NCBI GenBank assembly: GCA_026414185.1
Contig: JAOAJL010000002.1
Span: forward strand, 11,075-75,074
DNA: 64,000 bases
Reading direction: 5' to 3'
Origin: Candidatus Micrarchaeota archaeon
GTDB taxonomy: Archaea; Micrarchaeota; Micrarchaeia; Anstonellales; Anstonellaceae
Below are positions 1 through 64,000 of this stretch, in pieces; the first letter of the stretch is position 1, and the number at the start of each line of letters is the position of its first letter. Made by a program: the position numbers and the translations under genes. Under the pieces are notes generated by a model. That model was not told the DNA's origin. It searched no databases and worked only from the letters and a program-made list of their open reading frames with translations.

Positions 1-422
1 TTTATGGTCACATGCCCGTAGCCTGGCGGGACAATAAAGCAGTCGCCTTTTTTTGCTGAAAGCAAAACAGCATCCTCAACCCCCAGTTGCGAGACCTTCT
101 GCAAAAGGAAGTGGCAGCTTCCTGAAAGCACCTCGTAAAGCTCGCTCCAGGCGGCTCCGTCCTTGGATGGCGGATGGGCGTGCCCAAAAGTCTTGTTCCT
201 CTCCCCGCACAGATTCACAGGCAGAATCCTTGTGATGTCGTAGCGCAGGGAGGAAAAGCGCTTGACCTGCCTGTACATATAGTAAAGCGGAGCATCGGGC
301 AGAAGCCCGCAGTCGCGTTCAGGGAAGGCAAGAACCTCTCTCATCTGCGAAAAGGTGCGCACCGAGGGGCTGAATTTTTTTCCGCCGAAAGCCAGCTGTG
401 CTCCTTCAAAAGCATATTCCAT
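1..422 (-). CDS. pgiA: cupin-type glucose-6-phosphate isomerase (archaeal cPGI); C-terminus cut by window edge
   Basis: Absent from ORF track because it runs off the window. My reverse-complement translation from ATG (422-420) reads MEYAFEGAQLAFGGKKFSPSVRTFSQMREVL...LCGERNKTFGHAHPPSKDGAAWSELYEVLSGSCHFLLQKV...KKGDCFIVPPGYGHVTI. The G-H-x-H, E-x-Y and PP-x-x-x-H cupin metal motifs occur in the order and spacing of Pyrococcus-type PGI. Confidence 0.7.
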   Translation of the reverse strand, partial: MEYAFEGAQLAFGGKKFSPSVRTFSQMREVLAFPERDCGLLPDAPLYYMYRQVKRFSSLRYDITRILPVNLCGERNKTFGHAHPPSKDGAAWSELYEVLSGSCHFLLQKVSQLGVEDAVLLSAKKGDCFIVPPGYGHVTI

Positions 423-432
423 CGCAATCCCC

Positions 433-936
433 TCAGCCCATTTTCCTGCCGCGCAGGCTTCTTTTCGGCTTTCTCCTGCAGATGCCCTCGCTTTTCTGCT
501 TGAAGGAGTCAATCTCCTCCTTTATGGGAACAGCCTGCAGGCAGAGAAGCCGGCGCCCCCTGTGAAAAGCAAGCTTCTCCTTTTTCAGCTTCTCCGAAAC
601 AAGGTAAAGGAAGTTCGCAAAGTCCGCCAGGTCCAAATCATACTCAGCCGCAATCTTTTCGCATTTCTGGATGAGCTTTACCGTATCAACAAGCAGCTTG
701 GGGTCAATCCTGCCCTCGCGGCTTGCCTGCCTTATCCTGTCCATCAAAAGAAGGCGGCTCATCTGAAGCTCCTTGAGCAGCCTCCTTAGCTTCCCCCTCT
801 TTTCCCCTATTGATATCTGAAAGTCAGCCGAAAGCTGCACGACGGTTTCCCATGAGACCTCGCCCAAATTCTCGGAAACCTGCGCAGGCAGGCAGTAGCG
901 GGCGGAGAAAGGCAGGTCATGCGGTTTTTGCGGCAT
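433..936 (-). CDS. hypothetical protein (Lys/Glu/Arg-rich, probably helical)
   Basis: 167-aa ORF. ATG at 936 lies about 34 nt from a palindromic TATA-like element (CTTTATAAG, 966-974) shared with divergent herA. Its stop is 11 nt before the pgiA start, so it is probably co-transcribed. No family recognised. Confidence 0.5.
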   Translation of the reverse strand: MPQKPHDLPFSARYCLPAQVSENLGEVSWETVVQLSADFQISIGEKRGKLRRLLKELQMSRLLLMDRIRQASREGRIDPKLLVDTVKLIQKCEKIAAEYDLDLADFANFLYLVSEKLKKEKLAFHRGRRLLCLQAVPIKEEIDSFKQKSEGICRRKPKRSLRGRKMG

Positions 937-965
937 TCCAATCAGAGGAAGCCTTCTCCGATTCG

Positions 966-974
966 CTTTATAAG
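966..974. promoter_or_regulatory. palindromic TATA-like element shared by divergent genes
   Basis: CTTTATAAG lies about 34 nt from minus ATG 936 and about 35 nt from plus ATG 1005. Confidence 0.45.
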
Positions 975-1004
975 TTTAAGCGGGATTTGTTCTGCGGGAA
1001 AAGA

Positions 1005-2528
1005 ATGGAAAAGCGCGAGCTTGGCACAGTAATCTCCACGCAGGACGGACCGACGACAATCTCCTTTTGCTTTGTGATTTCTGACCGGTCCGTGCGCAAG
1101 GGGCAGTTTGTGAAGGTCGGCCTTGAGTCCGGCGGTTTCGCGCTTGGCTCAATAACCGAGATAACAAGGGCTAACCGCTACTTTGAGAGAGCGGAGTCGG
1201 TCGCGGAATATGAGCGCAACATACAAATGGCAGAAAGCTTCCCCACAAGCGAATGGGAGTATGTGGTCGCAAACGTGCGGGTTTACGGGATTTTCGCAGA
1301 CGAGGGCTCCCCTATCGCAAGAAGCACCTTTCCCGTAGCGCCAGGCGCGAAAGTGCTTGAGGCTGAGCCAGGGCTTCTTGAGAAGTTCCTTTTTTTTGAC
1401 AGGAAGGGGCTTCACATTGGGCAGCTGCAGCACCATCCCATTGAGGCTCGGCTCTCCATGGGGAAGCTTTTCGGGAAGCACCTGGCGATACTTGCGATGT
1501 CTGGGAGCGGCAAGTCTTATCTGACCTCTGTGATGATAGAGGAGCTTCTTGAGCGCAAAAGCGAAGATGGGCGGCTTGCCATGGTGGTCATTGACAGCCA
1601 CGGAGAGTATTCGGGCTTCCGCTCCACCCGATACGGGCGGCAGGTTGAGGTCGTTTCAGGAAAGAGGTTCAAAATCGCCTTCCGGAGGGTTTCGCCGCAC
1701 CAGCTTGCCGAATGGATGCCCGAGGCATCCGCCCCTCAGATGCGCGAGCTTGTCCCTATAATGCAGCTGCTCAGGAAAGAGAAAAAGGAAAAGCAGGAGG
1801 GCTATCTTCTTTCAGACCTTATGCAGCGGGTGGAGGCGTGCGGGGAGGAAAAGAAAAGCAGCGTCTTTAGGCCTCTTCTTTCCTGGCTTTCAGAGCTTGC
1901 GCGCCTTAAGCTTTTCTCAACGTCTGATTTTCCGAAGCTTGAAGAAGCGGTCCAGCCAGGCAGGCTTGTCGTGATTGACCTGTCAGACACCGAGAACATG
2001 AGAAAGAAGCAGATAATCGTCAGCTATCTTGCCAGGAGGCTGTTCAGGCTGCGCAAGAAGGGCAAAATTCCCCCCTTTGTGCTGTTTCTTGAGGAGGCGC
2101 ACAACTTTGCCCCTGAAAAAGCGGAAAAGTCAAGCGCGCTTGCCAAGGGAGCCATAACGGCAATAGCAAGGGAGGGCAGGAAATTCGGCTCATGCCTCTG
2201 CCTGATTTCCCAGCGGCCTGTTCATCTTGCTACCACCGTGCTTGCGCAGTGCAACACAAACATCATACTTCGCATCACCAATCCCTATGACATAGAGCAC
2301 ATCGGGGAAAGCTGCGAAGGCATTGACAGGAACATGCTTGATTCCATAACAACCCTGCGTGTCGGAGAAGCGATGGTCATAGGCGAGGCAGTCGGAGCGC
2401 CTGTTTTCATCCAGGTAAGGAAAAGAAAAAGCGAGCTTGTCTGCAAGGGAAAGGACTTGCAGGAGGAGGCTGTGCGCTTTGAGGAGGAGAAAAAGAAGAA
2501 AAAGCAGGACGTGGAAGCATTTTTGTAG
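1005..2528 (+). CDS. herA: HerA-type (COG0433/DUF87) hexameric ATPase/helicase
   Basis: ORF 810-2528. The first 65 codons are Arg/Pro/Ala-rich and span the divergent promoter, so I start at ATG 1005 (MEKRELGTVISTQDGPTTISF..., HAS-barrel-like N-domain). Walker A is LAMSGSGKSY and Walker B is FVLFLEEAHNF. Confidence 0.85.
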   Translation: MEKRELGTVISTQDGPTTISFCFVISDRSVRKGQFVKVGLESGGFALGSITEITRANRYFERAESVAEYERNIQMAESFPTSEWEYVVANVRVYGIFADEGSPIARSTFPVAPGAKVLEAEPGLLEKFLFFDRKGLHIGQLQHHPIEARLSMGKLFGKHLAILAMSGSGKSYLTSVMIEELLERKSEDGRLAMVVIDSHGEYSGFRSTRYGRQVEVVSGKRFKIAFRRVSPHQLAEWMPEASAPQMRELVPIMQLLRKEKKEKQEGYLLSDLMQRVEACGEEKKSSVFRPLLSWLSELARLKLFSTSDFPKLEEAVQPGRLVVIDLSDTENMRKKQIIVSYLARRLFRLRKKGKIPPFVLFLEEAHNFAPEKAEKSSALAKGAITAIAREGRKFGSCLCLISQRPVHLATTVLAQCNTNIILRITNPYDIEHIGESCEGIDRNMLDSITTLRVGEAMVIGEAVGAPVFIQVRKRKSELVCKGKDLQEEAVRFEEEKKKKKQDVEAFL

Positions 2529-2552
2529 CTTCATCGGGAAAAGGCGTCTGGG

Positions 2553-3500
2553 GTGTTTCTTATGGATGCCATCGGCGGTCTTTCAAGCGAGGTCAGGCGT
2601 GACCTGTTCGGCAGGAAGGTAGTCATTACTGTTTCGCGGGGAGCAAGGCCAAAGGAATTTGCCGCCGCTGAAAAGCCGAAGAAGACCGTGCCGCCGCAAA
2701 AGTGCGTCTTTTGCCCTGGCAATGAGCATCTCACCCCCCCGGAGATAGACAGGCACGAGGTAGGCGGAAGGTGGGAAATAAGGGTATTCCCAAACAAGTT
2801 TCCCGCCTTTGTCCCCGAAAGCAAAAGCGCATACGGAAGGCACGAAGTCATAGTGGAAACCCCAGACCACCAAGCAACGCTTTCGGAGCTTTCAGAGCAG
2901 AACCTCTTTGATTATCTCTCAATGCTCCAAAAAAGGATGGAAGACGCGCTCAAAGACCCTCACCTTGCCTACACCTGCATATTCAAAAACGAGGGAAAGG
3001 CGGCTGGCGCCTCGCTGGAGCACTCGCATACCCAGCTTTGCGGAATGCCCTTTGTGCCGGCGTTTGTCAAAAAAATCGCCAAAAAGAAAATCCAGCGCAT
3101 GCTTTCGCACAAGAGACTTTATGTATGTGAAAATGAGTCCTTTGCCGCAGTATGCCCCAAGGCAAGCCGTTTTCACTTTGAGGTCTGGCTTGTGCCGAAG
3201 TTTGAGGCAAACTCGCTTCATACAATCCCGCAGGAGAGGCTTTTCCACCTTGCCAAAATCATGAAGGCGGTTCTTGGCGCGGTTGATGCCGCAACATCCT
3301 ATTCCCCCTATAACATAGTCTATCATTCTGCCCCGCATGGCGGTGGCGCCTTCCCGTTCCATATCCAGATTCTCCCTCGGCTATCAACATGGGCAGGCTT
3401 TGAGCTTGCAACCGAGATAGTGATGGTTTCGCAAAAGCCTGAGGACTCCGCGAAAATCCTCTCTGGGCTTATAGCCGGCAGCAGTGGCAGCAGGCATTAA
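2553..3500 (+). CDS. galT: galactose-1-phosphate uridylyltransferase-like HIT-family nucleotidyltransferase
   Basis: 315 aa. Carries the CVFCPGNEH zinc motif and the HSHTQL (H-x-H-x-Q) active-site motif. Starts 25 nt after the herA stop. Confidence 0.8.
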   Translation: MFLMDAIGGLSSEVRRDLFGRKVVITVSRGARPKEFAAAEKPKKTVPPQKCVFCPGNEHLTPPEIDRHEVGGRWEIRVFPNKFPAFVPESKSAYGRHEVIVETPDHQATLSELSEQNLFDYLSMLQKRMEDALKDPHLAYTCIFKNEGKAAGASLEHSHTQLCGMPFVPAFVKKIAKKKIQRMLSHKRLYVCENESFAAVCPKASRFHFEVWLVPKFEANSLHTIPQERLFHLAKIMKAVLGAVDAATSYSPYNIVYHSAPHGGGAFPFHIQILPRLSTWAGFELATEIVMVSQKPEDSAKILSGLIAGSSGSRH

Positions 3501-3575
3501 TGCACATTTTTGCGCCCTGTTACACAGCTTTTTATAACCTTCGCATAGAATTTATGGGAGGAAAGGGCTGAGCCC

Positions 3576-3791
3576 ATGGCAACGCCAACTGCAATAACCC
3601 TTAGCCGACGCCAAAATCCAAAGCAGGCGCTTGAGGAGTATGCCAGAAGAAGAAAGCACATAAGCGACTACTTCCAGCTTCGCCTTTTCCCCAAGCTTGA
3701 GGAAAGGCTTGCGAAAGTGCGGAAAATCAGGAAGATATTGCAGTATTTTGCCCCTCGGCGCACAGACTTGAAAAAGTTCGTCTATGAGTAG
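3576..3791 (+). CDS. small hypothetical protein (71 aa, basic)
   Basis: ORF with a TATA-like box (CTTTTTATAACC, about 3528-3539) upstream. Composition is protein-like. No family recognised. Confidence 0.45.
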   Translation: MATPTAITLSRRQNPKQALEEYARRRKHISDYFQLRLFPKLEERLAKVRKIRKILQYFAPRRTDLKKFVYE

Positions 3792-3803
3792 GGGGATGGC
3801 TTT

Positions 3804-4457
3804 ATGAACAGGTTTGCAGTCCTGGCAGAGGGCTTTGAGAGGCTAAGCTATCCCCTTGGAGCCTGCTCTTCTTATGACAAGCAGGAAATATACTTCAATA
3901 GGGAGGAATATGTCCTTCACAGGCTGGAGGGGGAGGCGCAGGCAAGGATGCTTCTTGGCAGCGCTGATTGGATTTCCAGCCACGCCTCCCTTCCAGTAGG
4001 ATTTGTCCAGAACGCGTCCGGAAGCTTCATAGTCTGCCGGCCAAGGGGCAAGAAACCCTCCTCCTCCGAGATGGACAAAAACCAGCGCAGGGAGTATTCC
4101 CTCGCCGTCATGCTCCGGCTTGCGCAGCTTCATAGCGAGGGCTTCGGCTGCGGAGGAATCTGGCCGCATGAAACATTCTATTTCAGAAAGGAGGTGTTCC
4201 TTTCCAATCCAGCCTCCATATTCGCCCTCTGCGAGCAGGACTCGCTTTTTCACGAGGCGGCAGTCACCCTAAGAAGGCTCCTTTGCGCCGGCTTTGCCAG
4301 CCAAGCCCGGCTCTCCGCCCTTGCCGGCGCCTATCTTTCCCACTCGCCAGTCTGCCGCAATGAAGTGCGCGCTTACCTTGAATCAAAAAAATCAGAAGTC
4401 CTTCCCGCCGAGGCTCTTGCCGCCGCAGCACGAAAATACGCGGCGCTCTTCCTTTGA
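3804..4457 (+). CDS. hypothetical protein (217 aa)
   Basis: Begins 13 nt after the preceding ORF. The stretch LAQLHSEGFGCGGIWPHETFYF faintly resembles the catalytic-loop region of small archaeal kinases but lacks the H-x-D motif. Function not assignable. Confidence 0.55.
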   Translation: MNRFAVLAEGFERLSYPLGACSSYDKQEIYFNREEYVLHRLEGEAQARMLLGSADWISSHASLPVGFVQNASGSFIVCRPRGKKPSSSEMDKNQRREYSLAVMLRLAQLHSEGFGCGGIWPHETFYFRKEVFLSNPASIFALCEQDSLFHEAAVTLRRLLCAGFASQARLSALAGAYLSHSPVCRNEVRAYLESKKSEVLPAEALAAAARKYAALFL

Positions 4458-4461
4458 CGCC

Positions 4462-6765
4462 CTAGCGCTGCAGCTGCACCTCTGTCCAGCGGTTTTTGTT
4501 CTTGTCGCACAGGAGAAGATACACCGTTCCCTCCACGTTTTCAGCAAGCGCGGAGTCATGCGTTATGACAATCGTCTGCTCCACAACAGAGGGTATCTTC
4601 CTGCTTATTGCCTCTGAGAGCATGCCGACCGCCTCAGAGTCAAGGTTGTGGGTGGGCTCGTCAAGAATAAGGATGCCTATGTCCGGCGTGAGGACCGCCG
4701 CGAACGCTATCCTGAGGCTGAGGCAGAAGCAGGCGCGCTCTCCCCCGGATGCGACAGCATCAACATCCTTCCACTGCCCGCCCTTTTCCATGATGAAGCG
4801 GTAGTCCTTCTCATCAGCAGAAAGCATAACCCCGCCGTAGTCGGAGTAGGGATAAATTGAGGGCCAGATTTCGCGGAGGGCGGAGTTTATCTCCTCCACC
4901 AGGCTTGCGCGAAGCTCGGACTGGGCGGCGGCAAGCGCATTTTTGTATATTGCCATGCTCTCCGCAGCTCGCGCATATCCCTCAGCGATTCTTTTTCTCT
5001 CATTTATGCGGTCCGCCTCCTTTCTCGCAGAGGCGCAAAGCTCATCCAGCAGCTTTACCTGCGAAGAGACGGAGGAAAGCTCCGAAAAGAGCCGGGAGGA
5101 TTCAAGCCGAGCCTGCTCCGCCTCCTTTCTTGCTCTCTCATAAGCCTCCTCCGAAAAGCCCATTGCAGAAAGCTCCGAGGCAGCCTGCGCATATTTTGAA
5201 ATCGTGGCTTCAAGCGAATCAAACAGCCTCTTTTGAGCCACAAGCTCGTCAAGCGACTTTCTTGCCTTCTTTACTTTCGCGTCAAGCGCCTCAGCTTCCG
5301 CCTCAGCCGCAGAGAATTCCTCTTCAAGCTTTTTTACCTGTTTTTCCTTCTTGGCAATCTCCTGCAGATAGGGCGCCTCATCAACCCCCTCAGCAGAGAG
5401 CTTCTCAAGCTCGGAAGTCAAAAGGGCGGCTTCATAAAGCGCTTTCTGGCATGCCTCCAGCGCTTTTCTCTGCTTTGCCGCCTCCTCCTCCGCTTGCCCC
5501 AGCCTTTCTTTGTTTTGCGAAAGCATCCTTTTCTTTTCAGCGGCTATCTTCTCCTTCTTTTCAGGCGCAAGCTCGCTGCCGCAAACAGGGCAGTTTGCAG
5601 AGGCTGAAGAAAGCGCCTCAAGCGAGGCGGAAATCGCCTTCTGCTCCTCAGAGAGCCGCGCCCTCTCCGCCAAAAGGGAGTCAAGCCTGCCGGCGAGGGT
5701 CCGCAGCTTGGCTTCCATCTCCTCCTTGCCTTTCCCTTCAAGCAGGCTGGCAAGCTGCCTGGAAATCTGCTGAGCTTTTTTCGCCCTCTGGGCTGCGAGC
5801 TTTCTTCCGTTTTCAAGAACTGCAATTTCGCTTTTGACGGCTGAGATGGAGGCGGAAATCTCCTTGAGGCGCAGGCGCGCCTTGAAAACGAGTTTTTCCG
5901 CCTCTTCGTTTTCCTTCTCAAGCCGGCAAATGTCTTCCTCAGACGGCTTGCTTTTGCCGGAAACCTCTTTTTCAAGCCCAACTATTGCGCCTTGCAGGCG
6001 TTCGCACTCGCTCTTCTTTTTCCCGTAGGCTTCCCTTTGCTTTTCCAAGACGCCAAGCCCCTCCTCTTTCTGCGCAACAAACCTCTCCGCCTCAGCCTTC
6101 TGCGCAATGAGCCGCTGCTGCTCCGCCTTCTTCTCCTCAAGGGAGCGGAGGCGTTCGGCAAGCTCCTTTTCAAGCTGCGCAAGCCTCTCCGAATCGGAAG
6201 GGCTGGAAAGCTCCTGCGCCTTTTCAGAAAGACGGTAGTGCGCATTCTGAGCAGATTCGCGCGCCTCGTCAAACTGCCCAAGCCCAAGCAGCCAGTCAAT
6301 CTCAGTCTTCCGCTGGCGGGGGTTGAGGGACAAAAGATAGTCAATTCTGTTTTGCTCCGAGTAAATCGCGCGGGTAAAAAGCTCGTAATCCACGCCAAGC
6401 ACTCCAGCGACATAGTCGCTTGCCGCCTTTGCGCCCTTCTGCACAAGCCTTCCTTCAAGCCGAACTTCCGCCTCATGCGTCCTCTCGCCTATCCTGCGAA
6501 GCACTGCATAGTGCTTGCCATGGGCTTCAAACTCAAGTTCAACAGAAGCAACTTCCGCCTTGCTTGCCATGCTTATCAAATCAGACAGAGACTGGTCGCG
6601 CCTCTGCATTTTCGGGAAAGTCCCATAAAGCGCGAAGCATATCGCATCCAGAACAGAAGACTTGCCCGAGCCCATCCTGCCCAAAAGCACGCTGGTGCCC
6701 TTGCCGAACTTGAAGCTGGATGAAAGGTGCGATTTCCAGTTTGAAAGCGAAAGGGATATCAGCAC
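4462..6765 (-). CDS. rad50: DNA double-strand break repair ATPase Rad50
   Basis: 767 aa. Walker A is GRMGSGKSS. A long coiled coil carries a central CPVCG zinc-hook. The signature is ASGGERACFCLSLR and Walker B/D-loop is ILILDEPTHNLD. GTG start at 6765. Confidence 0.9.
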   Translation of the reverse strand: MLISLSLSNWKSHLSSSFKFGKGTSVLLGRMGSGKSSVLDAICFALYGTFPKMQRRDQSLSDLISMASKAEVASVELEFEAHGKHYAVLRRIGERTHEAEVRLEGRLVQKGAKAASDYVAGVLGVDYELFTRAIYSEQNRIDYLLSLNPRQRKTEIDWLLGLGQFDEARESAQNAHYRLSEKAQELSSPSDSERLAQLEKELAERLRSLEEKKAEQQRLIAQKAEAERFVAQKEEGLGVLEKQREAYGKKKSECERLQGAIVGLEKEVSGKSKPSEEDICRLEKENEEAEKLVFKARLRLKEISASISAVKSEIAVLENGRKLAAQRAKKAQQISRQLASLLEGKGKEEMEAKLRTLAGRLDSLLAERARLSEEQKAISASLEALSSASANCPVCGSELAPEKKEKIAAEKKRMLSQNKERLGQAEEEAAKQRKALEACQKALYEAALLTSELEKLSAEGVDEAPYLQEIAKKEKQVKKLEEEFSAAEAEAEALDAKVKKARKSLDELVAQKRLFDSLEATISKYAQAASELSAMGFSEEAYERARKEAEQARLESSRLFSELSSVSSQVKLLDELCASARKEADRINERKRIAEGYARAAESMAIYKNALAAAQSELRASLVEEINSALREIWPSIYPYSDYGGVMLSADEKDYRFIMEKGGQWKDVDAVASGGERACFCLSLRIAFAAVLTPDIGILILDEPTHNLDSEAVGMLSEAISRKIPSVVEQTIVITHDSALAENVEGTVYLLLCDKNKNRWTEVQLQR

Positions 6766-6794
6766 GAAAAGCCCCCCTCAAAACTAATAGGCGA

Positions 6795-6807
6795 AACTAT
6801 AATTAGG
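6795..6807. promoter_or_regulatory. TATA-like element between divergent rad50 and Mut7-C genes
   Basis: AACTATAATTAGG lies about 30 nt from ATG 6831 and about 36 nt from GTG 6765. Confidence 0.45.
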
Positions 6808-6830
6808 TTCGCCTGCGGCAGAAAATCCAT

Positions 6831-7355
6831 ATGCGGAAAAAAGCCCGCGGCAATGCCGGCGTTGAGGCGTTTATTGCGGATGAGATGCTTGCCAAGCTTG
6901 CTCGCTTCATGCGGATGGCAGGCGTCCGCGTGCTTCACATAAGGGGGATGGATGACGAGAGGATACTGCGGCTTGCCAAAAGCAAGGGCATGCCCCTTCT
7001 GACGTGCGACGAGCAGCTTTGGAAGAGATGCGAAAAGCGGGGCATAAAAAGCCTCCTTCTTTCCGACCAGCCGGTTTTTCACCAGCTTTTGCGCGTCTTT
7101 AGGAGCTTTCAGCTTCCCCCTCCAAGATTTTCCTGCTCAACCCTCTGCCCGCAATGCGGCGGCAGGCTCATAAAAGCGCACAAAAGCACGCTTTCGGCAA
7201 GGGTCTATCCAAGGGTGCTGAAAAAGCGCCGCCTTTTTTGGGAATGCGCAGGCTGCGGCAAGCTCTATTGGAGCGGAACGCACTACGAGAGGGTCCGCAG
7301 GCTCTTTTGGAGGGTAAGAAAGAAGATGGAGGCTAAAATATCTCCTCAAGGCTGA
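6831..7355 (+). CDS. Mut7-C/PIN-like RNase domain protein with C-terminal zinc ribbon (COG1656-like)
   Basis: FIADEMLAKLARFMRMAGVRV... N-domain typical of Mut7-C/DUF82, plus CPQCGG...CAGCGKLYWSGTHY zinc ribbon. Confidence 0.75.
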   Translation: MRKKARGNAGVEAFIADEMLAKLARFMRMAGVRVLHIRGMDDERILRLAKSKGMPLLTCDEQLWKRCEKRGIKSLLLSDQPVFHQLLRVFRSFQLPPPRFSCSTLCPQCGGRLIKAHKSTLSARVYPRVLKKRRLFWECAGCGKLYWSGTHYERVRRLFWRVRKKMEAKISPQG

Positions 7356-7566
7356 CGCAGCGCGCCTTGTAGACCTCAACGTGCCTTCTCCATCGGATAA
7401 AAAACCGGTCGGCAAGCCCCTCGGCAGAGTCATCAACTATTATGACTGATTTCGTTTTTGTGGGATAGGTTGAAAGCAGGCTCTTTTTCAGGTCATAATA
7501 AAATCTGCGCTTTATGCGGTTGTAGTCGCGCAGCTTGGTTTTCAGGTCGTAAAAGTAAATGAGCAT
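7333..7566 (-). CDS. small hypothetical protein (77 aa)
   Basis: ORF convergent with the Mut7-C gene and overlapping it by 23 nt. The pattern MLIYFYDL...YNRIKRRFYYDLKK...SVIIVDD suggests a beta-alpha-beta fold. No secure family. Confidence 0.4.
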   Translation of the reverse strand: MLIYFYDLKTKLRDYNRIKRRFYYDLKKSLLSTYPTKTKSVIIVDDSAEGLADRFFIRWRRHVEVYKARCVSLEEIF

Positions 7567-7610
7567 CCAACTCGGCGTAACTATGGATACATAGCCTTAA
7601 ATCCGTTCCC

Positions 7611-7862
7611 TCACAGCCGGTCCATCGCCTCAACATCCACCTGCCCGACTCCCTTGATGGCGCGTATTTTCTCCTCAAGCCTGTCCGCCCCGCCCTCTCC
7701 GTCAGGGATGATGAATGTCGCGTATATCGCCTTAAGCCCGAATGCGATTTCCTTTTCCTCTGTCTTGACAGGCTTGGCGCTGGAAAAAAGCTCCCGCTTC
7801 ATCTGCTCAAAGCCCTCTGCCTCCTCTGGCATTATCCTGAATGTCACTGCGACAGAGCCCAC
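7611..7862 (-). CDS. translation elongation factor aEF-1 beta
   Basis: 83 aa. MGSVAVTFRIMPEE...EIAFGLKAIYATFIIPDGEGGADRLEEKIRAIKGVGQVDVEAMDRL matches the archaeal EF-1beta pattern throughout. Confidence 0.9.
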   Translation of the reverse strand: MGSVAVTFRIMPEEAEGFEQMKRELFSSAKPVKTEEKEIAFGLKAIYATFIIPDGEGGADRLEEKIRAIKGVGQVDVEAMDRL

Positions 7863-7880
7863 AAAAACACCCCCGGCATT

Positions 7881-8066
7881 CTAAGGTCCAGCCTTTCCGC
7901 ATGAAGGGCAGGAATAAGGCTGCGAAATCTTTCTGCAATGAAAGCAGCGGACTATCTTTTCCCCGCACTCCGGGCAGGGAAATTCCGAGTAGTTTTTTGT
8001 CTGCTTTCCGCAGGTAATGCAGTTCTTCATCATCCTTACGCACCTTTCCGCCGCAATTTGAAGCAA
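7881..8066 (-). CDS. Zn-ribbon RNA-binding protein (COG2888-like), usual neighbour of aEF-1beta
   Basis: Four CxxC pairs: CITCGK...CPECGE...CFHCRK...CPSCGKAGP. The true start is probably the internal ATG at 8033 (MMKNCITCGK). Confidence 0.75.
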   Translation of the reverse strand: MLQIAAERCVRMMKNCITCGKQTKNYSEFPCPECGEKIVRCFHCRKISQPYSCPSCGKAGP

Positions 8067-8123
8067 TATGGTTAAAAGGGTGCCTGCGGCGTCTGCACCA
8101 GCCCATCTTGCCTCGCAAAAAGG

Positions 8124-9311
8124 TTAAATACCTGCCTGCCTTCGCAGAAGCTCTGCCTTGTCGGTCCTTTCCCAGCTGAACTGCGGCTCCTCCCTCCCAA
8201 AATGCCCATAGCAGGCGGTCTTGCGGTAGATTGGGCGGCGAAGCTTGAGGTCTGCGATTATCTGCCCCACTTTGAGCCTGAAGTTCCTTTTCACAAGCTC
8301 AAGGAGCTTTCTTTCCTCTATCTTGCCCGTACCGAAAGTGTTTATGAAGATGGAAACAGGCTCTGCCCTGCCGATGACGTAGGCAAGCTGGACCTCGCAG
8401 CGCTCTGCCAGCCCTGCCGCCACGATGTTCTTCGCGATATAGCGTGCCATGTATGAGGCGGAGCGGTCCACTTTTGTCGGGTCTTTGCCTGAAAAGCAGC
8501 CGCCGCCGTGTCCGCAGACGCCTCCATATGTGTCAACTATGACCTTCCTTCCAGTCATGCCTGTGTCTGCCGCAGGGCCACCAAGCACGAAGCGCCCCGT
8601 CCCATTGACCACCACTTCGGTTTCCTCTGTGAAATACCTGCCCAGGACAGGCTTGATTAGCTTTTCAGTCAAGTCCTCCCTTATTTTCTCCGGCGTAATC
8701 CTCTTTCCGCCCCACTGCTCCTCATGCTGGGCGGCAATCACCACCGTGGTGACCCGCAGGGGCTTTCCATCCTCGTCGTATTCCACAGTCACCTGTGTTT
8801 TTCCGTCCGGGCGGAGATATGGTATGCTCTTGGTCTTTCTTGCCTGCGCCATCCCGTATGCAAGCTTGTGCGCAAGGGAGATGGGCAGGGGCATAAGCTC
8901 AGGCGTCTCCCGGCAGGCATAGCCAAACATTATCCCCTGGTCTCCAGCGCCTATGTTTTCCAAATCATCCTCCCTTACCCCCATGGCTATGTCCGGTGCC
9001 TGCGAATGTATTGAGACGAGAACTCCGCACCCCTCCGAGTCAAAGTGATATTCCGGCTTGTCGTAGCCTATCTCCGCAATCACCCTGCGCACTATGCCCT
9101 CAATGTCGGCATAGCCCTTCGTGGTGACCTCGCCAGCCACAACCACAAGCCCCGTGGTTGCAAGAGCCTCAACTGCCACATGCGCATGCTCATCCTGCTC
9201 TATGAGATTGTCCAAGATGGCATCTGAAATCTGGTCGCAGATTTTGTCAGGGTGGCCCTCTGTGACCGACTCTGATGTGAAAAGATATCTCCCCTTGCCC
9301 ATAAGCACCAC
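8124..9311 (-). CDS. metK: S-adenosylmethionine synthetase, bacterial/eukaryotic (MetK) type
   Basis: [36 protein letters not shown] and other canonical MetK blocks. GTG at 9311 or ATG at 9302. Confidence 0.9.
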
Positions 9312-9406
9312 CGAGCACCTATGCTTGCCCCTTTATTATAATATTTTCTGAGATTTTTATTCCAAAAAGAATATCACGCAAAGAAGGCAGAAAGCCTCTG
9401 GCGGAT

Positions 9407-11104
9407 ATGGCAGGCATATTTTTAAAGTGGTCATACATACTAATAAGTGGGTGGATTATGGCATTCGTCATCTTCCCCACAAAGTCCGCCGTCAAAAGCG
9501 TCGGGCAGGCGCTTCATCTGGCGCTCAACGAAGCTGGCTTCGGGCAGGCGCTTTTCGCAACCTACGCCGACCGCTACTCAAAGAATGGCGCAGGAAGCCT
9601 TTATGTCTACAACCGCGCGATTGAAAGAAACAACATCGACCAAAACAGCAAGTCCAACTATTTTGTCTGCGTGCTTCATGAGGGCAACACAATCCGCGCC
9701 TTCATGACAAACCCCTCCGAGTCCCGCGAGGCAGGCAACTTTGACTTTGACAGGTATGAAGTCACCTTCACCTTCAAGGGCGGCTCAGGCGAAAAATTCG
9801 CCGCAGACGTGGTGCAATCCGCAAAGGCGCTCTCCTCCCTCAAGCCGGAAAACTCCTACCGCATAATAATCCACACGCACCTTGGGCAGCTTTCAGGGAT
9901 TTCCCTCAACAGCGGCGGCTCGGCAATGTCTGACGACGGGGTTTCTTCCGACAAGGCGCTTCTTCTGAACCTCATATACCACAACGTTGACTTCTGCGCG
10001 CTGACAAGCCACAACCACTTCCTTTATGGCGCATGGAACTCCTTCAACTACGAGGCGAAAAAATACGGCATACAGCTCATTGCCGGCTTTGAGGCGACAC
10101 TCCCCATCCACCAGTTTGAGCCATGGCTTTCCGGCACCGACGAGGGAAAGGTGCACAACCCCAACGGACCGCACGTAGTCCTTCTTTTCAGATGCCCCGA
10201 AACTGCGCAGGAATTCTGGAAGTGGTTTTTCAAGAAAAGGGGCACCTACAAATACGCGCCAAACGCATCGGAATTCGTGGAGCTCGCCAAGATATACGAC
10301 ATCATTGAGCAGCACTATTCCGATTCAGTAGCCCGCCTGATTGCCCATCCTGCCTGCGATGTGGACCTGCCTGATGTGGGCATCATCAACAGGGCGGCAA
10401 AAGGGGAGATTTCCTGGGCAGAGGTTGAGGGTTTCCTTGCTCGCTCGCAGGCGATAGGCATTTTCAACACCGTGCTTGACGAGGGAGAGCTTGATTTTGA
10501 CGCCTACAGAAGGCAGGTTAAGCAATGCGCCTTCTTTTCAGAGGCTGAAAAGGAGCGCAGACTCAAAAACATGGAGCAGACGGAAGTGAAAATCCGCGCC
10601 ATGGTCTTCAAGCACCTTGGAAGTCCAAAGCTGACCCCCAACAACATCAACATGGCGCTTGCCAAGGAATACTGCGGAAGGTTCAGCATCCTGCCATACG
10701 TTGATACCGACGCGCACAACTTCAACTGGCTTTACAGCAAAATCGGACCGTTTTTCATCCGGATAAAGGACATGGGGCTGATTGGCAGGGGGCACAACCG
10801 GCTCTGGCTGCCTTCTCTTCCGAGGACAAAGCCAACCGCAGAAGACATAGTTAGGTTCATGATAACCCCAATCCATTTGCCGAATGCCGAGTGGAAGGCG
10901 CAGCTTTTTTCCGAGATGAGGGATGGCAAGGTGCAGATAACGCAGGCGCGCCAGGACATCTCCTGGTTCCAAAAGGCGCTTGACGGCATAGAGAAGGCTT
11001 ATTACTATCTCAAGCAGGGCAAGGTGCTGCTGGAAGACACCATAAACTCAAGCAAGAGCCAGTCGCAGATACACATAAACTCCGGGCGAGGCTCAATACC
11101 CTAA
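9407..11104 (+). CDS. PHP-domain (polymerase/histidinol-phosphatase-like) metal-dependent phosphoesterase with uncharacterised N- and C-terminal extensions
   Basis: Ordered PHP-like motifs IIHTHLG, ALTSHNHF, IAGFEATL, PHVVLL, LIAHPA and YVDTDAHNF. About 140 aa N-terminal and about 120 aa C-terminal regions are without recognisable motifs. The start may be ATG 9458. Confidence 0.6.
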   Translation: MAGIFLKWSYILISGWIMAFVIFPTKSAVKSVGQALHLALNEAGFGQALFATYADRYSKNGAGSLYVYNRAIERNNIDQNSKSNYFVCVLHEGNTIRAFMTNPSESREAGNFDFDRYEVTFTFKGGSGEKFAADVVQSAKALSSLKPENSYRIIIHTHLGQLSGISLNSGGSAMSDDGVSSDKALLLNLIYHNVDFCALTSHNHFLYGAWNSFNYEAKKYGIQLIAGFEATLPIHQFEPWLSGTDEGKVHNPNGPHVVLLFRCPETAQEFWKWFFKKRGTYKYAPNASEFVELAKIYDIIEQHYSDSVARLIAHPACDVDLPDVGIINRAAKGEISWAEVEGFLARSQAIGIFNTVLDEGELDFDAYRRQVKQCAFFSEAEKERRLKNMEQTEVKIRAMVFKHLGSPKLTPNNINMALAKEYCGRFSILPYVDTDAHNFNWLYSKIGPFFIRIKDMGLIGRGHNRLWLPSLPRTKPTAEDIVRFMITPIHLPNAEWKAQLFSEMRDGKVQITQARQDISWFQKALDGIEKAYYYLKQGKVLLEDTINSSKSQSQIHINSGRGSIP

Positions 11105-11149
11105 AGCCATTCCGCACTCTTCTTAACTCTTTTCCCCTCTATTTCTCCC

Positions 11150-11223
11150 GCCCTCGTGGTATAACTTGGATAGCATGCGAGCTTGCGGAGCTTGAGATCA
11201 GGGTTCAAATCCCTGCGAGGGCG
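11150..11223 (+). tRNA. tRNA-Arg (anticodon GCG), no intron
   Basis: Hand-folded. Acceptor GCCCTCG/CGAGGGC, anticodon arm CGAGC-TTGCGGA-GCTTG, T arm CAGGG-TTCAAAT-CCCTG, discriminator G. The D stem has one A:C mismatch. Confidence 0.85.
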
Positions 11224-11270
11224 CTTAATATGATGTTGAACGCCCAAGTTCCGCAAAAGAGGTGTTGCCA

Positions 11271-11336
11271 ATGAGAAAGGGGAAAAGGTCTGCGACAAGA
11301 AGGCAATCAAGAAAGCGCGCAAGGGGCAATCAATAG
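11271..11336 (+). CDS. possible 21-aa highly basic micro-ORF (MRKGKRSATRRQSRKRARGNQ) upstream of crtB
   Basis: ATG lies 6 nt after an AAGAGGTG Shine-Dalgarno-like motif (11257-11264). Its TAG stop overlaps the GTG at 11336 of crtB (TAGTG). Confidence 0.25.
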   Translation: MRKGKRSATRRQSRKRARGNQ

Positions 11337-12163
11337 TGATTGGGATGCAGGCATCAGAGTCGGATTTCCAGCGCTGCAAGGAGGTGCTGTCCAAAAGCTC
11401 AAGCACCTTTTTTCTCGCATCGCGCATGCTTCCTGCGCAGCAAAAGCAGGCATTCTGGGCAGTCTATGCCTTCTGCCGAGCCACTGACGACATAGCGGAC
11501 GAGGGCGACTTTGGCAGGCAGCAGCGCGCAAGGATGCTTGCGGAGTGGAAGCAGGATTTGCTTTCCGCCCTTGCCGGAAAAAGAAGCGCCTCTGCGGTAA
11601 TCCGCGCTTTTTCAGACACAATGCGCGCCTATGGAATCCCAGTTTCCCTCCCCATGCAGCTGATTGAGGGGGTTTCCATGGACATAAGCCGCACCCGCTT
11701 CCATTCTTTCAGGAAGCTGCGCCGCTACTGCTACTGCGTCGCATCTGTCGTAGGGCTTATGCTGCTTTATGTCATGGGCGTCAAGAGCAGGCGCGCCCAG
11801 CGCTATGCCATTTCCCTGGGGATTGCCATGCAGCTCACCAACATCCTGCGCGACATATCCGAGGATTTGGCATCAGGAAGGCTCTATCTCCCCCTCTCCG
11901 AGCTTTCCGCCTTCGGGCTCAAGCCCTCCGACATAGGCAGGAAGATGGGGCGACGCAAGCTTGAAAGCTTCAGGCGATTCATGCGCTTCCAGATAAGGCG
12001 CGCACGCCACTACTACTCGCAGGCGCTTTTTGGCATAAGGCTCCTTCCGAAAAAGCTCCAGGCGGCAATTTCCTCCGCCGCATTGCTTTACCTGCGCATA
12101 CTTGACGACATAGAAACGCGCGGCTTTGACGTCTTTTCCGGCGGGCTGGCAGGAAGAGAGTAG
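11336..12163 (+). CDS. crtB: phytoene synthase
   Basis: YAFCRATDDIADE and NILRDISEDLASGRLYLP Asp-rich motifs of the squalene/phytoene synthase family. Alternative ATG at 11345. Confidence 0.85.
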   Translation: MIGMQASESDFQRCKEVLSKSSSTFFLASRMLPAQQKQAFWAVYAFCRATDDIADEGDFGRQQRARMLAEWKQDLLSALAGKRSASAVIRAFSDTMRAYGIPVSLPMQLIEGVSMDISRTRFHSFRKLRRYCYCVASVVGLMLLYVMGVKSRRAQRYAISLGIAMQLTNILRDISEDLASGRLYLPLSELSAFGLKPSDIGRKMGRRKLESFRRFMRFQIRRARHYYSQALFGIRLLPKKLQAAISSAALLYLRILDDIETRGFDVFSGGLAGRE

Positions 12164-12169
12164 CCTGGG

Positions 12170-12448
12170 CTAGCGCCTGCCTTGTGCTTCCCACGAAACC
12201 ACGGTTGCAAGCGCCAGGGCAAGCCCAAAAAGCAGGTTCTCAAGCGGTATTGTAGGGACGGCAATCCCCAGCGTGTGCGAGAAGTCAAAAACCCACAAGC
12301 CCTGCGCAGTCATCAGGTTGTCAAATACAAGCTGGAAGAAAAGCGCCGCTGCCGCAAGCGCCGCAAGCGGCTTTGGCGCAAGCCTTGCGCGCACGGCAAG
12401 GAAGGCGGCAGCAGCAAGCGCCCCCACAGCCATCAACGTGTATTGCAT
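12170..12448 (-). CDS. lycopene cyclase domain protein (one half of a heterodimeric CrtYc/CrtYd-type cyclase)
   Basis: About 92 aa, 3 predicted TM helices, IPLENLLFGLAL (PxE(E/N) motif). I use ATG 12448 (MQYTLMAVG), which overlaps the upstream half by 16 nt. Confidence 0.7.
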   Translation of the reverse strand: MQYTLMAVGALAAAAFLAVRARLAPKPLAALAAAALFFQLVFDNLMTAQGLWVFDFSHTLGIAVPTIPLENLLFGLALALATVVSWEAQGRR

Positions 12449-12744
12449 GCAACCACTTTCTTGGCAGTTTCCCAAACCACGACGTAAAAAAGCGGTATGA
12501 CGACAAAGAAGGCAAGCTCCTCAAGCGGCTGGTTGTAAATCACCGCGCCTGCCATGTGCTCCAGCCCGAACCTCCAGTGCCCAAGCTCCACAGCGGCAAC
12601 GTCCCAAAGGACAAAAACGGCAAAAACAGGAAGAAGCGAGAGGAAAAAGCGGCGGGCATCAATTTTCACAGAGGCAACCCTGGCAATGAAAATGGAAGAC
12701 AGCAGCACCGCCAGAAGATAGGCAGAGTAATACCACCAAGCCAT
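12433..12744 (-). CDS. lycopene cyclase domain protein (second half of heterodimeric cyclase)
   Basis: I start at ATG 12744 (MAWWYYSAYLL...), preceded by GGGGGAGG and lying 11 nt after the crtI stop. QPLEELAFFVVIP motif. The longer track ORF (to 12948) would overlap crtI. Confidence 0.7.
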   Translation of the reverse strand: MAWWYYSAYLLAVLLSSIFIARVASVKIDARRFFLSLLPVFAVFVLWDVAAVELGHWRFGLEHMAGAVIYNQPLEELAFFVVIPLFYVVVWETAKKVVACNTR

Positions 12745-12754
12745 AAGCCTCCCC

Positions 12755-14233
12755 CTAAATCCCGTAGTCCTTGGCAAGCCTCCTCTCCAGAAGCTCGGCG
12801 GACATAAGCACAATCGGTATGCCCCCGCCTGGGTGCGTGCTTGCCCCGACAAAATAAAGATTGCGGATGCGCCGGTCCTTGTTGGGCGGCCTGAAGCCTG
12901 CCGACTGGAAAAGCGACGGGGAAAGGCCGAAAGTTGCTCCATCCTCAACGTTGAAGGAAGCCTTCCAGTCTTCCGGAGTGAAAACCTTCTCCATCACAAT
13001 GCGCTTTTCCAAATCCGAAATTCCGTGCGAGGAGAGCCTCTCCAGCACCGCCTTCCTCACCTTTGGCGCCTCATCCTTCCAGCTTATCGCTGAGGCGGTG
13101 TTTGGCACCGGCACAAGCACATAAAGCACGCTTTTTCCAGCCGGGGCAAGCGAGGGGTCGTGGGCGCAGGGGTTGGCTACATAAATTCCCGGCTTTTGCG
13201 GCATGACTCGCCTGTCAAATATGTCCTCAAAGGTCTTCAGGTACTCATCAGGGAGGAAAAAGGAGTGGTGCGGAAGCCCAACCTTCCCCTCAATCCCCCA
13301 GTAGAACATCAGCGCGGAGCAGGATTTTTTCAAAGCCCGCACCTTGCTGTCTGGGAAGTGGGGGCGGTTCGCCTCGCTTATCAGATGAAGGTAGGTGTAG
13401 GGCAGGTCGGCGTTGGATATGACCGCATCCGCCTCCACAACAGTGCCGTCCGAAAGCAGAAGCCCACTTGCCGAGCCATCCTTGACAATTATCCTCTGCA
13501 CCGCCTTTCCGCAGTTTATCCTCACCCCAAGCTCCAAGCAGAGCTTTTCAAGCGCCTCTGCTATGGAGTAAAGCCCCCCTTTGGGATACCAAACTCCCTC
13601 TGTGAATTCAACGTATGGTATGAGCCCGTATACGGCAGGCAGCCTGGTTGGCGCAGCGCCTATGTAAACCGACTGAAGCGAAAAGGCTATCCGCACGCGC
13701 GGGTCTGAAAAGTAATCCCCGGTCTTTGAATAAAGGTCCCTCAGCGCCCCACCTGAAAGGAGGGAAATTATGCCCCGCGGAGTGAGCATGTCAAGAGGCG
13801 AGTCAAAATTTTTCATTATAAACTCGCGCATGGCTATCTCATAGTATCTCCGGTAGTCTGCCAGCCAGCGCGAATATCCTGCCTCGCCGTTGCGCTCAAT
13901 TCTGCCTATCTCTTCAATCATCTCCATGGTTTTCGTTGAAGGCGCAATCTGGGAGCCGTCCTCAAAGTAGATGCGATAAACCGGCTCAAGCTTGGCAAGC
14001 TTCAGGTAGTCTTCGGCGTTTCTCCCAATGTCGGAAAAGAAGCGCCTCAGCACATGCGGCATCAAAAGCAGGGTTGGCCCTGTATCCACTCTGAAATTGT
14101 CCTTTTGGAAATTTGAAAGCCGCCCCCCAACCCTGCCGTTTTTTTCGTAAATCTCCACCCGGACGCCGCGCCTGGCAAGCCTGCAGGCGGACGCCATCCC
14201 GCCAACCCCAGCCCCGATGACTGCTATTTTCAC
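12755..14233 (-). CDS. crtI: phytoene desaturase (CrtI family FAD-dependent oxidoreductase)
   Basis: KIAVIGAGVGGMASACRLARRGVRVEIYEKN dinucleotide-binding fold. I prefer GTG 14233, preceded by GAAGGTGAG. The track ORF extends to 14284. Confidence 0.85.
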   Translation of the reverse strand: MKIAVIGAGVGGMASACRLARRGVRVEIYEKNGRVGGRLSNFQKDNFRVDTGPTLLLMPHVLRRFFSDIGRNAEDYLKLAKLEPVYRIYFEDGSQIAPSTKTMEMIEEIGRIERNGEAGYSRWLADYRRYYEIAMREFIMKNFDSPLDMLTPRGIISLLSGGALRDLYSKTGDYFSDPRVRIAFSLQSVYIGAAPTRLPAVYGLIPYVEFTEGVWYPKGGLYSIAEALEKLCLELGVRINCGKAVQRIIVKDGSASGLLLSDGTVVEADAVISNADLPYTYLHLISEANRPHFPDSKVRALKKSCSALMFYWGIEGKVGLPHHSFFLPDEYLKTFEDIFDRRVMPQKPGIYVANPCAHDPSLAPAGKSVLYVLVPVPNTASAISWKDEAPKVRKAVLERLSSHGISDLEKRIVMEKVFTPEDWKASFNVEDGATFGLSPSLFQSAGFRPPNKDRRIRNLYFVGASTHPGGGIPIVLMSAELLERRLAKDYGI

Positions 14234-14342
14234 CTGCTCACCTTCCTCACGCCATTTGACGAACGTTTTATTTATTAAGCTCATCTACGAATGCTTCGCA
14301 GGCGACCAATCCCGCGCGGCTCGGCGCACAGGCGTGTTGGAA

Positions 14343-16106
14343 ATGGCAATCATCAACAGGCTCAACTGCAAGATAGGCGGACCTGCTGGGACAGGCGTAA
14401 TGACGATGGGTGCTCTGTTTGCCAAGTGCCTCCAGAGAGCGGGCCTTGAAGTGGTGGGCACAAACGACTACCCGTCGCTTATCAAGGGCGGGCACAACAC
14501 CTACAAGATAAGGGCGGCGCCTGAGCCGATAAGCGCCATCGTTGGCAAATACGACCTTCTGCTTGCCCTTGACCGCCTCACAGTAGAGCTCCACTGGGAA
14601 GAGCTTGTGGAAGGCGGGGCGGTAATATACGACTCTGACCATGTGAAAGAGCCATCAAGCCTGATCGGGCGCAGCGACATCGTGCTCATCGGCGCTCCGC
14701 TTACACAGATGGCATCTGCCGCAGGCGGGGAGATAATGTTCAATACAGTGGCGCTTGGCGCCGCCATGGGCTTGATGCACCTTGATTTTGCCATACTTGA
14801 AAAGCTTCTCAAGTCAATATGGGCAAGAAAGGGCTCAAAGGTGGTGGATGCGAACATAGCAGCCGCACAGGCGGGCTATGACTTTGTGAAGGAGAAAAAC
14901 GGCGCCTTCCGAGTCCAGATAGAGGAGATAAAAGGCAAAAAGCCGAAGATGTTCATCAACGGCAATGAGGCTTGCGTGCTGGGCGCAGTCAAGGCAGGCT
15001 GCAAATTCGTGGCAGAATACCCGATGTCGCCTTCCACCTCCATCCTGCACCTCATGGCTGGGCACGAGCGGGAATACGGCATAGTAGTCAAGCAGACCGA
15101 AGACGAGATTGCGGCGGCAAACATGATTGCAGGGGCAGGCGCGGCAGGCGTGCGCGCGATGACGGCGACCTCTGGAGGCGGCTTTTCGCTGATGGTGGAG
15201 GCGCTTGGGCTTATGGGGATTGCAGAGATACCTGCCGTCATATTTGAATCACAGCGCGCAGGGCCATCCACAGGGCTGCCTACCTACACAGAGCAGGCGG
15301 ACCTGCTTTTCGCGCTTCATGCCTCGCAAGGAGAATTTCCACGCGTGGTTGTCGCCCCGGGAGACCCTCTTGAGTGCTACCTGGAAGCGATAAACGCATT
15401 CAACATAGCAGAGCTTGTCCAGACTCCCGTAATCGTCCTTCTTGACAAATTCCTCTCAGAAACCTCGCTCACCATTGAGGATGTGCGGAGCATACCCGTC
15501 AAGATTGAGCGGGGCAAGCTCATGACTGATGAGCAGATGGAATCCGCAACGGGCTTCAAGCGCTATGCTTTCAGCGAGGACGGGATTTCCCCACGCTGCA
15601 TATTCGGGCAGAAAAATTCCATTCACGTGGCATCAAGCTACGAGCACGATGAAACCGGCTTCACATCAGAAGACCCAAAGATGAGGGTGGCGATGATAAA
15701 CAAGAGGGCAAGGAAGCTCTCAGCAATTCCCGACTACATAATCGCCCCCTCGTTTGCCGGCGCTGGCGAGGATTCCGCCGAGATACTGCTGGTGTGCTGG
15801 GGCTCCACAAAGATGCCGATGCTTGAGGCGCTGAAGCTTTTAGGGCAGCAGGGCATAGCCGCGCGCATGATGCATATCCGCTACGCCTCTCCCTTCCCAG
15901 CAAGGGCGGTGCTCTCAGCACTCACATCAGCGATGCACTCGCACGGCAAGACCGTGATTTTTGAAGGAAATTCCACTGCGCAGATGCGCAGCCTCATATT
16001 CCAAAAGACAGGCTATTACATAGAGAATGCCTACCTGCGCTATGACGCACGGCCATTCAAGGCGGAGGAGATTGCTCAGGCGGCAAGAAAGCATCTTGGA
16101 AGGTAG
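14343..16106 (+). CDS. 2-oxoacid:ferredoxin oxidoreductase, alpha subunit (gamma-alpha fused, two-subunit type)
   Basis: Start at ATG 14343 (MAIINRLNCKIGGPAGTGVMTMGALFAK...) matches the N-termini of Sulfolobus-type OFOR alpha. Followed directly by the beta subunit. Confidence 0.85.
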   Translation: MAIINRLNCKIGGPAGTGVMTMGALFAKCLQRAGLEVVGTNDYPSLIKGGHNTYKIRAAPEPISAIVGKYDLLLALDRLTVELHWEELVEGGAVIYDSDHVKEPSSLIGRSDIVLIGAPLTQMASAAGGEIMFNTVALGAAMGLMHLDFAILEKLLKSIWARKGSKVVDANIAAAQAGYDFVKEKNGAFRVQIEEIKGKKPKMFINGNEACVLGAVKAGCKFVAEYPMSPSTSILHLMAGHEREYGIVVKQTEDEIAAANMIAGAGAAGVRAMTATSGGGFSLMVEALGLMGIAEIPAVIFESQRAGPSTGLPTYTEQADLLFALHASQGEFPRVVVAPGDPLECYLEAINAFNIAELVQTPVIVLLDKFLSETSLTIEDVRSIPVKIERGKLMTDEQMESATGFKRYAFSEDGISPRCIFGQKNSIHVASSYEHDETGFTSEDPKMRVAMINKRARKLSAIPDYIIAPSFAGAGEDSAEILLVCWGSTKMPMLEALKLLGQQGIAARMMHIRYASPFPARAVLSALTSAMHSHGKTVIFEGNSTAQMRSLIFQKTGYYIENAYLRYDARPFKAEEIAQAARKHLGR

Positions 16107-16111
16107 TTTTC

Positions 16112-16966
16112 ATGGTTTCGATTGAACAGCTGAATTCCGGGCATCTTCCAAGCTGGTGCCCTGGCTGCGGAGACTTCGGCATACTAATCGCGCTTAAGGG
16201 GGCGATTGCCAAACTGGGCCTTGAGCCGCACCGGACGGTGGTTGTTTCGGGTGTGGGCTGCGGAAGCAAAATTCCCCACTTCATCAAAACCTGCGGCTTT
16301 GAAAGCCTGCACGGGCGCGCGTTGCCACCCGCAACGGCGATACACCTTGCGAACCACGAGCTTACCGTCATCGCCATAGGAGGCGATGGCGACGGCTGCG
16401 GCATTGGCTTGGGGCATTTCATGCACACGATGCGGCGCAACCTTGACATAACATACATCATACAGGACAACGAAATCTACGGGCTCACCGTCGGGCAGGC
16501 GTCGGCAACGACCAAGAAAGGGACGATAACGAAAAGCACGCCGCACGGAACACCCGAGGATGCGATAAACCCGCCCCTCATAGCCCTCGCAGCAGGGGCG
16601 ACATTCGTGGCGCGCGGATTCTCAGGCGACATCCCGCATCTTACCAGCCTAATCGCGCAGGGCATAGAGCACAGGGGCGTTGCGTTCATAGATGTTTTTC
16701 AGCCCTGCGTGACTTGGAGAAAGGACTTGCCCTATTCTCTTTACCAGCAGAAAATCTACAAGCTTGAGGAGGCTGGGCATGATGTGACTGACTGGGAGGC
16801 GGCGGTGGCGCGCGCGAGGGAAACCGAACGCTGGCCAATAGGCGTTTTCTACAAGGTGCAAAAGCCAATCTACACAGACCAGATTCCATTCCTCAGGGAG
16901 AAGCCCCTGGTAAAAGCGGACATATCAAATGTCAGCATTGACAAGTTCGTAGAGGAATTCCTCTGA
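16112..16966 (+). CDS. 2-oxoacid:ferredoxin oxidoreductase, beta (TPP-binding) subunit
   Basis: WCPGCGDFGIL and IAIGGDGDG TPP/Mg motifs. Lies 5 nt after alpha. Confidence 0.85.
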   Translation: MVSIEQLNSGHLPSWCPGCGDFGILIALKGAIAKLGLEPHRTVVVSGVGCGSKIPHFIKTCGFESLHGRALPPATAIHLANHELTVIAIGGDGDGCGIGLGHFMHTMRRNLDITYIIQDNEIYGLTVGQASATTKKGTITKSTPHGTPEDAINPPLIALAAGATFVARGFSGDIPHLTSLIAQGIEHRGVAFIDVFQPCVTWRKDLPYSLYQQKIYKLEEAGHDVTDWEAAVARARETERWPIGVFYKVQKPIYTDQIPFLREKPLVKADISNVSIDKFVEEFL

Positions 16967-16977
16967 AAGCCGCCTGG

Positions 16978-18186
16978 CTAGCGGGCTAATTTCGCAATCC
17001 TGCCGAGTGTTTCTGCGAAAGTTTCTATCTCTTCTTCGGTGTTGTAGATGTAAAGGGAAGCCCTCACGGCACCGCCAGGCGCGCCGAGGGATTCCATGGC
17101 AGGCTGGGCGCAGAAAGTCCCAGAGCGCAGGGCAATGCTGGCAAGGCTGTCTGACATGAGCGCTACCTGATGATGAGGCACCCCCGCGATGTTGAAGCAG
17201 GCAAGCGCACAGCGTTTTTCAGGCGATGGGTGACCGTAAAGGACCGCGCCTTTGACGCCGCCAATTGCCTCAATCAGCCTCTTTGCAAGCTTTCTTTCGT
17301 GCTCCTCAACTGCCGCCATCCCTATCCTTGACATATAATCGCAGGCGGCTCCAAGCCCGGCTGCGCCAGCGTAATTTTGTATCCCGCCCTCAAAGCGCTT
17401 TGCGCCCCTTTTCCATCTGACCTGCCCGATTCTCACGCTCTCAATCGTTTCTCCGCCGACAATGAAGCTGTCAAGCCGCTCAAGCGCGTCCTTTTTTGCG
17501 ACAAGGCAGCCTATCCCGGTAGGTCCGCACATCTTGTGTCCTGAGAAGGCAAGGAAGTCCGCCCCAAGCCTCTTGAAGTCAACCTTGGAATGCGCAACTC
17601 CCTGCGCCCCATCCACCAGCACAGCCGCGCCAGCCTCGTGCGCAATCTTCACGATTTTTTCAAGAGGCGCGCGCATGCCGGTGGTGTTGGTGGTGTGGTG
17701 GACGACAACCAGCGCAGTAAGCCGGTCTATGCAATCCGCAATGCCCTCCTCGTCAAAAGTCCCGTCCGGGTTTGTCCTCATCAGCTCCATCTTAGCCACC
17801 CCTCGCCTTTCCTGTTCCATCACAGGCAGGAGGGCGGAGTGGTGCTCAAGGACCGTGGTGACTATCTTCTTGCGAGAAGAGTAATCAAAGGAGCGGATGG
17901 CAAGGTTCAGGGCTTCTGTGGCATTTTTGGTGAAAACCACTCCCTCCGCATCTGCGTTCAAAAACGCCGCCACCTTCTTCCGCGCCTGCTCAAAAAGCTC
18001 CTCTGTCCTTTTCGCAAGCCGGTGGGCGCTCCTTCCGGCGCAGCCTGCCGCTTGCTCATAGTATGCCGCCTCCGCATCAATGACAGCCTTCGGCTTGAGG
18101 GAAGTGCAGGCGGAATCAAAATATATGGCGCCTGTCTTTTGCAACGCAGGAAAATCCTGCCTGATGCGCCTGGCGTCAAGTGCCAT
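16978..18186 (-). CDS. cysteine desulfurase (SufS/CsdA-like class V aminotransferase)
   Basis: HHTTNTTG, LVDGAQGVAH, FSGHKMCGPTGIG (PLP Lys) and RSGTFCAQP (catalytic Cys). Confidence 0.85.
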   Translation of the reverse strand: MALDARRIRQDFPALQKTGAIYFDSACTSLKPKAVIDAEAAYYEQAAGCAGRSAHRLAKRTEELFEQARKKVAAFLNADAEGVVFTKNATEALNLAIRSFDYSSRKKIVTTVLEHHSALLPVMEQERRGVAKMELMRTNPDGTFDEEGIADCIDRLTALVVVHHTTNTTGMRAPLEKIVKIAHEAGAAVLVDGAQGVAHSKVDFKRLGADFLAFSGHKMCGPTGIGCLVAKKDALERLDSFIVGGETIESVRIGQVRWKRGAKRFEGGIQNYAGAAGLGAACDYMSRIGMAAVEEHERKLAKRLIEAIGGVKGAVLYGHPSPEKRCALACFNIAGVPHHQVALMSDSLASIALRSGTFCAQPAMESLGAPGGAVRASLYIYNTEEEIETFAETLGRIAKLAR

Positions 18187-19141
18187 CTCCTCCCCCTGAA
18201 AGCAGCCGCCTTACCTCATTCTCTGCCTCCTTCACCGCGTTTTGCCCTACAAACGGCTTGCCGTTCACAAAGAATGTCGGCGTGCCGTATATGCCGCACT
18301 CCTGGCCCTCCTTTTCGGTCTTCTGTATAAATGACAAAAATTTCCTGCCAGTGTAGCAGGCGTCAAAGGAAGGGCTGATGTTGAGGCGGTGTGCAATCTC
18401 CAAAAGTGCGGCATCACCCCGCCGCATCACGTCAGCCTGGTTCTCAAAGAGCGCTTGGCGGTATTCCCAATACCTGCCCTGCTCCCCGGCGCATGACGCC
18501 GCCAACGCGGCTTCGGTTGAGTGCGGATGGGAGAGGATGGGAAAGGGCTTGAAGACAAAATAAACGTCGTTTCTGTGCTTCTCAAGCATCTCTCTCACAT
18601 CAGACTCTGCCGACTTGGTGTAGGGGCATACATAGCAGCCGAACTCTATCACCACCACCTTTGCGCTTGCGTTGCCAGCAGTTATCCCGTCAAGCGAGCC
18701 TGGCGCTTTCAGAAACGCCGTGTTGTGCAGGCTGTTGTATGCGCAAAAGCCGCCCTGCGGCCCGTTGCAGTTTCCGTATACAGCAAAGTTGTAAATGCCC
18801 GCAAACGCCACTGCGAAGCTTGCGAAAAATATGGCGGCAAAGGCAAGCGAGAATGCCTCAAAGTGCCTGTTTACGAATGAAGCCGCAGCCGGGCTCACCC
18901 TCATTATTCCCGCTATGCTTGCAGCCTTCAGCTCCTCGTCAAGCCCGGTTTCGCACGGTCTGAGAGTGGCTTTGCGCACGGCGCAGTCAAACGCCCTTGC
19001 CGCAAGCGGCCGGTATTTCGCGGAGAAGACTGAAAGAAAAGCAAAAACGAAAAGAGCGACAAAGCAGAGCACCAAGCAAATCACCCAATTTGCGTGCCTA
19101 CCTTGGCGGCTTTGAGTTGCGCCTCCTTTCCATCGCGTCAA
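18176..19141 (-). CDS. membrane-anchored DsbA-like thiol:disulfide oxidoreductase with Cys-containing N-terminal membrane module
   Basis: The C-terminal domain has FGCYVCPY (CxxC) and GIYGTPTFFVNGK (cis-Pro loop). The N-terminal about 130 aa have 2-3 TM helices and paired cysteines (DCAVRKATLRPCE; GNCNGPQGGFC). TTG start at 19141 overlaps the upstream gene. GTG 19087 is an alternative. Confidence 0.7.
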   Translation of the reverse strand: MTRWKGGATQSRQGRHANWVICLVLCFVALFVFAFLSVFSAKYRPLAARAFDCAVRKATLRPCETGLDEELKAASIAGIMRVSPAAASFVNRHFEAFSLAFAAIFFASFAVAFAGIYNFAVYGNCNGPQGGFCAYNSLHNTAFLKAPGSLDGITAGNASAKVVVIEFGCYVCPYTKSAESDVREMLEKHRNDVYFVFKPFPILSHPHSTEAALAASCAGEQGRYWEYRQALFENQADVMRRGDAALLEIAHRLNISPSFDACYTGRKFLSFIQKTEKEGQECGIYGTPTFFVNGKPFVGQNAVKEAENEVRRLLSGGGDGT

Positions 19142-20204
19142 TCACCCGCTCTTCCGCGATTGCAAGGGCGGCTGCCCTCAAGTCCCCGTTTTTTGCCTTC
19201 TCAAGCACAAGGCGGGTGTTGGCGGTTATCTTTTCCTTGACCATGGAAAACATCTCCTTTTCAGAGCCGCCTATGAACTCAACATAGGATGAGATGACCC
19301 CGCCGGCATTTGCCACAAAGTCAGGTATTATGAGTATTCCCCTCTTGGCAAGCTGCTGCTCTATCTCGTGCCTCATCGGTATGTTTGCCGCCTCCACGAT
19401 TATCTTCGCCTTTATTGAGTGCATGTTGCCGGCATGAATGACATCGGGCCTTGCCCCAGGTATCAAAACGTCGCACTTGACGGAAAAAAGCTCGCGCGCC
19501 TCAAGCACCTTTGCGCCAGGATAAGCAGCCACGGTGCCCTTCTCCTTCTTCACCCTCATCAGCGTTTCAAAATCAAGCCCCCCTTCAAGATATGCAGCTC
19601 CCTTGGAGTCGGAAACCGCAACGATTTTCGCCCCCCAGCTGCTAAGGTGCTTTGCTGTGAAAGTGCCGACATTCCCGAATCCTTCAATTGCGACAGTGGC
19701 TCCCTCAATGGGTATTTTCGCGTGTTCAAGAGCCACCTGCGTGGAAAGGGCAACGCCGTAGCCGGTTGAGCCAAGCTCGTGCGGAAGCCCTCCCATGCTG
19801 GCTGGCTTGCCGGTCGCGGCTTTCGGCGTGCCTATGGTTTCAGCGATTATCTTCATGTCCCCCTCGCCCATGTTCATGTCAGGTCCGGGTATGTACGTCT
19901 TGGGCACAAGCTCGGCTATTTTTTCGGCAAAGGCGGCAACAAGCTGCGCCTTGTGGGAGTTTGAAGCAGAAGCCTTTATGCCAGATTTCGCCCCTCCAAA
20001 CGGAATGTCCGCAAGCGCATTTTTCCAAGTCATCGCCCGAGCAAGACCGAACACTTCCTCAGTTGTTATGTCCGGAACCATCCTGATTCCGCCCTTTCCA
20101 GGTCCAAGAGCAGTGTTGTCTATGACCACTACTCCCTGCATCTTGGTTATCGGGTCATAAACCTGCAGTATCTTTTCAGGACCTATCGCATCCTCAAACG
20201 GCAT
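19098..20204 (-). CDS. Glu/Leu/Phe/Val dehydrogenase family amino-acid dehydrogenase
   Basis: Start at ATG 20204, preceded by AAAGGTGAG. GPGKGGIRMVP and FGGAKSGI motifs and a GFGNVG NAD(P) fold. 368 aa. Confidence 0.85.
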   Translation of the reverse strand: MPFEDAIGPEKILQVYDPITKMQGVVVIDNTALGPGKGGIRMVPDITTEEVFGLARAMTWKNALADIPFGGAKSGIKASASNSHKAQLVAAFAEKIAELVPKTYIPGPDMNMGEGDMKIIAETIGTPKAATGKPASMGGLPHELGSTGYGVALSTQVALEHAKIPIEGATVAIEGFGNVGTFTAKHLSSWGAKIVAVSDSKGAAYLEGGLDFETLMRVKKEKGTVAAYPGAKVLEARELFSVKCDVLIPGARPDVIHAGNMHSIKAKIIVEAANIPMRHEIEQQLAKRGILIIPDFVANAGGVISSYVEFIGGSEKEMFSMVKEKITANTRLVLEKAKNGDLRAAALAIAEERVIDAMERRRNSKPPR

Positions 20205-20271
20205 TTTCTCACCTTTCAAGCTAAAAGCGAAATCGGCTTTGGAAGAACGGGAAAAGGGAATAAAAACGCTT

Positions 20272-21315
20272 CTATTGCGTCCCTCTGCACCTCTGGGTTT
20301 CCGGGTCGCAGCTGCTGCCCGGGCAGTCCTCGTTTGACGAGCAGGTGACCTTGACGCATCTGTAGGCATTTATGGACAGCGGGTCAAGCTCGCAGCGCTC
20401 GTCAAAGCGGCAGTCCGCCTGCTTTGTGCACCATCCCGCCCTTGTCTCGCACACATGGCTTTCCTCGTTGCACTTCTGCCATACGCCGCACTCGGAGTCT
20501 GATGAGCAGAAGCCCCTGCGCGTCTCGCAGCGGTGGGTCTGCAAGTTGCAAGTCTGCCAAGGCTCGCAGTCGCCCGCAATTGAGCAAAGGGAGCGTTTCG
20601 CCTCGCAGGTGTGCTTTTCTGGGTTGCAAAGCTGCCAGCTCCTGCAGTCCTCGTCAGTTTCGCAGAATTGCGGACCAGCAATGCAGCGGTGAAGGGCGGA
20701 GTCGCATATCTGCCAGCCCTCGCAGTCCAAATCATTGTTGCAGAAACCTTCCTTGACAATACAGCGGTTTGAGGAAACGTTGCAAGTCTGCCAAAGCTTG
20801 CAGTCAACATCGCTTGCGCACCTGCCGGCAAGCGGCACGCACTTTTTGGAGGCTAAATTGCAAGTCTGCCACGACTGGCAGTCAAATGCCGAAAGGCAAT
20901 TGCCCGGCTTGGGGACGCAGACGTGCCTTGATGGAGAGCAGACTTGAGTGGCTTTGTCGCAGACATCGTCGCTGTCGCAGAAGCCAGCCTTCGCCCTGCA
21001 GGTGTTGTTCATCGCCAGGTCGCAGCCCTGCCAGCTGCCGCAGTCAACATCGCTTCTGCATCTTCCCGGCAGAAAGGCGCACTTGTGGGTGTTCTGGTCG
21101 CAGATTTTAAGCGGGTCTTTGCAGTCAGAGTCCGCCGCGCAGTAGCCCTCCTTCGTTATGCACTGCTTTTTAGCAGTGTCGCAAGTCTGCCAAGACTTGC
21201 AGCCCCTGTCAGAGCTGCATCCAGAGCCGATGCAGCCTGCCATTAAAAACACAATCAGCACTCCCGCAGTTGCAAACAAGAGCAAGAAACTGCGCACAAA
21301 ACCACCTTCCTTCAC
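20272..21315 (-). CDS. secreted cysteine-rich repeat lipoprotein (12 tandem 4-Cys modules)
   Basis: GTG start with a TATA-like box about 27 nt upstream. Signal peptide with lipobox-like LMAGC. It is followed by 12 repeats of consensus C-x-s-D-x-D-C-x-x-W-Q-x-C-n-x-x-x-h-x-C-x-x-k-x-G-f, 23-29 aa each. Confidence 0.8.
   Translation of the reverse strand: MKEGGFVRSFLLLFATAGVLIVFLMAGCIGSGCSSDRGCKSWQTCDTAKKQCITKEGYCAADSDCKDPLKICDQNTHKCAFLPGRCRSDVDCGSWQGCDLAMNNTCRAKAGFCDSDDVCDKATQVCSPSRHVCVPKPGNCLSAFDCQSWQTCNLASKKCVPLAGRCASDVDCKLWQTCNVSSNRCIVKEGFCNNDLDCEGWQICDSALHRCIAGPQFCETDEDCRSWQLCNPEKHTCEAKRSLCSIAGDCEPWQTCNLQTHRCETRRGFCSSDSECGVWQKCNEESHVCETRAGWCTKQADCRFDERCELDPLSINAYRCVKVTCSSNEDCPGSSCDPETQRCRGTQ
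20293..21219 (-). repeat. 12 degenerate tandem coding repeats of about 78 bp (26-aa 4-Cys module)
   Basis: Seen in translation, e.g. CASDVDCKLWQTCNVSSNRCIVKEGF / CNNDLDCEGWQICDSALHRCIAGPQF / CETDEDCRSWQLCNPEKHTCEAKRSL. Confidence 0.8.
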
Positions 21316-21417
21316 TTCTGTCTTTGGGTTTCTAAAGCATTAAAAAGCAATACTTTGGGCGTTTTTTCCACCCCATCCATCGTTAAGCTTATAATGCTTG
21401 AAAGGGCATCTGAAAGC

Positions 21418-22230
21418 ATGAGAGCCAGCCTTCCCATTTTCTGCCTGCTTTTTTTTGCCTGGGGAGCCTCCGCAGTGCAGATGATCTCGCCCCTCTCCTC
21501 AGAGATTTCAAACGGCGCGTTGTTCGCCGTGGGCAATGTAGGTCCTGGGCAGACTTTTGCAGTAGTGGTAAATCCGAAAGTTGAGGCTGGCGGCAGATGG
21601 GGGCTTGGCGGAGCATATGACCAGCTTTATGCGGCTTCCCTGCCATCTGGCTGGTCCTCCACCCCCTCAAAGCTCTACGCAAACCCGTTGCAGGCTGACA
21701 TCACAGTGCCGAAAGACGCACCAGACGGGCAGTATGAGGTTGAGCTTGTGCTGCATGATGAATCAGGGGCAGCAGGGCTCGGAGACGACGTAAGATTCAG
21801 GCTGGGCGTCATAGTCAGCCGCGACGTGATGGACATGCGCGCTGAGCCGCCCTCAATCACCACGGGAGCAAGCCAGCCTGCGCGCTACTCAATCACGGTG
21901 CTGAACAAGGGCATAGCAAACGACGTTTTCAGCATAAGCTCCAAAGGGGTTTCAAACTGGGAATTCTCCCGAAGCATCTACATCCCTTCCGGGACGAGCC
22001 GCACCCTCACCTACGAAGTCGTCGGAGATGAGGAAGAGGACTACAAGGTGGAGCTGCTGGCGCGCTCCTCCTCGTCCGAAAAGATATCCGCAAAGCAGGA
22101 GGTTTCGCTGAGGGTGAAAACGGACCTTCTTTCTGATTTGCGGGCTACAAACAGGGGGGTTCTTCTTCTTCCGCTTCCGGAAGCGCCAGCCTATTTTGCG
22201 GCGGGATTGCTTTCAAACCTTTTCAAGTGA
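21418..22230 (+). CDS. secreted surface protein with C-terminal hydrophobic tail
   Basis: I start at ATG 21418 (MRASLPIFCLLFFAWGASAV signal peptide), about 27 nt after TATA-like AAGCTTATAATGC. Beta-rich CARDB/NEW3-like composition. Ends in the hydrophobic LLLPLPEAPAYFAAGLLSNLFK. Confidence 0.7.
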   Translation: MRASLPIFCLLFFAWGASAVQMISPLSSEISNGALFAVGNVGPGQTFAVVVNPKVEAGGRWGLGGAYDQLYAASLPSGWSSTPSKLYANPLQADITVPKDAPDGQYEVELVLHDESGAAGLGDDVRFRLGVIVSRDVMDMRAEPPSITTGASQPARYSITVLNKGIANDVFSISSKGVSNWEFSRSIYIPSGTSRTLTYEVVGDEEEDYKVELLARSSSSEKISAKQEVSLRVKTDLLSDLRATNRGVLLLPLPEAPAYFAAGLLSNLFK

Positions 22231-22239
22231 GGTGTTTGC

Positions 22240-23919
22240 TTGCCAAAGCAGTCGGCATCCAGCGCATATGCTGCCGCAGCCATCCAGCAGAAAACAGGCG
22301 CAATCCCGCCCTACGCGCCTTCAGAAGCAAGCCGGGCAAAGCAAAACCTCAAGCTACGCAGGAAGGCGGCTTTGGAGGCTGCGCGCGCTCTTGCCAGAAG
22401 CCCAAGGCAGAACCTCCACCTTCTGAAGCTCCGCCTTTCTTCCAAATACAAAATCGCCTTTCTTAAGAATTCTGAAATCCTGCAGTTCATCCCGCCAGGC
22501 AGCCACTCCTTGCGGCAGCGCCTTCTCAAATCCCCCACGCGAACCCTCTCAGGCGTTTCGCCAATCGCACTCATGCCGCCTCCTGCCCCCTGCGGAGGCA
22601 TGTGCACTTATTGCCCAAGGGTGAAGGGGGCGCCGCCTTCCTACACCGGCTATGAGCCCACCACCATGCGCGCAATACAAAACAGTTACTCCGCCAGAAA
22701 ACAGGTTCTTGCCAGGCTTTCCCAGTATTCGCAGCAGGGGCATCCGACAGACAAGTGCCACCTGATAATAATGGGCGGGACTTTTCTTTACTCAAAGCTT
22801 CCGCACAGCTACCGCATCTCTTTCATGAAAGAGGCGTATGAGGCGCTGAACGGAAAGAAAGCAGAATCCCTCGCAGATGCCATACGTTACAACGAGTTTG
22901 CCCCTCACAAGGCGGTCGGCTGCACCTTTGAAACCCGCCCGGATTTTGCCTTTGAGCCGCAAGCAGACATCATGCTTTCAATGGGCGGAACGCAGGTTGA
23001 GCTTGGGGTTCAGGCACTCTCCGACCGCGTGTATCGCCTTGTGAGGCGCCGCCACACAGTTGCCGACGTCATCCGCTCCAGCCGCATCCTCAAAAACGCC
23101 GGCTTCAAGGTATGCTACCATATGATGCCAGGGCTTTTCTCAACTCCCGCGCAGGACCTCTCCTACTTCCGCCGGCTTTTCTCCTCTTCAGACTTCCAGC
23201 CTGATATGCTCAAAATTTATCCGGCCCTCGTCATCAGCGGGACAGAGCTTTTCAGGCGCTGGAAGAAAGGCGAATTTGAGCCATACGACACTGAGACTGC
23301 CGCCGAGGTCATCGCAGATGCCTGCCGATTAATTCCGCCGTATGTGCGAATCTCCCGCGTCCAGCGCGACATACCAGTTCCTCTCATAAGCGCAGGGGTG
23401 AAAAACTCCAACCTGCGCCAGGTAGTGGAGGAAAAGCTTCGGCACAGAGGGGAAAAATGCCCCTGCATCAGGTGCAGGGAAATCGGCAGCAGCAGCCGAA
23501 GCGGGCAGAAGCCAGGAAGGCTTTCCCTCTCTTTGCATAGGATTGACTATGCCGCATCCGGCGGAAAAGAAATCTTTCTGTCCTTTGAGGATGCAAAAAA
23601 ATCCCTGCTTGCCGCTTTCTTGCGCCTGCGCATCCCTACAAGTAGCCACCGGCAGGAGATTGCCGAAGGCAAAGAGGTCCTCTCCTCAATCGTCCGCGAA
23701 CTTCATGTCTACGGGCAGGAGGCTTCAATCGGCGAGAAAGACCCATCAAAGCTTCAGCACACGGGGCTTGGCAAAAGCCTGCTTGCAGAGGCGGAACAGA
23801 TAACAAAGAGGGAGTTTGGGCTTTCAAGGATATCCGTCATCTCAGGCCCTGGCGCGCGGGGCTATTACAGGAAGTTTGGCTACAGCCTTGCCGGACCTTA
23901 CATGGCAAAAAACCTCTGA
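22240..23919 (+). CDS. elp3: Elp3-type radical SAM/GNAT tRNA wobble-uridine modification enzyme
   Basis: RTLSGVSPIALMPPPAPCGGMCTYCP radical-SAM cluster region plus the C-terminal GNAT motif QHTGLGKSLLAEAE. 559 aa. Confidence 0.85.
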   Translation: MPKQSASSAYAAAAIQQKTGAIPPYAPSEASRAKQNLKLRRKAALEAARALARSPRQNLHLLKLRLSSKYKIAFLKNSEILQFIPPGSHSLRQRLLKSPTRTLSGVSPIALMPPPAPCGGMCTYCPRVKGAPPSYTGYEPTTMRAIQNSYSARKQVLARLSQYSQQGHPTDKCHLIIMGGTFLYSKLPHSYRISFMKEAYEALNGKKAESLADAIRYNEFAPHKAVGCTFETRPDFAFEPQADIMLSMGGTQVELGVQALSDRVYRLVRRRHTVADVIRSSRILKNAGFKVCYHMMPGLFSTPAQDLSYFRRLFSSSDFQPDMLKIYPALVISGTELFRRWKKGEFEPYDTETAAEVIADACRLIPPYVRISRVQRDIPVPLISAGVKNSNLRQVVEEKLRHRGEKCPCIRCREIGSSSRSGQKPGRLSLSLHRIDYAASGGKEIFLSFEDAKKSLLAAFLRLRIPTSSHRQEIAEGKEVLSSIVRELHVYGQEASIGEKDPSKLQHTGLGKSLLAEAEQITKREFGLSRISVISGPGARGYYRKFGYSLAGPYMAKNL

Positions 23920-23946
23920 CTTTTTTCCCGCCCTCTGCCAAAAAAG

Positions 23947-24037
23947 TGCGGCTGCCGGGATTTTCAGCCAAAAGCAGTTTTGAACCCGGGTCGCAAGCTT
24001 GGGAAGCTCGAATCCTACCAGGCTGGACTACAGCCGC
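23947..24037 (-). tRNA. tRNA-Gly (anticodon CCC) with an 18-nt intron in the T-loop
   Basis: Reverse complement reads GCGGCTG-TA-GTCC-AGCCTGGTA-GGAT-T-CGAGC-TTCCCAA-GCTTG-CGAC-CCGGG-[TTCAAAACTGCTTTTGGCTGAAAAT]-CCCGG-CAGCCGC-A. The T-loop region is 25 nt instead of 7 (plus coordinates 23960-23984). TATA-like box about 31 nt upstream. Confidence 0.85.
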
Positions 24038-24105
24038 ACAAGCTCATAGTTGGAAATAATTGCAATTATAAGGCTTGCCTTGGTTATAACCCCAGAGGTG
24101 ATTGT

Positions 24106-24345
24106 TTGGCAGAAGAGGACAACAAACCCCTGATTGCCGGAGTGCTAAGCTTCCTGGTGCCGGGGCTGGGGCACTTTCTGATAAACAAGAACCAGAAGAA
24201 AGCAGCTGCGATGTTCGTCATCTGGGTTGCCCTTTTCTTCATCGGCTGGATAACAACGCTTTTCCTCATCAACCTGCTTTGGTCGCTCTTCTGCGGCTAC
24301 GATGCCTACATGGAGGCGCAGGGCAAGCCCATATGGAAATTTTAA
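24106..24345 (+). CDS. small two-TM membrane protein (P-G-L-G-H motif)
   Basis: The track ORF starts at 23980 but would overlap the tRNA. TTG 24106 sits 4 nt after AGAGGTGA. Sequence LIAGVLSFLVPGLGHFLINKNQKKAAAMFVIWVALFFIGW... Confidence 0.55.
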   Translation: MAEEDNKPLIAGVLSFLVPGLGHFLINKNQKKAAAMFVIWVALFFIGWITTLFLINLLWSLFCGYDAYMEAQGKPIWKF

Positions 24346-24417
24346 GGGGCTCAAAGGCGAAAAAAGCAAAGCCTCCTGCCTTTCCCTTCGCCTATTTTAA
24401 AGCCTAAGAGAGATTCC

Positions 24418-25416
24418 ATGGATTTCCCGTCAAGCGCCATATTCGCTTTCAATGCCAACCTTGACCACATCAAGCACTGCGCCGAAGAAGACCTGAAGAA
24501 GATGGAGCAGCTTTCACCCGTGCTTGCCTCGCAGATGGAGGAGGCATTTTCCTGGGGGGTGCAAAAAGAGGTCACAATAAGCCTCAAAGACTGCGAGCTT
24601 CTTCTTTCCAATTTCAGCTTTGAAAAGACGGTTGTCGGAGGGCAGGCGGGAAATGCCGCACAGCAAGCATCCGCCCTGGGCGTCAAGTGCTTTTTGCACA
24701 CAAACTTCGCAAATCAGCAGCTTGCGCAGGGGTTTGCCCATCCTGACCGCATAATGCTTGCCTGCGAAGAGGGCTTTGTCACCGCATCCTCATTTTCTTC
24801 CAGCGCGCCGACCGCCCACCACTTTGTCTTTGAGCATGCTGAAAGCCGCACGCGCTTCATCGCATCCTATGACCCCCTGCCAATCCATCCAGACAGCAGA
24901 TTCTGCGAAGCCATAAGGCGGGAGATTCACGGCATAAGCAAGGCATTTGTAGGCGGATTCCACCTTCTCGGCTCGCCAGAGCAGCTGCGCAAGTTTACAG
25001 AAGAGCTTTCCTGCTGGAAAAGGCAGAATCCGTCCTTGCGCATTTTCTGCGAGATGGGGCAGTTTCAGTCGCGCCAGGTGCTCAAAGCAGCAGAAAGGGA
25101 GCTTTTCCCGCTTGTTGATTTTGTCGGCTTGAACGAGGTTGAGGCAGGCATGCTTTCCGCCGAGCCCCACGAGCTTGCCTCGGAGCGCCTGACGGTCCTT
25201 CTGCACTCTCCCAGAGAGCAGGAAGTCTTTCCGCACTGGCGCAAAAGCGCCGCGGCGCTTGAGTTTGCGCGAAGGTGCGCGGCATTCAAGGCTAAAACAG
25301 GGAAGTTCGCCTCGGAAAAGGAGCTTGTAGGGGCGGAGGCTGCCTTCGTGGAGCGCCCTGTTGAGACAGTGGGGCTTGGCGACACCTTCTCCTGCGCCTA
25401 TTTCATGCTGGCTTGA
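24418..25416 (+). CDS. ADP-dependent sugar kinase family (ADP-GK/ADP-PFK-like), unusually short
   Basis: FAFNANLDH, VGGQAGNAAQ, GLNEVEA and TVGLGDTF motifs in the order seen in ADP-dependent glucokinase/phosphofructokinase. Only 332 aa versus the roughly 450 typical from memory. Confidence 0.7.
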   Translation: MDFPSSAIFAFNANLDHIKHCAEEDLKKMEQLSPVLASQMEEAFSWGVQKEVTISLKDCELLLSNFSFEKTVVGGQAGNAAQQASALGVKCFLHTNFANQQLAQGFAHPDRIMLACEEGFVTASSFSSSAPTAHHFVFEHAESRTRFIASYDPLPIHPDSRFCEAIRREIHGISKAFVGGFHLLGSPEQLRKFTEELSCWKRQNPSLRIFCEMGQFQSRQVLKAAERELFPLVDFVGLNEVEAGMLSAEPHELASERLTVLLHSPREQEVFPHWRKSAAALEFARRCAAFKAKTGKFASEKELVGAEAAFVERPVETVGLGDTFSCAYFMLA

Positions 25417-25527
25417 GGGAAACGATGGATGATGAGTGGCAAGAGGCAAGAAAAAAGCCCTATCCGTCCTTGCGCAAGCTTGCCAGAAAGAGAGACAGCT
25501 GGGCAAGGCAGAGAAAAAGCAAGCAGG

Positions 25528-26052
25528 CTAATTCTCAAAAACTGCGGCAAGGGCGAAAATCTGGAAGGTGAAGGCGGCAAGCGTCTCAAAAAGCGGGGCG
25601 TTCCAGCCCGCCAGCTCAGCAACCGCAAGACAGGAGGCTGCCAGGGCATGAAAAGAGCCTAACAGAGCCGACGGCGTCCTCATCTTCCTTTCAACCGCCC
25701 ATAAGAGGGCTTGTAGTCCGCCGAAGACAAAAAAAGCCGCCGAAGCCACAAAATGGAGGGAGTGCGGGCTTCCCTCCGGAAACAGTCCGACCAGCAAAAG
25801 CGCCGCGCCGCAAAGGATTCCGAGGGGCTTTTTGCCGAGCAGATAAAATACAGCAGCCAGCGCGCAGCCTGCGATTGCGCAGCCGAGGTTGAAGTAGATG
25901 GCGGAAGGCGAAAGCGGGGCTCCCAGGTCGGAAAGGTAGTTTTCAAGCAGCCTGAATTTTTGGTTTGCTGAAATTGCCTGCGCAAGAAGAAAATTGAACG
26001 CGACAAATCCCGCCACCGCTATGCCAGCCGCAAGCCGCCCTGCCTTTGCCAC
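25528..26052 (-). CDS. polytopic membrane protein (DUF998-like)
   Basis: 174 aa, about 6 hydrophobic helices, YLSDLG motif after the first helix. Confidence 0.6.
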   Translation of the reverse strand: MAKAGRLAAGIAVAGFVAFNFLLAQAISANQKFRLLENYLSDLGAPLSPSAIYFNLGCAIAGCALAAVFYLLGKKPLGILCGAALLLVGLFPEGSPHSLHFVASAAFFVFGGLQALLWAVERKMRTPSALLGSFHALAASCLAVAELAGWNAPLFETLAAFTFQIFALAAVFEN

Positions 26053-26069
26053 AGCTGGTTTTCTTGCGG

Positions 26070-26083
26070 TATTTTTTTAAATT
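26070..26083 (+). promoter_or_regulatory. TATA-like box for tRNA-Gly(GCC)
   Basis: TATTTTTTTAAATT centred about 30 nt upstream of the tRNA 5' end (26107). Confidence 0.55.
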
Positions 26084-26106
26084 GAAGGAGCAAAATTAAG
26101 CCTGCT

Positions 26107-26236
26107 GCGACCGTAGTCTAGCCTGGTTAGGATTCGAGATTGCCAGGGCTGGCAGGCAGTTTTTTGCGGAATCGGCCGCAAGAATCTCGCGAGCCGGGTT
26201 CAAATCCAGAATTTGGTGAAAATCCCGGCGGTCGCA
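26107..26236 (+). tRNA. tRNA-Gly (anticodon GCC) with two introns (38 nt at 37/38; 18 nt in T-loop)
   Basis: GCGACCG-TA-GTCT-AGCCTGGTTA-GGAT-T-CGAGA-TTGCCA-[38-nt intron 26146-26183]-A-TCTCG-CGAG-CCGGG-[TTCAAATCCAGAATTTGGTGAAAAT, 26199-26223]-CCCGG-CGGTCGC-A. The intron contains TGGCA, complementary to the anticodon-loop TGCCA (BHB-like). Confidence 0.85.
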
Positions 26237-26270
26237 TTGCACTGTGCCCTTTTGCTCCAGCGCAAGCAAT

Positions 26271-26283
26271 CATTTTAATATTC
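26271..26283 (+). promoter_or_regulatory. TATA-like box of the prepilin-like operon (leaderless first gene)
   Basis: CATTTTAATATTC centred about 27 nt upstream of ATG 26304. Confidence 0.5.
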
Positions 26284-26303
26284 TATTTGGGTATTTCTCA
26301 AAC

Positions 26304-26966
26304 ATGGGCAAAGAGGGTTTTATCTTCTCGCTTGACGCCTTCGTGGCTTTCACCCTCATCATGATGACAATAGGGCTTCTGATTTTCACGATAGGAACTC
26401 CAAAGCCCTACTACCCGTCCCTTGAACAGACGCACCAGCTTGCGCACGACACCCTGCGGGTGCTTGCCACAAGCTCGGACAGCCCATCAAACCCGACTTA
26501 TCTTGAGCAGATAATAGGCAGAAGCGGCTTGCCGGTCAATGAGATAATGTATCGCGTGGCAGGGGGCAGGGAAACATCCGCGGAGGGCGGAGGGGTGCGA
26601 TACCGCCCCATCATCCCGAAAGGCTATGGCTTCCGGCTGGAAACCTACGAATTTGGCGCATTCCCCTCCGAGAAGCAAAGGTGGGTTGTGCTTTATGACT
26701 CAAGCGAGGATGTGCTTTCCGACAGATACGGAAAGAAATTTTCAAAGGTCCAGGCATCCGCAACCGCCTTCGGCTCAATATACGCAGTTGCGCCGTTCCA
26801 GGGCAAATCCCCCTTCTGCTACCTCTCTTGCAACGGCTTTGACCCTTCCAACCCGCCCTCGTACAACCTCGTGCCGTGCAACGCAACTCCCTGCGACTTT
26901 CCCATTTCAAATTTCATGGCTGGCAAAAACACCATCCAGCTTGTAAGGTTCGTGGTTTATGCGTGA
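26304..26966 (+). CDS. prepilin-like protein 1 (class III signal peptide), 220 aa
   Basis: Start ATG 26304. N-terminus MGKEG/FIFSLDAFVAFTLIMMTIGLLIFTI. The mature part is unrecognised and has 4 Cys near the C-terminus. Confidence 0.7.
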   Translation: MGKEGFIFSLDAFVAFTLIMMTIGLLIFTIGTPKPYYPSLEQTHQLAHDTLRVLATSSDSPSNPTYLEQIIGRSGLPVNEIMYRVAGGRETSAEGGGVRYRPIIPKGYGFRLETYEFGAFPSEKQRWVVLYDSSEDVLSDRYGKKFSKVQASATAFGSIYAVAPFQGKSPFCYLSCNGFDPSNPPSYNLVPCNATPCDFPISNFMAGKNTIQLVRFVVYA

Positions 26967-28644
26967 TTTGATGAAACCAAAACTCCGCCCCGGATGCATG
27001 CGCGGCTTTTTCTTCACAGTCATGGCGCTTGCTCTCCTTTCCTTCATGCTGCTAAGCGTGCAGCTTTGGGTGCGGACATTTGAGCAGTCGGACGCGCGCG
27101 CTTCACAGCGCTTCAAAGGCGAGGCGATGAGGATTGTACTTTCCTCCATCTCTGACAAGGCAATCTCTGATTTTGCAAATGCCTCTGCCTTCTATGCTCT
27201 ACACAGGCTTGTCAATTACTCCGCATACGAAGGGCTTGCGCAGGCGGATTCCTCAGACCCGCGCAACAACGGCACGGGGATGGTGGAGAAAGGCGTCTAT
27301 CTGCTTATGAGGAACGGCACCTTTGCCGCCGGCTCAAAGGACATAGTCTATACCACTGAGGAGATGGAAGCTTACACATTCGCCGCGTGGCAGAAGAGGA
27401 TTCGCTCCGCGGCAAATGTCCTTGGCTTCAACGCAAGCTTCTCCGAGCCCAGAAACTTCTCCTTTAGGCAGATTGACCACTGGACAGCAGGGGTTTCCTT
27501 CCAGATGGACATGGACATAACGGACTTCGCAGGGACAATGCGCCAAAACAAGACACTATACGCCAACGCCACCATCAGCCTCAGCGGTTTTCTTGACCCA
27601 TATATATTCCGCAACGACATGCGCCAGCGGGTTCCCGCGCCTGCGCCGACCGCGGTTGCTCAAAGGCAGGTTTTCAGGAATCCGAAATACAACTCTGCCT
27701 CTGATGTTGCGCCTCGGCTTGTGGTTGACCAGTTCGGCTCCGACGGAGAGGGCTATGGGTGGTTCTACGGACCGATAACAAACCAGTATCCAGACCAGAT
27801 AAACGAGTCTGCTTTGGGCAAGCTCTCCCAATACATCCTTGTCCATGGCTGGGATGACAGCCTTCCGGTCTACGCGGACTTGTATGGCGCCGTGATAGTG
27901 ACCGACCCGCCGGTCTGGGTGGATGGAGGCACAGAAACGATAGGCAACTGCGTCTACAACGTTTCCACCCAAAGCCGCTGCCTCAACTGCATCCGCCGAT
28001 ACGTCCCTACAACAGCGGGCTGCCCGAACAGGCCAGATGAGATTCTCTCGGAGAACAGAACGGACAAGCCGATGATAGTGGTGACAAGAAGCGCCACTGA
28101 TGAAAACTGGCTGGATTCTATCCCATGGGTCTACAGGGCAGGGCTGCCCTCCCCCGAAGACAGGCAGAAGTTTGTCCTCATTGACAACGAATACGCCCTC
28201 CCAGAGCAAAAGCTCTTTGGCAGCCACAGGCTCTATGACATAACTGCCCTGCGCGACATGGCAATATGCGGTTTTTACGTCCCATCGGAGCAGGCTCCAT
28301 CCTTCTTCCAGCGCATGCTCGCCTTCCCTCCTTCCGAAAGCTCGCATCCCCTCGGGATTGAAACCTTTGTGGTGGGGCAGTGGGCTGGGGGGAAGCTTGA
28401 CCAGTCGCATGACGGGCTTTCTCGCCTTGACTGGGAATTTTATTCCGCACAAGCGCCAGCCACGCAGCCGGCAAGGATAAAGGGTATGCCTGGATGCAAA
28501 AGCGTCCAGATGTGCGACATTTCCAACACGGAGCCGGTCAAAGAAGGGGTGGGCAAGTTCCGGCTTTCCATCGATGCCATAAAAAGATACGGGGTTGGGA
28601 AAATAGCATGCAACAGCCAGAATTCCGCCCCATGCGACAAGTGA
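26959..28644 (+). CDS. large prepilin-like protein 2 (561 aa), candidate pilus tip/adhesin subunit
   Basis: ATG overlaps the gene 1 stop by 8 nt. N-terminus ...PGCMRG/FFFTVMALALLSFMLLSVQLWV. Many N-x-S/T sequons and a Cys cluster (GNCVYNVSTQSRCLNCIRRYVPTTAGCPN). The competing antisense ORF is rejected. Confidence 0.75.
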   Translation: MRDLMKPKLRPGCMRGFFFTVMALALLSFMLLSVQLWVRTFEQSDARASQRFKGEAMRIVLSSISDKAISDFANASAFYALHRLVNYSAYEGLAQADSSDPRNNGTGMVEKGVYLLMRNGTFAAGSKDIVYTTEEMEAYTFAAWQKRIRSAANVLGFNASFSEPRNFSFRQIDHWTAGVSFQMDMDITDFAGTMRQNKTLYANATISLSGFLDPYIFRNDMRQRVPAPAPTAVAQRQVFRNPKYNSASDVAPRLVVDQFGSDGEGYGWFYGPITNQYPDQINESALGKLSQYILVHGWDDSLPVYADLYGAVIVTDPPVWVDGGTETIGNCVYNVSTQSRCLNCIRRYVPTTAGCPNRPDEILSENRTDKPMIVVTRSATDENWLDSIPWVYRAGLPSPEDRQKFVLIDNEYALPEQKLFGSHRLYDITALRDMAICGFYVPSEQAPSFFQRMLAFPPSESSHPLGIETFVVGQWAGGKLDQSHDGLSRLDWEFYSAQAPATQPARIKGMPGCKSVQMCDISNTEPVKEGVGKFRLSIDAIKRYGVGKIACNSQNSAPCDK

Positions 28645-28648
28645 TTTG

Positions 28649-29068
28649 ATGAGAGAGAAAAAGGGCCAGTCCGCAACAGAGCTTCTGGTGCTTGCAGGGT
28701 TCTCAGTAGCCTTCATCCTGCCGCTTGTCTTCCTTTTCATGTCATCCTCCAACTCCGAGCTTGGCAAGACGGCATTTTCCCAGGCAAAAGCAACGACAAG
28801 AACCATCGCAGATGAGGCGGGCGAAATCTACCTTCAAGGATACGGCGCAAAAAAGACAATACTGGTCAATTATCCCCAAGGCGTAATAAACGGCTCGGCG
28901 GAAAACGGCGTGGTTGCCCTTACTGTTGATGCGGACGGCAGGCGGGTGGATGTCCTGTCTGCCACCTTTGCTCCTCTCAAAGGGAACCTGAGCGGAAGAA
29001 GGACCGCCGGCCTGCAGAGGATAAAGATTGAAAACATGGGAGACTATGTCAATGTCACATACGGCTGA
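28649..29068 (+). CDS. prepilin-like protein 3, 139 aa
   Basis: ATG 4 nt after the gene 2 stop. MREKKG/QSATELLVLAGFSVAFILPLVFLF, with Glu at +5 as in type IV pilins. Confidence 0.75.
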   Translation: MREKKGQSATELLVLAGFSVAFILPLVFLFMSSSNSELGKTAFSQAKATTRTIADEAGEIYLQGYGAKKTILVNYPQGVINGSAENGVVALTVDADGRRVDVLSATFAPLKGNLSGRRTAGLQRIKIENMGDYVNVTYG

Positions 29069-29615
29069 GCGCCCGGCAGATGAATTGCGCGCCAGACGCA
29101 CCATTGGCGGTGCGAAAGGGCAGGCGGCAGTGGAAGTCCTATCCTACGCCAGCTTTTTCCTCCTTGGCTTTGTGGTGGCAACCGCAGTCTTCTTTCAGAT
29201 GCAGTCAATTGAGATTTCACGCGCAGAGCATTCCTTTGCGCAGGAGATAGCCTATGAGCTTGCAGACCACATCCACACCGCCTTTGTCGCAGGCCCTGGC
29301 TTTGTTCAGAACGTCACGCTTCCCTCCGATATACTTGGCAAGCCCTACCGGATATCAATAAGCAGAAAGCCATCTACGATGGCGCTGGTGCCGGAAACAG
29401 GCTTTGTCTATGTGGAATGGATGGGGCCGTCGCAAAACTCAAGTTTTTCCGCCCCGACCATCACTTCCTCATATTCTCTTGTTTCCTACTCCGGCTTCAT
29501 AGAGACAAACGCAGAGACGGGATTTATAGAAATAAACCCCGCAGGCTACCCCGGCGGCAGGCCGACCATAAGGATGGAAAACATGAACGGCACAATCAGG
29601 ATTTCAAAGGGATGA
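29046..29615 (+). CDS. prepilin-like protein 4, about 189 aa
   Basis: ATG 29046 or 29052 overlaps the gene 3 end. ...RTIGGAKG/QAAVEVLSYASFFLLGFVVATAVFF, with Glu at +5. Confidence 0.7.
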   Translation: MSMSHTAERPADELRARRTIGGAKGQAAVEVLSYASFFLLGFVVATAVFFQMQSIEISRAEHSFAQEIAYELADHIHTAFVAGPGFVQNVTLPSDILGKPYRISISRKPSTMALVPETGFVYVEWMGPSQNSSFSAPTITSSYSLVSYSGFIETNAETGFIEINPAGYPGGRPTIRMENMNGTIRISKG

Positions 29616-30136
29616 GCATGAGAGGGCAGTATTTTTCATTTGACGCGATTATCGCAACAGTCATCATGGTTATCGCCATGACTTCGCTTGTTTCCTACTG
29701 GTTTGGCACCCAGTCGGTAATAGAGTCCCGCCTGCACTCCCTATATTCGGACGCATCCCGCATTGCAGAATCGCTGCTTTCGCCAGGCTCACCGCCAGAC
29801 TGGGAGAAGCAGGAGTTATACGCTGCAAAGCAGATAGGGCTCTGCTCGGACTTCTCAGGCAAGCTTTCAAAAGAAAAGCTTGAGAGGATGAAGCGGCTCA
29901 TAGGGATAGGCTATTCATCCGCGGGCGATTTTGAGCAAAACTATGCCGAGATTGGCAGGCTTCTGAGGGCAGGCGGCAACTACCTTGTTGTGATTGAGCA
30001 GACTGATGATGCAAGCGGCGTGCTTTACGAATTCGGCAAGCGCTATCCGCAGAACGCGACTGAGGTTGCAGTTGCCCATCGCGGAGCGACCCTTGACGGA
30101 AAGCCGATGCGGATGCGCGTCTTTTTGTGGAGATAA
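29612..30136 (+). CDS. prepilin-like protein 5, 174 aa
   Basis: ATGA start/stop overlap with gene 4. MSMRG/QYFSFDAIIATVIMVIAMTSLVSYWF. The track ORF from 29417 is an in-frame upstream extension inside gene 4. Confidence 0.7.
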   Translation: MSMRGQYFSFDAIIATVIMVIAMTSLVSYWFGTQSVIESRLHSLYSDASRIAESLLSPGSPPDWEKQELYAAKQIGLCSDFSGKLSKEKLERMKRLIGIGYSSAGDFEQNYAEIGRLLRAGGNYLVVIEQTDDASGVLYEFGKRYPQNATEVAVAHRGATLDGKPMRMRVFLWR

Positions 30137-30143
30137 GGCAGCG

Positions 30144-30485
30144 CTACATGAGGGGCGAGAATTCCAAGCGGTGCACTCTGCTCCTGAATTTGTTCCTCAA
30201 AGCCTCCTTCTCACTCTGGTTTGTCGCCTTGTTGATTCGCGCGACTTCATGAAGGTCAATCTTGAGGTAGTCTGCCGCAAGCCCTACCTGCCCCGTGGCT
30301 TCCCATCTTTTCATAGCGCACTCAAGGGCAAGTGAGGAATCGGGGTCAAGCCTCTTTCTCGCGTAGTAGCTTAGCGCTTCCTGCGGGTTGCGGGCAAACC
30401 TCTTGACTATGCTCTTTTGCTTGACAGGCACCATAAGGTTAAGCCCGCTTACCACCAGCCTTATGCTCCTGTAATGCGCCATCAT
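30144..30485 (-). CDS. small hypothetical protein, possible helix-turn-helix
   Basis: 113 aa. ATGQVGLAADYLKIDLHEVARINKA looks HTH-like. Its 3' end is 8 nt from the end of the pilin-like operon (convergent). Confidence 0.5.
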   Translation of the reverse strand: MMAHYRSIRLVVSGLNLMVPVKQKSIVKRFARNPQEALSYYARKRLDPDSSLALECAMKRWEATGQVGLAADYLKIDLHEVARINKATNQSEKEALRNKFRSRVHRLEFSPLM

Positions 30486-30611
30486 CCAAATTCCCCCGTC
30501 AATTCCGTGTTCAATTGTAAATATTCATGTTTTTAAATATTTCAAATAATCCCTCTGCCTTCTGCCCTGAAAAAAAGCTACCATTAAATATCCTGCCTGC
30601 CCTTTTTTGTC

Positions 30612-32027
30612 ATGAATCTCTCAGACATTTCCTCTACTGCCGACGTGCGCATACCATCCGATCCTCTTCTGCAGGTGATTGGACAGGACGAAGCGGTGAG
30701 GATTGGCAGGCTGGTCGGCTTTCAGAGGCGCCATCTTCTCCTTGTAGGTCCCCCCGGCACGGGAAAGTCAATGCTTGCGCAGGCGATTGCCTCCACTCTT
30801 CCAAAGCCAAGGCAAGAGGTGCTGGTGCTCCACAACCCGGAAAAGCCAGAGCGCCCCCTCATAGAAATACGGACACACCCAGTAAAAAAAACACTGAAGC
30901 AGCCGCAAGGGGAGCTTCTTGACCCGATGATGGTGCCTGCCTTTGTCTCCGAGAAGCTCGGATTTCGGTGCCGCCGCTGCGGCAGGATTTCTTCACCTGA
31001 TGCGTCCTCGTGCTTCTTTTGCGGCGCAGACAAATACAGGCGCATAAGAGGAACCTTTGAGGACCTGCTTGTCGGTCCGGGGGCATTTGACAAAGAAGAG
31101 CGCGTGCACACAACCCGCATTCGCGACGGGCGAGAGGAGCTGATTGTCTATGAGCGCAGGGGCAGCCGGATAGCCCTTCTGACCCAAAAAGAGCTTGCAA
31201 AGATGGCGCAGATGCAGCAGAAGGCGGCATACAAGGTCCTTCTCCCCATTGACCGCTCCCCTTTCGTTCAGGCGACAGGCGCTTCTGAAACCGAGCTTTT
31301 GGGCGATGTGCGCCACGACCCCTACGGTTCGCACCCGCAGATAGGCTCCCTGCCCTACACCCGCGTTGTGCCAGGCGCCATCCACGAGGCGCACGAGGGC
31401 GTGCTCTTCATAGACGAGCTTTCCTCGCTTGGCAGGCTGCAGCGCTATCTTCTTACCGCCATGCAGGACAAGCGCTATCCGATAGCGGGGCGCAACCAGT
31501 CCTCAACAGGCTCCTCAGTGCGCGTTGATGGGGTGCCGTGCGACTTCATCCTCGTCGCCGCGGTCAATTTCAACGATGTTCCGAATATCCTTCCACCCCT
31601 CAGGAGCCGGATCCTCGGGAACGGCTATGAGATTCTGATGAACAGCTACATGCCCGACACAGAGGAAAACCAGCTCAAGCTTGTCCAGTTTTTTGCCCAG
31701 GAGATAGTGCGCGACGGCAGGATTCCGCATGCGGAAAGGGAGGCGATAGAAGCGCTTATCAGCTATGCAAGAAAGAAGGCAAAGGAGATAGACGGGGTTT
31801 CAGGGCTCACCCTGCGCCTCAGGCTTCTTTCAGGCACTATAAAGATGGCAGGCGATCTGGCAGTTTCCGAAAAGCGGAACATGATAAGCGCAGAGGACGT
31901 CAAGTTTGCAATAGCAAACTCAAAGCCAGTTGAGGAGCAGGCGTCTGAAAAATACGGAAGCTGGTTCAAGGCAAGCCAGTCCGACTTCGGCTTCAAGCGA
32001 GAGGCTGGCGGAAGCGAGGTCGGCTAA
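30612..32027 (+). CDS. LonB-like AAA+ ATPase lacking membrane hairpin and protease domain, with Zn-ribbon insert
   Basis: VIGQDEAVRIGRLVGFQRRHLLLVGPPGTGKSMLAQAIA, LGDVRHDPYGS, GVLFIDELSSL, LLTAMQDKRYPIAG, VPCDFILVAAVN and LRSRILGNGYEI match the archaeal LonB ATPase module. CRRCGRISSPDASSCFFCG sits where LonB has its TM hairpin. The protein ends about 30 aa after the AAA lid. TATA-like box about 25 nt upstream of the ATG. Confidence 0.75.
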   Translation: MNLSDISSTADVRIPSDPLLQVIGQDEAVRIGRLVGFQRRHLLLVGPPGTGKSMLAQAIASTLPKPRQEVLVLHNPEKPERPLIEIRTHPVKKTLKQPQGELLDPMMVPAFVSEKLGFRCRRCGRISSPDASSCFFCGADKYRRIRGTFEDLLVGPGAFDKEERVHTTRIRDGREELIVYERRGSRIALLTQKELAKMAQMQQKAAYKVLLPIDRSPFVQATGASETELLGDVRHDPYGSHPQIGSLPYTRVVPGAIHEAHEGVLFIDELSSLGRLQRYLLTAMQDKRYPIAGRNQSSTGSSVRVDGVPCDFILVAAVNFNDVPNILPPLRSRILGNGYEILMNSYMPDTEENQLKLVQFFAQEIVRDGRIPHAEREAIEALISYARKKAKEIDGVSGLTLRLRLLSGTIKMAGDLAVSEKRNMISAEDVKFAIANSKPVEEQASEKYGSWFKASQSDFGFKREAGGSEVG

Positions 32028-33796
32028 ATCTTCCCAAGCGCCCATACAAGCAGCAGCGCGCTTGCAATCAGGATGAGCGGCAGGACAAGCCTCAGAAGCG
32101 CAACGACAGCGTTGATGGTTGAAGTTATTTCTGCAGACTGGCCTGCTCCAAACACCTTTATCCTGAACCTCTCCTCAGCAGAGCCAAACCGCACCTTTTC
32201 AAGCCGCCGCATTGCATCGTAAAACATCCTGCGCACAGCAAGGCAGACATCCCCCCTGCCTTCGCTTCCGAGGGGGTTGAGCACTCCCCGAATGGTGTTT
32301 ATCTGGTGGGTGTCGGTCGTCATCACTTCCCCTTGGCAATCAAAGCCGCACTCGCTGCCAAGCTGCGCAAGAAGCTCGTTGAGCTCTTCGCGAAAAGAGG
32401 GGATTATCCCGTTTGCATCCACAAGAAGGACGGCGCGCATTTTCTTCCCCTTGGCAAACAGGGCAAGCTTCAGTCCGCTTCTTCCAAGCGTTTCCGATTT
32501 GAGGGCGGCGCTTGCACAGCCAAAGAGAAACCTCTCCTGCCTGTCTTGTAGCGAAAAGAGCTTCTCGGTCGCATCCAGCATCTCAAAGCCGATTGGAGAG
32601 CCAACCTCAACAGAGGAGATGTCGCCCGTTTCAGCGTTGTGCTCATCAACCACACAGGCGCTTGCGCAGTGCCTCTTTGCCTTCTCAATGAGGGCAAGCC
32701 CCAGCCCAAAATTCACATCCTCAGTCGTCCTCGGCGCTCTGGTGTAGGAGATGAACGCCGAGTCGTTTATGCGAAGGGCAGAGGCCCTGACGCTTCCGAA
32801 GCGGCAGGAGGGAAAAGAAATCCTCGCATCCGAAAGTTTCAGCCTTGAAATTGCCCTCTTGCACGCAAGGACGACCTTCTCTATTTCCTTTGAGGAAACC
32901 GGGTTGAAGTCGTGGGTGGTGGTGCCGTGGAAGACGAACACCTCGCAGCCATTTCCTGAAAGCGCCTGCGAAATCTGCCAGGTAAACTCGCTTCCGCCAA
33001 GATTTCCGAAAGGCCCGTAGTGGATGTAGGGCACCACAAAAAGCGCCCTGTTTTTCCTCCCCTCAAAGCTCCCAATCCAAACTATGGTTTCCACTTCCTC
33101 CCCAATCTCCTCAAAAGCCTCTTCCAGGTCCTTCTCCCCGTAGAGCCACTGGGAAAGGAACATGGAAAGGGCATCAAGGGAGGAAATCCGCAGGTTCTTC
33201 TTCATCGGAGCGGAGATTATGAAGAAAAGCACATAAAGTGCGGTAAGAAAGACAAAGGAGGCAAGATAGAGCTTTATCAGAAGCTCAGCCGGCTTGGCAA
33301 CTCCCTCAAATCCCCCGCCCCCAAGCAGGAACACGGCGAAAAGAATCATCTGCATAGTGGAAAACAAAAACGCGCTTTTCCGAAAGTCAAACGCAACCAA
33401 AAGGACGAAATACCAAAACACGAAGGCGATGCCGAACCCTATGAAAACGAGGCTTGCCGAGCCGCTCCAGTGCGGAGAGAGAAGCTCGGAGGCAAGGTAA
33501 AACGAGCCGTAGATGACAGCGCTTAGAAAACTAAGAAAGGCTGCGCGTCGGAATACTGCCTTCCTCCTCATCAGAAAAAGGCACAGCGAGGAAAGTATGG
33601 CTGGAAAGCCAAGCAGGAAAATCCCTCTCACCCCGCCTGTAAAGAGGGCGAACGGCTCCGCTCCCCCGCCCACAAGGGACAAAAGCACGCCGAAAAGAAA
33701 CGAAACCGCGAATATCGCAAAGAGGGTTTTGGCAGGGTGCGGAAGCGAAACGAAATAGCGTGTCATTTTCAGCGCTTCCTTTTTTGCCTCCTGCAT
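32024..33796 (-). CDS. large membrane protein: N-terminal polytopic domain plus C-terminal soluble domain and terminal TM (possibly DUF2070 family)
   Basis: 590 aa, about 7 N-terminal helices, soluble region about 230-560, final hydrophobic helix. Family assignment is from memory of the architecture only. The 3' end overlaps the LonB-like gene by 4 nt. Confidence 0.6.
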   Translation of the reverse strand: MQEAKKEALKMTRYFVSLPHPAKTLFAIFAVSFLFGVLLSLVGGGAEPFALFTGGVRGIFLLGFPAILSSLCLFLMRRKAVFRRAAFLSFLSAVIYGSFYLASELLSPHWSGSASLVFIGFGIAFVFWYFVLLVAFDFRKSAFLFSTMQMILFAVFLLGGGGFEGVAKPAELLIKLYLASFVFLTALYVLFFIISAPMKKNLRISSLDALSMFLSQWLYGEKDLEEAFEEIGEEVETIVWIGSFEGRKNRALFVVPYIHYGPFGNLGGSEFTWQISQALSGNGCEVFVFHGTTTHDFNPVSSKEIEKVVLACKRAISRLKLSDARISFPSCRFGSVRASALRINDSAFISYTRAPRTTEDVNFGLGLALIEKAKRHCASACVVDEHNAETGDISSVEVGSPIGFEMLDATEKLFSLQDRQERFLFGCASAALKSETLGRSGLKLALFAKGKKMRAVLLVDANGIIPSFREELNELLAQLGSECGFDCQGEVMTTDTHQINTIRGVLNPLGSEGRGDVCLAVRRMFYDAMRRLEKVRFGSAEERFRIKVFGAGQSAEITSTINAVVALLRLVLPLILIASALLLVWALGKI

Positions 33797-33817
33797 CCAT
33801 TCACCGCAAAAAGCAGC

Positions 33818-34030
33818 CTATCTCTGCCTGGCAGACTCCTTTTTTGCCTCCCTTTTCACAGCTTCCTCCCCTGCAATCATCCTCGCGAGCGTTTCGGTGT
33901 TTTCTATATACTCCGCCGCGACATCGGAAAACTTCCTCTTCGTCTTCAGCGCTATCTTCATAAGCTCAAGGGCGATGTAGCGCATTTCAGAGTTGGCAGC
34001 CGCCTTCTGATTTTCCTCCTCCCCTTCCAT
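33818..34030 (-). CDS. small acidic/basic hypothetical protein (70 aa)
   Basis: ATG 34030 lies about 27 nt from a palindromic TATATATA box (34053-34060). Protein-like composition. Confidence 0.5.
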   Translation of the reverse strand: MEGEEENQKAAANSEMRYIALELMKIALKTKRKFSDVAAEYIENTETLARMIAGEEAVKREAKKESARQR

Positions 34031-34050
34031 GAGAAAAGTTCAGCCGCTAG

Positions 34051-34062
34051 CCTATATATAGA
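34051..34062. promoter_or_regulatory. bidirectional TATA box (CCTATATATAGA)
   Basis: About 27 nt from minus-strand ATG 34030 and about 55 nt from NMD3 ATG 34112 (which has a GGGGGG-rich leader). Confidence 0.5.
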
Positions 34063-34111
34063 TATCCCTCTCCATCGCCATCTGAAATGCCTGCCAAGGG
34101 GGGTATTCGGC

Positions 34112-34714
34112 ATGCGCTTTTGCCCGCTGTGCGGAAAAACTGATTCGCAAGGCGCCTTTTGCGGCGAGCTCTGCCAGCAATGCGCCGCCTCCAGGCTGCC
34201 CTCCCTGCCTGCCGTCCGGCTGGTGCTGTGCCAAAAGTGCGGCGCAATAATGGATAGGGCAGGAAAGAGAAAGCAGGCAACCCTGTCAGAGGAGGTTGTC
34301 CGCCTGCTTAGGCTGAGGCGGAAAAACGCCGAATACGATGGCGCCTCATCCTCAGTTTCATACGACTCTTCTTTTGGCAGAATAAGCCAGCCTGTAGCGG
34401 TTCTCAAAAGCCAGGGAGTCTGCGCAGAGTGTAGCCGTGCGGCATCCAGCTACTTTGAAGCCATAATACAGCTTAGGGGAGCGCAAGAGAAAGTTGAAAG
34501 GACAGCCAGAAGGCTTCTTGGGCTGCTGGAAAAAAAATCGTTCGTCCCTAAGATTGAAAAGCTGAAGGAGGGGCTGGACCTGTATTGCGGCTCGCGCAAC
34601 GAAGCCATAGCAGCCCTCAATTCCCTCTCGCTTGGCTTTTTGAGGACTGAGAAACTGGCAGGGCAACGGAGCGGAAAGCGCCTCTACCGAACCACTCTGC
34701 TTGTGCGGCTTTAA
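34112..34714 (+). CDS. NMD3-family ribosome biogenesis protein, short form (N-terminal domain only)
   Basis: Start ATG 34112. MRFCPLCGK...CGELCQQC...LVLCQKCG...CAECSRAASSYFEAIIQLRG carries the four CxxC and the YFEAIIQLR signature of NMD3. 200 aa. Confidence 0.75.
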   Translation: MRFCPLCGKTDSQGAFCGELCQQCAASRLPSLPAVRLVLCQKCGAIMDRAGKRKQATLSEEVVRLLRLRRKNAEYDGASSSVSYDSSFGRISQPVAVLKSQGVCAECSRAASSYFEAIIQLRGAQEKVERTARRLLGLLEKKSFVPKIEKLKEGLDLYCGSRNEAIAALNSLSLGFLRTEKLAGQRSGKRLYRTTLLVRL

Positions 34715-34771
34715 AAGCCCGTTCCATCATATTTTATAACTGCTTGTGATAATTACAAAAAGAGGATAAAA

Positions 34772-35527
34772 ATGGCGATATACAGGATGCGGAATCTTTC
34801 CTCAATCTGCAGCTCTTCCGACCCGCGTGACAGGCAGATTGCTGTGTTTGCACTCAAAAACAACATAAGGCGCCTGTCCTACAAGGACTACAAATACCTC
34901 TACTGCCTTCTTTGCGTGGAAGAAATAAGCCTCGCCGTGGGCGGCAGCCCGATGCAGGAAAAAGAAAAAGCCATGCGGCTTTGGCTTGAGGCTGCGCGCC
35001 TTGACAGGAGGATGGAGCTTACAAAGAAAGCCATCCGGCCCTCCTGCCTCCAAGCGGGGCTTTTCAGAAAGATAAAGCCTGTGCTTGAAAAAGAGCTTCG
35101 CCCGCAGAAGCTCTCACTGCTCCTGGAGGTGCGGGAAGAGATGGGCGCAGCCCTCTCCAAGCTCTTTGTTTCAAGCGTAAAGGGGGAAGCGCACGAGCAG
35201 TTCTGGAAAAACATAACAACAGCAATGCTCCTTCTTGACACCCTCGCAGACCTCTTCAAAGACAGGGCAGAAGGGCTGCTGAAAAAGATTGACTTGCGGG
35301 GCGTTGCCCTTCTTTTGCGCAAGCTCGCCAAAAGCTCTGTCTGCGCAGTAAGGCACATCGGGCTTTTCAGAAGCATCAGGCTTCTTTTCCACCCAGTGGT
35401 CATGACCATAAAGGGCGGCTTTGAAAGCGAAACTGCCAAAGAAAAGCAAAGGGAAATCTTCCCTGCCGCCCCTATGGAAAGTACTCCAAAAGCTTACGAA
35501 TGTCAGGCGCCTGGCTGCCGAACTTAG
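34772..35527 (+). CDS. hypothetical helical protein (251 aa)
   Basis: ORF with TATA-like CATATTTTATAAC about 35-40 nt upstream and AGAGGA before the ATG. No family recognised. The 3' end overlaps the convergent gene by 56 nt. Confidence 0.55.
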   Translation: MAIYRMRNLSSICSSSDPRDRQIAVFALKNNIRRLSYKDYKYLYCLLCVEEISLAVGGSPMQEKEKAMRLWLEAARLDRRMELTKKAIRPSCLQAGLFRKIKPVLEKELRPQKLSLLLEVREEMGAALSKLFVSSVKGEAHEQFWKNITTAMLLLDTLADLFKDRAEGLLKKIDLRGVALLLRKLAKSSVCAVRHIGLFRSIRLLFHPVVMTIKGGFESETAKEKQREIFPAAPMESTPKAYECQAPGCRT

Positions 35528-36044
35528 CATGCCAGGCACGCGCGAGCTTTCCATGCTCAAGCAGGTCCTTGCCCAGCCGCCTTGCAACTTCCTCCGTGCC
35601 TTCTTCGCGGGCAAACCCGGCAGGGCAAAGCGCGCCTTTTTTCACCGCCCTGCCGTCAAGCTCAAAGGGATAAAGCCGGCAGACGGCGGGTCTTTTGGGA
35701 TAAACACCGCAGCGCAAGTCCTCCTCCAAAAAAATGCATTCTTTTTTCTGCCTCCGCTTCAGTATAATGAAATATTCATGGACCTTGCCTCCTTGCTGGA
35801 CAAGAAGGGGATAGTGCGGCGTCTTTTTCCCCTCAATATTTTCGGAAAACTCCAAGAACTCCTCTGGCTTCAAGCCCGTTTCCGCAACCATCCGTTTTGC
35901 CTCCGGGATGGTCAGGACAACGGCAAGCCCCCTGCAGCAGCGCGCGGTGCAGAAGCGGCAGGAGTTTGTTATTGAAGGGCAGACGGAAAGCGACATAAAC
36001 TCAGTGCCGGGCTTTGCCGGCTGGGGCGAGGGGCGGCGTTCCAC
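35472..36044 (-). CDS. YkgJ/UPF0153-family cysteine-cluster (CxxCxxxCC) protein
   Basis: NSCRFCTARCC motif plus downstream CIFL...LRCGVY...CRLYPF cysteines. The start may be the internal ATG at 35996. Confidence 0.7.
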   Translation of the reverse strand: MERRPSPQPAKPGTEFMSLSVCPSITNSCRFCTARCCRGLAVVLTIPEAKRMVAETGLKPEEFLEFSENIEGKKTPHYPLLVQQGGKVHEYFIILKRRQKKECIFLEEDLRCGVYPKRPAVCRLYPFELDGRAVKKGALCPAGFAREEGTEEVARRLGKDLLEHGKLARAWHAKFGSQAPDIRKLLEYFP

Positions 36045-36100
36045 AACCTTAGGGATACAGAGGAACTGCGGTTCCCCTATCTGCCCATTTGCTTCGCAGA

Positions 36101-36208
36101 TGGGATCGTAGGGATTTGAACCCTAACATGCAGGTGTATTCTGTTGCCCGCGCCTTTGCGCAGGCGAGATCTGGAGCCTGCCGCGCTACCAAGTTACGCC
36201 ACGACCCC
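36101..36208 (-). tRNA. tRNA-Trp (anticodon CCA) with 35-nt canonical intron
   Basis: Reverse complement reads GGGGTCG-TG-GCGT-AACTTGGTA-GCGC-G-GCAGG-CTCCAG-[35-nt intron, plus coordinates 36136-36170]-A-CCTGC-ATGT-TAGGG-TTCAAAT-CCCTA-CGATCCC-A. TATA-like box about 30 nt upstream. Confidence 0.85.
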
Positions 36209-36247
36209 TTATTAGCGTTTATTTCCGCAATCGGCTTAAAAGGGTAG

Positions 36248-36778
36248 CTATGCTGCGAACGCCTCGTAAAGCATCACAAGGGTTATGAGCTTGGCAAGGA
36301 AAATGACGGCTGCCAGCTTTGCCAAGTCAATAGTGGTCATCTCCATGAGCGCAAGCCCAAGCTCATCCGGCAGGGGAAGCCCAAAGACGAAAAAGCCCCC
36401 AATCGGAAAAGCGTAGGAGAACCGCTCAAACCTATCCCGGAGCCTCTGAAGAAGGGCGCGCGAGTTTTTCTCAAGGGTTTTTCTTACCGCCCAAAAAAGG
36501 GCGCAGTCCACAAAGGTGGCGGAAAGGCAGGCGACAAGCGCAACCTGCTGAGGATTGCCCATCTGCATCTGTTCCAGTATGACCACCATGGCAAAGGGCG
36601 TGGTCGCGCCAAGCGTGTAAAAGGCGCCGGCAAAAGCGGCGCCGGCAACCCCAAGCCCGCGCAAGTATTCCGCAACCGCCCTGTCATATCCGAATATGAC
36701 AAGGGCAAAGCTGGCGAGTATGAAAGCTATCGCAATCTGCAAGCGCAAATCAAGGCGGAAATGCTTGGCAAAAAGCAT
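36248..36778 (-). CDS. integral membrane protein (about 176 aa, 5-6 TM)
   Basis: I start at ATG 36778 (MLFAKHFRLDLRLQIAIAFIL...). The upstream part of the track ORF is Arg/Cys-rich and overlaps the transketolase end. Confidence 0.6.
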   Translation of the reverse strand: MLFAKHFRLDLRLQIAIAFILASFALVIFGYDRAVAEYLRGLGVAGAAFAGAFYTLGATTPFAMVVILEQMQMGNPQQVALVACLSATFVDCALFWAVRKTLEKNSRALLQRLRDRFERFSYAFPIGGFFVFGLPLPDELGLALMEMTTIDLAKLAAVIFLAKLITLVMLYEAFAA

Positions 36779-36792
36779 GGAAACGCACGCGC

Positions 36793-38796
36793 CTATGCCC
36801 TCTCTTTTCTTCGCACCAGTTCCTTTGCCCTGGCAGCGATGTGCTCTGCGGCAAGCCCGAATTTTTTGACAAGCTCCCAAGGCGCGCCAGACTCGCCGAA
36901 GCTGTCTTCTACCCCTATCCTGCCAAAAGCAATCGGCTTTTTGCACTCCTCAAGTATTATGGCGGCAACAATGTTTCCAAGCCCGCCCTTCTGGTGCTCC
37001 TCGGCAGTCAGGACCGCTCCGGTCTGATTCGCCGCGTCTATTATCGCCTGCCGGTCTATCGGCTTTACGGTTGAAACATTCACCACCCGCGCCTTTATCC
37101 CGAACTCCTCCTTCAGTATCCAGGCAGCCCGCATTGCCTCGGGCACCTCGGGTCCGCATGCGATTATGGCAATGTCCTCATTCTCGTTTTTCGCTTCTGT
37201 TGAAAGCGCATGCTCAAATGCGTCCATAAAGCGCGGCTTCTCCCCCCGGTATCTGATTACTGTCGCCACTCCGTATTTGTAGGGCGTTTTCTCGTCCGTG
37301 ACGACTGGCGTGGCTTCCCTCGCATACCTAATGTATTGCGGCCCCGCAGTTTCAATCATCGCCCTCGTGGCTTTTCTGGTTTCCACCGCGTCAGCGGGCA
37401 CAAGCAAGCCCATATTCGGCAGGCCGGCAATCACAAATATCTCCTCAAGCGCCTGGTGTGTCGCCCCATCAGGCCCAACAGACACCCCGCCGTGCGCGCC
37501 GACTATTTTCGCATTCCAGTTGCCGTAGGCGACAGTTGTTCTGACTTGGTCAAGCGCCCTGCCTGCGGCAAAAACCCCGTATGTCCCGAAGAAGGGTATC
37601 TTGCCCTCCTTGGCAAAGCCAGCCGCCACGCACGTGCCCGACTGCTCTGCTATGCCCATGGAGAAAAACCGGCCCTTCCTTTCAGGCTTTCCCTCGTAAA
37701 ACAGGTTTATGCAGATTGAGCCTGATATGTCTGCCCCCAGCGCAACAATTGCAGGATTTTCGTTTTGCTGAAGCTCCTCGCCAAAGCCAAAGCGCGTCGC
37801 CTTCATCTCCACCTTCATCTTCTCCTGCGCGTTCCACCAGTAGTTTTTGGAAAACTTCGGCATGGAATCCTCAATCTGCTTTTCCACCTTCCTCTGATGC
37901 GCCTCCGCAATGGCAAACATCTCCTCTTTCGGCAGGTATTCAACCCCAAGCTCGGCAAGCGCCTTACCAAGCTCCTCCTTGTTTGGCGCCTTCCCATGCC
38001 AGCCGGCGAGGTTCTCCATGAAAGAAACCCCCTTGCCTTTCACGGTTCTGCATATGATGGCTGTTGGCTTTCCTTTTGTCCTGCCCGCCTGCTCAAAAGC
38101 GGAAAGCAGAGCCTCAACGTCGTGCCCGTCGCACTCAATAACGTGCCAGCCAAATGCACGGTATTTCTCTGCAATCGGCTCTATGTTCATGACCTCACTT
38201 ACCGGTCCGTCTATCTGCAGGTTGTTTTTGTCCACTATTCCAACAAGGTTGTCAAGCTTGTAGTGGGCAGCTTCCATGGCAGCCTCCCAAATCTGCCCCT
38301 CCTGCTGCTCGCCATCCCCCATTAGGCAGAAAACGCGGTAATCCCTGCCGTCAAGCTTCGCGGCAAGGGCATCGCCAACCGCTATTGAAAGCCCCTGCCC
38401 AAGCGAGCCGCAGGAAGCCTCAATTCCAACGCACTTTTTTCTGTCAGGATGCCCCTGGAAAGGGGAGCCAAGCTTGCGCAGGGTGGCAGTCTGCTTCACA
38501 TCAAAGTAGCCGCAGTAGCCAAGCGCAACATACCAGGCAGGCGCCTTGTGGCCGCCAGAGAAAAACAGCCTGTCGCGCCCCTCCCAGCCAGGCTCAGAGG
38601 GCTTGTGGCGCATCACCCTCAGATAAAGGCAGGCTACGATATCCATGCAGGAAAGCGTCCCGCCAGAGTGCCCGCTTCCCGCGCAGCAAAGCGAGATGAG
38701 GGCATAGCCGCGCATCTCAGCCGCAGCCTTTCTTATCTGTTCAGCAGAATAATTCTTTTCCTGCCCGCTTCTGTCAATTATCCCCATGCCAATCAC
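36793..38796 (-). CDS. tkt: transketolase (full-length, N- and C-terminal halves fused)
   Basis: 667 aa. GSGHSGGTLS and GDGEQQEGQIWEA TPP motifs, plus pyrimidine-binding and C-terminal domains. The start overlaps the upstream stop by 4 nt. Confidence 0.9.
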   Translation of the reverse strand: MIGMGIIDRSGQEKNYSAEQIRKAAAEMRGYALISLCCAGSGHSGGTLSCMDIVACLYLRVMRHKPSEPGWEGRDRLFFSGGHKAPAWYVALGYCGYFDVKQTATLRKLGSPFQGHPDRKKCVGIEASCGSLGQGLSIAVGDALAAKLDGRDYRVFCLMGDGEQQEGQIWEAAMEAAHYKLDNLVGIVDKNNLQIDGPVSEVMNIEPIAEKYRAFGWHVIECDGHDVEALLSAFEQAGRTKGKPTAIICRTVKGKGVSFMENLAGWHGKAPNKEELGKALAELGVEYLPKEEMFAIAEAHQRKVEKQIEDSMPKFSKNYWWNAQEKMKVEMKATRFGFGEELQQNENPAIVALGADISGSICINLFYEGKPERKGRFFSMGIAEQSGTCVAAGFAKEGKIPFFGTYGVFAAGRALDQVRTTVAYGNWNAKIVGAHGGVSVGPDGATHQALEEIFVIAGLPNMGLLVPADAVETRKATRAMIETAGPQYIRYAREATPVVTDEKTPYKYGVATVIRYRGEKPRFMDAFEHALSTEAKNENEDIAIIACGPEVPEAMRAAWILKEEFGIKARVVNVSTVKPIDRQAIIDAANQTGAVLTAEEHQKGGLGNIVAAIILEECKKPIAFGRIGVEDSFGESGAPWELVKKFGLAAEHIAARAKELVRRKERA

Positions 38797-39986
38797 AGCC
38801 CCCCTTCAATTGCCTTCTTCATCCTTCTTAAGCCCTCAACAATGTTCTCCTTTGAGGTCGCGTAGCTTAGCCGGAGATATTGCTGGGTTTCTTCCGGGTT
38901 TTTCCTGCCAAAGTGGATGTCAGACAAGACAGCCACGCCGTTTTTCAAAAGGAGCTTGCGCAGCTGCTCGGAGCTTTCAAGCCCGAGATTGTAAAGCGCT
39001 TCCGTAACATTCGGGAAAACGTAAAACGCACCGCCTGGCGTCAGGCACCGCACCCCCTTTATGTCATTCAGCAGCTTCACGATGAGGTCGCGCCTTTCGC
39101 GGAAGGAAGCAATCATTTTCTTCGTTTCGTCCTGCGGCCCGTCAAGCGCCTCCTGCAGCGCATACTGCGCCATGTGGTTCGGGCATGCCTCTATGTTGGT
39201 CATCCAGCGCGCCATGTGAGGGGCAAGAACAGGGTTTGCCATAAAACCCATCCTCCATCCAGTCATGGCATATGCCTTTGACGCCCCGTCGGATATTATG
39301 GTCCGCTCGTACATGCCAGGCAGGCTTGCGATGCTCTCAAATTTCCTGTCGTAGGAAAGCTGCCAGTAGATTTCATCCGCATAAACCCAGAAGTTGTGCT
39401 TTGCCGCCAAAGCGGCTATGCCCTCCAAATCCTGGCGGCTTAATATTCCGCCTGTTGGGTTGTGCGGGGTATTTATAATCAGGAGCCTCGTTCTCGGCGT
39501 TATCCTCTTTTTGAGCTCATCCAGCTCAAAGCTGAACCCCTTTTTTTCGGTGAGGGGAAGAGGCACAGGCACCGCGCCGTTTGCGACAGCCTGCGACTCA
39601 TAAATCGGGTAGCCCGGGTTTGGATAAATCACTTCGTCGCCAACCCCGTAGTCCGTTGTGGAGAGAATCGCAAACGCAATAAACGCCTTCGCGCCGTTCG
39701 CTATCACAACATGCTCCGGCTTGCAGTCCACCCCCCTGCTTTTTGAGATGAAGCGGGCAACAGACTGGCGCACAGAATAAAGCCCAGCAGAGTCTGTGTA
39801 GCCGGTCTTTCCCTCGTTTATCGCCTTTATTGCGGCATCCTTTATGTGCCTTGGAGTGTCAAAGTCAGGCTGCCCTATGCAAAAGCTGATTATGTCGTTT
39901 CCTTCCCTCACAAGCCTGTTGACTTCTGCAAGCACCTCAAAGGCAGTTTCTGTGCCTAGGTTGGCTGTCCGGCTGGAAATGCGCAC
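38793..39986 (-). CDS. class I/II pyridoxal-phosphate aminotransferase (aspartate aminotransferase-like)
   Basis: SKAYAMTGWRMGF PLP-lysine motif and NPHNPTGG-like PHNPTGG. I start at GTG 39986, 4 nt after GGGAGGTGA. The track ORF extends to 40040. Confidence 0.85.
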   Translation of the reverse strand: MRISSRTANLGTETAFEVLAEVNRLVREGNDIISFCIGQPDFDTPRHIKDAAIKAINEGKTGYTDSAGLYSVRQSVARFISKSRGVDCKPEHVVIANGAKAFIAFAILSTTDYGVGDEVIYPNPGYPIYESQAVANGAVPVPLPLTEKKGFSFELDELKKRITPRTRLLIINTPHNPTGGILSRQDLEGIAALAAKHNFWVYADEIYWQLSYDRKFESIASLPGMYERTIISDGASKAYAMTGWRMGFMANPVLAPHMARWMTNIEACPNHMAQYALQEALDGPQDETKKMIASFRERRDLIVKLLNDIKGVRCLTPGGAFYVFPNVTEALYNLGLESSEQLRKLLLKNGVAVLSDIHFGRKNPEETQQYLRLSYATSKENIVEGLRRMKKAIEGGL

Positions 39987-40089
39987 AAATTCACCTCCCT
40001 TCAAACCGTGCCTGTGGGCAATTGGCAATTTAGCCCACATTTAGCCGCATTTATTTTTTAATCTTCCCCAAGCGAATCTCTTCCGCTAC

Positions 40090-40102
40090 TGTTTTAAATT
40101 CC
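40090..40102 (+). promoter_or_regulatory. TATA-like box (TGTTTTAAATTCC)
   Basis: Centred about 27 nt upstream of ATG 40123 (leaderless arrangement). Confidence 0.5.
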
Positions 40103-40122
40103 CGCATCAAATAGGGGCGGAC

Positions 40123-41592
40123 ATGGGAAAGCAGATGGGGCAGCTTGCCTTGGCGTTTTCTCTTCTGCTTCTTTTTCAGCCCGCCTTTTGCGCCCAGGCG
40201 CCCATTGAGCGCTTTGCCAATCTCACTTTTGAGCCAGACCAGCAAGTAAGCTTCCATTTCCTCCTGCCGCAAAGGACGCACGCGATAGTCAAGGCGGACG
40301 GAGCCGAAATCTACGTCATTGAAGCCGTTTCGGGCAAAACTCTCCGCGAAGCCAAGGAGATAGAGGCTCTTCTTGTGGAAGATGCCAAAAGCCGCACCAA
40401 GCTGGAGGCGATTCTCTCCTCCGCATTGTCATTTCCAGACGAGGTCTCCTCTGCAAAAGCAGAGGCAGAAAAAAAGTGCATGCAGTATACCGGAACAGAT
40501 TTGCACGATTGCACTGACAAGCATTCCTGTATCCTTTCCTGCATGTCGGTGCCGCTGTGCTCCACTCCCCTTTATTCGGACGGGTTTTGGGAGGCAATAC
40601 TTGACTGGACAACCTCGCGCAAGGCTTTTGACGCGGCGATTGGAGAATACCGGATGCAGCTCAACGCGCTCTTATCCAACGCATCTTCAATAGAAAGCGC
40701 GGAGGCGGTCCTGATGAGGCTTGAAGCCCTTTCGCTCAACATGTCGGCAAACCCTATTTTCCTAAACAGGACTGACGAGGGGTGCGCGGCAGGCGGCACG
40801 GTGCGCTGCTTTGAGTTCTGCCAAAAGATTGATTACTCAGCCTCCAGGATAAGGCAGGAAAAGCAAAACCTCGCCCTGCTCAAGGCAGCGCTTTCGGAGA
40901 TTGCCTCTCAGCAGTCGCGGGCAAAGGCGATAGCAGAGGCAAGCAGGCGCCAAGACGAGTATGTTTCAAGTCGCGGAAGAGATTTTGAAAAGCTGAGGAT
41001 AAGGACTCTGTCTGAGGCAAAAAAGCTCAGGGAGAGGGCTGAGAAGCTTTCTGGAAAGGTTGAAGACGGGCAGCTTGAAATGCAGCTTGCCGAGCTGGAG
41101 AATCTCTCAAGGCAGATAGCCTTGCTTGGCAAAAGCAGCCTTTACCGGCAGGCGTTTTCCGCAGAATCCTCCTTCAACCAAAAGCACAGTGAGGTTTCGG
41201 CGAGGATTGAGCAGGACGAGAAAGCCCATAATGAGGCGCAAAAGCTTCTTTCAGACATAAGCAACCAGCTTGAGCGCTCTTCCTGGCTTTTGGACGATTC
41301 ATCAAAAAGCAAATACGCTGCCATCTTGGCAGATTACAGCAAAAACCTCTCTTCCCCCCAAACCCCAAAGCAACTTTCCGAGGCAAGAGAGGGCATGCGG
41401 CTGCTCAAATCGCAGCTTTCGGAGGAAATCGCCGAGAGGGCGGCAAGCCAACAGCCTCAGCTTTCCCCGCCAGGCGCAGCTAGTGGGGATTCCAGGCAGT
41501 CTGCCGAGGCAGCGCCAGCCGTTCCTTGCCTGCCAGGGCTTTTCATCTTGCTTGCGCTTTTTGCTCAGCCGCGCAGGTCATATGGGAAGTAA
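40123..41592 (+). CDS. secreted surface protein, largely helical, with C-terminal PGF-CTERM-like anchor
   Basis: Signal peptide MGKQMGQLALAFSLLLLFQPAFCAQA. A Cys-rich segment (KKCMQYTGTDLHDCTDKHSCILSCMSVPLC). A long Ala/Glu/Ser/Leu-rich helical region. Tail AVPCLPGLFILLALFAQPRRSYGK. Confidence 0.7.
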   Translation: MGKQMGQLALAFSLLLLFQPAFCAQAPIERFANLTFEPDQQVSFHFLLPQRTHAIVKADGAEIYVIEAVSGKTLREAKEIEALLVEDAKSRTKLEAILSSALSFPDEVSSAKAEAEKKCMQYTGTDLHDCTDKHSCILSCMSVPLCSTPLYSDGFWEAILDWTTSRKAFDAAIGEYRMQLNALLSNASSIESAEAVLMRLEALSLNMSANPIFLNRTDEGCAAGGTVRCFEFCQKIDYSASRIRQEKQNLALLKAALSEIASQQSRAKAIAEASRRQDEYVSSRGRDFEKLRIRTLSEAKKLRERAEKLSGKVEDGQLEMQLAELENLSRQIALLGKSSLYRQAFSAESSFNQKHSEVSARIEQDEKAHNEAQKLLSDISNQLERSSWLLDDSSKSKYAAILADYSKNLSSPQTPKQLSEAREGMRLLKSQLSEEIAERAASQQPQLSPPGAASGDSRQSAEAAPAVPCLPGLFILLALFAQPRRSYGK

Positions 41593-42056
41593 ATCCACTT
41601 GTCGCGTGGCATCCACTTAACGAAGTAGTCAGGCTCAAAGGAAGAGCATTCCTTGCGGAACATCACCGCCGTTTTGACCTTGCCCTTCTTTTGCAGGTAT
41701 CTTTTTGTCACCCGCATGGTCGTGCCGGAATCCACCAAATCGTCGGCAAGCAGTATCTTTCCCTTTACGGGCTCAACCGACGATATCCTCGTGTCAAATC
41801 TGAGCCTGCCCCTTTTTTTATTCTGGTAGGACTGCACCGTGATGACTGCCAACGGCCGCTTCAAGTATTCAGAGAGCATCAGCCCGACAGGGAGCCCTCC
41901 CCTGCTTATGCAGACTATGACATCCGGGACAAAGCCACTCCTTTTTATCTTCCTGCCAAGCGCAGATATGTTGCGGTGGTATTCCTGCCAGCTTATCCTT
42001 ATCCCATCCGGCATAACCATCTTATCGCAGGGGTAGCGTTTAAATAGGCTTGCCAC
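41565..42056 (-). CDS. purine phosphoribosyltransferase (hypoxanthine/xanthine-guanine PRT-like)
   Basis: ILLADDLVDSGTTM PRPP-binding motif. 163 aa. Confidence 0.8.
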   Translation of the reverse strand: MASLFKRYPCDKMVMPDGIRISWQEYHRNISALGRKIKRSGFVPDVIVCISRGGLPVGLMLSEYLKRPLAVITVQSYQNKKRGRLRFDTRISSVEPVKGKILLADDLVDSGTTMRVTKRYLQKKGKVKTAVMFRKECSSFEPDYFVKWMPRDKWIYFPYDLRG

Positions 42057-42086
42057 AAAAGAGTTGGAGCGACGGAGGTTTTGCAG

Positions 42087-42344
42087 ATGAAGGGCAGGAT
42101 TTCAAACTACCGCAGGGGCGTTCACACTGAATACACAAACCAATACGTCATTGAAGTTGATGGGGTGCGCGACCGGCAGTCTGCGAAAGGCATGGTTGGC
42201 AAAAGGGTGGTTTTCAAAACCCAGACTGGAAAGGAGATTGTCGGCAGGATAAGCAAGGCTCACGGCAATTCGGGCGCGGTTCTTGCGCGCTTTGAGAAGG
42301 GCTTGCCAGGGCAGGCTATAGGCGCAGAGGTGGAAATTTCTTAA
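42087..42344 (+). CDS. rpl35ae: 50S ribosomal protein L35Ae (eL33)
   Basis: MKGRISNYRRGVHTEYTNQYVIEV...GKRVVFKTQTGKEIVGRISKAHGNSGAVLARF. ATG 42087 lies 8 nt after GGAGGT. The track starts at TTG 42081. Confidence 0.9.
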   Translation: MKGRISNYRRGVHTEYTNQYVIEVDGVRDRQSAKGMVGKRVVFKTQTGKEIVGRISKAHGNSGAVLARFEKGLPGQAIGAEVEIS

Positions 42345-42368
42345 TCTTTCCTGCCTCATCCTTCTTCT

Positions 42369-42770
42369 ATGAAAAGAGACTTCCGCTTCCTTGAGCACAC
42401 GGCAGACATAATGTTTGAGGCGTACGGCAAAAGCTACCCGCAAGCCCTTGAAAATGCCGCCCTCGCGCTTTTTTCAGTCATAGGCAAAGCCAAGCCGAAA
42501 AAAAGGGCGGTGCTTTCGCTCTCGGCACACAGCCTTGAGGAGTTGACCGTGCAGGCGCTTTCCGAGCTGCTTGCGTATATGGATATCCACCAGGTTGTGT
42601 TTGCCAAGATGAAGGTGCTTGACTTTGACCCCTCCCGCAATTGGCTTGAGATGGAGGCGTGGGGCGAAAAAGTGCGCCCGCGCGACCACGTCAAGGCGGT
42701 GACATATCATGAGCTTATGGTCAAAAACGAGGATGGAAAATGGACGATAAGGATTCTGCTTGATGTTTAG
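42369..42770 (+). CDS. archease (RtcB tRNA-ligase cofactor)
   Basis: FRFLEHTADIMFEAYGKS N-terminal signature and KAVTYHEL near the C-terminus. Confidence 0.9.
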   Translation: MKRDFRFLEHTADIMFEAYGKSYPQALENAALALFSVIGKAKPKKRAVLSLSAHSLEELTVQALSELLAYMDIHQVVFAKMKVLDFDPSRNWLEMEAWGEKVRPRDHVKAVTYHELMVKNEDGKWTIRILLDV

Positions 42771-43216
42771 AAAGGAGCAAAGCCCCCTCCGCTTCGGTTC
42801 TGAGGGGTTCTTTTCTTGTCCTTGCCCGCCGCCTTTCCGTTCTGCTCAAAGGGTATCTTCACGTAATAGACGCCGTCCTCGTCTTTCAGCACAATCGGGT
42901 CGCGCGAAAGGGAATGAAGCTCAAGGGCAAAGACTCCCTTGGAGATTATCTTTATGTTCTCCACGTCCTCGGAGCTGAAGCTCATCCTGGCGTGGTAAGA
43001 TGGCGGCACCCTGCCTTCAGCGCCCGCCTTTGCATCCCGCCATCCTTCTTCCGTGGCGACGCCGCCTGCTCCTTCCCCCGCCGGCTTGCCACCTTCCGAG
43101 CCGGCATCGCAAACTGCCTGCCTGTTGAAAATGAAAACCTTGGCGCCGCAAGGGCAGCCGTCGTTTATCTCCTTTAGGCTTTTTGCCGCTCTTCCACACC
43201 TTACGCACTTGTGCAT
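42767..43216 (-). CDS. Zn-ribbon-containing protein (COG3364-like)
   Basis: MHKCVRCGRAAKSLKEINDGCPCGAKVFIF followed by a conserved-looking C-terminal beta domain. Lies immediately downstream of the GTPase. Confidence 0.65.
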   Translation of the reverse strand: MHKCVRCGRAAKSLKEINDGCPCGAKVFIFNRQAVCDAGSEGGKPAGEGAGGVATEEGWRDAKAGAEGRVPPSYHARMSFSSEDVENIKIISKGVFALELHSLSRDPIVLKDEDGVYYVKIPFEQNGKAAGKDKKRTPQNRSGGGFAPF

Positions 43217-43229
43217 GCATCCACCAAAA

Positions 43230-43850
43230 TTAGGAGAGCTTCTCTGCTATCCCAAGGTATAGCGCCTCAAGGTTCTCCCCGGTCATCGCAGATATGTCAA
43301 CGACTTCGTAGCCGGGGAAGGCTTCCCGCACCCTCTTGGTGTTTGCCTTTGGCAAGTCTATCTTGTTGGCAACTATGATTACCGGTATGTTCCTTGCCTC
43401 AATGTTTCCAAGTATGGTTATGTTGACTTGCGTGTAGGGATCCTCAGTGGCATCTATGATGAAAAGGGCGGCATCCACCTTGTCAAGATGCCTCACTGCC
43501 TCCACCACGCCGCGGGTCGCCTCCCTTGCCCTCTTTTGAGCCTCCTCTTTGGAAAGCCCGTATTCAAGAAAATCCCTGTAATCCACCTTCACCGCAATCC
43601 CAGGCATGTCAAGGACGTTCATGGTAAGAGCGTAGCCCTTGAGCTTGAGCACCACCCTGTCTTTGCGCTGGACGGTTCTTGTTTCGTGCGGAACCGGAGA
43701 GACTGCCCCGACCGGCTCGCCTGCCAGATCCACGCATATCCTGTTGGCAAGCGTTGTCTTGCCTACGTTGGGGCTCCCGTAAATTCCAATCGTTATGTTT
43801 TTTTTCTTCCCGAAGATGCCTTTAAGCCAGTCCAAAAGCCTGCCTATCAT
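43230..43850 (-). CDS. small GTP-binding protein (Era/Obg-like P-loop GTPase)
   Basis: G1 GSPNVGKTT, G3 DMPG and G4 ANKID motifs. 206 aa. Confidence 0.8.
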   Translation of the reverse strand: MIGRLLDWLKGIFGKKKNITIGIYGSPNVGKTTLANRICVDLAGEPVGAVSPVPHETRTVQRKDRVVLKLKGYALTMNVLDMPGIAVKVDYRDFLEYGLSKEEAQKRAREATRGVVEAVRHLDKVDAALFIIDATEDPYTQVNITILGNIEARNIPVIIVANKIDLPKANTKRVREAFPGYEVVDISAMTGENLEALYLGIAEKLS

Positions 43851-43887
43851 CCAAACACTTCCAAGCCTGCCTTTTTCCCATTAAAAA

Positions 43888-45138
43888 TTAAAAAGGCGCG
43901 TAGCTGACCTTCTTGCCTTCAATCCTGTATCTTCCCTTTGCGAAGCTGTCCACAACCATAGGAAGCCCCACATGCTCGCGCGCCAGTATCTTTGAAGCAG
44001 CTTCATCCGCGCTTTTGCAGTCAGAGATATCCACTTTCTCCTGGTATATTATCGGCCCGCCATCAAGGGTTTCATCAACAAAGTGTATGGTGTAGCCGGA
44101 AACCTTCTCCCCTGCCTCAAAGGCATCCCTCTGCGCATGCGCACCAGGGTATTTCGGCAGAAGAGAAGGGTGGATGTTTATCATCCTGCCAAAATAGGAA
44201 GAAAGAAGCTTCTTGTTCCTGATTATTTTCATATAGCCTGCCAAGACCACCAAGTCAGGCTGGAGCCCGTCAAGGACCTTCATTATCCCCTCGTCAAGCT
44301 CCTCTCTTGTCGCGTAGGGCACGACAAAGTAGGGTATGCCTGCTTTCTTCGCCCTTTCAATAGCCCCTGCCGATGGGTTGTCAGTAATCAGCCCCACAAT
44401 CTCCGCCGCCACCCTGCCTTCTTTCACCCCGTCTATTATTGACTGGAAGTCCGTTCCCCTCCCCGAAGCCAGAACCGCAACCCTGATTTTGCCTCTTTTC
44501 CCAAAGCCCTCCTCCTTTTGCCCCCCTCCGCTTTTGCATTCTATTACTTCGTCCTCAGTGACCAGCATATCCACCGAGACATCGTGCGGCTCGCTTGGAA
44601 TGCTGTCTTTTACCTGAAAGCCGTAGGCAAGGGCGACCTTCTTGCCCCCAACCCTTTTTAGAAGGGCGTCATAATACCCCATGCCGTATCCGATGCGGTG
44701 CCCCTTCCGGTCAAACCCCACTCCCGGCACAACCGCCAAATCCACCTCTTGCGGCTCAACCCTCCGCGCCTCATCCTTCTTCGGCTCCAATATGCCGAAG
44801 GCGCCGGGCGAAAGCTCCCCAACATCCTTAATTTCGTAAAGCTCAAGCCTCTTTTCCTCCTTGTTCGTCACAGGTAGCACAACTCTCTTTCCAAGCGAAA
44901 GTGCGGACTGGATTATGCCTTCCGTATGGACCTCGCTTTTTATTGAGGAGTAAAGAAGTATGCATCTGGCGGCTTCAAACTCCTTCGTGTGGATGAACCT
45001 GTCCATTATGCGGATGCAGTGCACGTGCCCTCCGCTTGCGTGGTGCGCTTCCCGCGCCGCAATAAGCTCGCGCCTTAGCTTTTCCTTCACCTGCTCACCG
45101 CCAGATTTACTGGGCGATAACCTTTTTATCCCTGCCAA
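43888..45138 (-). CDS. fusion protein: 5-formyltetrahydrofolate cyclo-ligase (N) plus phosphoribosylglycinamide formyltransferase PurN (C)
   Basis: The N half has GILEP, VVPGVGFDRKGHRIGYGMGYYD and PHDVSVDMLVTE (MTHFS motifs). The C half has RVAVLASGRGTDFQSII, MINIHPSLLP and GYTIHFVDETLDGGPII (PurN Asn/His/Asp). TTG 45138 overlaps folC. GTG 45090, preceded by GGTGAG, is an alternative start. Confidence 0.8.
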   Translation of the reverse strand: MAGIKRLSPSKSGGEQVKEKLRRELIAAREAHHASGGHVHCIRIMDRFIHTKEFEAARCILLYSSIKSEVHTEGIIQSALSLGKRVVLPVTNKEEKRLELYEIKDVGELSPGAFGILEPKKDEARRVEPQEVDLAVVPGVGFDRKGHRIGYGMGYYDALLKRVGGKKVALAYGFQVKDSIPSEPHDVSVDMLVTEDEVIECKSGGGQKEEGFGKRGKIRVAVLASGRGTDFQSIIDGVKEGRVAAEIVGLITDNPSAGAIERAKKAGIPYFVVPYATREELDEGIMKVLDGLQPDLVVLAGYMKIIRNKKLLSSYFGRMINIHPSLLPKYPGAHAQRDAFEAGEKVSGYTIHFVDETLDGGPIIYQEKVDISDCKSADEAASKILAREHVGLPMVVDSFAKGRYRIEGKKVSYAPF

Positions 45139-46387
45139 AAAGAAAAGCCAAAAGATAGATTGAGCCAGCGATTATTACGCAGCCGTCCTTTCCGGCTTTT
45201 TTCTTGGCAAGGGAAAGCGCGGCTTTTGGGCTTTTCAGGCAGGCGGCTTTTATGCCAGTCTTATGCGCGGCTTTCATAAGCTCCTTCATGCCCGCGCCTC
45301 GCCTGAGGGGAAGCTGCGTCAGCACCACCTCGTCAAAATGCGGCCTGAGGATGGAGAGCACCTGCTCGTAGTCCTTATCTGCCATCGCGGAAAAGAGCAA
45401 AACCCTCTTTTTCGTATGGAGCCTCCACACTTCCAGCCCCAGAGCATAAGCCGCCTCTGGATTATGGCAGCAGTCCGCAATCACAAGCGGGTTTTTCCCG
45501 ATGGTTTCCATGCGGTAGCGGGGCTTTGCAGCAAAAAGCCCTCTCTCAATCGCCTTCCTGCTTGCGCCAAGCTCGTGGCAGAGGGCAAGGGCAACCTTTG
45601 CGTTGCTGACCTGAAACCTTCCTGCGGCTGAAAGAGAAACATGGAACTCGTGCCCGCAATATCTTGCCTTGAAGGAATACTTCCCATCCCTTTCCTCTGT
45701 TTTTGGCACAAAAACTTCCGCGTCTGTGAATATCGGTGTCGCGCCTATGATTTCGCACTCCTTCCTTACAGCGTCCTCTGCCTCTCCGCTCAGGCTGCCA
45801 AGCACAAGCTTTTTCCCCTTGCGCGCAATCCCGCATTTTTCATGCGCTATTTCCGGTATCGTCTTTCCAAGGATGTCGGTGTGCTCAAATGATATTGAAG
45901 ATACCGCCGAGATTGATGGCTCAAAGGCATTTGTCGCATCCAGCCTTCCTCCCAGCCCGACTTCCAGCACAGCTACCTCCACCCCCCTCTTTTCAAATAT
46001 GGCGGCAGCCATCGCGGTCACAACCTCAAAAAAAGTCGCCTCTACCTGAAGGCTTTGGCATATCCCCTTGACCTTTGCGTAAGCCCAGCAGATATCGCCC
46101 TTGGATGCGTTTTTCCCGTTTATCCTTATCCTTTCGGAAAATTCCTCAACCTGCGGAGAAAAATATGTCCCAACCCTCTTGCCGTCCGCCTCAAGTATCT
46201 TCCCAATCATCTCAACCGTTGAGCCCTTGCCGTTGCTTCCCCCAACAATTACGCAGCGGTATTTTTCCTGCGGGTTTCCTGCCGCAGCAAGGATTTTTCT
46301 TATCCTTTCAAGCCCAAGCTTGCTTCCGAACCTGTCCAGCGAGTAAATCTCCTCCAACACCCGCTCATAAGCAGTGCTGCGGCGCAT
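45107..46387 (-). CDS. folC: folylpolyglutamate synthase/dihydrofolate synthase (Mur-ligase family)
   Basis: VIVGGSNGKGST P-loop and Mur ligase middle and C-terminal domains. 426 aa. Confidence 0.85.
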   Translation of the reverse strand: MRRSTAYERVLEEIYSLDRFGSKLGLERIRKILAAAGNPQEKYRCVIVGGSNGKGSTVEMIGKILEADGKRVGTYFSPQVEEFSERIRINGKNASKGDICWAYAKVKGICQSLQVEATFFEVVTAMAAAIFEKRGVEVAVLEVGLGGRLDATNAFEPSISAVSSISFEHTDILGKTIPEIAHEKCGIARKGKKLVLGSLSGEAEDAVRKECEIIGATPIFTDAEVFVPKTEERDGKYSFKARYCGHEFHVSLSAAGRFQVSNAKVALALCHELGASRKAIERGLFAAKPRYRMETIGKNPLVIADCCHNPEAAYALGLEVWRLHTKKRVLLFSAMADKDYEQVLSILRPHFDEVVLTQLPLRRGAGMKELMKAAHKTGIKAACLKSPKAALSLAKKKAGKDGCVIIAGSIYLLAFLFGRDKKVIAQ

Positions 46388-46396
46388 GCGATTACC

Positions 46397-47251
46397 CTAT
46401 TGCCGACGAGTTATCTTCCTGTAGCAGTCCAGAGCGTTCTCAATCAGCATCGCAATCGTCATCGGGCCGACCCCGCCAGGCACGGGAGTTGCCAGCGAGG
46501 CTTTTTTTGCCACAGAATCAAAATCCGCATCCCCCACAAGCCTTCCGCCAACCCTGTTTGTTCCGGCATCCACAACCACTGCCCCTTTTTTGAGCATCCT
46601 GCCGACAAGGGTGTTTGGCTTTCCAACAGCAACACAGACTATGTCCGCCCTCTTTGTAATCTCCCCCAGCCTTCTTGTTTTGCTGTGGCAGACCGTCACG
46701 GTGCAGTTCTCGTTCAGCAGCATAAGCGCAAGAGGCTTTCCCACTATCCTGCTTCTTCCTATCACGACGGCGTTTTTCCCCTCAAGGCGCACTCCGCTCT
46801 CCTTTAGCATCCTGACTATGCCCTTTGGCGTGCAAGGAGCGGTGCAAGGCAAGCCCAACGCCAGCCTGCCCATGTTTTCAGGATGGAAGCCGTCAACGTC
46901 CTTTTCAGGCGCAATCTCGGAAAGCACGGCGTTCTCGTCAATATGCCAAGGCAGAGGCAGCTGGACCAATATCCCATGCACCCCTTTGTCCGCATTAAGC
47001 TTCCTTACAGCGCTAACCACTTCATCTTGGCTTGCAGAGGCAGCAAGCCGTATGTTGCGCGACTCCATCCCCACCATCTTGCACGCCTCGTGCTTTTTTT
47101 GCGTGTAAAGGACGGAAGCTGGATTGTCGCCGACAAGGACAATGGCAAGACAGGGCTTGGGGGAGAGGGGGGCAATCTGCCTTTTCAATCTTGCCAGTAT
47201 TTCCAAAGCCATCCTCTTTCCGTCAATTATTTTTGCAGGCATGCAGACCAC
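46397..47251 (-). CDS. folD: bifunctional 5,10-methylene-THF dehydrogenase/5,10-methenyl-THF cyclohydrolase
   Basis: AKIIDGK...YTQKKHEACKMVG...LVQLPLP...VVIGRSRIVGKPLALMLL...PVPGGVGPMT. Confidence 0.9.
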   Translation of the reverse strand: MVCMPAKIIDGKRMALEILARLKRQIAPLSPKPCLAIVLVGDNPASVLYTQKKHEACKMVGMESRNIRLAASASQDEVVSAVRKLNADKGVHGILVQLPLPWHIDENAVLSEIAPEKDVDGFHPENMGRLALGLPCTAPCTPKGIVRMLKESGVRLEGKNAVVIGRSRIVGKPLALMLLNENCTVTVCHSKTRRLGEITKRADIVCVAVGKPNTLVGRMLKKGAVVVDAGTNRVGGRLVGDADFDSVAKKASLATPVPGGVGPMTIAMLIENALDCYRKITRRQ

Positions 47252-47257
47252 TCAAAG

Positions 47258-48502
47258 CTATCCCAATTCAGGATAAAGCGGAAACCTCTCCGTCATCTCA
47301 AGCACCTCTCCCCTCACCTTTTTCTGAAGCTCCCTGTCCGATGGATAGCGGCATATTTTTGCAATCATCTGCCCAATCTGCTTCATCTGGCTTTTCCCCA
47401 TCCCCCGCGTGGTTATGGCGGGCGTGCCAAGCCTTATCCCAGAAGTGATGAAAGGCGGCTGCTTGTCAAACGGAATGGTGTTCTTGTTCACGGTTATGTT
47501 TGCCTCGTCAAGCGCAAGCTGCGCCTCCTTGCCGGTTATTCCGAGGGCAGTCAGGTCCACAAGCATCAGGTGGGTGTCGGTGCCGCCTGAAATGAGCGTC
47601 AGCCCTTCCTCCATAAGCGACTCTGCGAGGGCTTTTGCGTTCTCCACCACTTCGTGCGCATAGCGGGAAAACTCAGGCTGCATCGCCTCGCGGAAGCAGA
47701 CTGCCTTGGCGGCAATCGCATGGTCCAGCGGACCCCCTTGCAAGCCGGGAAAAACCGCCTTGTCTATCGCAGCCGCATATTCGGATTTGCACAGGATTAT
47801 CGCCCCGCGCGGACCCCGAAGGGTCTTGTGGGTCGTGGAAGTTACCACGTCCGCATAAGGAAAGGGGTGGGGATGCGCCCCGCCTGCAATAAGCCCCGCG
47901 ATGTGCGCCATATCCACCATCAGCTTTGCCCCGCAGCAGTCCGCCACTTCGCGGAATCGCTTGAAATCAACCTGCCGCGGATAGGCAGTAAAGCCGCACA
48001 CGATAAGCGCGGGCTTTTCCTCCCGCGCCTGCCTTTCAATAGCGTCAAAGTCAAGCAGGTGGGTTTTCGCATCCACATTGTAGGCAACAAACCGGTAGGT
48101 CTTGCCGGAGAAGTTCACGCTTGCCCCGTGGGTAAGGTGCCCTCCGTGCGAGAGGTTGAGCCCCATGACCTTGTCGCCCGGGCTGAGCAGGGCAAAGTAG
48201 GCTGCCATGTTTGCCTGGCTGCCCGCGTGCGGCTGGACATTGGCATGCTCTGCCCGGAATATTTTCTTTGCCCTCTCAATCGCCAGCGTTTCCACCTCAT
48301 CAACAAACTGGTTTCCTCCGTAGTAGCGCTTGAACGGATAGCCCTCGGAATACTTGTTGGTGAATACCGAGCCCTGCGCCTCCATCACAGCCAGAGAGGC
48401 AAAATTTTCAGACGGGATGAGCTCCAGCCCTTCCCGCTGGCGTTGCAGTTCGCTTCGCACAAGCCCATAGACCTCTGGGTCCACCCTGCGCAAGTTCTCC
48501 AT
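47258..48502 (-). CDS. glyA: serine hydroxymethyltransferase
   Basis: [16 protein letters not shown] and [12 protein letters not shown] motifs. 414 aa. Confidence 0.95.
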
Positions 48503-48512
48503 CCTTTCCCCC

Positions 48513-49832
48513 CTACTCCTTCACGGCGTTCTCCACTATCCTTTCAGCCTCTCCGATGTATGTGGAAGGGTCAAACAGCTTTTCAAGCTCCGCCCTCTTT
48601 ATGAGCGCCGCCACTTCCTTCTTTGCGGCAACCACTTCAAAAAGCCGCTTTCCGCTCTGCCGCGCCTCTATGGCGGACTGCCTCATCAGTTCGTGAGCCT
48701 CCTGCCTTCCCATCCCCCTTTCCGTAAGCTCAATCATCACCCGCTCAGCCATCACCGCGCCGCCGGTCAACTCAAGGTTGCGCCTTATGTTCTGCGGGAA
48801 AAATTCAAGCCCGGCAAGTATCTTGTTCATCTGCGAAAGCATGTAGTCGGTTATTATGAAGCTTTGGGCAAAGATGAAGCGCTCATTTGCCGAATTGGTC
48901 AGGTCTCGCTCATGCTCAAGGGCGATGTTCTCCATGGCAACCGCCACATTGCTCCGCACCAGCCTTGCAAGCGAGCATACCCTTTCGCATTTGTGCGGGT
49001 TCCTTTTGTGCGGCATGGTGGACGAGCCGACCTGCTTTGCGGAAAAAGGCTCAGCCACCTCCATTATCTCCGTTCTCTGAAGATTGCGGATTTCCTTCGC
49101 TATCTTCTCCATGCCGGAGGCGATGAGGGCGAGCACAAAAAGCACTTCCGCATGCCTGTCGCGCTGGACCACCTGGTTTGCCACTGCGACCGGCTCAAGC
49201 CCAAGCTCCCTCATGACTGCCTGCTGGACCTCAAAGCCCTTGCCGCGAAAAGTCGCCATTGTCCCAGCCGCACCGCTCATCTTTCCGACTGCAATTCTTT
49301 TTCCCGCCCACTCAAGCCGCTGCAGGTTCCTTTTCGCCTCCTGATAATAAAGCGCGAATTTCATTCCATAGGTGGTTGGCACGGCATGCTGCCCGTGGGT
49401 GCGGGCGATGCAGACGGTCTTCTTGTGCTTCAGCGCAAGCCCGCCAAGCAGCTTCATCGTATCCTTAAGCCTTTCTTCAATCCTGCCCAAAGCCCTCTTC
49501 ATCACCAAGCCGGTGGCAGTGTCCTCAATGTCATAGGAGGTTGCCCCGTAATGCACGTATCCCCCGTATTTTGGGCATTGCTCTGAAAGCGCCCTCACCA
49601 TCGCCATGAGGTCGTGGTGTATCTCGTTTTCTATCTCAAGCACGCGCTGCAGGCTCACTTTCTTTGCGCCCTTCTCAATCTCCTCAGCCGCGCCCTTGGG
49701 GATGTTGCCAAGCTTTGCGTGCGCCTTTGCGAGGGCAACCTCAACTTCCAGCCAAGACAAAAGACGCGCCTGCTCGTCAAAAAGGGAGTTCATCTCTGTT
49801 TTGTAGCGTGTTTCAATCGGACAGACCGCCAT
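48513..49832 (-). CDS. purB: adenylosuccinate lyase
   Basis: Fumarate-lyase signature [11 protein letters not shown]. 439 aa. Confidence 0.9.
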
Positions 49833-49953
49833 GCTCCCACCTGAAGCGAGGAGCCCTGCGGCTAGCCTTTCAATCCTTTATCCCAGACCCCCCGCAACGC
49901 AAATTAGGACAGCGACAGTATTTATATTGGTTGGGTATCTTCAATAATCTGGT

Positions 49954-50155
49954 GCGGACGTAGTATAACCTGGCTAGTATCTTGGCCTTCCACCGGGAAA
50001 CCCATAAGGATTTCCTAAGGCGGGTTTCCGCGCCATCTTCCAAGCGGGGTTCCCCCAGGAAATGGCTTCGGAAGAAAGTCAATGGTCCGGGTTCAAAAGA
50101 TTTGGGCTGCCTCCCAAAATTTGGCAGCCCCTGTCTGCCAATCCCGGCGTCCGCA
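49954..50155 (+). tRNA. tRNA-Gly (anticodon TCC) with two introns (84 nt at 37/38; 44 nt in T-loop)
   Basis: GCGGACG-TA-GTAT-AACCTGGCTA-GTAT-C-TTGGC-CTTCCA-[intron 49993-50076]-A-GTCAA-TGGT-CCGGG-[51-nt T-loop region 50092-50142]-CCCGG-CGTCCGC-A. The intron's 3' part, GGAAG, pairs with anticodon-loop CTTCC. TATA-like GTATTTATATTGG about 30 nt upstream. Confidence 0.8.
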
Positions 50156-50157
50156 TC

Positions 50158-50163
50158 TTTTTT
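50158..50163 (+). terminator. oligo-T run after tRNA-Gly(TCC)
   Basis: TTTTTT begins 3 nt after the tRNA 3' end. Archaeal terminators are typically T-runs. Confidence 0.4.
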
Positions 50164-50837
50164 CAGTTTTGAATATAGACGCAGGCGCCGTCCTCATCGC
50201 AGAAAGAAAACGTGTCATACCTTTGCATACAAGTGTTTAGGTAAGATTCCTTGCAAAGGAAATAGTCTAAACAGGTAAACTTCAGTTCTATTTCAGGCAC
50301 CATTACCTGAGTAATCCCTTTTTTTTCATAATAAACTCTCAACTGCGCCTTAGCGTCCTTTACAATTGAATTAGCAGAGGCACTTCGGCCATATAAGCGC
50401 GGCTTGTTGCAGATAGAATCGTGGGATATCTGGATAAAAACAGATTCGGAGGTAGCTAGATTTATGCTACATCTTCCGATACAGCTAAAAGGCCCAATGA
50501 CAACGTGCTGCCAGTCGTCATAACTTTTTTGGTTCCCGTAGCGAATTTCACTTGCATTTCCGTTTACCGTAATGTTCAGAATCTTTATTGGGTAAGGTTC
50601 GTTGTTCACAACCCTGATAACCAGCGTATCTTGAGCATTATTGCCAATCCGTATGACAGAACCGTAAGCCTCAAGAATGCCAATCGGTCTGGCGCTTCTC
50701 CAGTAAGCCTCTGACTGCAATTGGCTGATTTCCCCGGATTTTCCTGCCGAGGAAATCACAAAAGAAACAGCAGCAATCCCGATAATCAATATTGCTCCAA
50801 GTATAAGAAGATATTCAGATGAGCCTTGCGCCTTCAT
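50163..50837 (-). CDS. prepilin-like protein (class III signal peptide) with Cys-rich C-terminal region, 224 aa
   Basis: MKAQG/SSEYLLILGAILIIGIAAVSFVI...SEAYWRSARPIGIL. C-terminal CLDYFLCKESYLNTCMQRYDTFSFCDEDGAC. Lower GC than surroundings. TATA-like box about 31 nt upstream. Confidence 0.75.
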   Translation of the reverse strand: MKAQGSSEYLLILGAILIIGIAAVSFVISSAGKSGEISQLQSEAYWRSARPIGILEAYGSVIRIGNNAQDTLVIRVVNNEPYPIKILNITVNGNASEIRYGNQKSYDDWQHVVIGPFSCIGRCSINLATSESVFIQISHDSICNKPRLYGRSASANSIVKDAKAQLRVYYEKKGITQVMVPEIELKFTCLDYFLCKESYLNTCMQRYDTFSFCDEDGACVYIQN

Positions 50838-50964
50838 ACCCTCCCTTTTTTGCTTATGGCAATAAAAAAGTTGACCTTACTTGGCCTTCCCACTCATCAT
50901 CACCATTTATAAACCATTTGCCACAAAAAGAAGGCAGTTGTGCTTTTGTTGAGAGGTGAAAAAC

Positions 50965-51846
50965 ATGAGGATGGCATTTGTAGCATTCGTTTTGCTCGTG
51001 GCGCCTGCCATATTAAGCGCAGGAGTGCTGACGCAGATGACAACTGCCTTTTCATATGTCGGCTATCCGTGCAACAGCCACGGCATAGACACCATCAGGC
51101 TGGCAAATGCGCCTGGCGATGTTCCTTGCGACCCTAATACTGACTGGTATTATTACTGTGCCGAGGTCATCCGCCTCAACTCAAGCAGAATCAACTCTTT
51201 TGGAGGACCTGGGGACGTCCTTCCCGGCAACTATTACTTCACCACTATCTATATTGACGTCATAGGCAGGACCGTGGAGCTTAACGAAACCCTCTCTGGA
51301 GTACAGGACAGAAACGCGCCAAAGCACCTCTGGCGCCCGCGCGTTTTTGCTAAACTGCCGACAAGGTCATGCTTCAACTGGGAATACCTGGAATTCAACA
51401 ACCCGCAAAGCATCATAGCATTTATTCCCGCAGGCAACAACTCCACAGGGCAGAAAGGCGGCTTTTACCTCACAAACGAATCCATCGGATTTTACACTCC
51501 TGCGGACTCAATGGAAGCGGTTGCCGGCGGCGAAACGGACATGCCCTCTGTGGATGTGAAATCAGACGCAGGAATAATTCTGAAGGAAATCGGCACAGAG
51601 CCTGCCTACGCAGCAATACGCCTTTATAACCTTGGCGCGCAGGGCTGGGGCTTCAAAAAGTCCAACTCCGCCTTTGACATGATGTTTTACAAGTGGACGG
51701 GCTGGAACCAGTTCCAGACTGTGCCCATGCCGTTTACCACCGAGCGCGGAACCTACTTCCCCAAGAACCCAACCTACAACCAGACAAACTTTGACATCCA
51801 GCTTTACTCCAGCCTTTCAGCAGGACCGCGGGCGTCAAAAAGATAA
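50965..51846 (+). CDS. secreted hypothetical protein (293 aa)
   Basis: ATG 50965 lies 5 nt after GAGGTGA. Signal peptide MRMAFVAFVLLVAPAILSAG. Rich in Asn/Thr/Tyr/Gly with paired Cys near the N-terminus. No family recognised. Confidence 0.7.
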   Translation: MRMAFVAFVLLVAPAILSAGVLTQMTTAFSYVGYPCNSHGIDTIRLANAPGDVPCDPNTDWYYYCAEVIRLNSSRINSFGGPGDVLPGNYYFTTIYIDVIGRTVELNETLSGVQDRNAPKHLWRPRVFAKLPTRSCFNWEYLEFNNPQSIIAFIPAGNNSTGQKGGFYLTNESIGFYTPADSMEAVAGGETDMPSVDVKSDAGIILKEIGTEPAYAAIRLYNLGAQGWGFKKSNSAFDMMFYKWTGWNQFQTVPMPFTTERGTYFPKNPTYNQTNFDIQLYSSLSAGPRASKR

Positions 51847-51858
51847 AAAAGGCGCCTC

Positions 51859-52560
51859 TTAGGTGCAGCTAGACGGAAGACACGTGCCACTCACGCATTC
51901 AAAGTTTCGTCCGTAGAGGTCTTCACATTCCTCATTGCTTTTGCAGTAGAAATACTCATGGCAGGGAATGAAAAGCTTCTGGGTGCCTCGCTGAAGCTTT
52001 AGCAGCCCCCTTGTTTCATAGTATATATCCACATCGGCAAGCACATAGGGGTTTATTGAGTTCCATCCCTGCGCCACAGAACTGCAAAAACCAAAAGCCG
52101 GCATCACTACCACAAACTTTTCCTTTTTTGGGTTAAGCACAATATCCGGGCAGCTCAGATTTCTATGTAGCAGCCCAGTGCAGCTTCTAAAGTTTTCCGT
52201 GGAAACAATCGGTTCTCCAGCAATGCCCCCCTGCCCTACCACAATATCTCCTTCTACAAAAAGCGGACTATTGGTGGAGCCGCTTATGTTGATTCCCCTG
52301 ATGTATATCCTGCTGCTTTCCATATTTTTGAGCTTCAAAAGAAACCCCTGTGCGTTAGATGAACAGGAATAAGAGGTTCTTCCGCCCAGTGCCCCAACTA
52401 TCGCAATGGGCTTTGCAGTGCTCCAATAAAGCTCCGACTGTGTCTGCCTGATGTCAGGCGTAACCTTTGGATAAAAAAGAAGAAGGCTGACAACAACGAT
52501 GGCAATAACAAGCACGGCGGCAAGAAGCATGAGGTATTCAGAGGAGCCTTGCGCCTTCAT
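51859..52560 (-). CDS. prepilin-like protein (paralogue of 50163-50837) with Cys-rich C-terminal region, 233 aa
   Basis: MKAQG/SSEYLMLLAAVLVIAIVVVSLLL...SELYWSTAKPIAIV. C-terminal CHEYFYCKSNEECEDLYGRNFECVSGTCLPSSC. TATA-like GCATTAAAAGCC about 26 nt upstream. Confidence 0.75.
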   Translation of the reverse strand: MKAQGSSEYLMLLAAVLVIAIVVVSLLLFYPKVTPDIRQTQSELYWSTAKPIAIVGALGGRTSYSCSSNAQGFLLKLKNMESSRIYIRGINISGSTNSPLFVEGDIVVGQGGIAGEPIVSTENFRSCTGLLHRNLSCPDIVLNPKKEKFVVVMPAFGFCSSVAQGWNSINPYVLADVDIYYETRGLLKLQRGTQKLFIPCHEYFYCKSNEECEDLYGRNFECVSGTCLPSSCT

Positions 52561-52644
52561 AAAACAATCTCGCTTTGTAGCATTAAAAGCCTATGCTCGT
52601 GCTCCCATTATCCAATTATATTAATTGCGGACAAAAACGGCATT

Positions 52645-53070
52645 ATGGCATGGAAGATGGACGAAATTGACCGGAAAATACTTGCAATCCTGCGCGAAAA
52701 CGCAAATATCCCAAATGCCGCCCTTGGAAAAAAGGTAGGGCTTTCAGAGCCCGCGGCGCGAAGGCGGGTGGCAAACCTCCTAAAGCGAGGAGTAATACGC
52801 AGATTCACAATTGAAGTCTCGCAGGCAGGCGCGGTTTCAGCCATCGTCTTTGTTCGCGCCTCCCCGCAGATTCCTCTTCCAAGGATAGCAGGCGAGATTT
52901 CCAAAGTTGATGGGGTCGGCTTCCTCTACGAGCTTTCAGGGCAGATAGACATCGCCTTTAGCATATTTGCGCAGGACATAGAGTCCCTCAATGCGAAAAT
53001 AGACGCCATCCGGGAAATTAAGGGCGTGGAAAAGACCGAGCTGGCGATAATAATGAAAAAATGGAGGTGA
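52645..53070 (+). CDS. Lrp/AsnC-family transcriptional regulator
   Basis: Start ATG 52645 (MAWKMDEIDRKILAILRENANIPNAALGKKVGLSEPAARRRV...), an HTH plus RAM-like C-domain. TATA-like AATTATATTAATTG about 25 nt upstream. Confidence 0.85.
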   Translation: MAWKMDEIDRKILAILRENANIPNAALGKKVGLSEPAARRRVANLLKRGVIRRFTIEVSQAGAVSAIVFVRASPQIPLPRIAGEISKVDGVGFLYELSGQIDIAFSIFAQDIESLNAKIDAIREIKGVEKTELAIIMKKWR

Positions 53071-53087
53071 AAAAGGCAAACCCTGCC

Positions 53088-53426
53088 TTAGCAGCCGTGC
53101 GCCTGCGTAGCCGTCGGAGTGGGGTTTTGGTTCTTCTTTATCGCTCCTATCTTTTCAAGATGGGCGATTCTGAAAAGCACTGTTTCCGGCGCAAAGCCAA
53201 GCTTTTTGCCTATTTTTTCGGCAATCTGCTGGTTGTTCATGCCCTCTGACGCCAGCCAGGCGTAATCCCTAAGGATGCGCTTCTCAATCTTCTTGCGGTT
53301 GTTGAAAAGCTTGCGGTCAATAAATTCCCTGGAGCTTGGCACAAGGTAGCGCCTGAAAAAAGCGCCGATTCTGCTTTGCTCTTTGCCCAAGGCTACAACG
53401 CCGTTTTGGCTTTTCATGCTCTGCAT
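53088..53426 (-). CDS. small hypothetical protein, possible HTH
   Basis: 112 aa. GMNNQQIAEKIGKKLGFAPETVLFRIAHLEKIG looks HTH-like. Confidence 0.5.
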   Translation of the reverse strand: MQSMKSQNGVVALGKEQSRIGAFFRRYLVPSSREFIDRKLFNNRKKIEKRILRDYAWLASEGMNNQQIAEKIGKKLGFAPETVLFRIAHLEKIGAIKKNQNPTPTATQAHGC

Positions 53427-53441
53427 TTTTCCACCTCCAAT

Positions 53442-54581
53442 TCATTCAAGCATCTTCTGCAATAGCAGAGGCATCTTCCCTGCCAGCAGCAGAAAGTCCG
53501 ATTTTGAAACCCATTCTTCCGCAGAATGCGCGCCCCCTCCTTTAGGCCCAATGGTTATCACCGGCATCTCAAGCGCAAGTATGTTCTCATCCGCAACGGT
53601 CATCCCCCAGGAGAGGGATGGCTTGCCAAAATGCAGCCTGTAAAGGGATAGGAATTTTCGGACCTGCGGGTTGCGAAAATCTGTCCTGTAAGGCGCAAGA
53701 TAGGGCGTCTTTCTTTTGGGTATGCAGACGGACCAGCTGCTTCCTTGCGGAAGTTTCAGCCCCCGCAGGTGCTTTCTTATGTGCGCAAGCAGGCTTTCCG
53801 GCGTGTGCGGCGGGGCGTAGTGGGCGTCCAGTTCCAGAACCGCATCCACAGGGACGGAAAGGAAAGATGAATCAGAAGCCAGTTTGCGTATGAAAAGCCG
53901 GCATCTTCCGAACGTGCTTTTTGGAATTGGGACCCTGCCGAGGGCTCTGCCAAGCCTAATGCTGAGGTCTATCGCGTTTACCCCAAGCTCCACTGCTCCG
54001 TGGGCTGCCTTGCCCCTGATGCGGAAGTGGAAGACTGTCCTGCCCCGCCGTCCGAGGATTATCGGCGGACGCCCATTTCCCCTGGCTTTCCAGCCAGGCG
54101 CATCCGGTATCTCGTGGCATATCGCAAGCGAGCAGTGCCGGTAGTGTCCTGCCCTCTGCGCTGCCCAAGTTCCTTCCGAAATGTTCTCCTCGTCAGCAGT
54201 AAGCACTATCCTGATGCCTCTTTTAGCCGGTCTGCAGTATTTTGCGCACAAAAGCACAAGGGCAAGCCCTGCCTTCATGTCAAAGCAGCCAAGCCCAAGT
54301 ATCCTGTCGCCTGCTGTCCGCATGCGAAAGGGGTTTCTCCTGCCGTAATCGCACGGCGGGACGGTGTCAAGATGGGCTGAGAGAAGCAGGCTGCCTTTTC
54401 TTTTCCCCTTCTGGGCAATCACGTTGAAGCGGTTGGGCGCAAACTCCTCAAGCCGGACAGAAAAGCCGCACTGCTGAAGGTAGGAAGCGCAGAATTCGGC
54501 GAGCCTGCGCTCGCGCGGAAAGACCGAATTTATGGAAATTAGCTTCCGCAAGAGAGAAAGGGCTTCAGAATCCTCTGCCAT
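53442..54581 (-). CDS. M20-family metallopeptidase/deacylase (ArgE/DapE-like)
   Basis: LLRKLISINSVFPRE... and LLSAHLDTVPP motifs. 379 aa. Overlaps the upstream gene by 17 nt. Confidence 0.75.
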   Translation of the reverse strand: MAEDSEALSLLRKLISINSVFPRERRLAEFCASYLQQCGFSVRLEEFAPNRFNVIAQKGKRKGSLLLSAHLDTVPPCDYGRRNPFRMRTAGDRILGLGCFDMKAGLALVLLCAKYCRPAKRGIRIVLTADEENISEGTWAAQRAGHYRHCSLAICHEIPDAPGWKARGNGRPPIILGRRGRTVFHFRIRGKAAHGAVELGVNAIDLSIRLGRALGRVPIPKSTFGRCRLFIRKLASDSSFLSVPVDAVLELDAHYAPPHTPESLLAHIRKHLRGLKLPQGSSWSVCIPKRKTPYLAPYRTDFRNPQVRKFLSLYRLHFGKPSLSWGMTVADENILALEMPVITIGPKGGGAHSAEEWVSKSDFLLLAGKMPLLLQKMLE

Positions 54582-55656
54582 AAAAATTCACCGCAGGCTT
54601 CTGGCTTTTCTTGGCATCCGGAATGATTCCGCGCGCCTGGAGAGAGCCGTAAGTAGGCAGGCAGTCTGAGTTGAAGGCGCGGTTTTTCATCCTGTTTTCC
54701 AAAACAAGCCTCTGCGTTTTTTCATCTCGCAAGAACATCCCAAGCCCGCGCACCACAGCATTATTTTTCGTCTGGTAGTTGCGCACCCTCAAGTCCATCA
54801 CGCCATCGCCCTTCCTTATCGGCGTGCCGCTTGATGTGATTATGGCAGGCCCGTGGTCCACAAGCTCATCAACCACATGCAAAGTCGCGCCGGTGGTTGC
54901 CCTGGCTACCCCGCCCTGCCCTGCGGAAATGCGCACCTGCCCATCCAAAAACTCGTGCTTCACGCCAGTCCTTTCAAATATCCTTCTCATTGCACCTTCA
55001 TTGCCGTTCCTGCGGATATGCAAATCCATTCCTGAAGCAAGCTGGCTGAAAGCATCGTGCTTCTCTTGCCTGCTTTCAGCGTAAAGCACTGAGCGAAGGC
55101 GCGCGTCTGCAGTGGGGGTTATGCCGGGCACCTCGCTTGCAATGCCCGGATGTATGTTGAGTATCAGCCCTCGGTAGCCCTCCTTTTCATCAAGCATGAC
55201 CGAGTTGAAAAGCACGGCGTAGGAGTCGGAAAGCACCAAGTCTATGTTCTTTTCGCGCAGGAAGGACAAAAGCCTCCTTTCGTATTCCACCTTTGCCTGG
55301 TGCTTTTGCGGGTTGGCAACCTTCTGCCCGCCCTCCTCTATCCTTGAGGGCATGCTTCGCCAGCCTGAAGACTCCTCAACATGAAAAGCAATCCCGCGGG
55401 TCCGGCAAAACTCCTCAAGGAACTGAAACGATTTCATCTTGCCTGTGCCATTGCCAACCCCGTTGTCATCAACTATGACAGCGGCAATCTCCAAATTTTT
55501 CACATTTGGGTTTCCTGCTTCAATTGCGCGCTGCAGGTATTCCAGCGTTGGCACTATGCGGCTGTCGCTTCCAACCCCCTCCTTTTCAAGCTCCCGCGGG
55601 GAAGTTATGTATGCCAGCCTTATCTTTCTCTCCGGCTGAGCCTGCCTTTCTTCCAT
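54565..55656 (-). CDS. divergent formyltransferase-fold protein (PurN/Fmt-like catalytic core with large insertions)
   Basis: LILNIHPGIASEVPG (Asn-x-His) and GATLHVVDELVDHGPAII (Asp) resemble the formyl-transfer core. 363 aa. TATA-like box about 29 nt upstream of ATG 55656. Confidence 0.6.
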   Translation of the reverse strand: MEERQAQPERKIRLAYITSPRELEKEGVGSDSRIVPTLEYLQRAIEAGNPNVKNLEIAAVIVDDNGVGNGTGKMKSFQFLEEFCRTRGIAFHVEESSGWRSMPSRIEEGGQKVANPQKHQAKVEYERRLLSFLREKNIDLVLSDSYAVLFNSVMLDEKEGYRGLILNIHPGIASEVPGITPTADARLRSVLYAESRQEKHDAFSQLASGMDLHIRRNGNEGAMRRIFERTGVKHEFLDGQVRISAGQGGVARATTGATLHVVDELVDHGPAIITSSGTPIRKGDGVMDLRVRNYQTKNNAVVRGLGMFLRDEKTQRLVLENRMKNRAFNSDCLPTYGSLQARGIIPDAKKSQKPAVNFYGRGF

Positions 55657-55851
55657 GGCTTTGCTTCTGGGGGCATCAGTTTAAAAACTAATCGTTATTT
55701 TGCAACTAAAAAAGAAACAAAAAATGTAAAATAGTTATAAATTCGTCATTTTTTTAAGTCAGAAAGACTAAAAAAGTCGTAAGAATCCAGCCTTGCGCCT
55801 TCAGCAAACAATTAATAGGGTGAGGACTGCATCCTTGCCATCGGTGGGGCG

Positions 55852-57075
55852 ATGGTTGAGAGGATTGGCAGGCAGGCAATAAGGCTTCACCGCAAGGCAA
55901 AAGGCAAGCTTGCGGTCTTGCCCAAGGTTGACTGCAGCACAAAAAGAGGGCTTTCCCTCGCCTATACCCCGGGAGTTGCGGCGGTTTCTCAGGAAATAGC
56001 GCGCAAGCCAGATGCCGTCTATGAGCTGACCTCAAAATGGAACACGGTCGCCGTAGTTTCTGATGGAAGCAGGGTGCTTGGCTTGGGCAACATAGGTCCC
56101 CTTGCCGCTCTTCCTGTCATGGAAGGCAAGGCGGCGCTTTTCAAGTCCTATGCGGCGATAGACGCCTGGCCTATTTGCCTTTCCTGCCGCTCGGAGGACG
56201 AGGTGGTTGCCGCAGTGGAGGCAATCTCCCCCTCATTTGGCGGGATAAACCTGGAAGACATAGAGTCTCCCAAGTGCTTCTCGGTGGAGCGGCGGCTTGT
56301 CTCCGCGCTTGACATACCTGTTTTCCACGACGACCAGCATGGCACTGCGGTTGTGGCGCTTGCAGGGCTTGCAAATGCTCTTGAGCTTGTGGGGAAGAAA
56401 AAGCAAAATGCGAAGGTTGTTTTGGCAGGCGCAGGCGCGGCTGGCTATGCCATCGCAAAGCTCCTTGTCGCAGAAGGGTTCTCAGAGGTGCTGGTGTGCG
56501 ACCGCAGCGGGCTGATAAGCAGAGAGAATGCCAAAGAGGCGCACAAGCGCGAGCTTGCCGAAATCACAAACAGGGGTTGCTTGGAAGGCAGCCTCAAAGA
56601 TGCTCTTGCCGGCGCGGACGCATTTATCGGGGTCTCATCGCCCAACATACTGTCAGCCGCGGATGTGAAATCAATGGCGTCCTCACCAATCATCTTCGCA
56701 CTGTCCAATCCCGTTCCTGAAATCTCTCCAGCTGAGGCGAAAAAGGGCGGGGCTGCCATATACGGAACTGCTCGGGCTGACCTGCCCAACCAGATAAACA
56801 ACGTGCTTGGCTTCCCAGGCATTTTCAGGGGCGCGCTTTTCGTTCGCGCAAGAAGGATTTCCGACGCAATGAAGCTTGCCGCCTCGCACGCGATTGCCAA
56901 GGTGCTGGACGGTGAGCTTTCAGAGGAAAAAGTCGTGCCTGACGCATTTGACAGGCGAGTGGTGCCGGCAGTGGCAAGGGCAGTTGCGGCAAAGGCAATG
57001 CAGGAGGGGCTGGCAAGGATAAAAAGAACCAGAAGGCAAATCTCCTGTGAGCTTGAAAAGCTTGGCCTTGAATAA
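55852..57075 (+). CDS. NAD(P)-dependent malic enzyme (short prokaryotic form)
   Basis: LSLAYTPGVAAVSQEI, VVSDGSRVLGLGNIG, GINLEDI and VLAGAGAAG motifs. 407 aa. Confidence 0.9.
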   Translation: MVERIGRQAIRLHRKAKGKLAVLPKVDCSTKRGLSLAYTPGVAAVSQEIARKPDAVYELTSKWNTVAVVSDGSRVLGLGNIGPLAALPVMEGKAALFKSYAAIDAWPICLSCRSEDEVVAAVEAISPSFGGINLEDIESPKCFSVERRLVSALDIPVFHDDQHGTAVVALAGLANALELVGKKKQNAKVVLAGAGAAGYAIAKLLVAEGFSEVLVCDRSGLISRENAKEAHKRELAEITNRGCLEGSLKDALAGADAFIGVSSPNILSAADVKSMASSPIIFALSNPVPEISPAEAKKGGAAIYGTARADLPNQINNVLGFPGIFRGALFVRARRISDAMKLAASHAIAKVLDGELSEEKVVPDAFDRRVVPAVARAVAAKAMQEGLARIKRTRRQISCELEKLGLE

Positions 57076-57134
57076 GCGCTTTCGCATTTCCAAAACTCTT
57101 TTTAATCTCCGCTGGAAATAGGCGCATATCCAAT

Positions 57135-59153
57135 ATGGGCAAGGGCAAGGGGGATGCTTGCCTTGCCGGGGTGGGGCTTATGCGTGCGTTTGCAGTATTT
57201 GCTTTTCTTGCTTTCTGTGCATCATCTTTTGCCTCTTTCAGCTTCCTCTATTCCTTCAACGGCTCCAACCCAGATGACAATAGCGATTACTTCCAGTTCT
57301 CAAGGCCCGTGGGGCTCCTTCGTGTCGGAGCAAGCCTCTACGTTTCGGATGCGGGCAAAGGAGCCGTTTATGTGGTAAGCCCCCAGCTGCCAAACCGGAC
57401 AGGCATGATAGGCTCAATGCGCTCATTTGACAGCCCCCTTAGAATGGCTTATTCGGGTGGGCTTCTCTATATTCCTGACGGGGCGAAAATAAAAGTCTGG
57501 GAAGGCGCAGGTTCAGAAGTCCTGGACTGGTCGCAGGGAAGCAACTTCATCCGCGCTTCATCCATCCTTCCAGAAGGCGAAACCGTCTATATCTCGGACC
57601 TTGACAGAGGCAAGGTCTTTGCCTATTCAAACTCAACGCGCGGCTATTCTCGTGTCGCGATTGAAAGCGGGCCTTCCGACGGCTTTCTCTCTTCGCCACA
57701 GCAAATCAAAAAATACAAGGGCAGGTATTTCGTCTCCGATTCTGCCAAAAAGCTCATCTTTGTCTATAACGAGTCTTTCGGCTTTTTGGGCTCAATAGGG
57801 CGTGGCAGGGGCAGCATAGAGCTTCTCTCCCCCAGAGGAATTGACATAGCGCATGAGAGGCTGTATGTCGCCGATGCAAGCGCAAACAGGGTGGTGGTGT
57901 TCAGCCTTGACGGCTATCCGATAGAAGTGCTGAATGCAAGCACTCCTGAAGGAAACTTCTCCTACCCAGAGGGGGTGATGGTGGACGGGGAACGGCTCTT
58001 CGTGGCAGACAGCGGCAACAGGCTGCTCAAGGTGTTCTCCATCAACCTATCGGTCGGAAATGACAGCGTGCGGGCTTCCATTCTCTCAGCCAACTATTCC
58101 GTTTCAAGGCTTCTGGAACTGCAGGCAGTCGCATCAAAGCTCTCACTGCCCTCCGACCCGTCAAGCTCAATTGAGGACTTGGCAGCCGCGCAGCAGGACT
58201 ATGACCACTTCCTCTTTTCCTCAGCTTCCGTCCTTGCGCAGCGTGCGTCGCAGAAAGCCGAATCCGACTACAATGCTTTGGCACAGGCAGTTGAGCTCAA
58301 AGTGCGCAGGATAGTAAAAGAGCAGCAAGAGCGCCTTCTGCCTTACCGCAGCAGACTGTCAGGCAAGCCGCCTCTGCTCTTTTCGCAGTTTGACAACAAG
58401 GTGGCAGACATAAACGCCAAGCTTTCCTCAAAGTCATATTCTGCCGCAGCAGAAGCCGCCTTGTCGTTGCCCAATCTGGCTTCACAAGCCATCGCAAGCG
58501 CAGAGAGCCAGCAGAAAGAGGAGATGGAAAGAAAAGAAGGGAAAGTCGCAAAGGAGATGCTTGCCCGCATGGCTGATGCAGTTGGCAGGCTTGACGCCCT
58601 CAAGCAGAAGGCGGCGCAATACCGCCAGCCAATAAACACGTCCCTTTCCGAAGCGCTCATAGCAGAAGCAAACCGCTCTGCGCGAGAGGGCGACCTGCAG
58701 TCATTCAACCGCACCATTTCGCTTGCCATTCTGGAAATAGAATCATTTGAAGCGACGGTTTCTTCTTCCGCAGGTGAGATAGACTCCGCCCTTTCAGCCA
58801 TCTCATCCGCAGAGGCAAAGATGAATGAAACCATCTCAAAGCCGGTTCTTCTTGCGCCAGACTTTTCTGAGGAGAGGCGCCTTGTGGCACAGGCAAGGGA
58901 AACCGCATTTTCCAGCCCAGCCCTCGCAGTGAAGATGGCGCAGGATGCGCAGAAATCCGCCGAAAGAAAGATGGAGGAGGCCCGGGCACTTTCAGTGGCT
59001 GTTGCGGCAGTGCTGATTGTCGTGATAATGATAGCTGTCCTGGCAGCCGCCTTCTACCTCCACCTTCTTAGGCGAAGGGCAGAAGCCGAGAAAAAGAGGG
59101 CAAGGCAGGACAAGAAGGCTCGGCAGGGACAAGAAAGCAGGCAAGGGGGCTAG
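57135..59153 (+). CDS. surface protein: signal peptide, NHL-repeat beta-propeller, long helical region, C-terminal TM and basic tail
   Basis: 5-6 NHL-like repeats (…GKGAVYVVSP, RGKVFAYSNS, AKKLIFVYNES, ANRVVVFSLDG, GNRLLKVFSIN). About 330 aa is Ala/Ser/Glu/Gln-rich helical region. TM is VAVAAVLIVVIMIAVLAAAFYL, followed by an RRRAEAEKKRARQDKKARQ tail. Confidence 0.75.
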   Translation: MGKGKGDACLAGVGLMRAFAVFAFLAFCASSFASFSFLYSFNGSNPDDNSDYFQFSRPVGLLRVGASLYVSDAGKGAVYVVSPQLPNRTGMIGSMRSFDSPLRMAYSGGLLYIPDGAKIKVWEGAGSEVLDWSQGSNFIRASSILPEGETVYISDLDRGKVFAYSNSTRGYSRVAIESGPSDGFLSSPQQIKKYKGRYFVSDSAKKLIFVYNESFGFLGSIGRGRGSIELLSPRGIDIAHERLYVADASANRVVVFSLDGYPIEVLNASTPEGNFSYPEGVMVDGERLFVADSGNRLLKVFSINLSVGNDSVRASILSANYSVSRLLELQAVASKLSLPSDPSSSIEDLAAAQQDYDHFLFSSASVLAQRASQKAESDYNALAQAVELKVRRIVKEQQERLLPYRSRLSGKPPLLFSQFDNKVADINAKLSSKSYSAAAEAALSLPNLASQAIASAESQQKEEMERKEGKVAKEMLARMADAVGRLDALKQKAAQYRQPINTSLSEALIAEANRSAREGDLQSFNRTISLAILEIESFEATVSSSAGEIDSALSAISSAEAKMNETISKPVLLAPDFSEERRLVAQARETAFSSPALAVKMAQDAQKSAERKMEEARALSVAVAAVLIVVIMIAVLAAAFYLHLLRRRAEAEKKRARQDKKARQGQESRQGG

Positions 59154-59159
59154 CATCCC

Positions 59160-59846
59160 ATGCAGTTGCAGGCAAAGCTGAATGCGCAGACCGCCCTTGC
59201 GTTATGTTCAGCCGCGCTTTCAGCTTCCGGCATGCTGCTTTTGGCAGTTTCCTACCTTTTCGTCTTCCTTTCAATTGGCAACCTCAGCGCCGCGGTTATG
59301 CCAAGGCTTGATGAGGCAGAAGCCCTGCTTGGCTTTGCGGCTGAAACGACAGGTTCGCTGTCCGGCTCACTTGGCGGCATAAGGCAAGCCGAAGATTCGG
59401 CGGCTGACTCCCTTGAAAACTACGCCTCCTCCACTTCCGAGCTTGCCGCCAGCCTTTCAAGCATAGCTTCAATCCCTCCATTCTCCCTTGACAGCCGCCT
59501 TTCATCTGCCGCATCCAGGCTGAAGTCAGCCTCAGCCTCATTTTCAAACGCAAGCGCGGCTCTGCGCCTTGCGGCAAATTCAGCCTCAGCCTCGCAATCT
59601 TCTCTCTCACAGGCGCAGCAGAGCCTTTATGATGCCAAAAATTCGCTTTCAGTTGCCAAAGCCGCCTTTCAGCAGATGTTTTGGAGCCTGCACATAGGTT
59701 CCCTTGCGGCTTTTGTTGCCCTTGAAGCCATCTGCGGCTCTGTTTTTCTTCTTTCAGCTTCTTCCCTGCATTCAGCCGGATTTTCATTTTTCGGAAAGGC
59801 AGGCGGGGGCAAAGAGGGCGGAAAAGGCGGGCAGCTCAAATCCTAA
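59160..59846 (+). CDS. Ser/Ala-rich membrane protein (N- and C-terminal TM helices)
   Basis: Begins 7 nt after the previous stop. Two hydrophobic helices flank a low-complexity S/A-rich helical segment. Gly/Lys-rich tail. Confidence 0.55.
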   Translation: MQLQAKLNAQTALALCSAALSASGMLLLAVSYLFVFLSIGNLSAAVMPRLDEAEALLGFAAETTGSLSGSLGGIRQAEDSAADSLENYASSTSELAASLSSIASIPPFSLDSRLSSAASRLKSASASFSNASAALRLAANSASASQSSLSQAQQSLYDAKNSLSVAKAAFQQMFWSLHIGSLAAFVALEAICGSVFLLSASSLHSAGFSFFGKAGGGKEGGKGGQLKS

Positions 59847-60619
59847 GCCCTGCCGTTGAGCACCTCAAGTATCCTGCTGTGCTGCCTTCCGTTTGACGAA
59901 ACGAAGCGACGCGTTTCAAGCGTCCAGGCCCTGCCCTCAAAGTCAGTCACCCTTCCGCCTGCCCTCTCAACTATGAATGCCGCGGCGGCAAAGTCATAGG
60001 GCTTGAGCTTGAAGTCAATCTCGGCATCCGCAACTGCGCATGCCACATAGCCCATATTGTGCACTGCCGAGCCCAGAAAGCGCGTGTGCCGGCTCATCCT
60101 TTCAAGGGCAACCACATTTGGAAGGAGCCCCTGCTCCGCAATCACGTGGAGCCTGCTGTCGCAAAGCAGGAAGAAGTCCTCAAGCCTTGCCGTGGAAGAA
60201 ACGCTTATCTTCTTGCCGTTCAGCGTGCTTTGGGCGCCTTTCTCCGCATAAAACAGCTGGCGCTGGGGTATCAGGTAAATCCCGCCCGCAGTGGGCTTTC
60301 CTCCGCAGAAGTGCGCAATTGAAACCCCATAAAGCGGGATGCCGGCGGCAAAGTTGTGCGTGCCGTCAATGGGGTCAACCACGAAAAGCGAATCTGCAAG
60401 CAGGTCGCTATTTAGGTAGTTTTCCTCGGAAAGCACAAGCGAGTCCGGATAGTGCCTGCGTATCCTGCCGACTATCAGCCGCTCAGAAGCAAAGTCAGCG
60501 GAAGTTGCCCAGTCGTTCCTTCCTTTAGACGTTATCTTCAAACCCTTTTTTTTCTCCCGCTCAATCGCCTCTGCGGCGGAAAGGAGGCAGGATTGTATGA
60601 AGTTGCGCATGGAAGCCAT
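59843..60619 (-). CDS. inositol monophosphatase/fructose-1,6-bisphosphatase family protein
   Basis: Start ATG 60619 (MASMRNFIQS...). Motifs WATSADFASERLI, FVVDPIDGTHNF and AAAFIVERAGG. Confidence 0.85.
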   Translation of the reverse strand: MASMRNFIQSCLLSAAEAIEREKKKGLKITSKGRNDWATSADFASERLIVGRIRRHYPDSLVLSEENYLNSDLLADSLFVVDPIDGTHNFAAGIPLYGVSIAHFCGGKPTAGGIYLIPQRQLFYAEKGAQSTLNGKKISVSSTARLEDFFLLCDSRLHVIAEQGLLPNVVALERMSRHTRFLGSAVHNMGYVACAVADAEIDFKLKPYDFAAAAFIVERAGGRVTDFEGRAWTLETRRFVSSNGRQHSRILEVLNGRA

Positions 60620-60685
60620 GTTGGGAAGAAAGCAAAAGAAAGAATAAAAAGAGAGAGGAGTGCGCCTTCCTCTCATCCCCTTTAT

Positions 60686-61231
60686 TCAGCCCCCGCAGGC
60701 TTTCGGCTTTGGGGATGAGAACTGGCCGCACACCCAGGAGCGGAACTGCTCCTCAGGCATCTCGCCTGCCTGCACTTGCTTGCCGTTTATTATGAAAGTC
60801 GGGAAGCCCACAAAGTCGCCCTTCTGCGCATAGTAGCTGAAAACCTCCGCGACTGCTGAATCGGACTGCCTGTCCTCGTCCCGCCAGCGCCTTATGGCGA
60901 ACCTCTCAGCGGGAAGCTCAGACTCAAGCTTCTGGACTATGGGCTTCATCTTGGCGCAGTGCCCGCACCAGTCGGCATAAAGAAAGTCCATGGTCACTTC
61001 CTTTGTGGGCGCAAGCTTTGCCTCCATCGGGCTTGCCGCCTTATTTTGTTGAGCAGCTGTCTGCTGGGCAGGCTGCTGCTGCGAGGCGGCTTCAATTTCA
61101 GCCGCCTTGCTTTCTATCTGTCTGGCTATGCCGGAGAGGGCAAGGTAGGTAGTGCCTGAAACCACAATCGCCGCCAGCATAATCGCAATAGCCACCGCAT
61201 AATCCGCTTTATTCTCTTGCTTCTGTCCCAT
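60686..61231 (-). CDS. membrane-anchored thioredoxin-like protein (WCGHC)
   Basis: ATG 61231 lies 6 nt after GAGGTG. N-terminal TM YAVAIAIMLAAIVVSGTTYLAL, a Gln/Ala-rich linker, and the FLYADWCGHCAKMKP active site. Confidence 0.8.
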   Translation of the reverse strand: MGQKQENKADYAVAIAIMLAAIVVSGTTYLALSGIARQIESKAAEIEAASQQQPAQQTAAQQNKAASPMEAKLAPTKEVTMDFLYADWCGHCAKMKPIVQKLESELPAERFAIRRWRDEDRQSDSAVAEVFSYYAQKGDFVGFPTFIINGKQVQAGEMPEEQFRSWVCGQFSSPKPKACGG

Positions 61232-61241
61232 GGCAAGCACC

Positions 61242-62117
61242 TCAATTGAATGCTTTCAGCACAGTCTGGAAGTCCTCATATGGAAGGGCGCCTGCGAAAA
61301 ACACCCCGGCGCCTGCCCCGTCAACCTCAACAACAGCCAGCTCAAGCTGCCCTCCGTACTTGTTGGCTATGGTCGCGGCGGCAGAGGCAAGCTTTGCTTT
61401 CAGCGCATCGCTTCGGTCCTTGGGGGAGTAGATGAAGAAGCTTGGCGTTCCCTGCACGCCGAATCTCTGCCCTTCTGAAAGTTGCGCGCTTACCGTGCCT
61501 GCAGTCTGGTTGCCGTCAAGGCAGGCGTTAAATGCGGTTATGTTCAGGCTGAGGTTTGCCGCATAGGCTTTCAAATCCTCTATTTTGAGGGCTTTTTGGT
61601 TGGCAAACAGGATGTCGTGCATCTCCCAGAACTTGCCCTGCCTGCCTGCGCACTCCGCAGCCTCAGCCGCCTTCTGCGCATTCTGGTGGAACGGCAGCGG
61701 GTAGTGGCGGAAAACAACCGCAACGTCATAATTCTGCGCAATCTGCTTTATGGTCGGTGTCGCCCTGCCGCAATAGGGGCACTCAAAATCGGAATATTCC
61801 ACAATGCGGACTTTGGCATCCGGCTTGCCTTTTGTCTGGGCTGAAGAGTAGTCCGCAAGCTTGATTGGATAGGGCTTGAAATCCGCCGCGGTCAGCCGGC
61901 GCGGCTCCGAGGGTTGCTGTGTTTGAGCCTCCTGCTGTTGCTGAGAAGGCGCCTGCTGAACAGGCGCAACGCCTGCGCTTAGCTTTATTTTTGAAATCGC
62001 CTGCTGTATGCCGCTTGCAGAAATCCAGATTGTCGCCGAAACAAGAAGAGCTGCAAGTATCACCGCTATACCTATGGCATACTCTCCCCTTTCAGCATCC
62101 GCGCTTTTTTCAGCCAT
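61242..62117 (-). CDS. membrane-anchored DsbA-like thiol:disulfide oxidoreductase (CPYC)
   Basis: ATG 62117 lies 5 nt after GGGAGGTGA. TM YAIGIAVILAALLVSATIWISA, a Gln-rich linker, EYSDFECPYCGR, and GVQGTPSFFIY (cis-Pro loop). Confidence 0.8.
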   Translation of the reverse strand: MAEKSADAERGEYAIGIAVILAALLVSATIWISASGIQQAISKIKLSAGVAPVQQAPSQQQQEAQTQQPSEPRRLTAADFKPYPIKLADYSSAQTKGKPDAKVRIVEYSDFECPYCGRATPTIKQIAQNYDVAVVFRHYPLPFHQNAQKAAEAAECAGRQGKFWEMHDILFANQKALKIEDLKAYAANLSLNITAFNACLDGNQTAGTVSAQLSEGQRFGVQGTPSFFIYSPKDRSDALKAKLASAAATIANKYGGQLELAVVEVDGAGAGVFFAGALPYEDFQTVLKAFN

Positions 62118-62267
62118 TCCGCTCACCTCCCAATCAAATGGCAATTTGCTGGAATTTTCTGGCAATCTTTTTAAATGGCACTACTTCTATTCGGCGCGCA
62201 GCGGCAGAATCAGGCAAGACAAGCCTGCAAGACAAACCTTTTTATTTGATGCAAGAGTTTGCCAACC

Positions 62268-64000
62268 ATGTTTTCCCTTTCTGCCATGCAGCTTGTCCCG
62301 TCCGAGGCGGCTGGCAGGGAATGGCTTGTTGCAAACGGCTTGGGGGGTTATGCTTCATCAACGGTCATAGGGATGAACACCCGCAAATACCACGGGCTTC
62401 TTGTCGCGCCGCTGCAGGCTGGGAAAGCAAGGCACGTCCTTCTTTCAAAGCTGGAGGACTTTGCGGTGATTGGAGGAACAGAATTCTCCCTTTCCACAAA
62501 TGCATATCCGGGCGCGGTCTACCCGACGGGCTACCGCCACCAGACTGGCTTTTCGTTTTCCACTCACCCGACCTTCACCTACGCAATGGGCGACTGCCGG
62601 ATTGAAAAGTCCGTGAGAATGATTCATGGGAAAAACACCGTTTTGGTATCATATCGCCTTCTGTCCGGCAAGGAGGCGAGTATTGAGGCAAAGCCGCTTC
62701 TCTCCCTCCGCCCAATCCACGCCGACCCTTCCTCCTGCGAGGCGGAGATTCTCCCAGAGCCAGACGGTCTGCGCCTTGCCAAGCCAGCCCCCCTTCGCAT
62801 CCGTTGCTTATGCGGAAAATTCCGCGCCAAGCCAGAAAAATACTACAATATGCTTTACGAGGCTGAAAAGAAGAGAGGCTATCCTCATATGGAAAACCTT
62901 CTTTCCGCAGGGTCTTTCTCAGGCACGCTCTTTCGCGGCGAGGAGCTCCACATATGCGCTTCGCTGGAGCAGCTTTCAGTTGCCGAGGCGCTTGAGCTTG
63001 CAGACAGGCAGCAGGCAAGAATTGCGCATCTTCTGCAGTCCTATGCGCGGCAGGGCGGAATTGAAAGGACGGATTTCGGCGATGCCCTGGCTCTTGCCGC
63101 AGACAGCTTCGTCATTCAGGATGGAAAGCAAAGGGGCATAATAGCCGGCTATCACTGGTTTTCGCAGTGGGGCAGGGATGCCATGATTTCCCTTCCAGGC
63201 ATTCTTCTTGCGACCGGCAGGGCGGGCATGGCGCGCGAGGTGCTTTTGCATTACGCAAACAAGATGGAAGACGGGCTTCTGCCAAACTTCATTGATGAGA
63301 ATGGCGAGGCGCACTACAATTCTGCCGACGCCTCCTTGTGGTTTGTGAATGCCGTCCGCCATTACATAGAGGCGACTGGGGACCACCATTTCATCAGGGA
63401 GTCCCTCTGGACGAAAATGCGCCAGTGGCTTTCCTCCACAATGCAGGGCAACAGCCTCGTGCGGATGGAGTCTGACTGCCTGCTTTATGTCTCGGACCCA
63501 GCCTCAACCTGGATGGATGCGAAAGTGGACGGCAAGCCAGTCACTCCGCGAAAAGGCAAGCCGGTTGAGATAAATGCCCTGTGGCACTCCTGCCTTGTTT
63601 TTCTTGCCCAGCTTTCGCAGAAATTCGGCGACAGGCGCACCGAAGAGCTCTGCTTGAATACGGCGGAGCAGGCTTCCTCTTCATTCCAAAAGATCCTCTC
63701 GGCAGACGGCTGGCTTTTTGACGTCATTGAGCCAAACGACTCCTCTCTTCGCCCAAACCAAATCTTCGCAGTCAGCTTGCCCGCCTCGCCCCTAAACCAC
63801 CTCCAGCAGAGGCACGTTTTCAATGCCGTCCGCTCGCGGCTTTACACCCCGCTTGGCTTGCGCACGCTTGCTCCATCCGAGAGCCGCTACTGCGAACGAT
63901 ACGAAGGGCCGCCGCCGCAACGCGACTTTGCCTACCATCAGGGGATGATTTGGCCCTGGCTTCTTGGGGCATTCTACGATGCGCAGCTTCGGGTTCAGCC
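62268..64000 (+). CDS. glycogen debranching enzyme (amylo-alpha-1,6-glucosidase, archaeal GDE type); C-terminus cut by window edge
   Basis: Absent from ORF track. My translation from ATG 62268 reads MFSLSAMQLVPSEAAGREWLVANGLGGYASSTVIGMNTRKYHGLLVAP...IIAGYHWFSQWGRDAMISLPGILL...NSADASLWFVNAV...STWMDAKVDGKPVTPRKGKPVEINALW...AYHQGMIWPWLLG. TATA-like CCTTTTTATTTG about 25 nt upstream. Confidence 0.85.
   Translation, partial: MFSLSAMQLVPSEAAGREWLVANGLGGYASSTVIGMNTRKYHGLLVAPLQAGKARHVLLSKLEDFAVIGGTEFSLSTNAYPGAVYPTGYRHQTGFSFSTHPTFTYAMGDCRIEKSVRMIHGKNTVLVSYRLLSGKEASIEAKPLLSLRPIHADPSSCEAEILPEPDGLRLAKPAPLRIRCLCGKFRAKPEKYYNMLYEAEKKRGYPHMENLLSAGSFSGTLFRGEELHICASLEQLSVAEALELADRQQARIAHLLQSYARQGGIERTDFGDALALAADSFVIQDGKQRGIIAGYHWFSQWGRDAMISLPGILLATGRAGMAREVLLHYANKMEDGLLPNFIDENGEAHYNSADASLWFVNAVRHYIEATGDHHFIRESLWTKMRQWLSSTMQGNSLVRMESDCLLYVSDPASTWMDAKVDGKPVTPRKGKPVEINALWHSCLVFLAQLSQKFGDRRTEELCLNTAEQASSSFQKILSADGWLFDVIEPNDSSLRPNQIFAVSLPASPLNHLQQRHVFNAVRSRLYTPLGLRTLAPSESRYCERYEGPPPQRDFAYHQGMIWPWLLGAFYDAQLRVQ

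Follow-up and report, generated by a model that had tools for sequence, protein, structure and literature searches.

Paralogs of an unannotated type IV pilin-like family between a two-intron tRNA-Gly gene and lrp in a Micrarchaeote: probably an inherited, fast-evolving cassette

Introduction

For Micrarchaeota and other DPANN archaea, a life in attachment to host cells is assumed. Among the archaeal type IV pilin-like proteins with a DUF361/Class_IIIsignal N-terminus are the EppA-processed pilins EpdA-E and MMP1685 of Methanococcus maripaludis, and in signals of the DUF361 type the cleavage site is reportedly followed by the motif Q-x-S-x-E-x-x-x-L. The sugar-binding proteins of the Sulfolobus bindosome are an example of surface proteins of a membrane-anchored or pseudopilus type that carry a class III signal and are not known to be filament subunits. 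In bacteria, type IVa pilins possess a C-terminal D-region with a single disulfide loop, which is exposed and variable between strains. Multi-intron archaeal tRNA genes with non-canonical intron positions, relevant here because one borders the locus, have been described for Thermoproteales and for ARMAN/Micrarchaeota. Predicted major pilins of euryarchaeal systems are in most cases products of stand-alone genes (Makarova et al., 2016, PMC4858521), and a proposed role of pili is to bring ultra-small cells into contact with their hosts (discussed in PMC9938205). In the literature searched, we found no description of the pilin repertoire of Micrarchaeota or DPANN archaea, and nothing specific to the pilin-like family described below.

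The locus considered here lies in the incomplete genome of a Candidatus Micrarchaeota (DPANN), within a stretch of 64 kb, hereafter the window, out of a 105.8-kb contig. An earlier note on this DNA had described two minus-strand prepilin-like genes bracketing a secreted protein, and had read the region mainly as an islet acquired horizontally beside a tRNA gene. While every sequence feature listed in that note was present on re-examination, its main reading fared less well, and the region is probably an inherited, fast-evolving surface-protein cassette of old type IV pilin-like paralogs rather than a recently integrated island.

Organization of the locus

The cassette is bounded on one side by a plus-strand tRNA-Gly(TCC) gene with two introns (49954..50155), identified by manual splicing and ARAGORN, which forms a conserved boundary of the slot and is here divergent from purB. 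Beyond it lie the minus-strand gene of pilin-like paralog A (224 aa; 50163..50837), a divergent intergenic region read from the sequence (50838..50964), a plus-strand gene for a secreted protein with no known domain (50965..51846; 293 aa from ATG 50965, or 296 aa from GTG 50956), and the minus-strand gene of pilin-like paralog B (233 aa; 51859..52560). The open reading frames of both minus-strand genes, and the plus-strand gene between them, were thus confirmed as first described. Likewise confirmed, by Pfam (HTH_AsnC-type, 4.8e-17; AsnC_trans_reg, 1.5e-8), is the Lrp/AsnC-family regulator of 141 aa at the far end of the region (lrp; 52645..53070, plus strand), whose likely start, chosen from the sequence and from relatives, is ATG 52645 and which is divergent from the gene of paralog B.

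Within the intergenic region 50838..50964, the minus strand carries TTTTTTATTG 23-32 nt and GGGAGGGT 1-8 nt before the start codon of paralog A, and the plus strand carries a TTTATAAA box at 50907-50914 together with GAGAGGTGA, which ends 6 nt before ATG 50965. Judged by sequence, these elements are putative promoter signals.

The two pilin-like paralogs

Paralogs A and B are approximately 30-31% identical to each other (BLASTP, E 1e-16), yet their first 10 residues, MKAQGSSEYL, are identical and the motif SE(A/L)YW..A(R/K)PI is common to both, in agreement with the shared leader and motif of the earlier note. At the DNA level, the 5' ends of the two genes are identical at 27 of 29 bases, although the proteins are only ~30% identical overall, and for neither gene is an earlier in-frame start possible. 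In each protein a short charged leader, MKA, precedes a hydrophobic stretch of ~20 residues (MKA followed by QGSSEYLLILGAILIIGIAAVSFV in paralog A and by QGSSEYLMLLAAVLVIAIVVVSLL in paralog B), and the class III motif Q-x-S-x-E-x-x-x-L is present in both (QGSSEYLLI and QGSSEYLML). The Pfam model Class_IIIsignal (PF04021) matches the two proteins with E values of 6e-4 and 7e-4, at scores (20.1 and 19.8 bits) that lie under its gathering score of 23.7. Across the family, PF04021 is matched by 58 of 83 members, with Arch_flagellin weakly matched by 10, and four residues (Q4, E8, L13, L17) hardly vary across the alignment of these 83 sequences.

The architecture of paralog A comprises the 3-residue leader MKA, QGSSEYL, a hydrophobic helix, a beta domain and a C-terminal Cys-rich module, and that of paralog B is the same. 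Closely spaced C-terminal cysteines had been noted previously, and the counts bear this out: paralog A contains 8 Cys in all, 5 of them among its last 36 residues, and paralog B contains 10, with 6 among the last 34.

Structure prediction for paralog B yielded an AF2 model (pLDDT 89.6, pTM 0.83) composed of helices at 6-28 and 35-47, a series of beta-strands, and then a helix at 209-216 with a hairpin; the long N-terminal helix is broken at a Pro-rich segment (29-34), and the C-terminal Cys-rich module is small. The extended N-terminal alpha-helix and beta-rich globular domain by which a pilin fold is recognized are both found in the model. A Foldseek search of the PDB gave no match at E<1e-3; the top match was the AAP pilus of S. 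acidocaldarius (8q30; prob 0.97, E 2e-3, TM 0.24/0.35, identity 16%), FlaF/FlaG were also among the matches, and generic Ig-like sandwiches scored about as high as the pilus. A profile search of PDB sequences gave as its best match a P. furiosus flagellin entry (5o4u, E 0.084), and the Cys-rich tail matched nothing meaningful among PDB sequences. The description of these proteins as prepilin-like is nonetheless upheld by the class III motif, the sub-threshold match to PF04021, and a helix-plus-beta model for which an archaeal pilus is the best PDB match.

Word-index homology searches, whether with the paralog alignment or with a 17-sequence family alignment, returned essentially self matches only, and relatives were found by a full HMMER scan, which delineated a family of 701 representatives at E<=1e-3, ~15 of them full length with a Cys-rich tail. 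The family alignment contains conserved Cys columns. The only named member found is a hypothetical protein of Ca. Micrarchaeota, no record was returned for purB or for the 224-aa protein by exact look-up, and neither Pfam nor NCBIfam holds a model for the globular part (the S..YW..A.PI helix, beta domain and Cys-rich tail). The nearest relative of paralog A is P0006 (42% identity), and that of paralog B is P0013, encoded at the same position in the related locus L097 (38% in the A2 alignment, 32% by tblastn). Because each paralog is closer to proteins of other Micrarchaeota (42% and 38%) than to the other (30%), the two are old. Both minus-strand genes are accordingly read as old paralogs within an unannotated family of type IV pilin-like proteins, and do not amount to a new kind of system.

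In the mechanism that we propose for these proteins, an archaeal prepilin peptidase encoded elsewhere would remove the leader MKA before Gln4, the hydrophobic N-terminal helix would hold the mature protein in the membrane, and a PilB/ArlI-type ATPase with a TadC-like platform would assemble a pilus-like filament with the helices as its core. Exposed on the surface would be the beta domain together with the ~35-residue C-terminal module, whose 5-6 Cys may be disulfide-bonded by DsbA-like oxidoreductases of the window itself (encoded at 18176-19141 and 61242-62165, with a thioredoxin at 60686-61240), and the exposed surface might serve adhesion, plausibly to a host cell.

The step from class III signal to filament may nevertheless be differently drawn, as it is possible, if rather doubtful, that the paralogs carry the signal without being major filament subunits, and are instead membrane-anchored or pseudopilus-type surface proteins, or minor or tip pilins. 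For a major pilin, a mature part of ~220 aa that also carries an additional Cys-rich module is large, and 4-5-paralog clusters occur in L099 and L100. Moreover, QxSxE has been lost in the second paralog of some relatives (P0034; the 251-aa protein of L097), which suggests that incorporation into a filament is not essential for the family. No assembly machinery is nearby, given that no prepilin peptidase, assembly ATPase or platform protein turned up in the window ORFs that were examined with Pfam (64 kb of the 105.8-kb contig). On the other side, predicted major pilins of euryarchaeal systems are mostly stand-alone genes (PMC4858521), and two further observations favor major subunits: the best fold match is a filament-forming pilin, and a separate operon at 26244-30136, in which five encoded proteins have class III-like N-termini, has more the character of a minor-pilin set. 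The earlier note had suggested that the paralogs may be major subunits of the filament to which that operon would contribute the minor ones.

The secreted partner protein

The 293-aa protein encoded between the paralogs has a Sec-type signal at its N-terminus (MRMAFVAFVLLVAPAILSA followed by G), 4 conserved Cys and 6 N-x-S/T sequons, and its gene converges on that of paralog B with 12 nt between the stop codons. Homologs were found in only two clusters (P0004 and P0005; 51% and 46% identity), each of them followed by a convergent pilin-like gene of the family (encoding P0007 and the 260-aa protein of L002), and a metagenome scan with the 293-aa protein returned only two loci, neither of them new. 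As the same tight convergent pair occurs in three lineages, the 293-aa protein is taken to be a conserved partner of one of the paralogs, and may act as an accessory factor or an adhesin factor. An AF2 model built from three sequences is unusable (pLDDT 31.5), and comparison with PDB sequences gave nothing meaningful.

Other genes likewise recur beside family members: genes for proteins of 265/281 aa and 164/177 aa are found in L091 and L002, and by BLAST they resemble neither each other nor anything in the window.

The tRNA-Gly gene, lrp and the slot between them

The first intron of the tRNA-Gly(TCC) gene (49993-50076, 84 nt) is located at anticodon-loop position 37/38 and the second (50097-50140, 44 nt) inside the T-loop, with a junction that is ambiguous by 1-2 nt. 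When both are cut from 49954-50155(+), ARAGORN reports on the spliced sequence a perfect 74-nt tRNA-Gly(TCC), whereas neither ARAGORN nor Rfam reports anything on the unspliced gene, which they miss because of its two introns. The pre-tRNA folds with its acceptor and T stems formed (z -4.1), and the exons are kept next to purB in 12 relatives, in which the presence and length of the introns vary. The earlier note was accordingly right that the tRNA is real and that the cassette begins 8 nt beyond it: the tRNA ends at 50155, and the stop codon of paralog A begins at 50163, the eighth base after (7 bases between). That a two-intron tRNA can escape standard tRNA finders affects any island-next-to-tRNA reasoning in these genomes.

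The content of the slot between lrp and tRNA-Gly/purB varies among relatives, all of which are distant, with purB at most 76% identical. Six of them lack the cassette at this position (L015, L010, L016, L020, L021, L041), L009 and L019 have one family gene each beside the tRNA, and L097 has two paralogs. In L015 and L010, lrp lies next to tRNA/purB without any pilin-like gene, and lrp is therefore a gene of the frame and not part of the cassette. The adjacency of tRNA and purB is kept in relatives with or without pilin-like genes, a distribution that marks it as ancestral.

In L097, the order lrp(-), P0013(+), a 251-aa paralog(+), tRNA-Gly, purB(+) reproduces both the gene order and the pilin orientation of the window. 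The best pilin-like matches between the two loci are 31-32% identical, whereas lrp, folC, folD, purB, glyA and an inositol-monophosphatase-family gene are 61-85% identical (purB 76%), so that the alternative of fast evolution, also raised in the earlier note, is borne out. By slot position, paralog A has a counterpart in L097 that shares only 22% identity with it and whose N-terminus is degenerate.

The orientation of the tRNA and of the pilin-like genes flips among relatives. Inverted repeats marking an invertible segment were sought for this reason, and only weak arms (71-83%) were found.

Base composition and origin of the cassette

In windows of 300 nt, GC content is 0.40-0.45 at 50100-51000 and 0.45-0.48 at 51900-52700, compared with 0.52-0.59 in purB/glyA. 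The genes of paralogs A and B are the two lowest in GC among 62 window ORFs, that of paralog A being the lowest of all (GC 0.428, z -4.4; GC3 0.449, z -3.1) and that of paralog B reaching 0.476 (z -2.6); lrp, too, has a low value (0.489, z -2.1). In tetranucleotide distance, the 2.4-kb segment that starts at 50201 exceeds all others in the window, at ~3.6 sd over the mean. The gene for the secreted protein is of ordinary composition (GC 0.519, z -0.9; GC3 z 0.0), and since this middle gene is native in both GC and GC3, the block is a compositional mosaic. The lower-GC islet of the earlier note, and the deviation in GC and tetranucleotides expected of it, thus hold for the region and for both pilin-like genes but not for the gene between them.

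Homologs in L097, L009, L019, L002 and L091 are not low in GC or GC3, unlike the window copies; in L097 the slot pilin-like genes are at normal GC (0.572 and 0.589 versus 0.563). Simple vertical inheritance does not explain this difference, which leaves room for allelic replacement from a lower-GC relative. Specifically, the present surface-antigen alleles at the ancestral locus may have been swapped in from a lower-GC Micrarchaeote by homologous recombination through the conserved flanks (lrp, tRNA) or the gene 5' ends, an event that we consider unlikely. The depressed GC and GC3 of both pilin-like genes, the low GC of lrp and the native middle gene fit such a replacement, many related Micrarchaeota loci are at 45-50% GC (L013 0.45, L015 0.49), and the 27 identical bases of 29 at the 5' ends could be a recombination handle. 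Yet no donor was found, the nearest homologs being only 38-42% identical; low GC could also reflect amino-acid composition (in paralog A, Ile 11.6% and Asn 5.8%) or relaxed codon selection; and gene conversion cannot be established from as few as ten conserved codons.

The main reading of the earlier note, in which a genomic islet arrived by horizontal transfer and was integrated beside the tRNA-Gly gene, is very unlikely. It draws upon the contact of the cassette with the tRNA 3' end, the pilin-like genes and 2.4-kb region of extreme composition, the slots of six relatives in which the cassette is absent, and the homologs in relatives that lack low GC. However, the expected partial repeat of the tRNA 3' end downstream did not materialize: no k-mer of at least 12 bases taken from the tRNA and its flanks is repeated on either strand of 50176-57000, the one 11-mer that is, from the anticodon arm, is at chance level (0.8 expected), and a repeat finder detected no further tRNA repeat. 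In Pfam, NCBIfam and PHROGs, no integrase or mobility family is matched by any of the three cassette proteins, the latter two databases giving zero matches of any kind for all three. A native middle gene, a relative with two family paralogs in the same slot and orientation (L097), and a tRNA-purB adjacency conserved regardless of cargo likewise argue against integration, as do the age of the paralogs, each nearer to proteins of other Micrarchaeota, and the Micrarchaeota origin of the only named relative found. Comparison of relatives, in which the earlier note had sought a decision, gives a divided answer, the six empty slots and the single genes of L009 and L019 being set against the two-paralog cassette of L097. 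A phage origin was rejected, as scans of viral contigs were empty and the viral fold library gave no match below E 1e-3, results that also count against the islet. The reading of an inherited, fast-evolving cassette is therefore retained as the probable one.

Implications

The locus defines an unannotated pilin-like family of 701 representatives, a subset of which has a conserved Cys-rich module, predicted to be disulfide-bonded, and a secreted partner that recurs. By comparison with the neighboring genes, the family is evolving far more rapidly, and its members are concrete candidates for surface structures in cryo-ET, proteomics and co-culture work. A more speculative proposal, and quite an unlikely one, is that the Cys-module pilin-like proteins and their secreted partner form a host-recognition apparatus of Micrarchaeota, with the lrp/tRNA-Gly slot as a diversification hotspot exchanging alleles between lineages. 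If this is true, a host-recognition cassette would set host range, much as pilin or tail-fibre cassettes do in bacteria and phages.

Comparison with known systems

Like tRNA-linked genomic islands, the cassette abuts a tRNA 3' end, is atypical in composition and is variably present in relatives; it differs from them in having no att repeat, no integrase in its three genes, a mosaic composition and a syntenic relative with two paralogs. The tRNA gene itself resembles the multi-intron tRNA genes already described in archaea, in that a canonical 37/38 intron is combined with a T-loop intron and presence varies between relatives. Nothing about it is unusual for the phylum, and the sole practical consequence is that standard finders miss the gene.

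With the DUF361/Class_IIIsignal pilins, the window proteins share a short basic leader ending in G/A, the motif Q-x-S-x-E-x-x-x-L/I and a hydrophobic helix of ~20 residues. In contrast to those pilins, they fall under the Pfam gathering cut-off, and have a globular part without a model, and their genes are not next to a peptidase or ATPase. An N-terminal helix and beta-rich head are shared with the subunit of the S. acidocaldarius adhesive (Aap) pilus (8q30), a weak match from another phylum that has neither a Cys-rich C-terminal module nor a signal of the Q-x-S-x-E type. Bacterial type IVa pilins have no sequence relationship to the window proteins; the two are alike in an exposed C-terminal segment that is variable and disulfide-stabilized, the disulfides of the window proteins being predicted, and differ in that the window proteins have 5-6 Cys within ~35 residues together with 3-4 further conserved Cys.

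Gene content of the cassette

The cassette consists of two minus-strand genes, encoding paralog A (50163-50837; 224 aa) and paralog B (51859-52560; 233 aa), around a middle gene on the plus strand (50956-51846; 296 aa, or 293 aa from the ATG at 50965). The flanking proteins are paralogs, being 31% identical by BLASTP (E 1e-16): residues 1-10 of both read MKAQGSSEYL, the post-helix motif SE(A/L)YW..A(R/K)PI is common to both, and a cysteine-rich stretch closes each C-terminus, with total cysteine counts of 8 in paralog A, 10 in paralog B, and 4 in the middle protein. All of the elements described in the earlier note, namely two prepilin-like reading frames with a common leader and motif and cysteine-rich ends around a plus-strand gene, are present, and the observation as a whole is confirmed. 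The 5' ends of the pilin-like genes (50806-50838 and 52529-52561) have 27 of 29 bases in common, 18 of them in an uninterrupted run through the start codon, though the proteins are 30% identical overall; this likeness could reflect selection on the mRNA 5' end or a recombination handle, ten codons being too few to decide.

The middle protein carries a Sec-type signal, consistent with its earlier description as secreted, together with four conserved cysteines and six N-glycosylation sequons; no domain was detected in Pfam, NCBIfam, or PDB sequence searches. Its homologs fall in two clusters only (51% and 46% identity), and in both a gene of the pilin-like family follows convergently, 6 nt past the called gene end at locus L002 and after about 40 nt on the contig of representative protein P0004, compared with 12 nt between the stop codons of the middle gene and paralog B in the window. 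The pairing of the middle gene with a pilin-like gene is thus conserved across three lineages, and the middle protein shows stronger conservation (46-51% identity) than the pilin-like one (about 30-36%).

An unannotated family of pilin-like proteins

While a word-index search with the pilin-like proteins returned self matches only, an HMMER scan that covered all 1.84 billion representatives recovered 701 proteins at E<=1e-3, of which 172 also reach E<=1e-10. Of the 701, about 15 match over their full length, including the Cys-rich tail, and within this subset eight cysteine columns are conserved; most others match the first ~100 profile positions only, comprising the signal, the S..YW..A.PI helix, and the first strands. 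Pfam Class_IIIsignal is matched by 58 of 83 family members and Arch_flagellin, weakly, by 10 of 83, and the globular part has no counterpart among Pfam or NCBIfam models. Those cluster members that were looked up are unnamed or 'hypothetical protein', the sole organism-named one belonging to Ca. Micrarchaeota.

The AlphaFold2 model of paralog B, built on an 83-sequence alignment (pLDDT 89.6, pTM 0.83), places a helix at 6-28, a break at Pro-rich 29-34, a second helix at 35-47, and a series of beta strands, followed at the C-terminus by a small helix plus a hairpin bearing the cysteine cluster. The top PDB match in Foldseek is the Sulfolobus acidocaldarius Aap pilus 8q30 (prob 0.97), a weak match (E 2e-3, TM 0.24/0.35), followed by Ig-like sandwiches and the archaellum proteins FlaF/FlaG, and a PDB-sequence profile search gave as its best match the Pyrococcus flagellin entry 5o4u (E 0.084). 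Together the model and these matches support a predicted type IV pilin-like architecture, and among the solved pilins they single out no close relative of the family. The prepilin-like nature proposed for the two proteins is upheld by the Class_IIIsignal matches and the pilin-like model, and the two define a new family, so far without annotation, among proteins of a known kind.

Members of this family typically occur in clusters of several paralogs (L091, L099/L100), with two to five paralogs at L099 4950-10521, L100 2624-8195, L091 7906-10723, and L002 364-3949. Recurrent unannotated genes beside these clusters encode a ~265-281-aa protein that has a single transmembrane helix, as well as charged proteins of ~143-177 aa; BLAST does not link their L091 and L002 versions.

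Genomic setting and synteny

ARAGORN and Rfam report no tRNA at 49954-50155, yet removal of two introns from this plus-strand interval leaves a perfect 74-nt tRNA-Gly(TCC), which bears out the tRNA noted beside the islet. Intron 1 (49993-50076(+), 84 nt) occupies the canonical 37/38 position in the anticodon loop, and intron 2 (50097-50140(+), 44 nt) lies inside the T-loop. On folding of the unspliced RNA the acceptor and T stems form (z -4.1). Near-identical exons stand beside purB in twelve related genomes (L009, L010, L013-L017, L019-L021, L041, L097), in which either intron may be missing; where present, the anticodon-loop intron can exceed 100 nt and the T-loop intron 200 nt. This tRNA gene, whose 3' end (50155) is separated by 7 nt from the paralog A stop codon, is real and ancestral at its position. 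Elsewhere in the window, a 108-nt Rfam tRNA match at 36101-36208 (-), not reported by ARAGORN, is presumably another intron-containing tRNA.

At the far end, as previously noted, stands a genuine Lrp/AsnC regulator divergent from paralog B, with a likely start at ATG 52645, giving MAWKMDE as in relatives. Between lrp and an M20 peptidase gene is a 112-aa ORF (53088-53426 (-)) with weak winged-helix matches and no tblastn counterpart in any relative.

All purB relatives come from Ca. Micrarchaeota/Micrarchaeia MAGs, with identity of at most 76%. Among them lrp ... tRNA-Gly ... purB-glyA-folD form a conserved frame, and what lies between lrp and the tRNA is variable, as is tRNA orientation, which flips between lineages. 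In the comparison of related genomes that the earlier note proposed, the slot is empty in L015 (a 477-bp gap), holds one family pilin-like gene in L019, and holds two paralogs in L097, while L009 has one family gene between the tRNA and purB, lrp not being found there. L010, L016, and L021 carry in the slot a 450-467-aa membrane protein (5755-7158, about 5057-6421, and 7722-9074, respectively), 73-83% identical among themselves and with no homolog in the 64-kb window.

L097 is the decisive locus for the island question. Its order is lrp(-), P0013(+), a 251-aa family paralog with Cys tail(+), a 136-aa ORF, tRNA-Gly(+), and purB(+); the window, flipped to bring purB to plus, reads lrp(-), paralog B(+), middle gene(-), paralog A(+), tRNA(-), purB(+). 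In both slot and orientation the two family genes thus agree between the genomes; the middle gene is absent from L097. Between the two loci, purB is 76%, glyA 85%, and lrp 62% identical, and six neighbours with housekeeping or regulatory roles (lrp, folC, folD, purB, glyA, and an inositol-monophosphatase-family gene) span 61-85%; a secreted NHL-repeat protein reaches 41%, and the best pilin matches only 31-32%. The window paralogs are 30% identical mutually, compared with 42% to P0006 and 38% to P0013, and the duplication is thus old.

The reading of the cassette as a tRNA-integrated island is not supported, given the absence of an att repeat, the lack of integrase matches among the cassette proteins, and the conserved synteny in L097. 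Specifically, the partial tRNA-Gly 3' repeat envisaged downstream was not found, the sole recurrence being one anticodon-arm 11-mer (0.8 expected by chance); the three cassette proteins have no integrase, mobility-family, or phage-family match; and relatives turned up neither in the viral contigs searched nor, below E 1e-3, in the viral fold library. Of the earlier alternatives, horizontally acquired or fast-evolving, the second is supported, the pilin-like proteins having diverged far beyond their flanks. Taken together, the conserved frame, the L097 synteny, the pilin divergence, and the old duplication indicate a locus that is ancestral for some part of the clade at least, is fast-evolving, and has repeatedly been lost, rearranged, or replaced.

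Base composition

Across 62 non-overlapping long ORFs in the window (mean GC 0.543, sd 0.026), the two lowest GC values belong to the pilin-like genes: paralog A at 0.428 (z -4.4; GC3 0.449, z -3.1) and paralog B at 0.476 (z -2.6). The lrp gene is low too (0.489), and tetranucleotide deviation over the whole 64 kb peaks in the 2.4-kb window from 50201, exceeding the mean by about 3.6 sd. The middle gene is unremarkable (GC 0.519; GC3 0.623, z 0.0), so the anomaly is real but mosaic, with no single uniform block; the proposed lower-GC islet holds for both pilin-like genes and fails for the middle gene.

Homologs elsewhere lack the low GC seen in the window alleles, the L097 family genes being normal (0.572 and 0.589 vs 0.563), and plain vertical descent does not account for it. 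A lower-GC relative may have supplied the window alleles by allelic replacement, but no donor was identified. Separately, tetranucleotide deviation is about as high at 3800-5200, overlapping a Rad50/SMC-like gene (4462-6765) and an ORF without Pfam match (3804-4457).

Proposed function

The pilin-like preproteins would undergo prepilin-type processing ahead of Gln4, the N-terminal helix would anchor the mature protein in the membrane, and the proteins would assemble into a pilus-like filament with the disulfide-bonded beta domain and Cys module facing outward, an exposure that would explain their rapid divergence. Processing, helix anchoring, and assembly are the most likely reading, in which filament formation is wholly what we infer. 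A serious rival is that these are non-filament surface proteins; no prepilin peptidase, assembly ATPase, or platform gene is found among the window ORFs scanned. Two DsbA-like thioredoxin-fold proteins (18176-19141 (-), 321 aa; 61242-62165 (-), 307 aa) and a thioredoxin (60686-61240 (-)) fit extracytoplasmic disulfide formation, as a candidate service to Cys-rich secreted proteins.

At 26244-30136 (+), a run of five ORFs encodes proteins with class III-like N-termini (..GKEGFIFSLDAFVAF, MRGFFFTVMALALL, KKGQSATELLVL, AKGQAAVEVLSY, and MRGQYFSFDAIIATVIM), the last with a weak DUF7287 match (E 0.0024). This region resembles a minor-pilin operon and could be a source of minor pilins; it has no adjacent assembly ATPase, the next genes encoding an AAA/Mg-chelatase-like ATPase and a DUF2070 protein. 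The cassette is chiefly of note because it may encode a structure for host contact in DPANN archaea. Its arrangement matches that of euryarchaeal systems, in which the predicted major pilins are mostly encoded by stand-alone genes (Makarova et al., 2016; PMC4858521).
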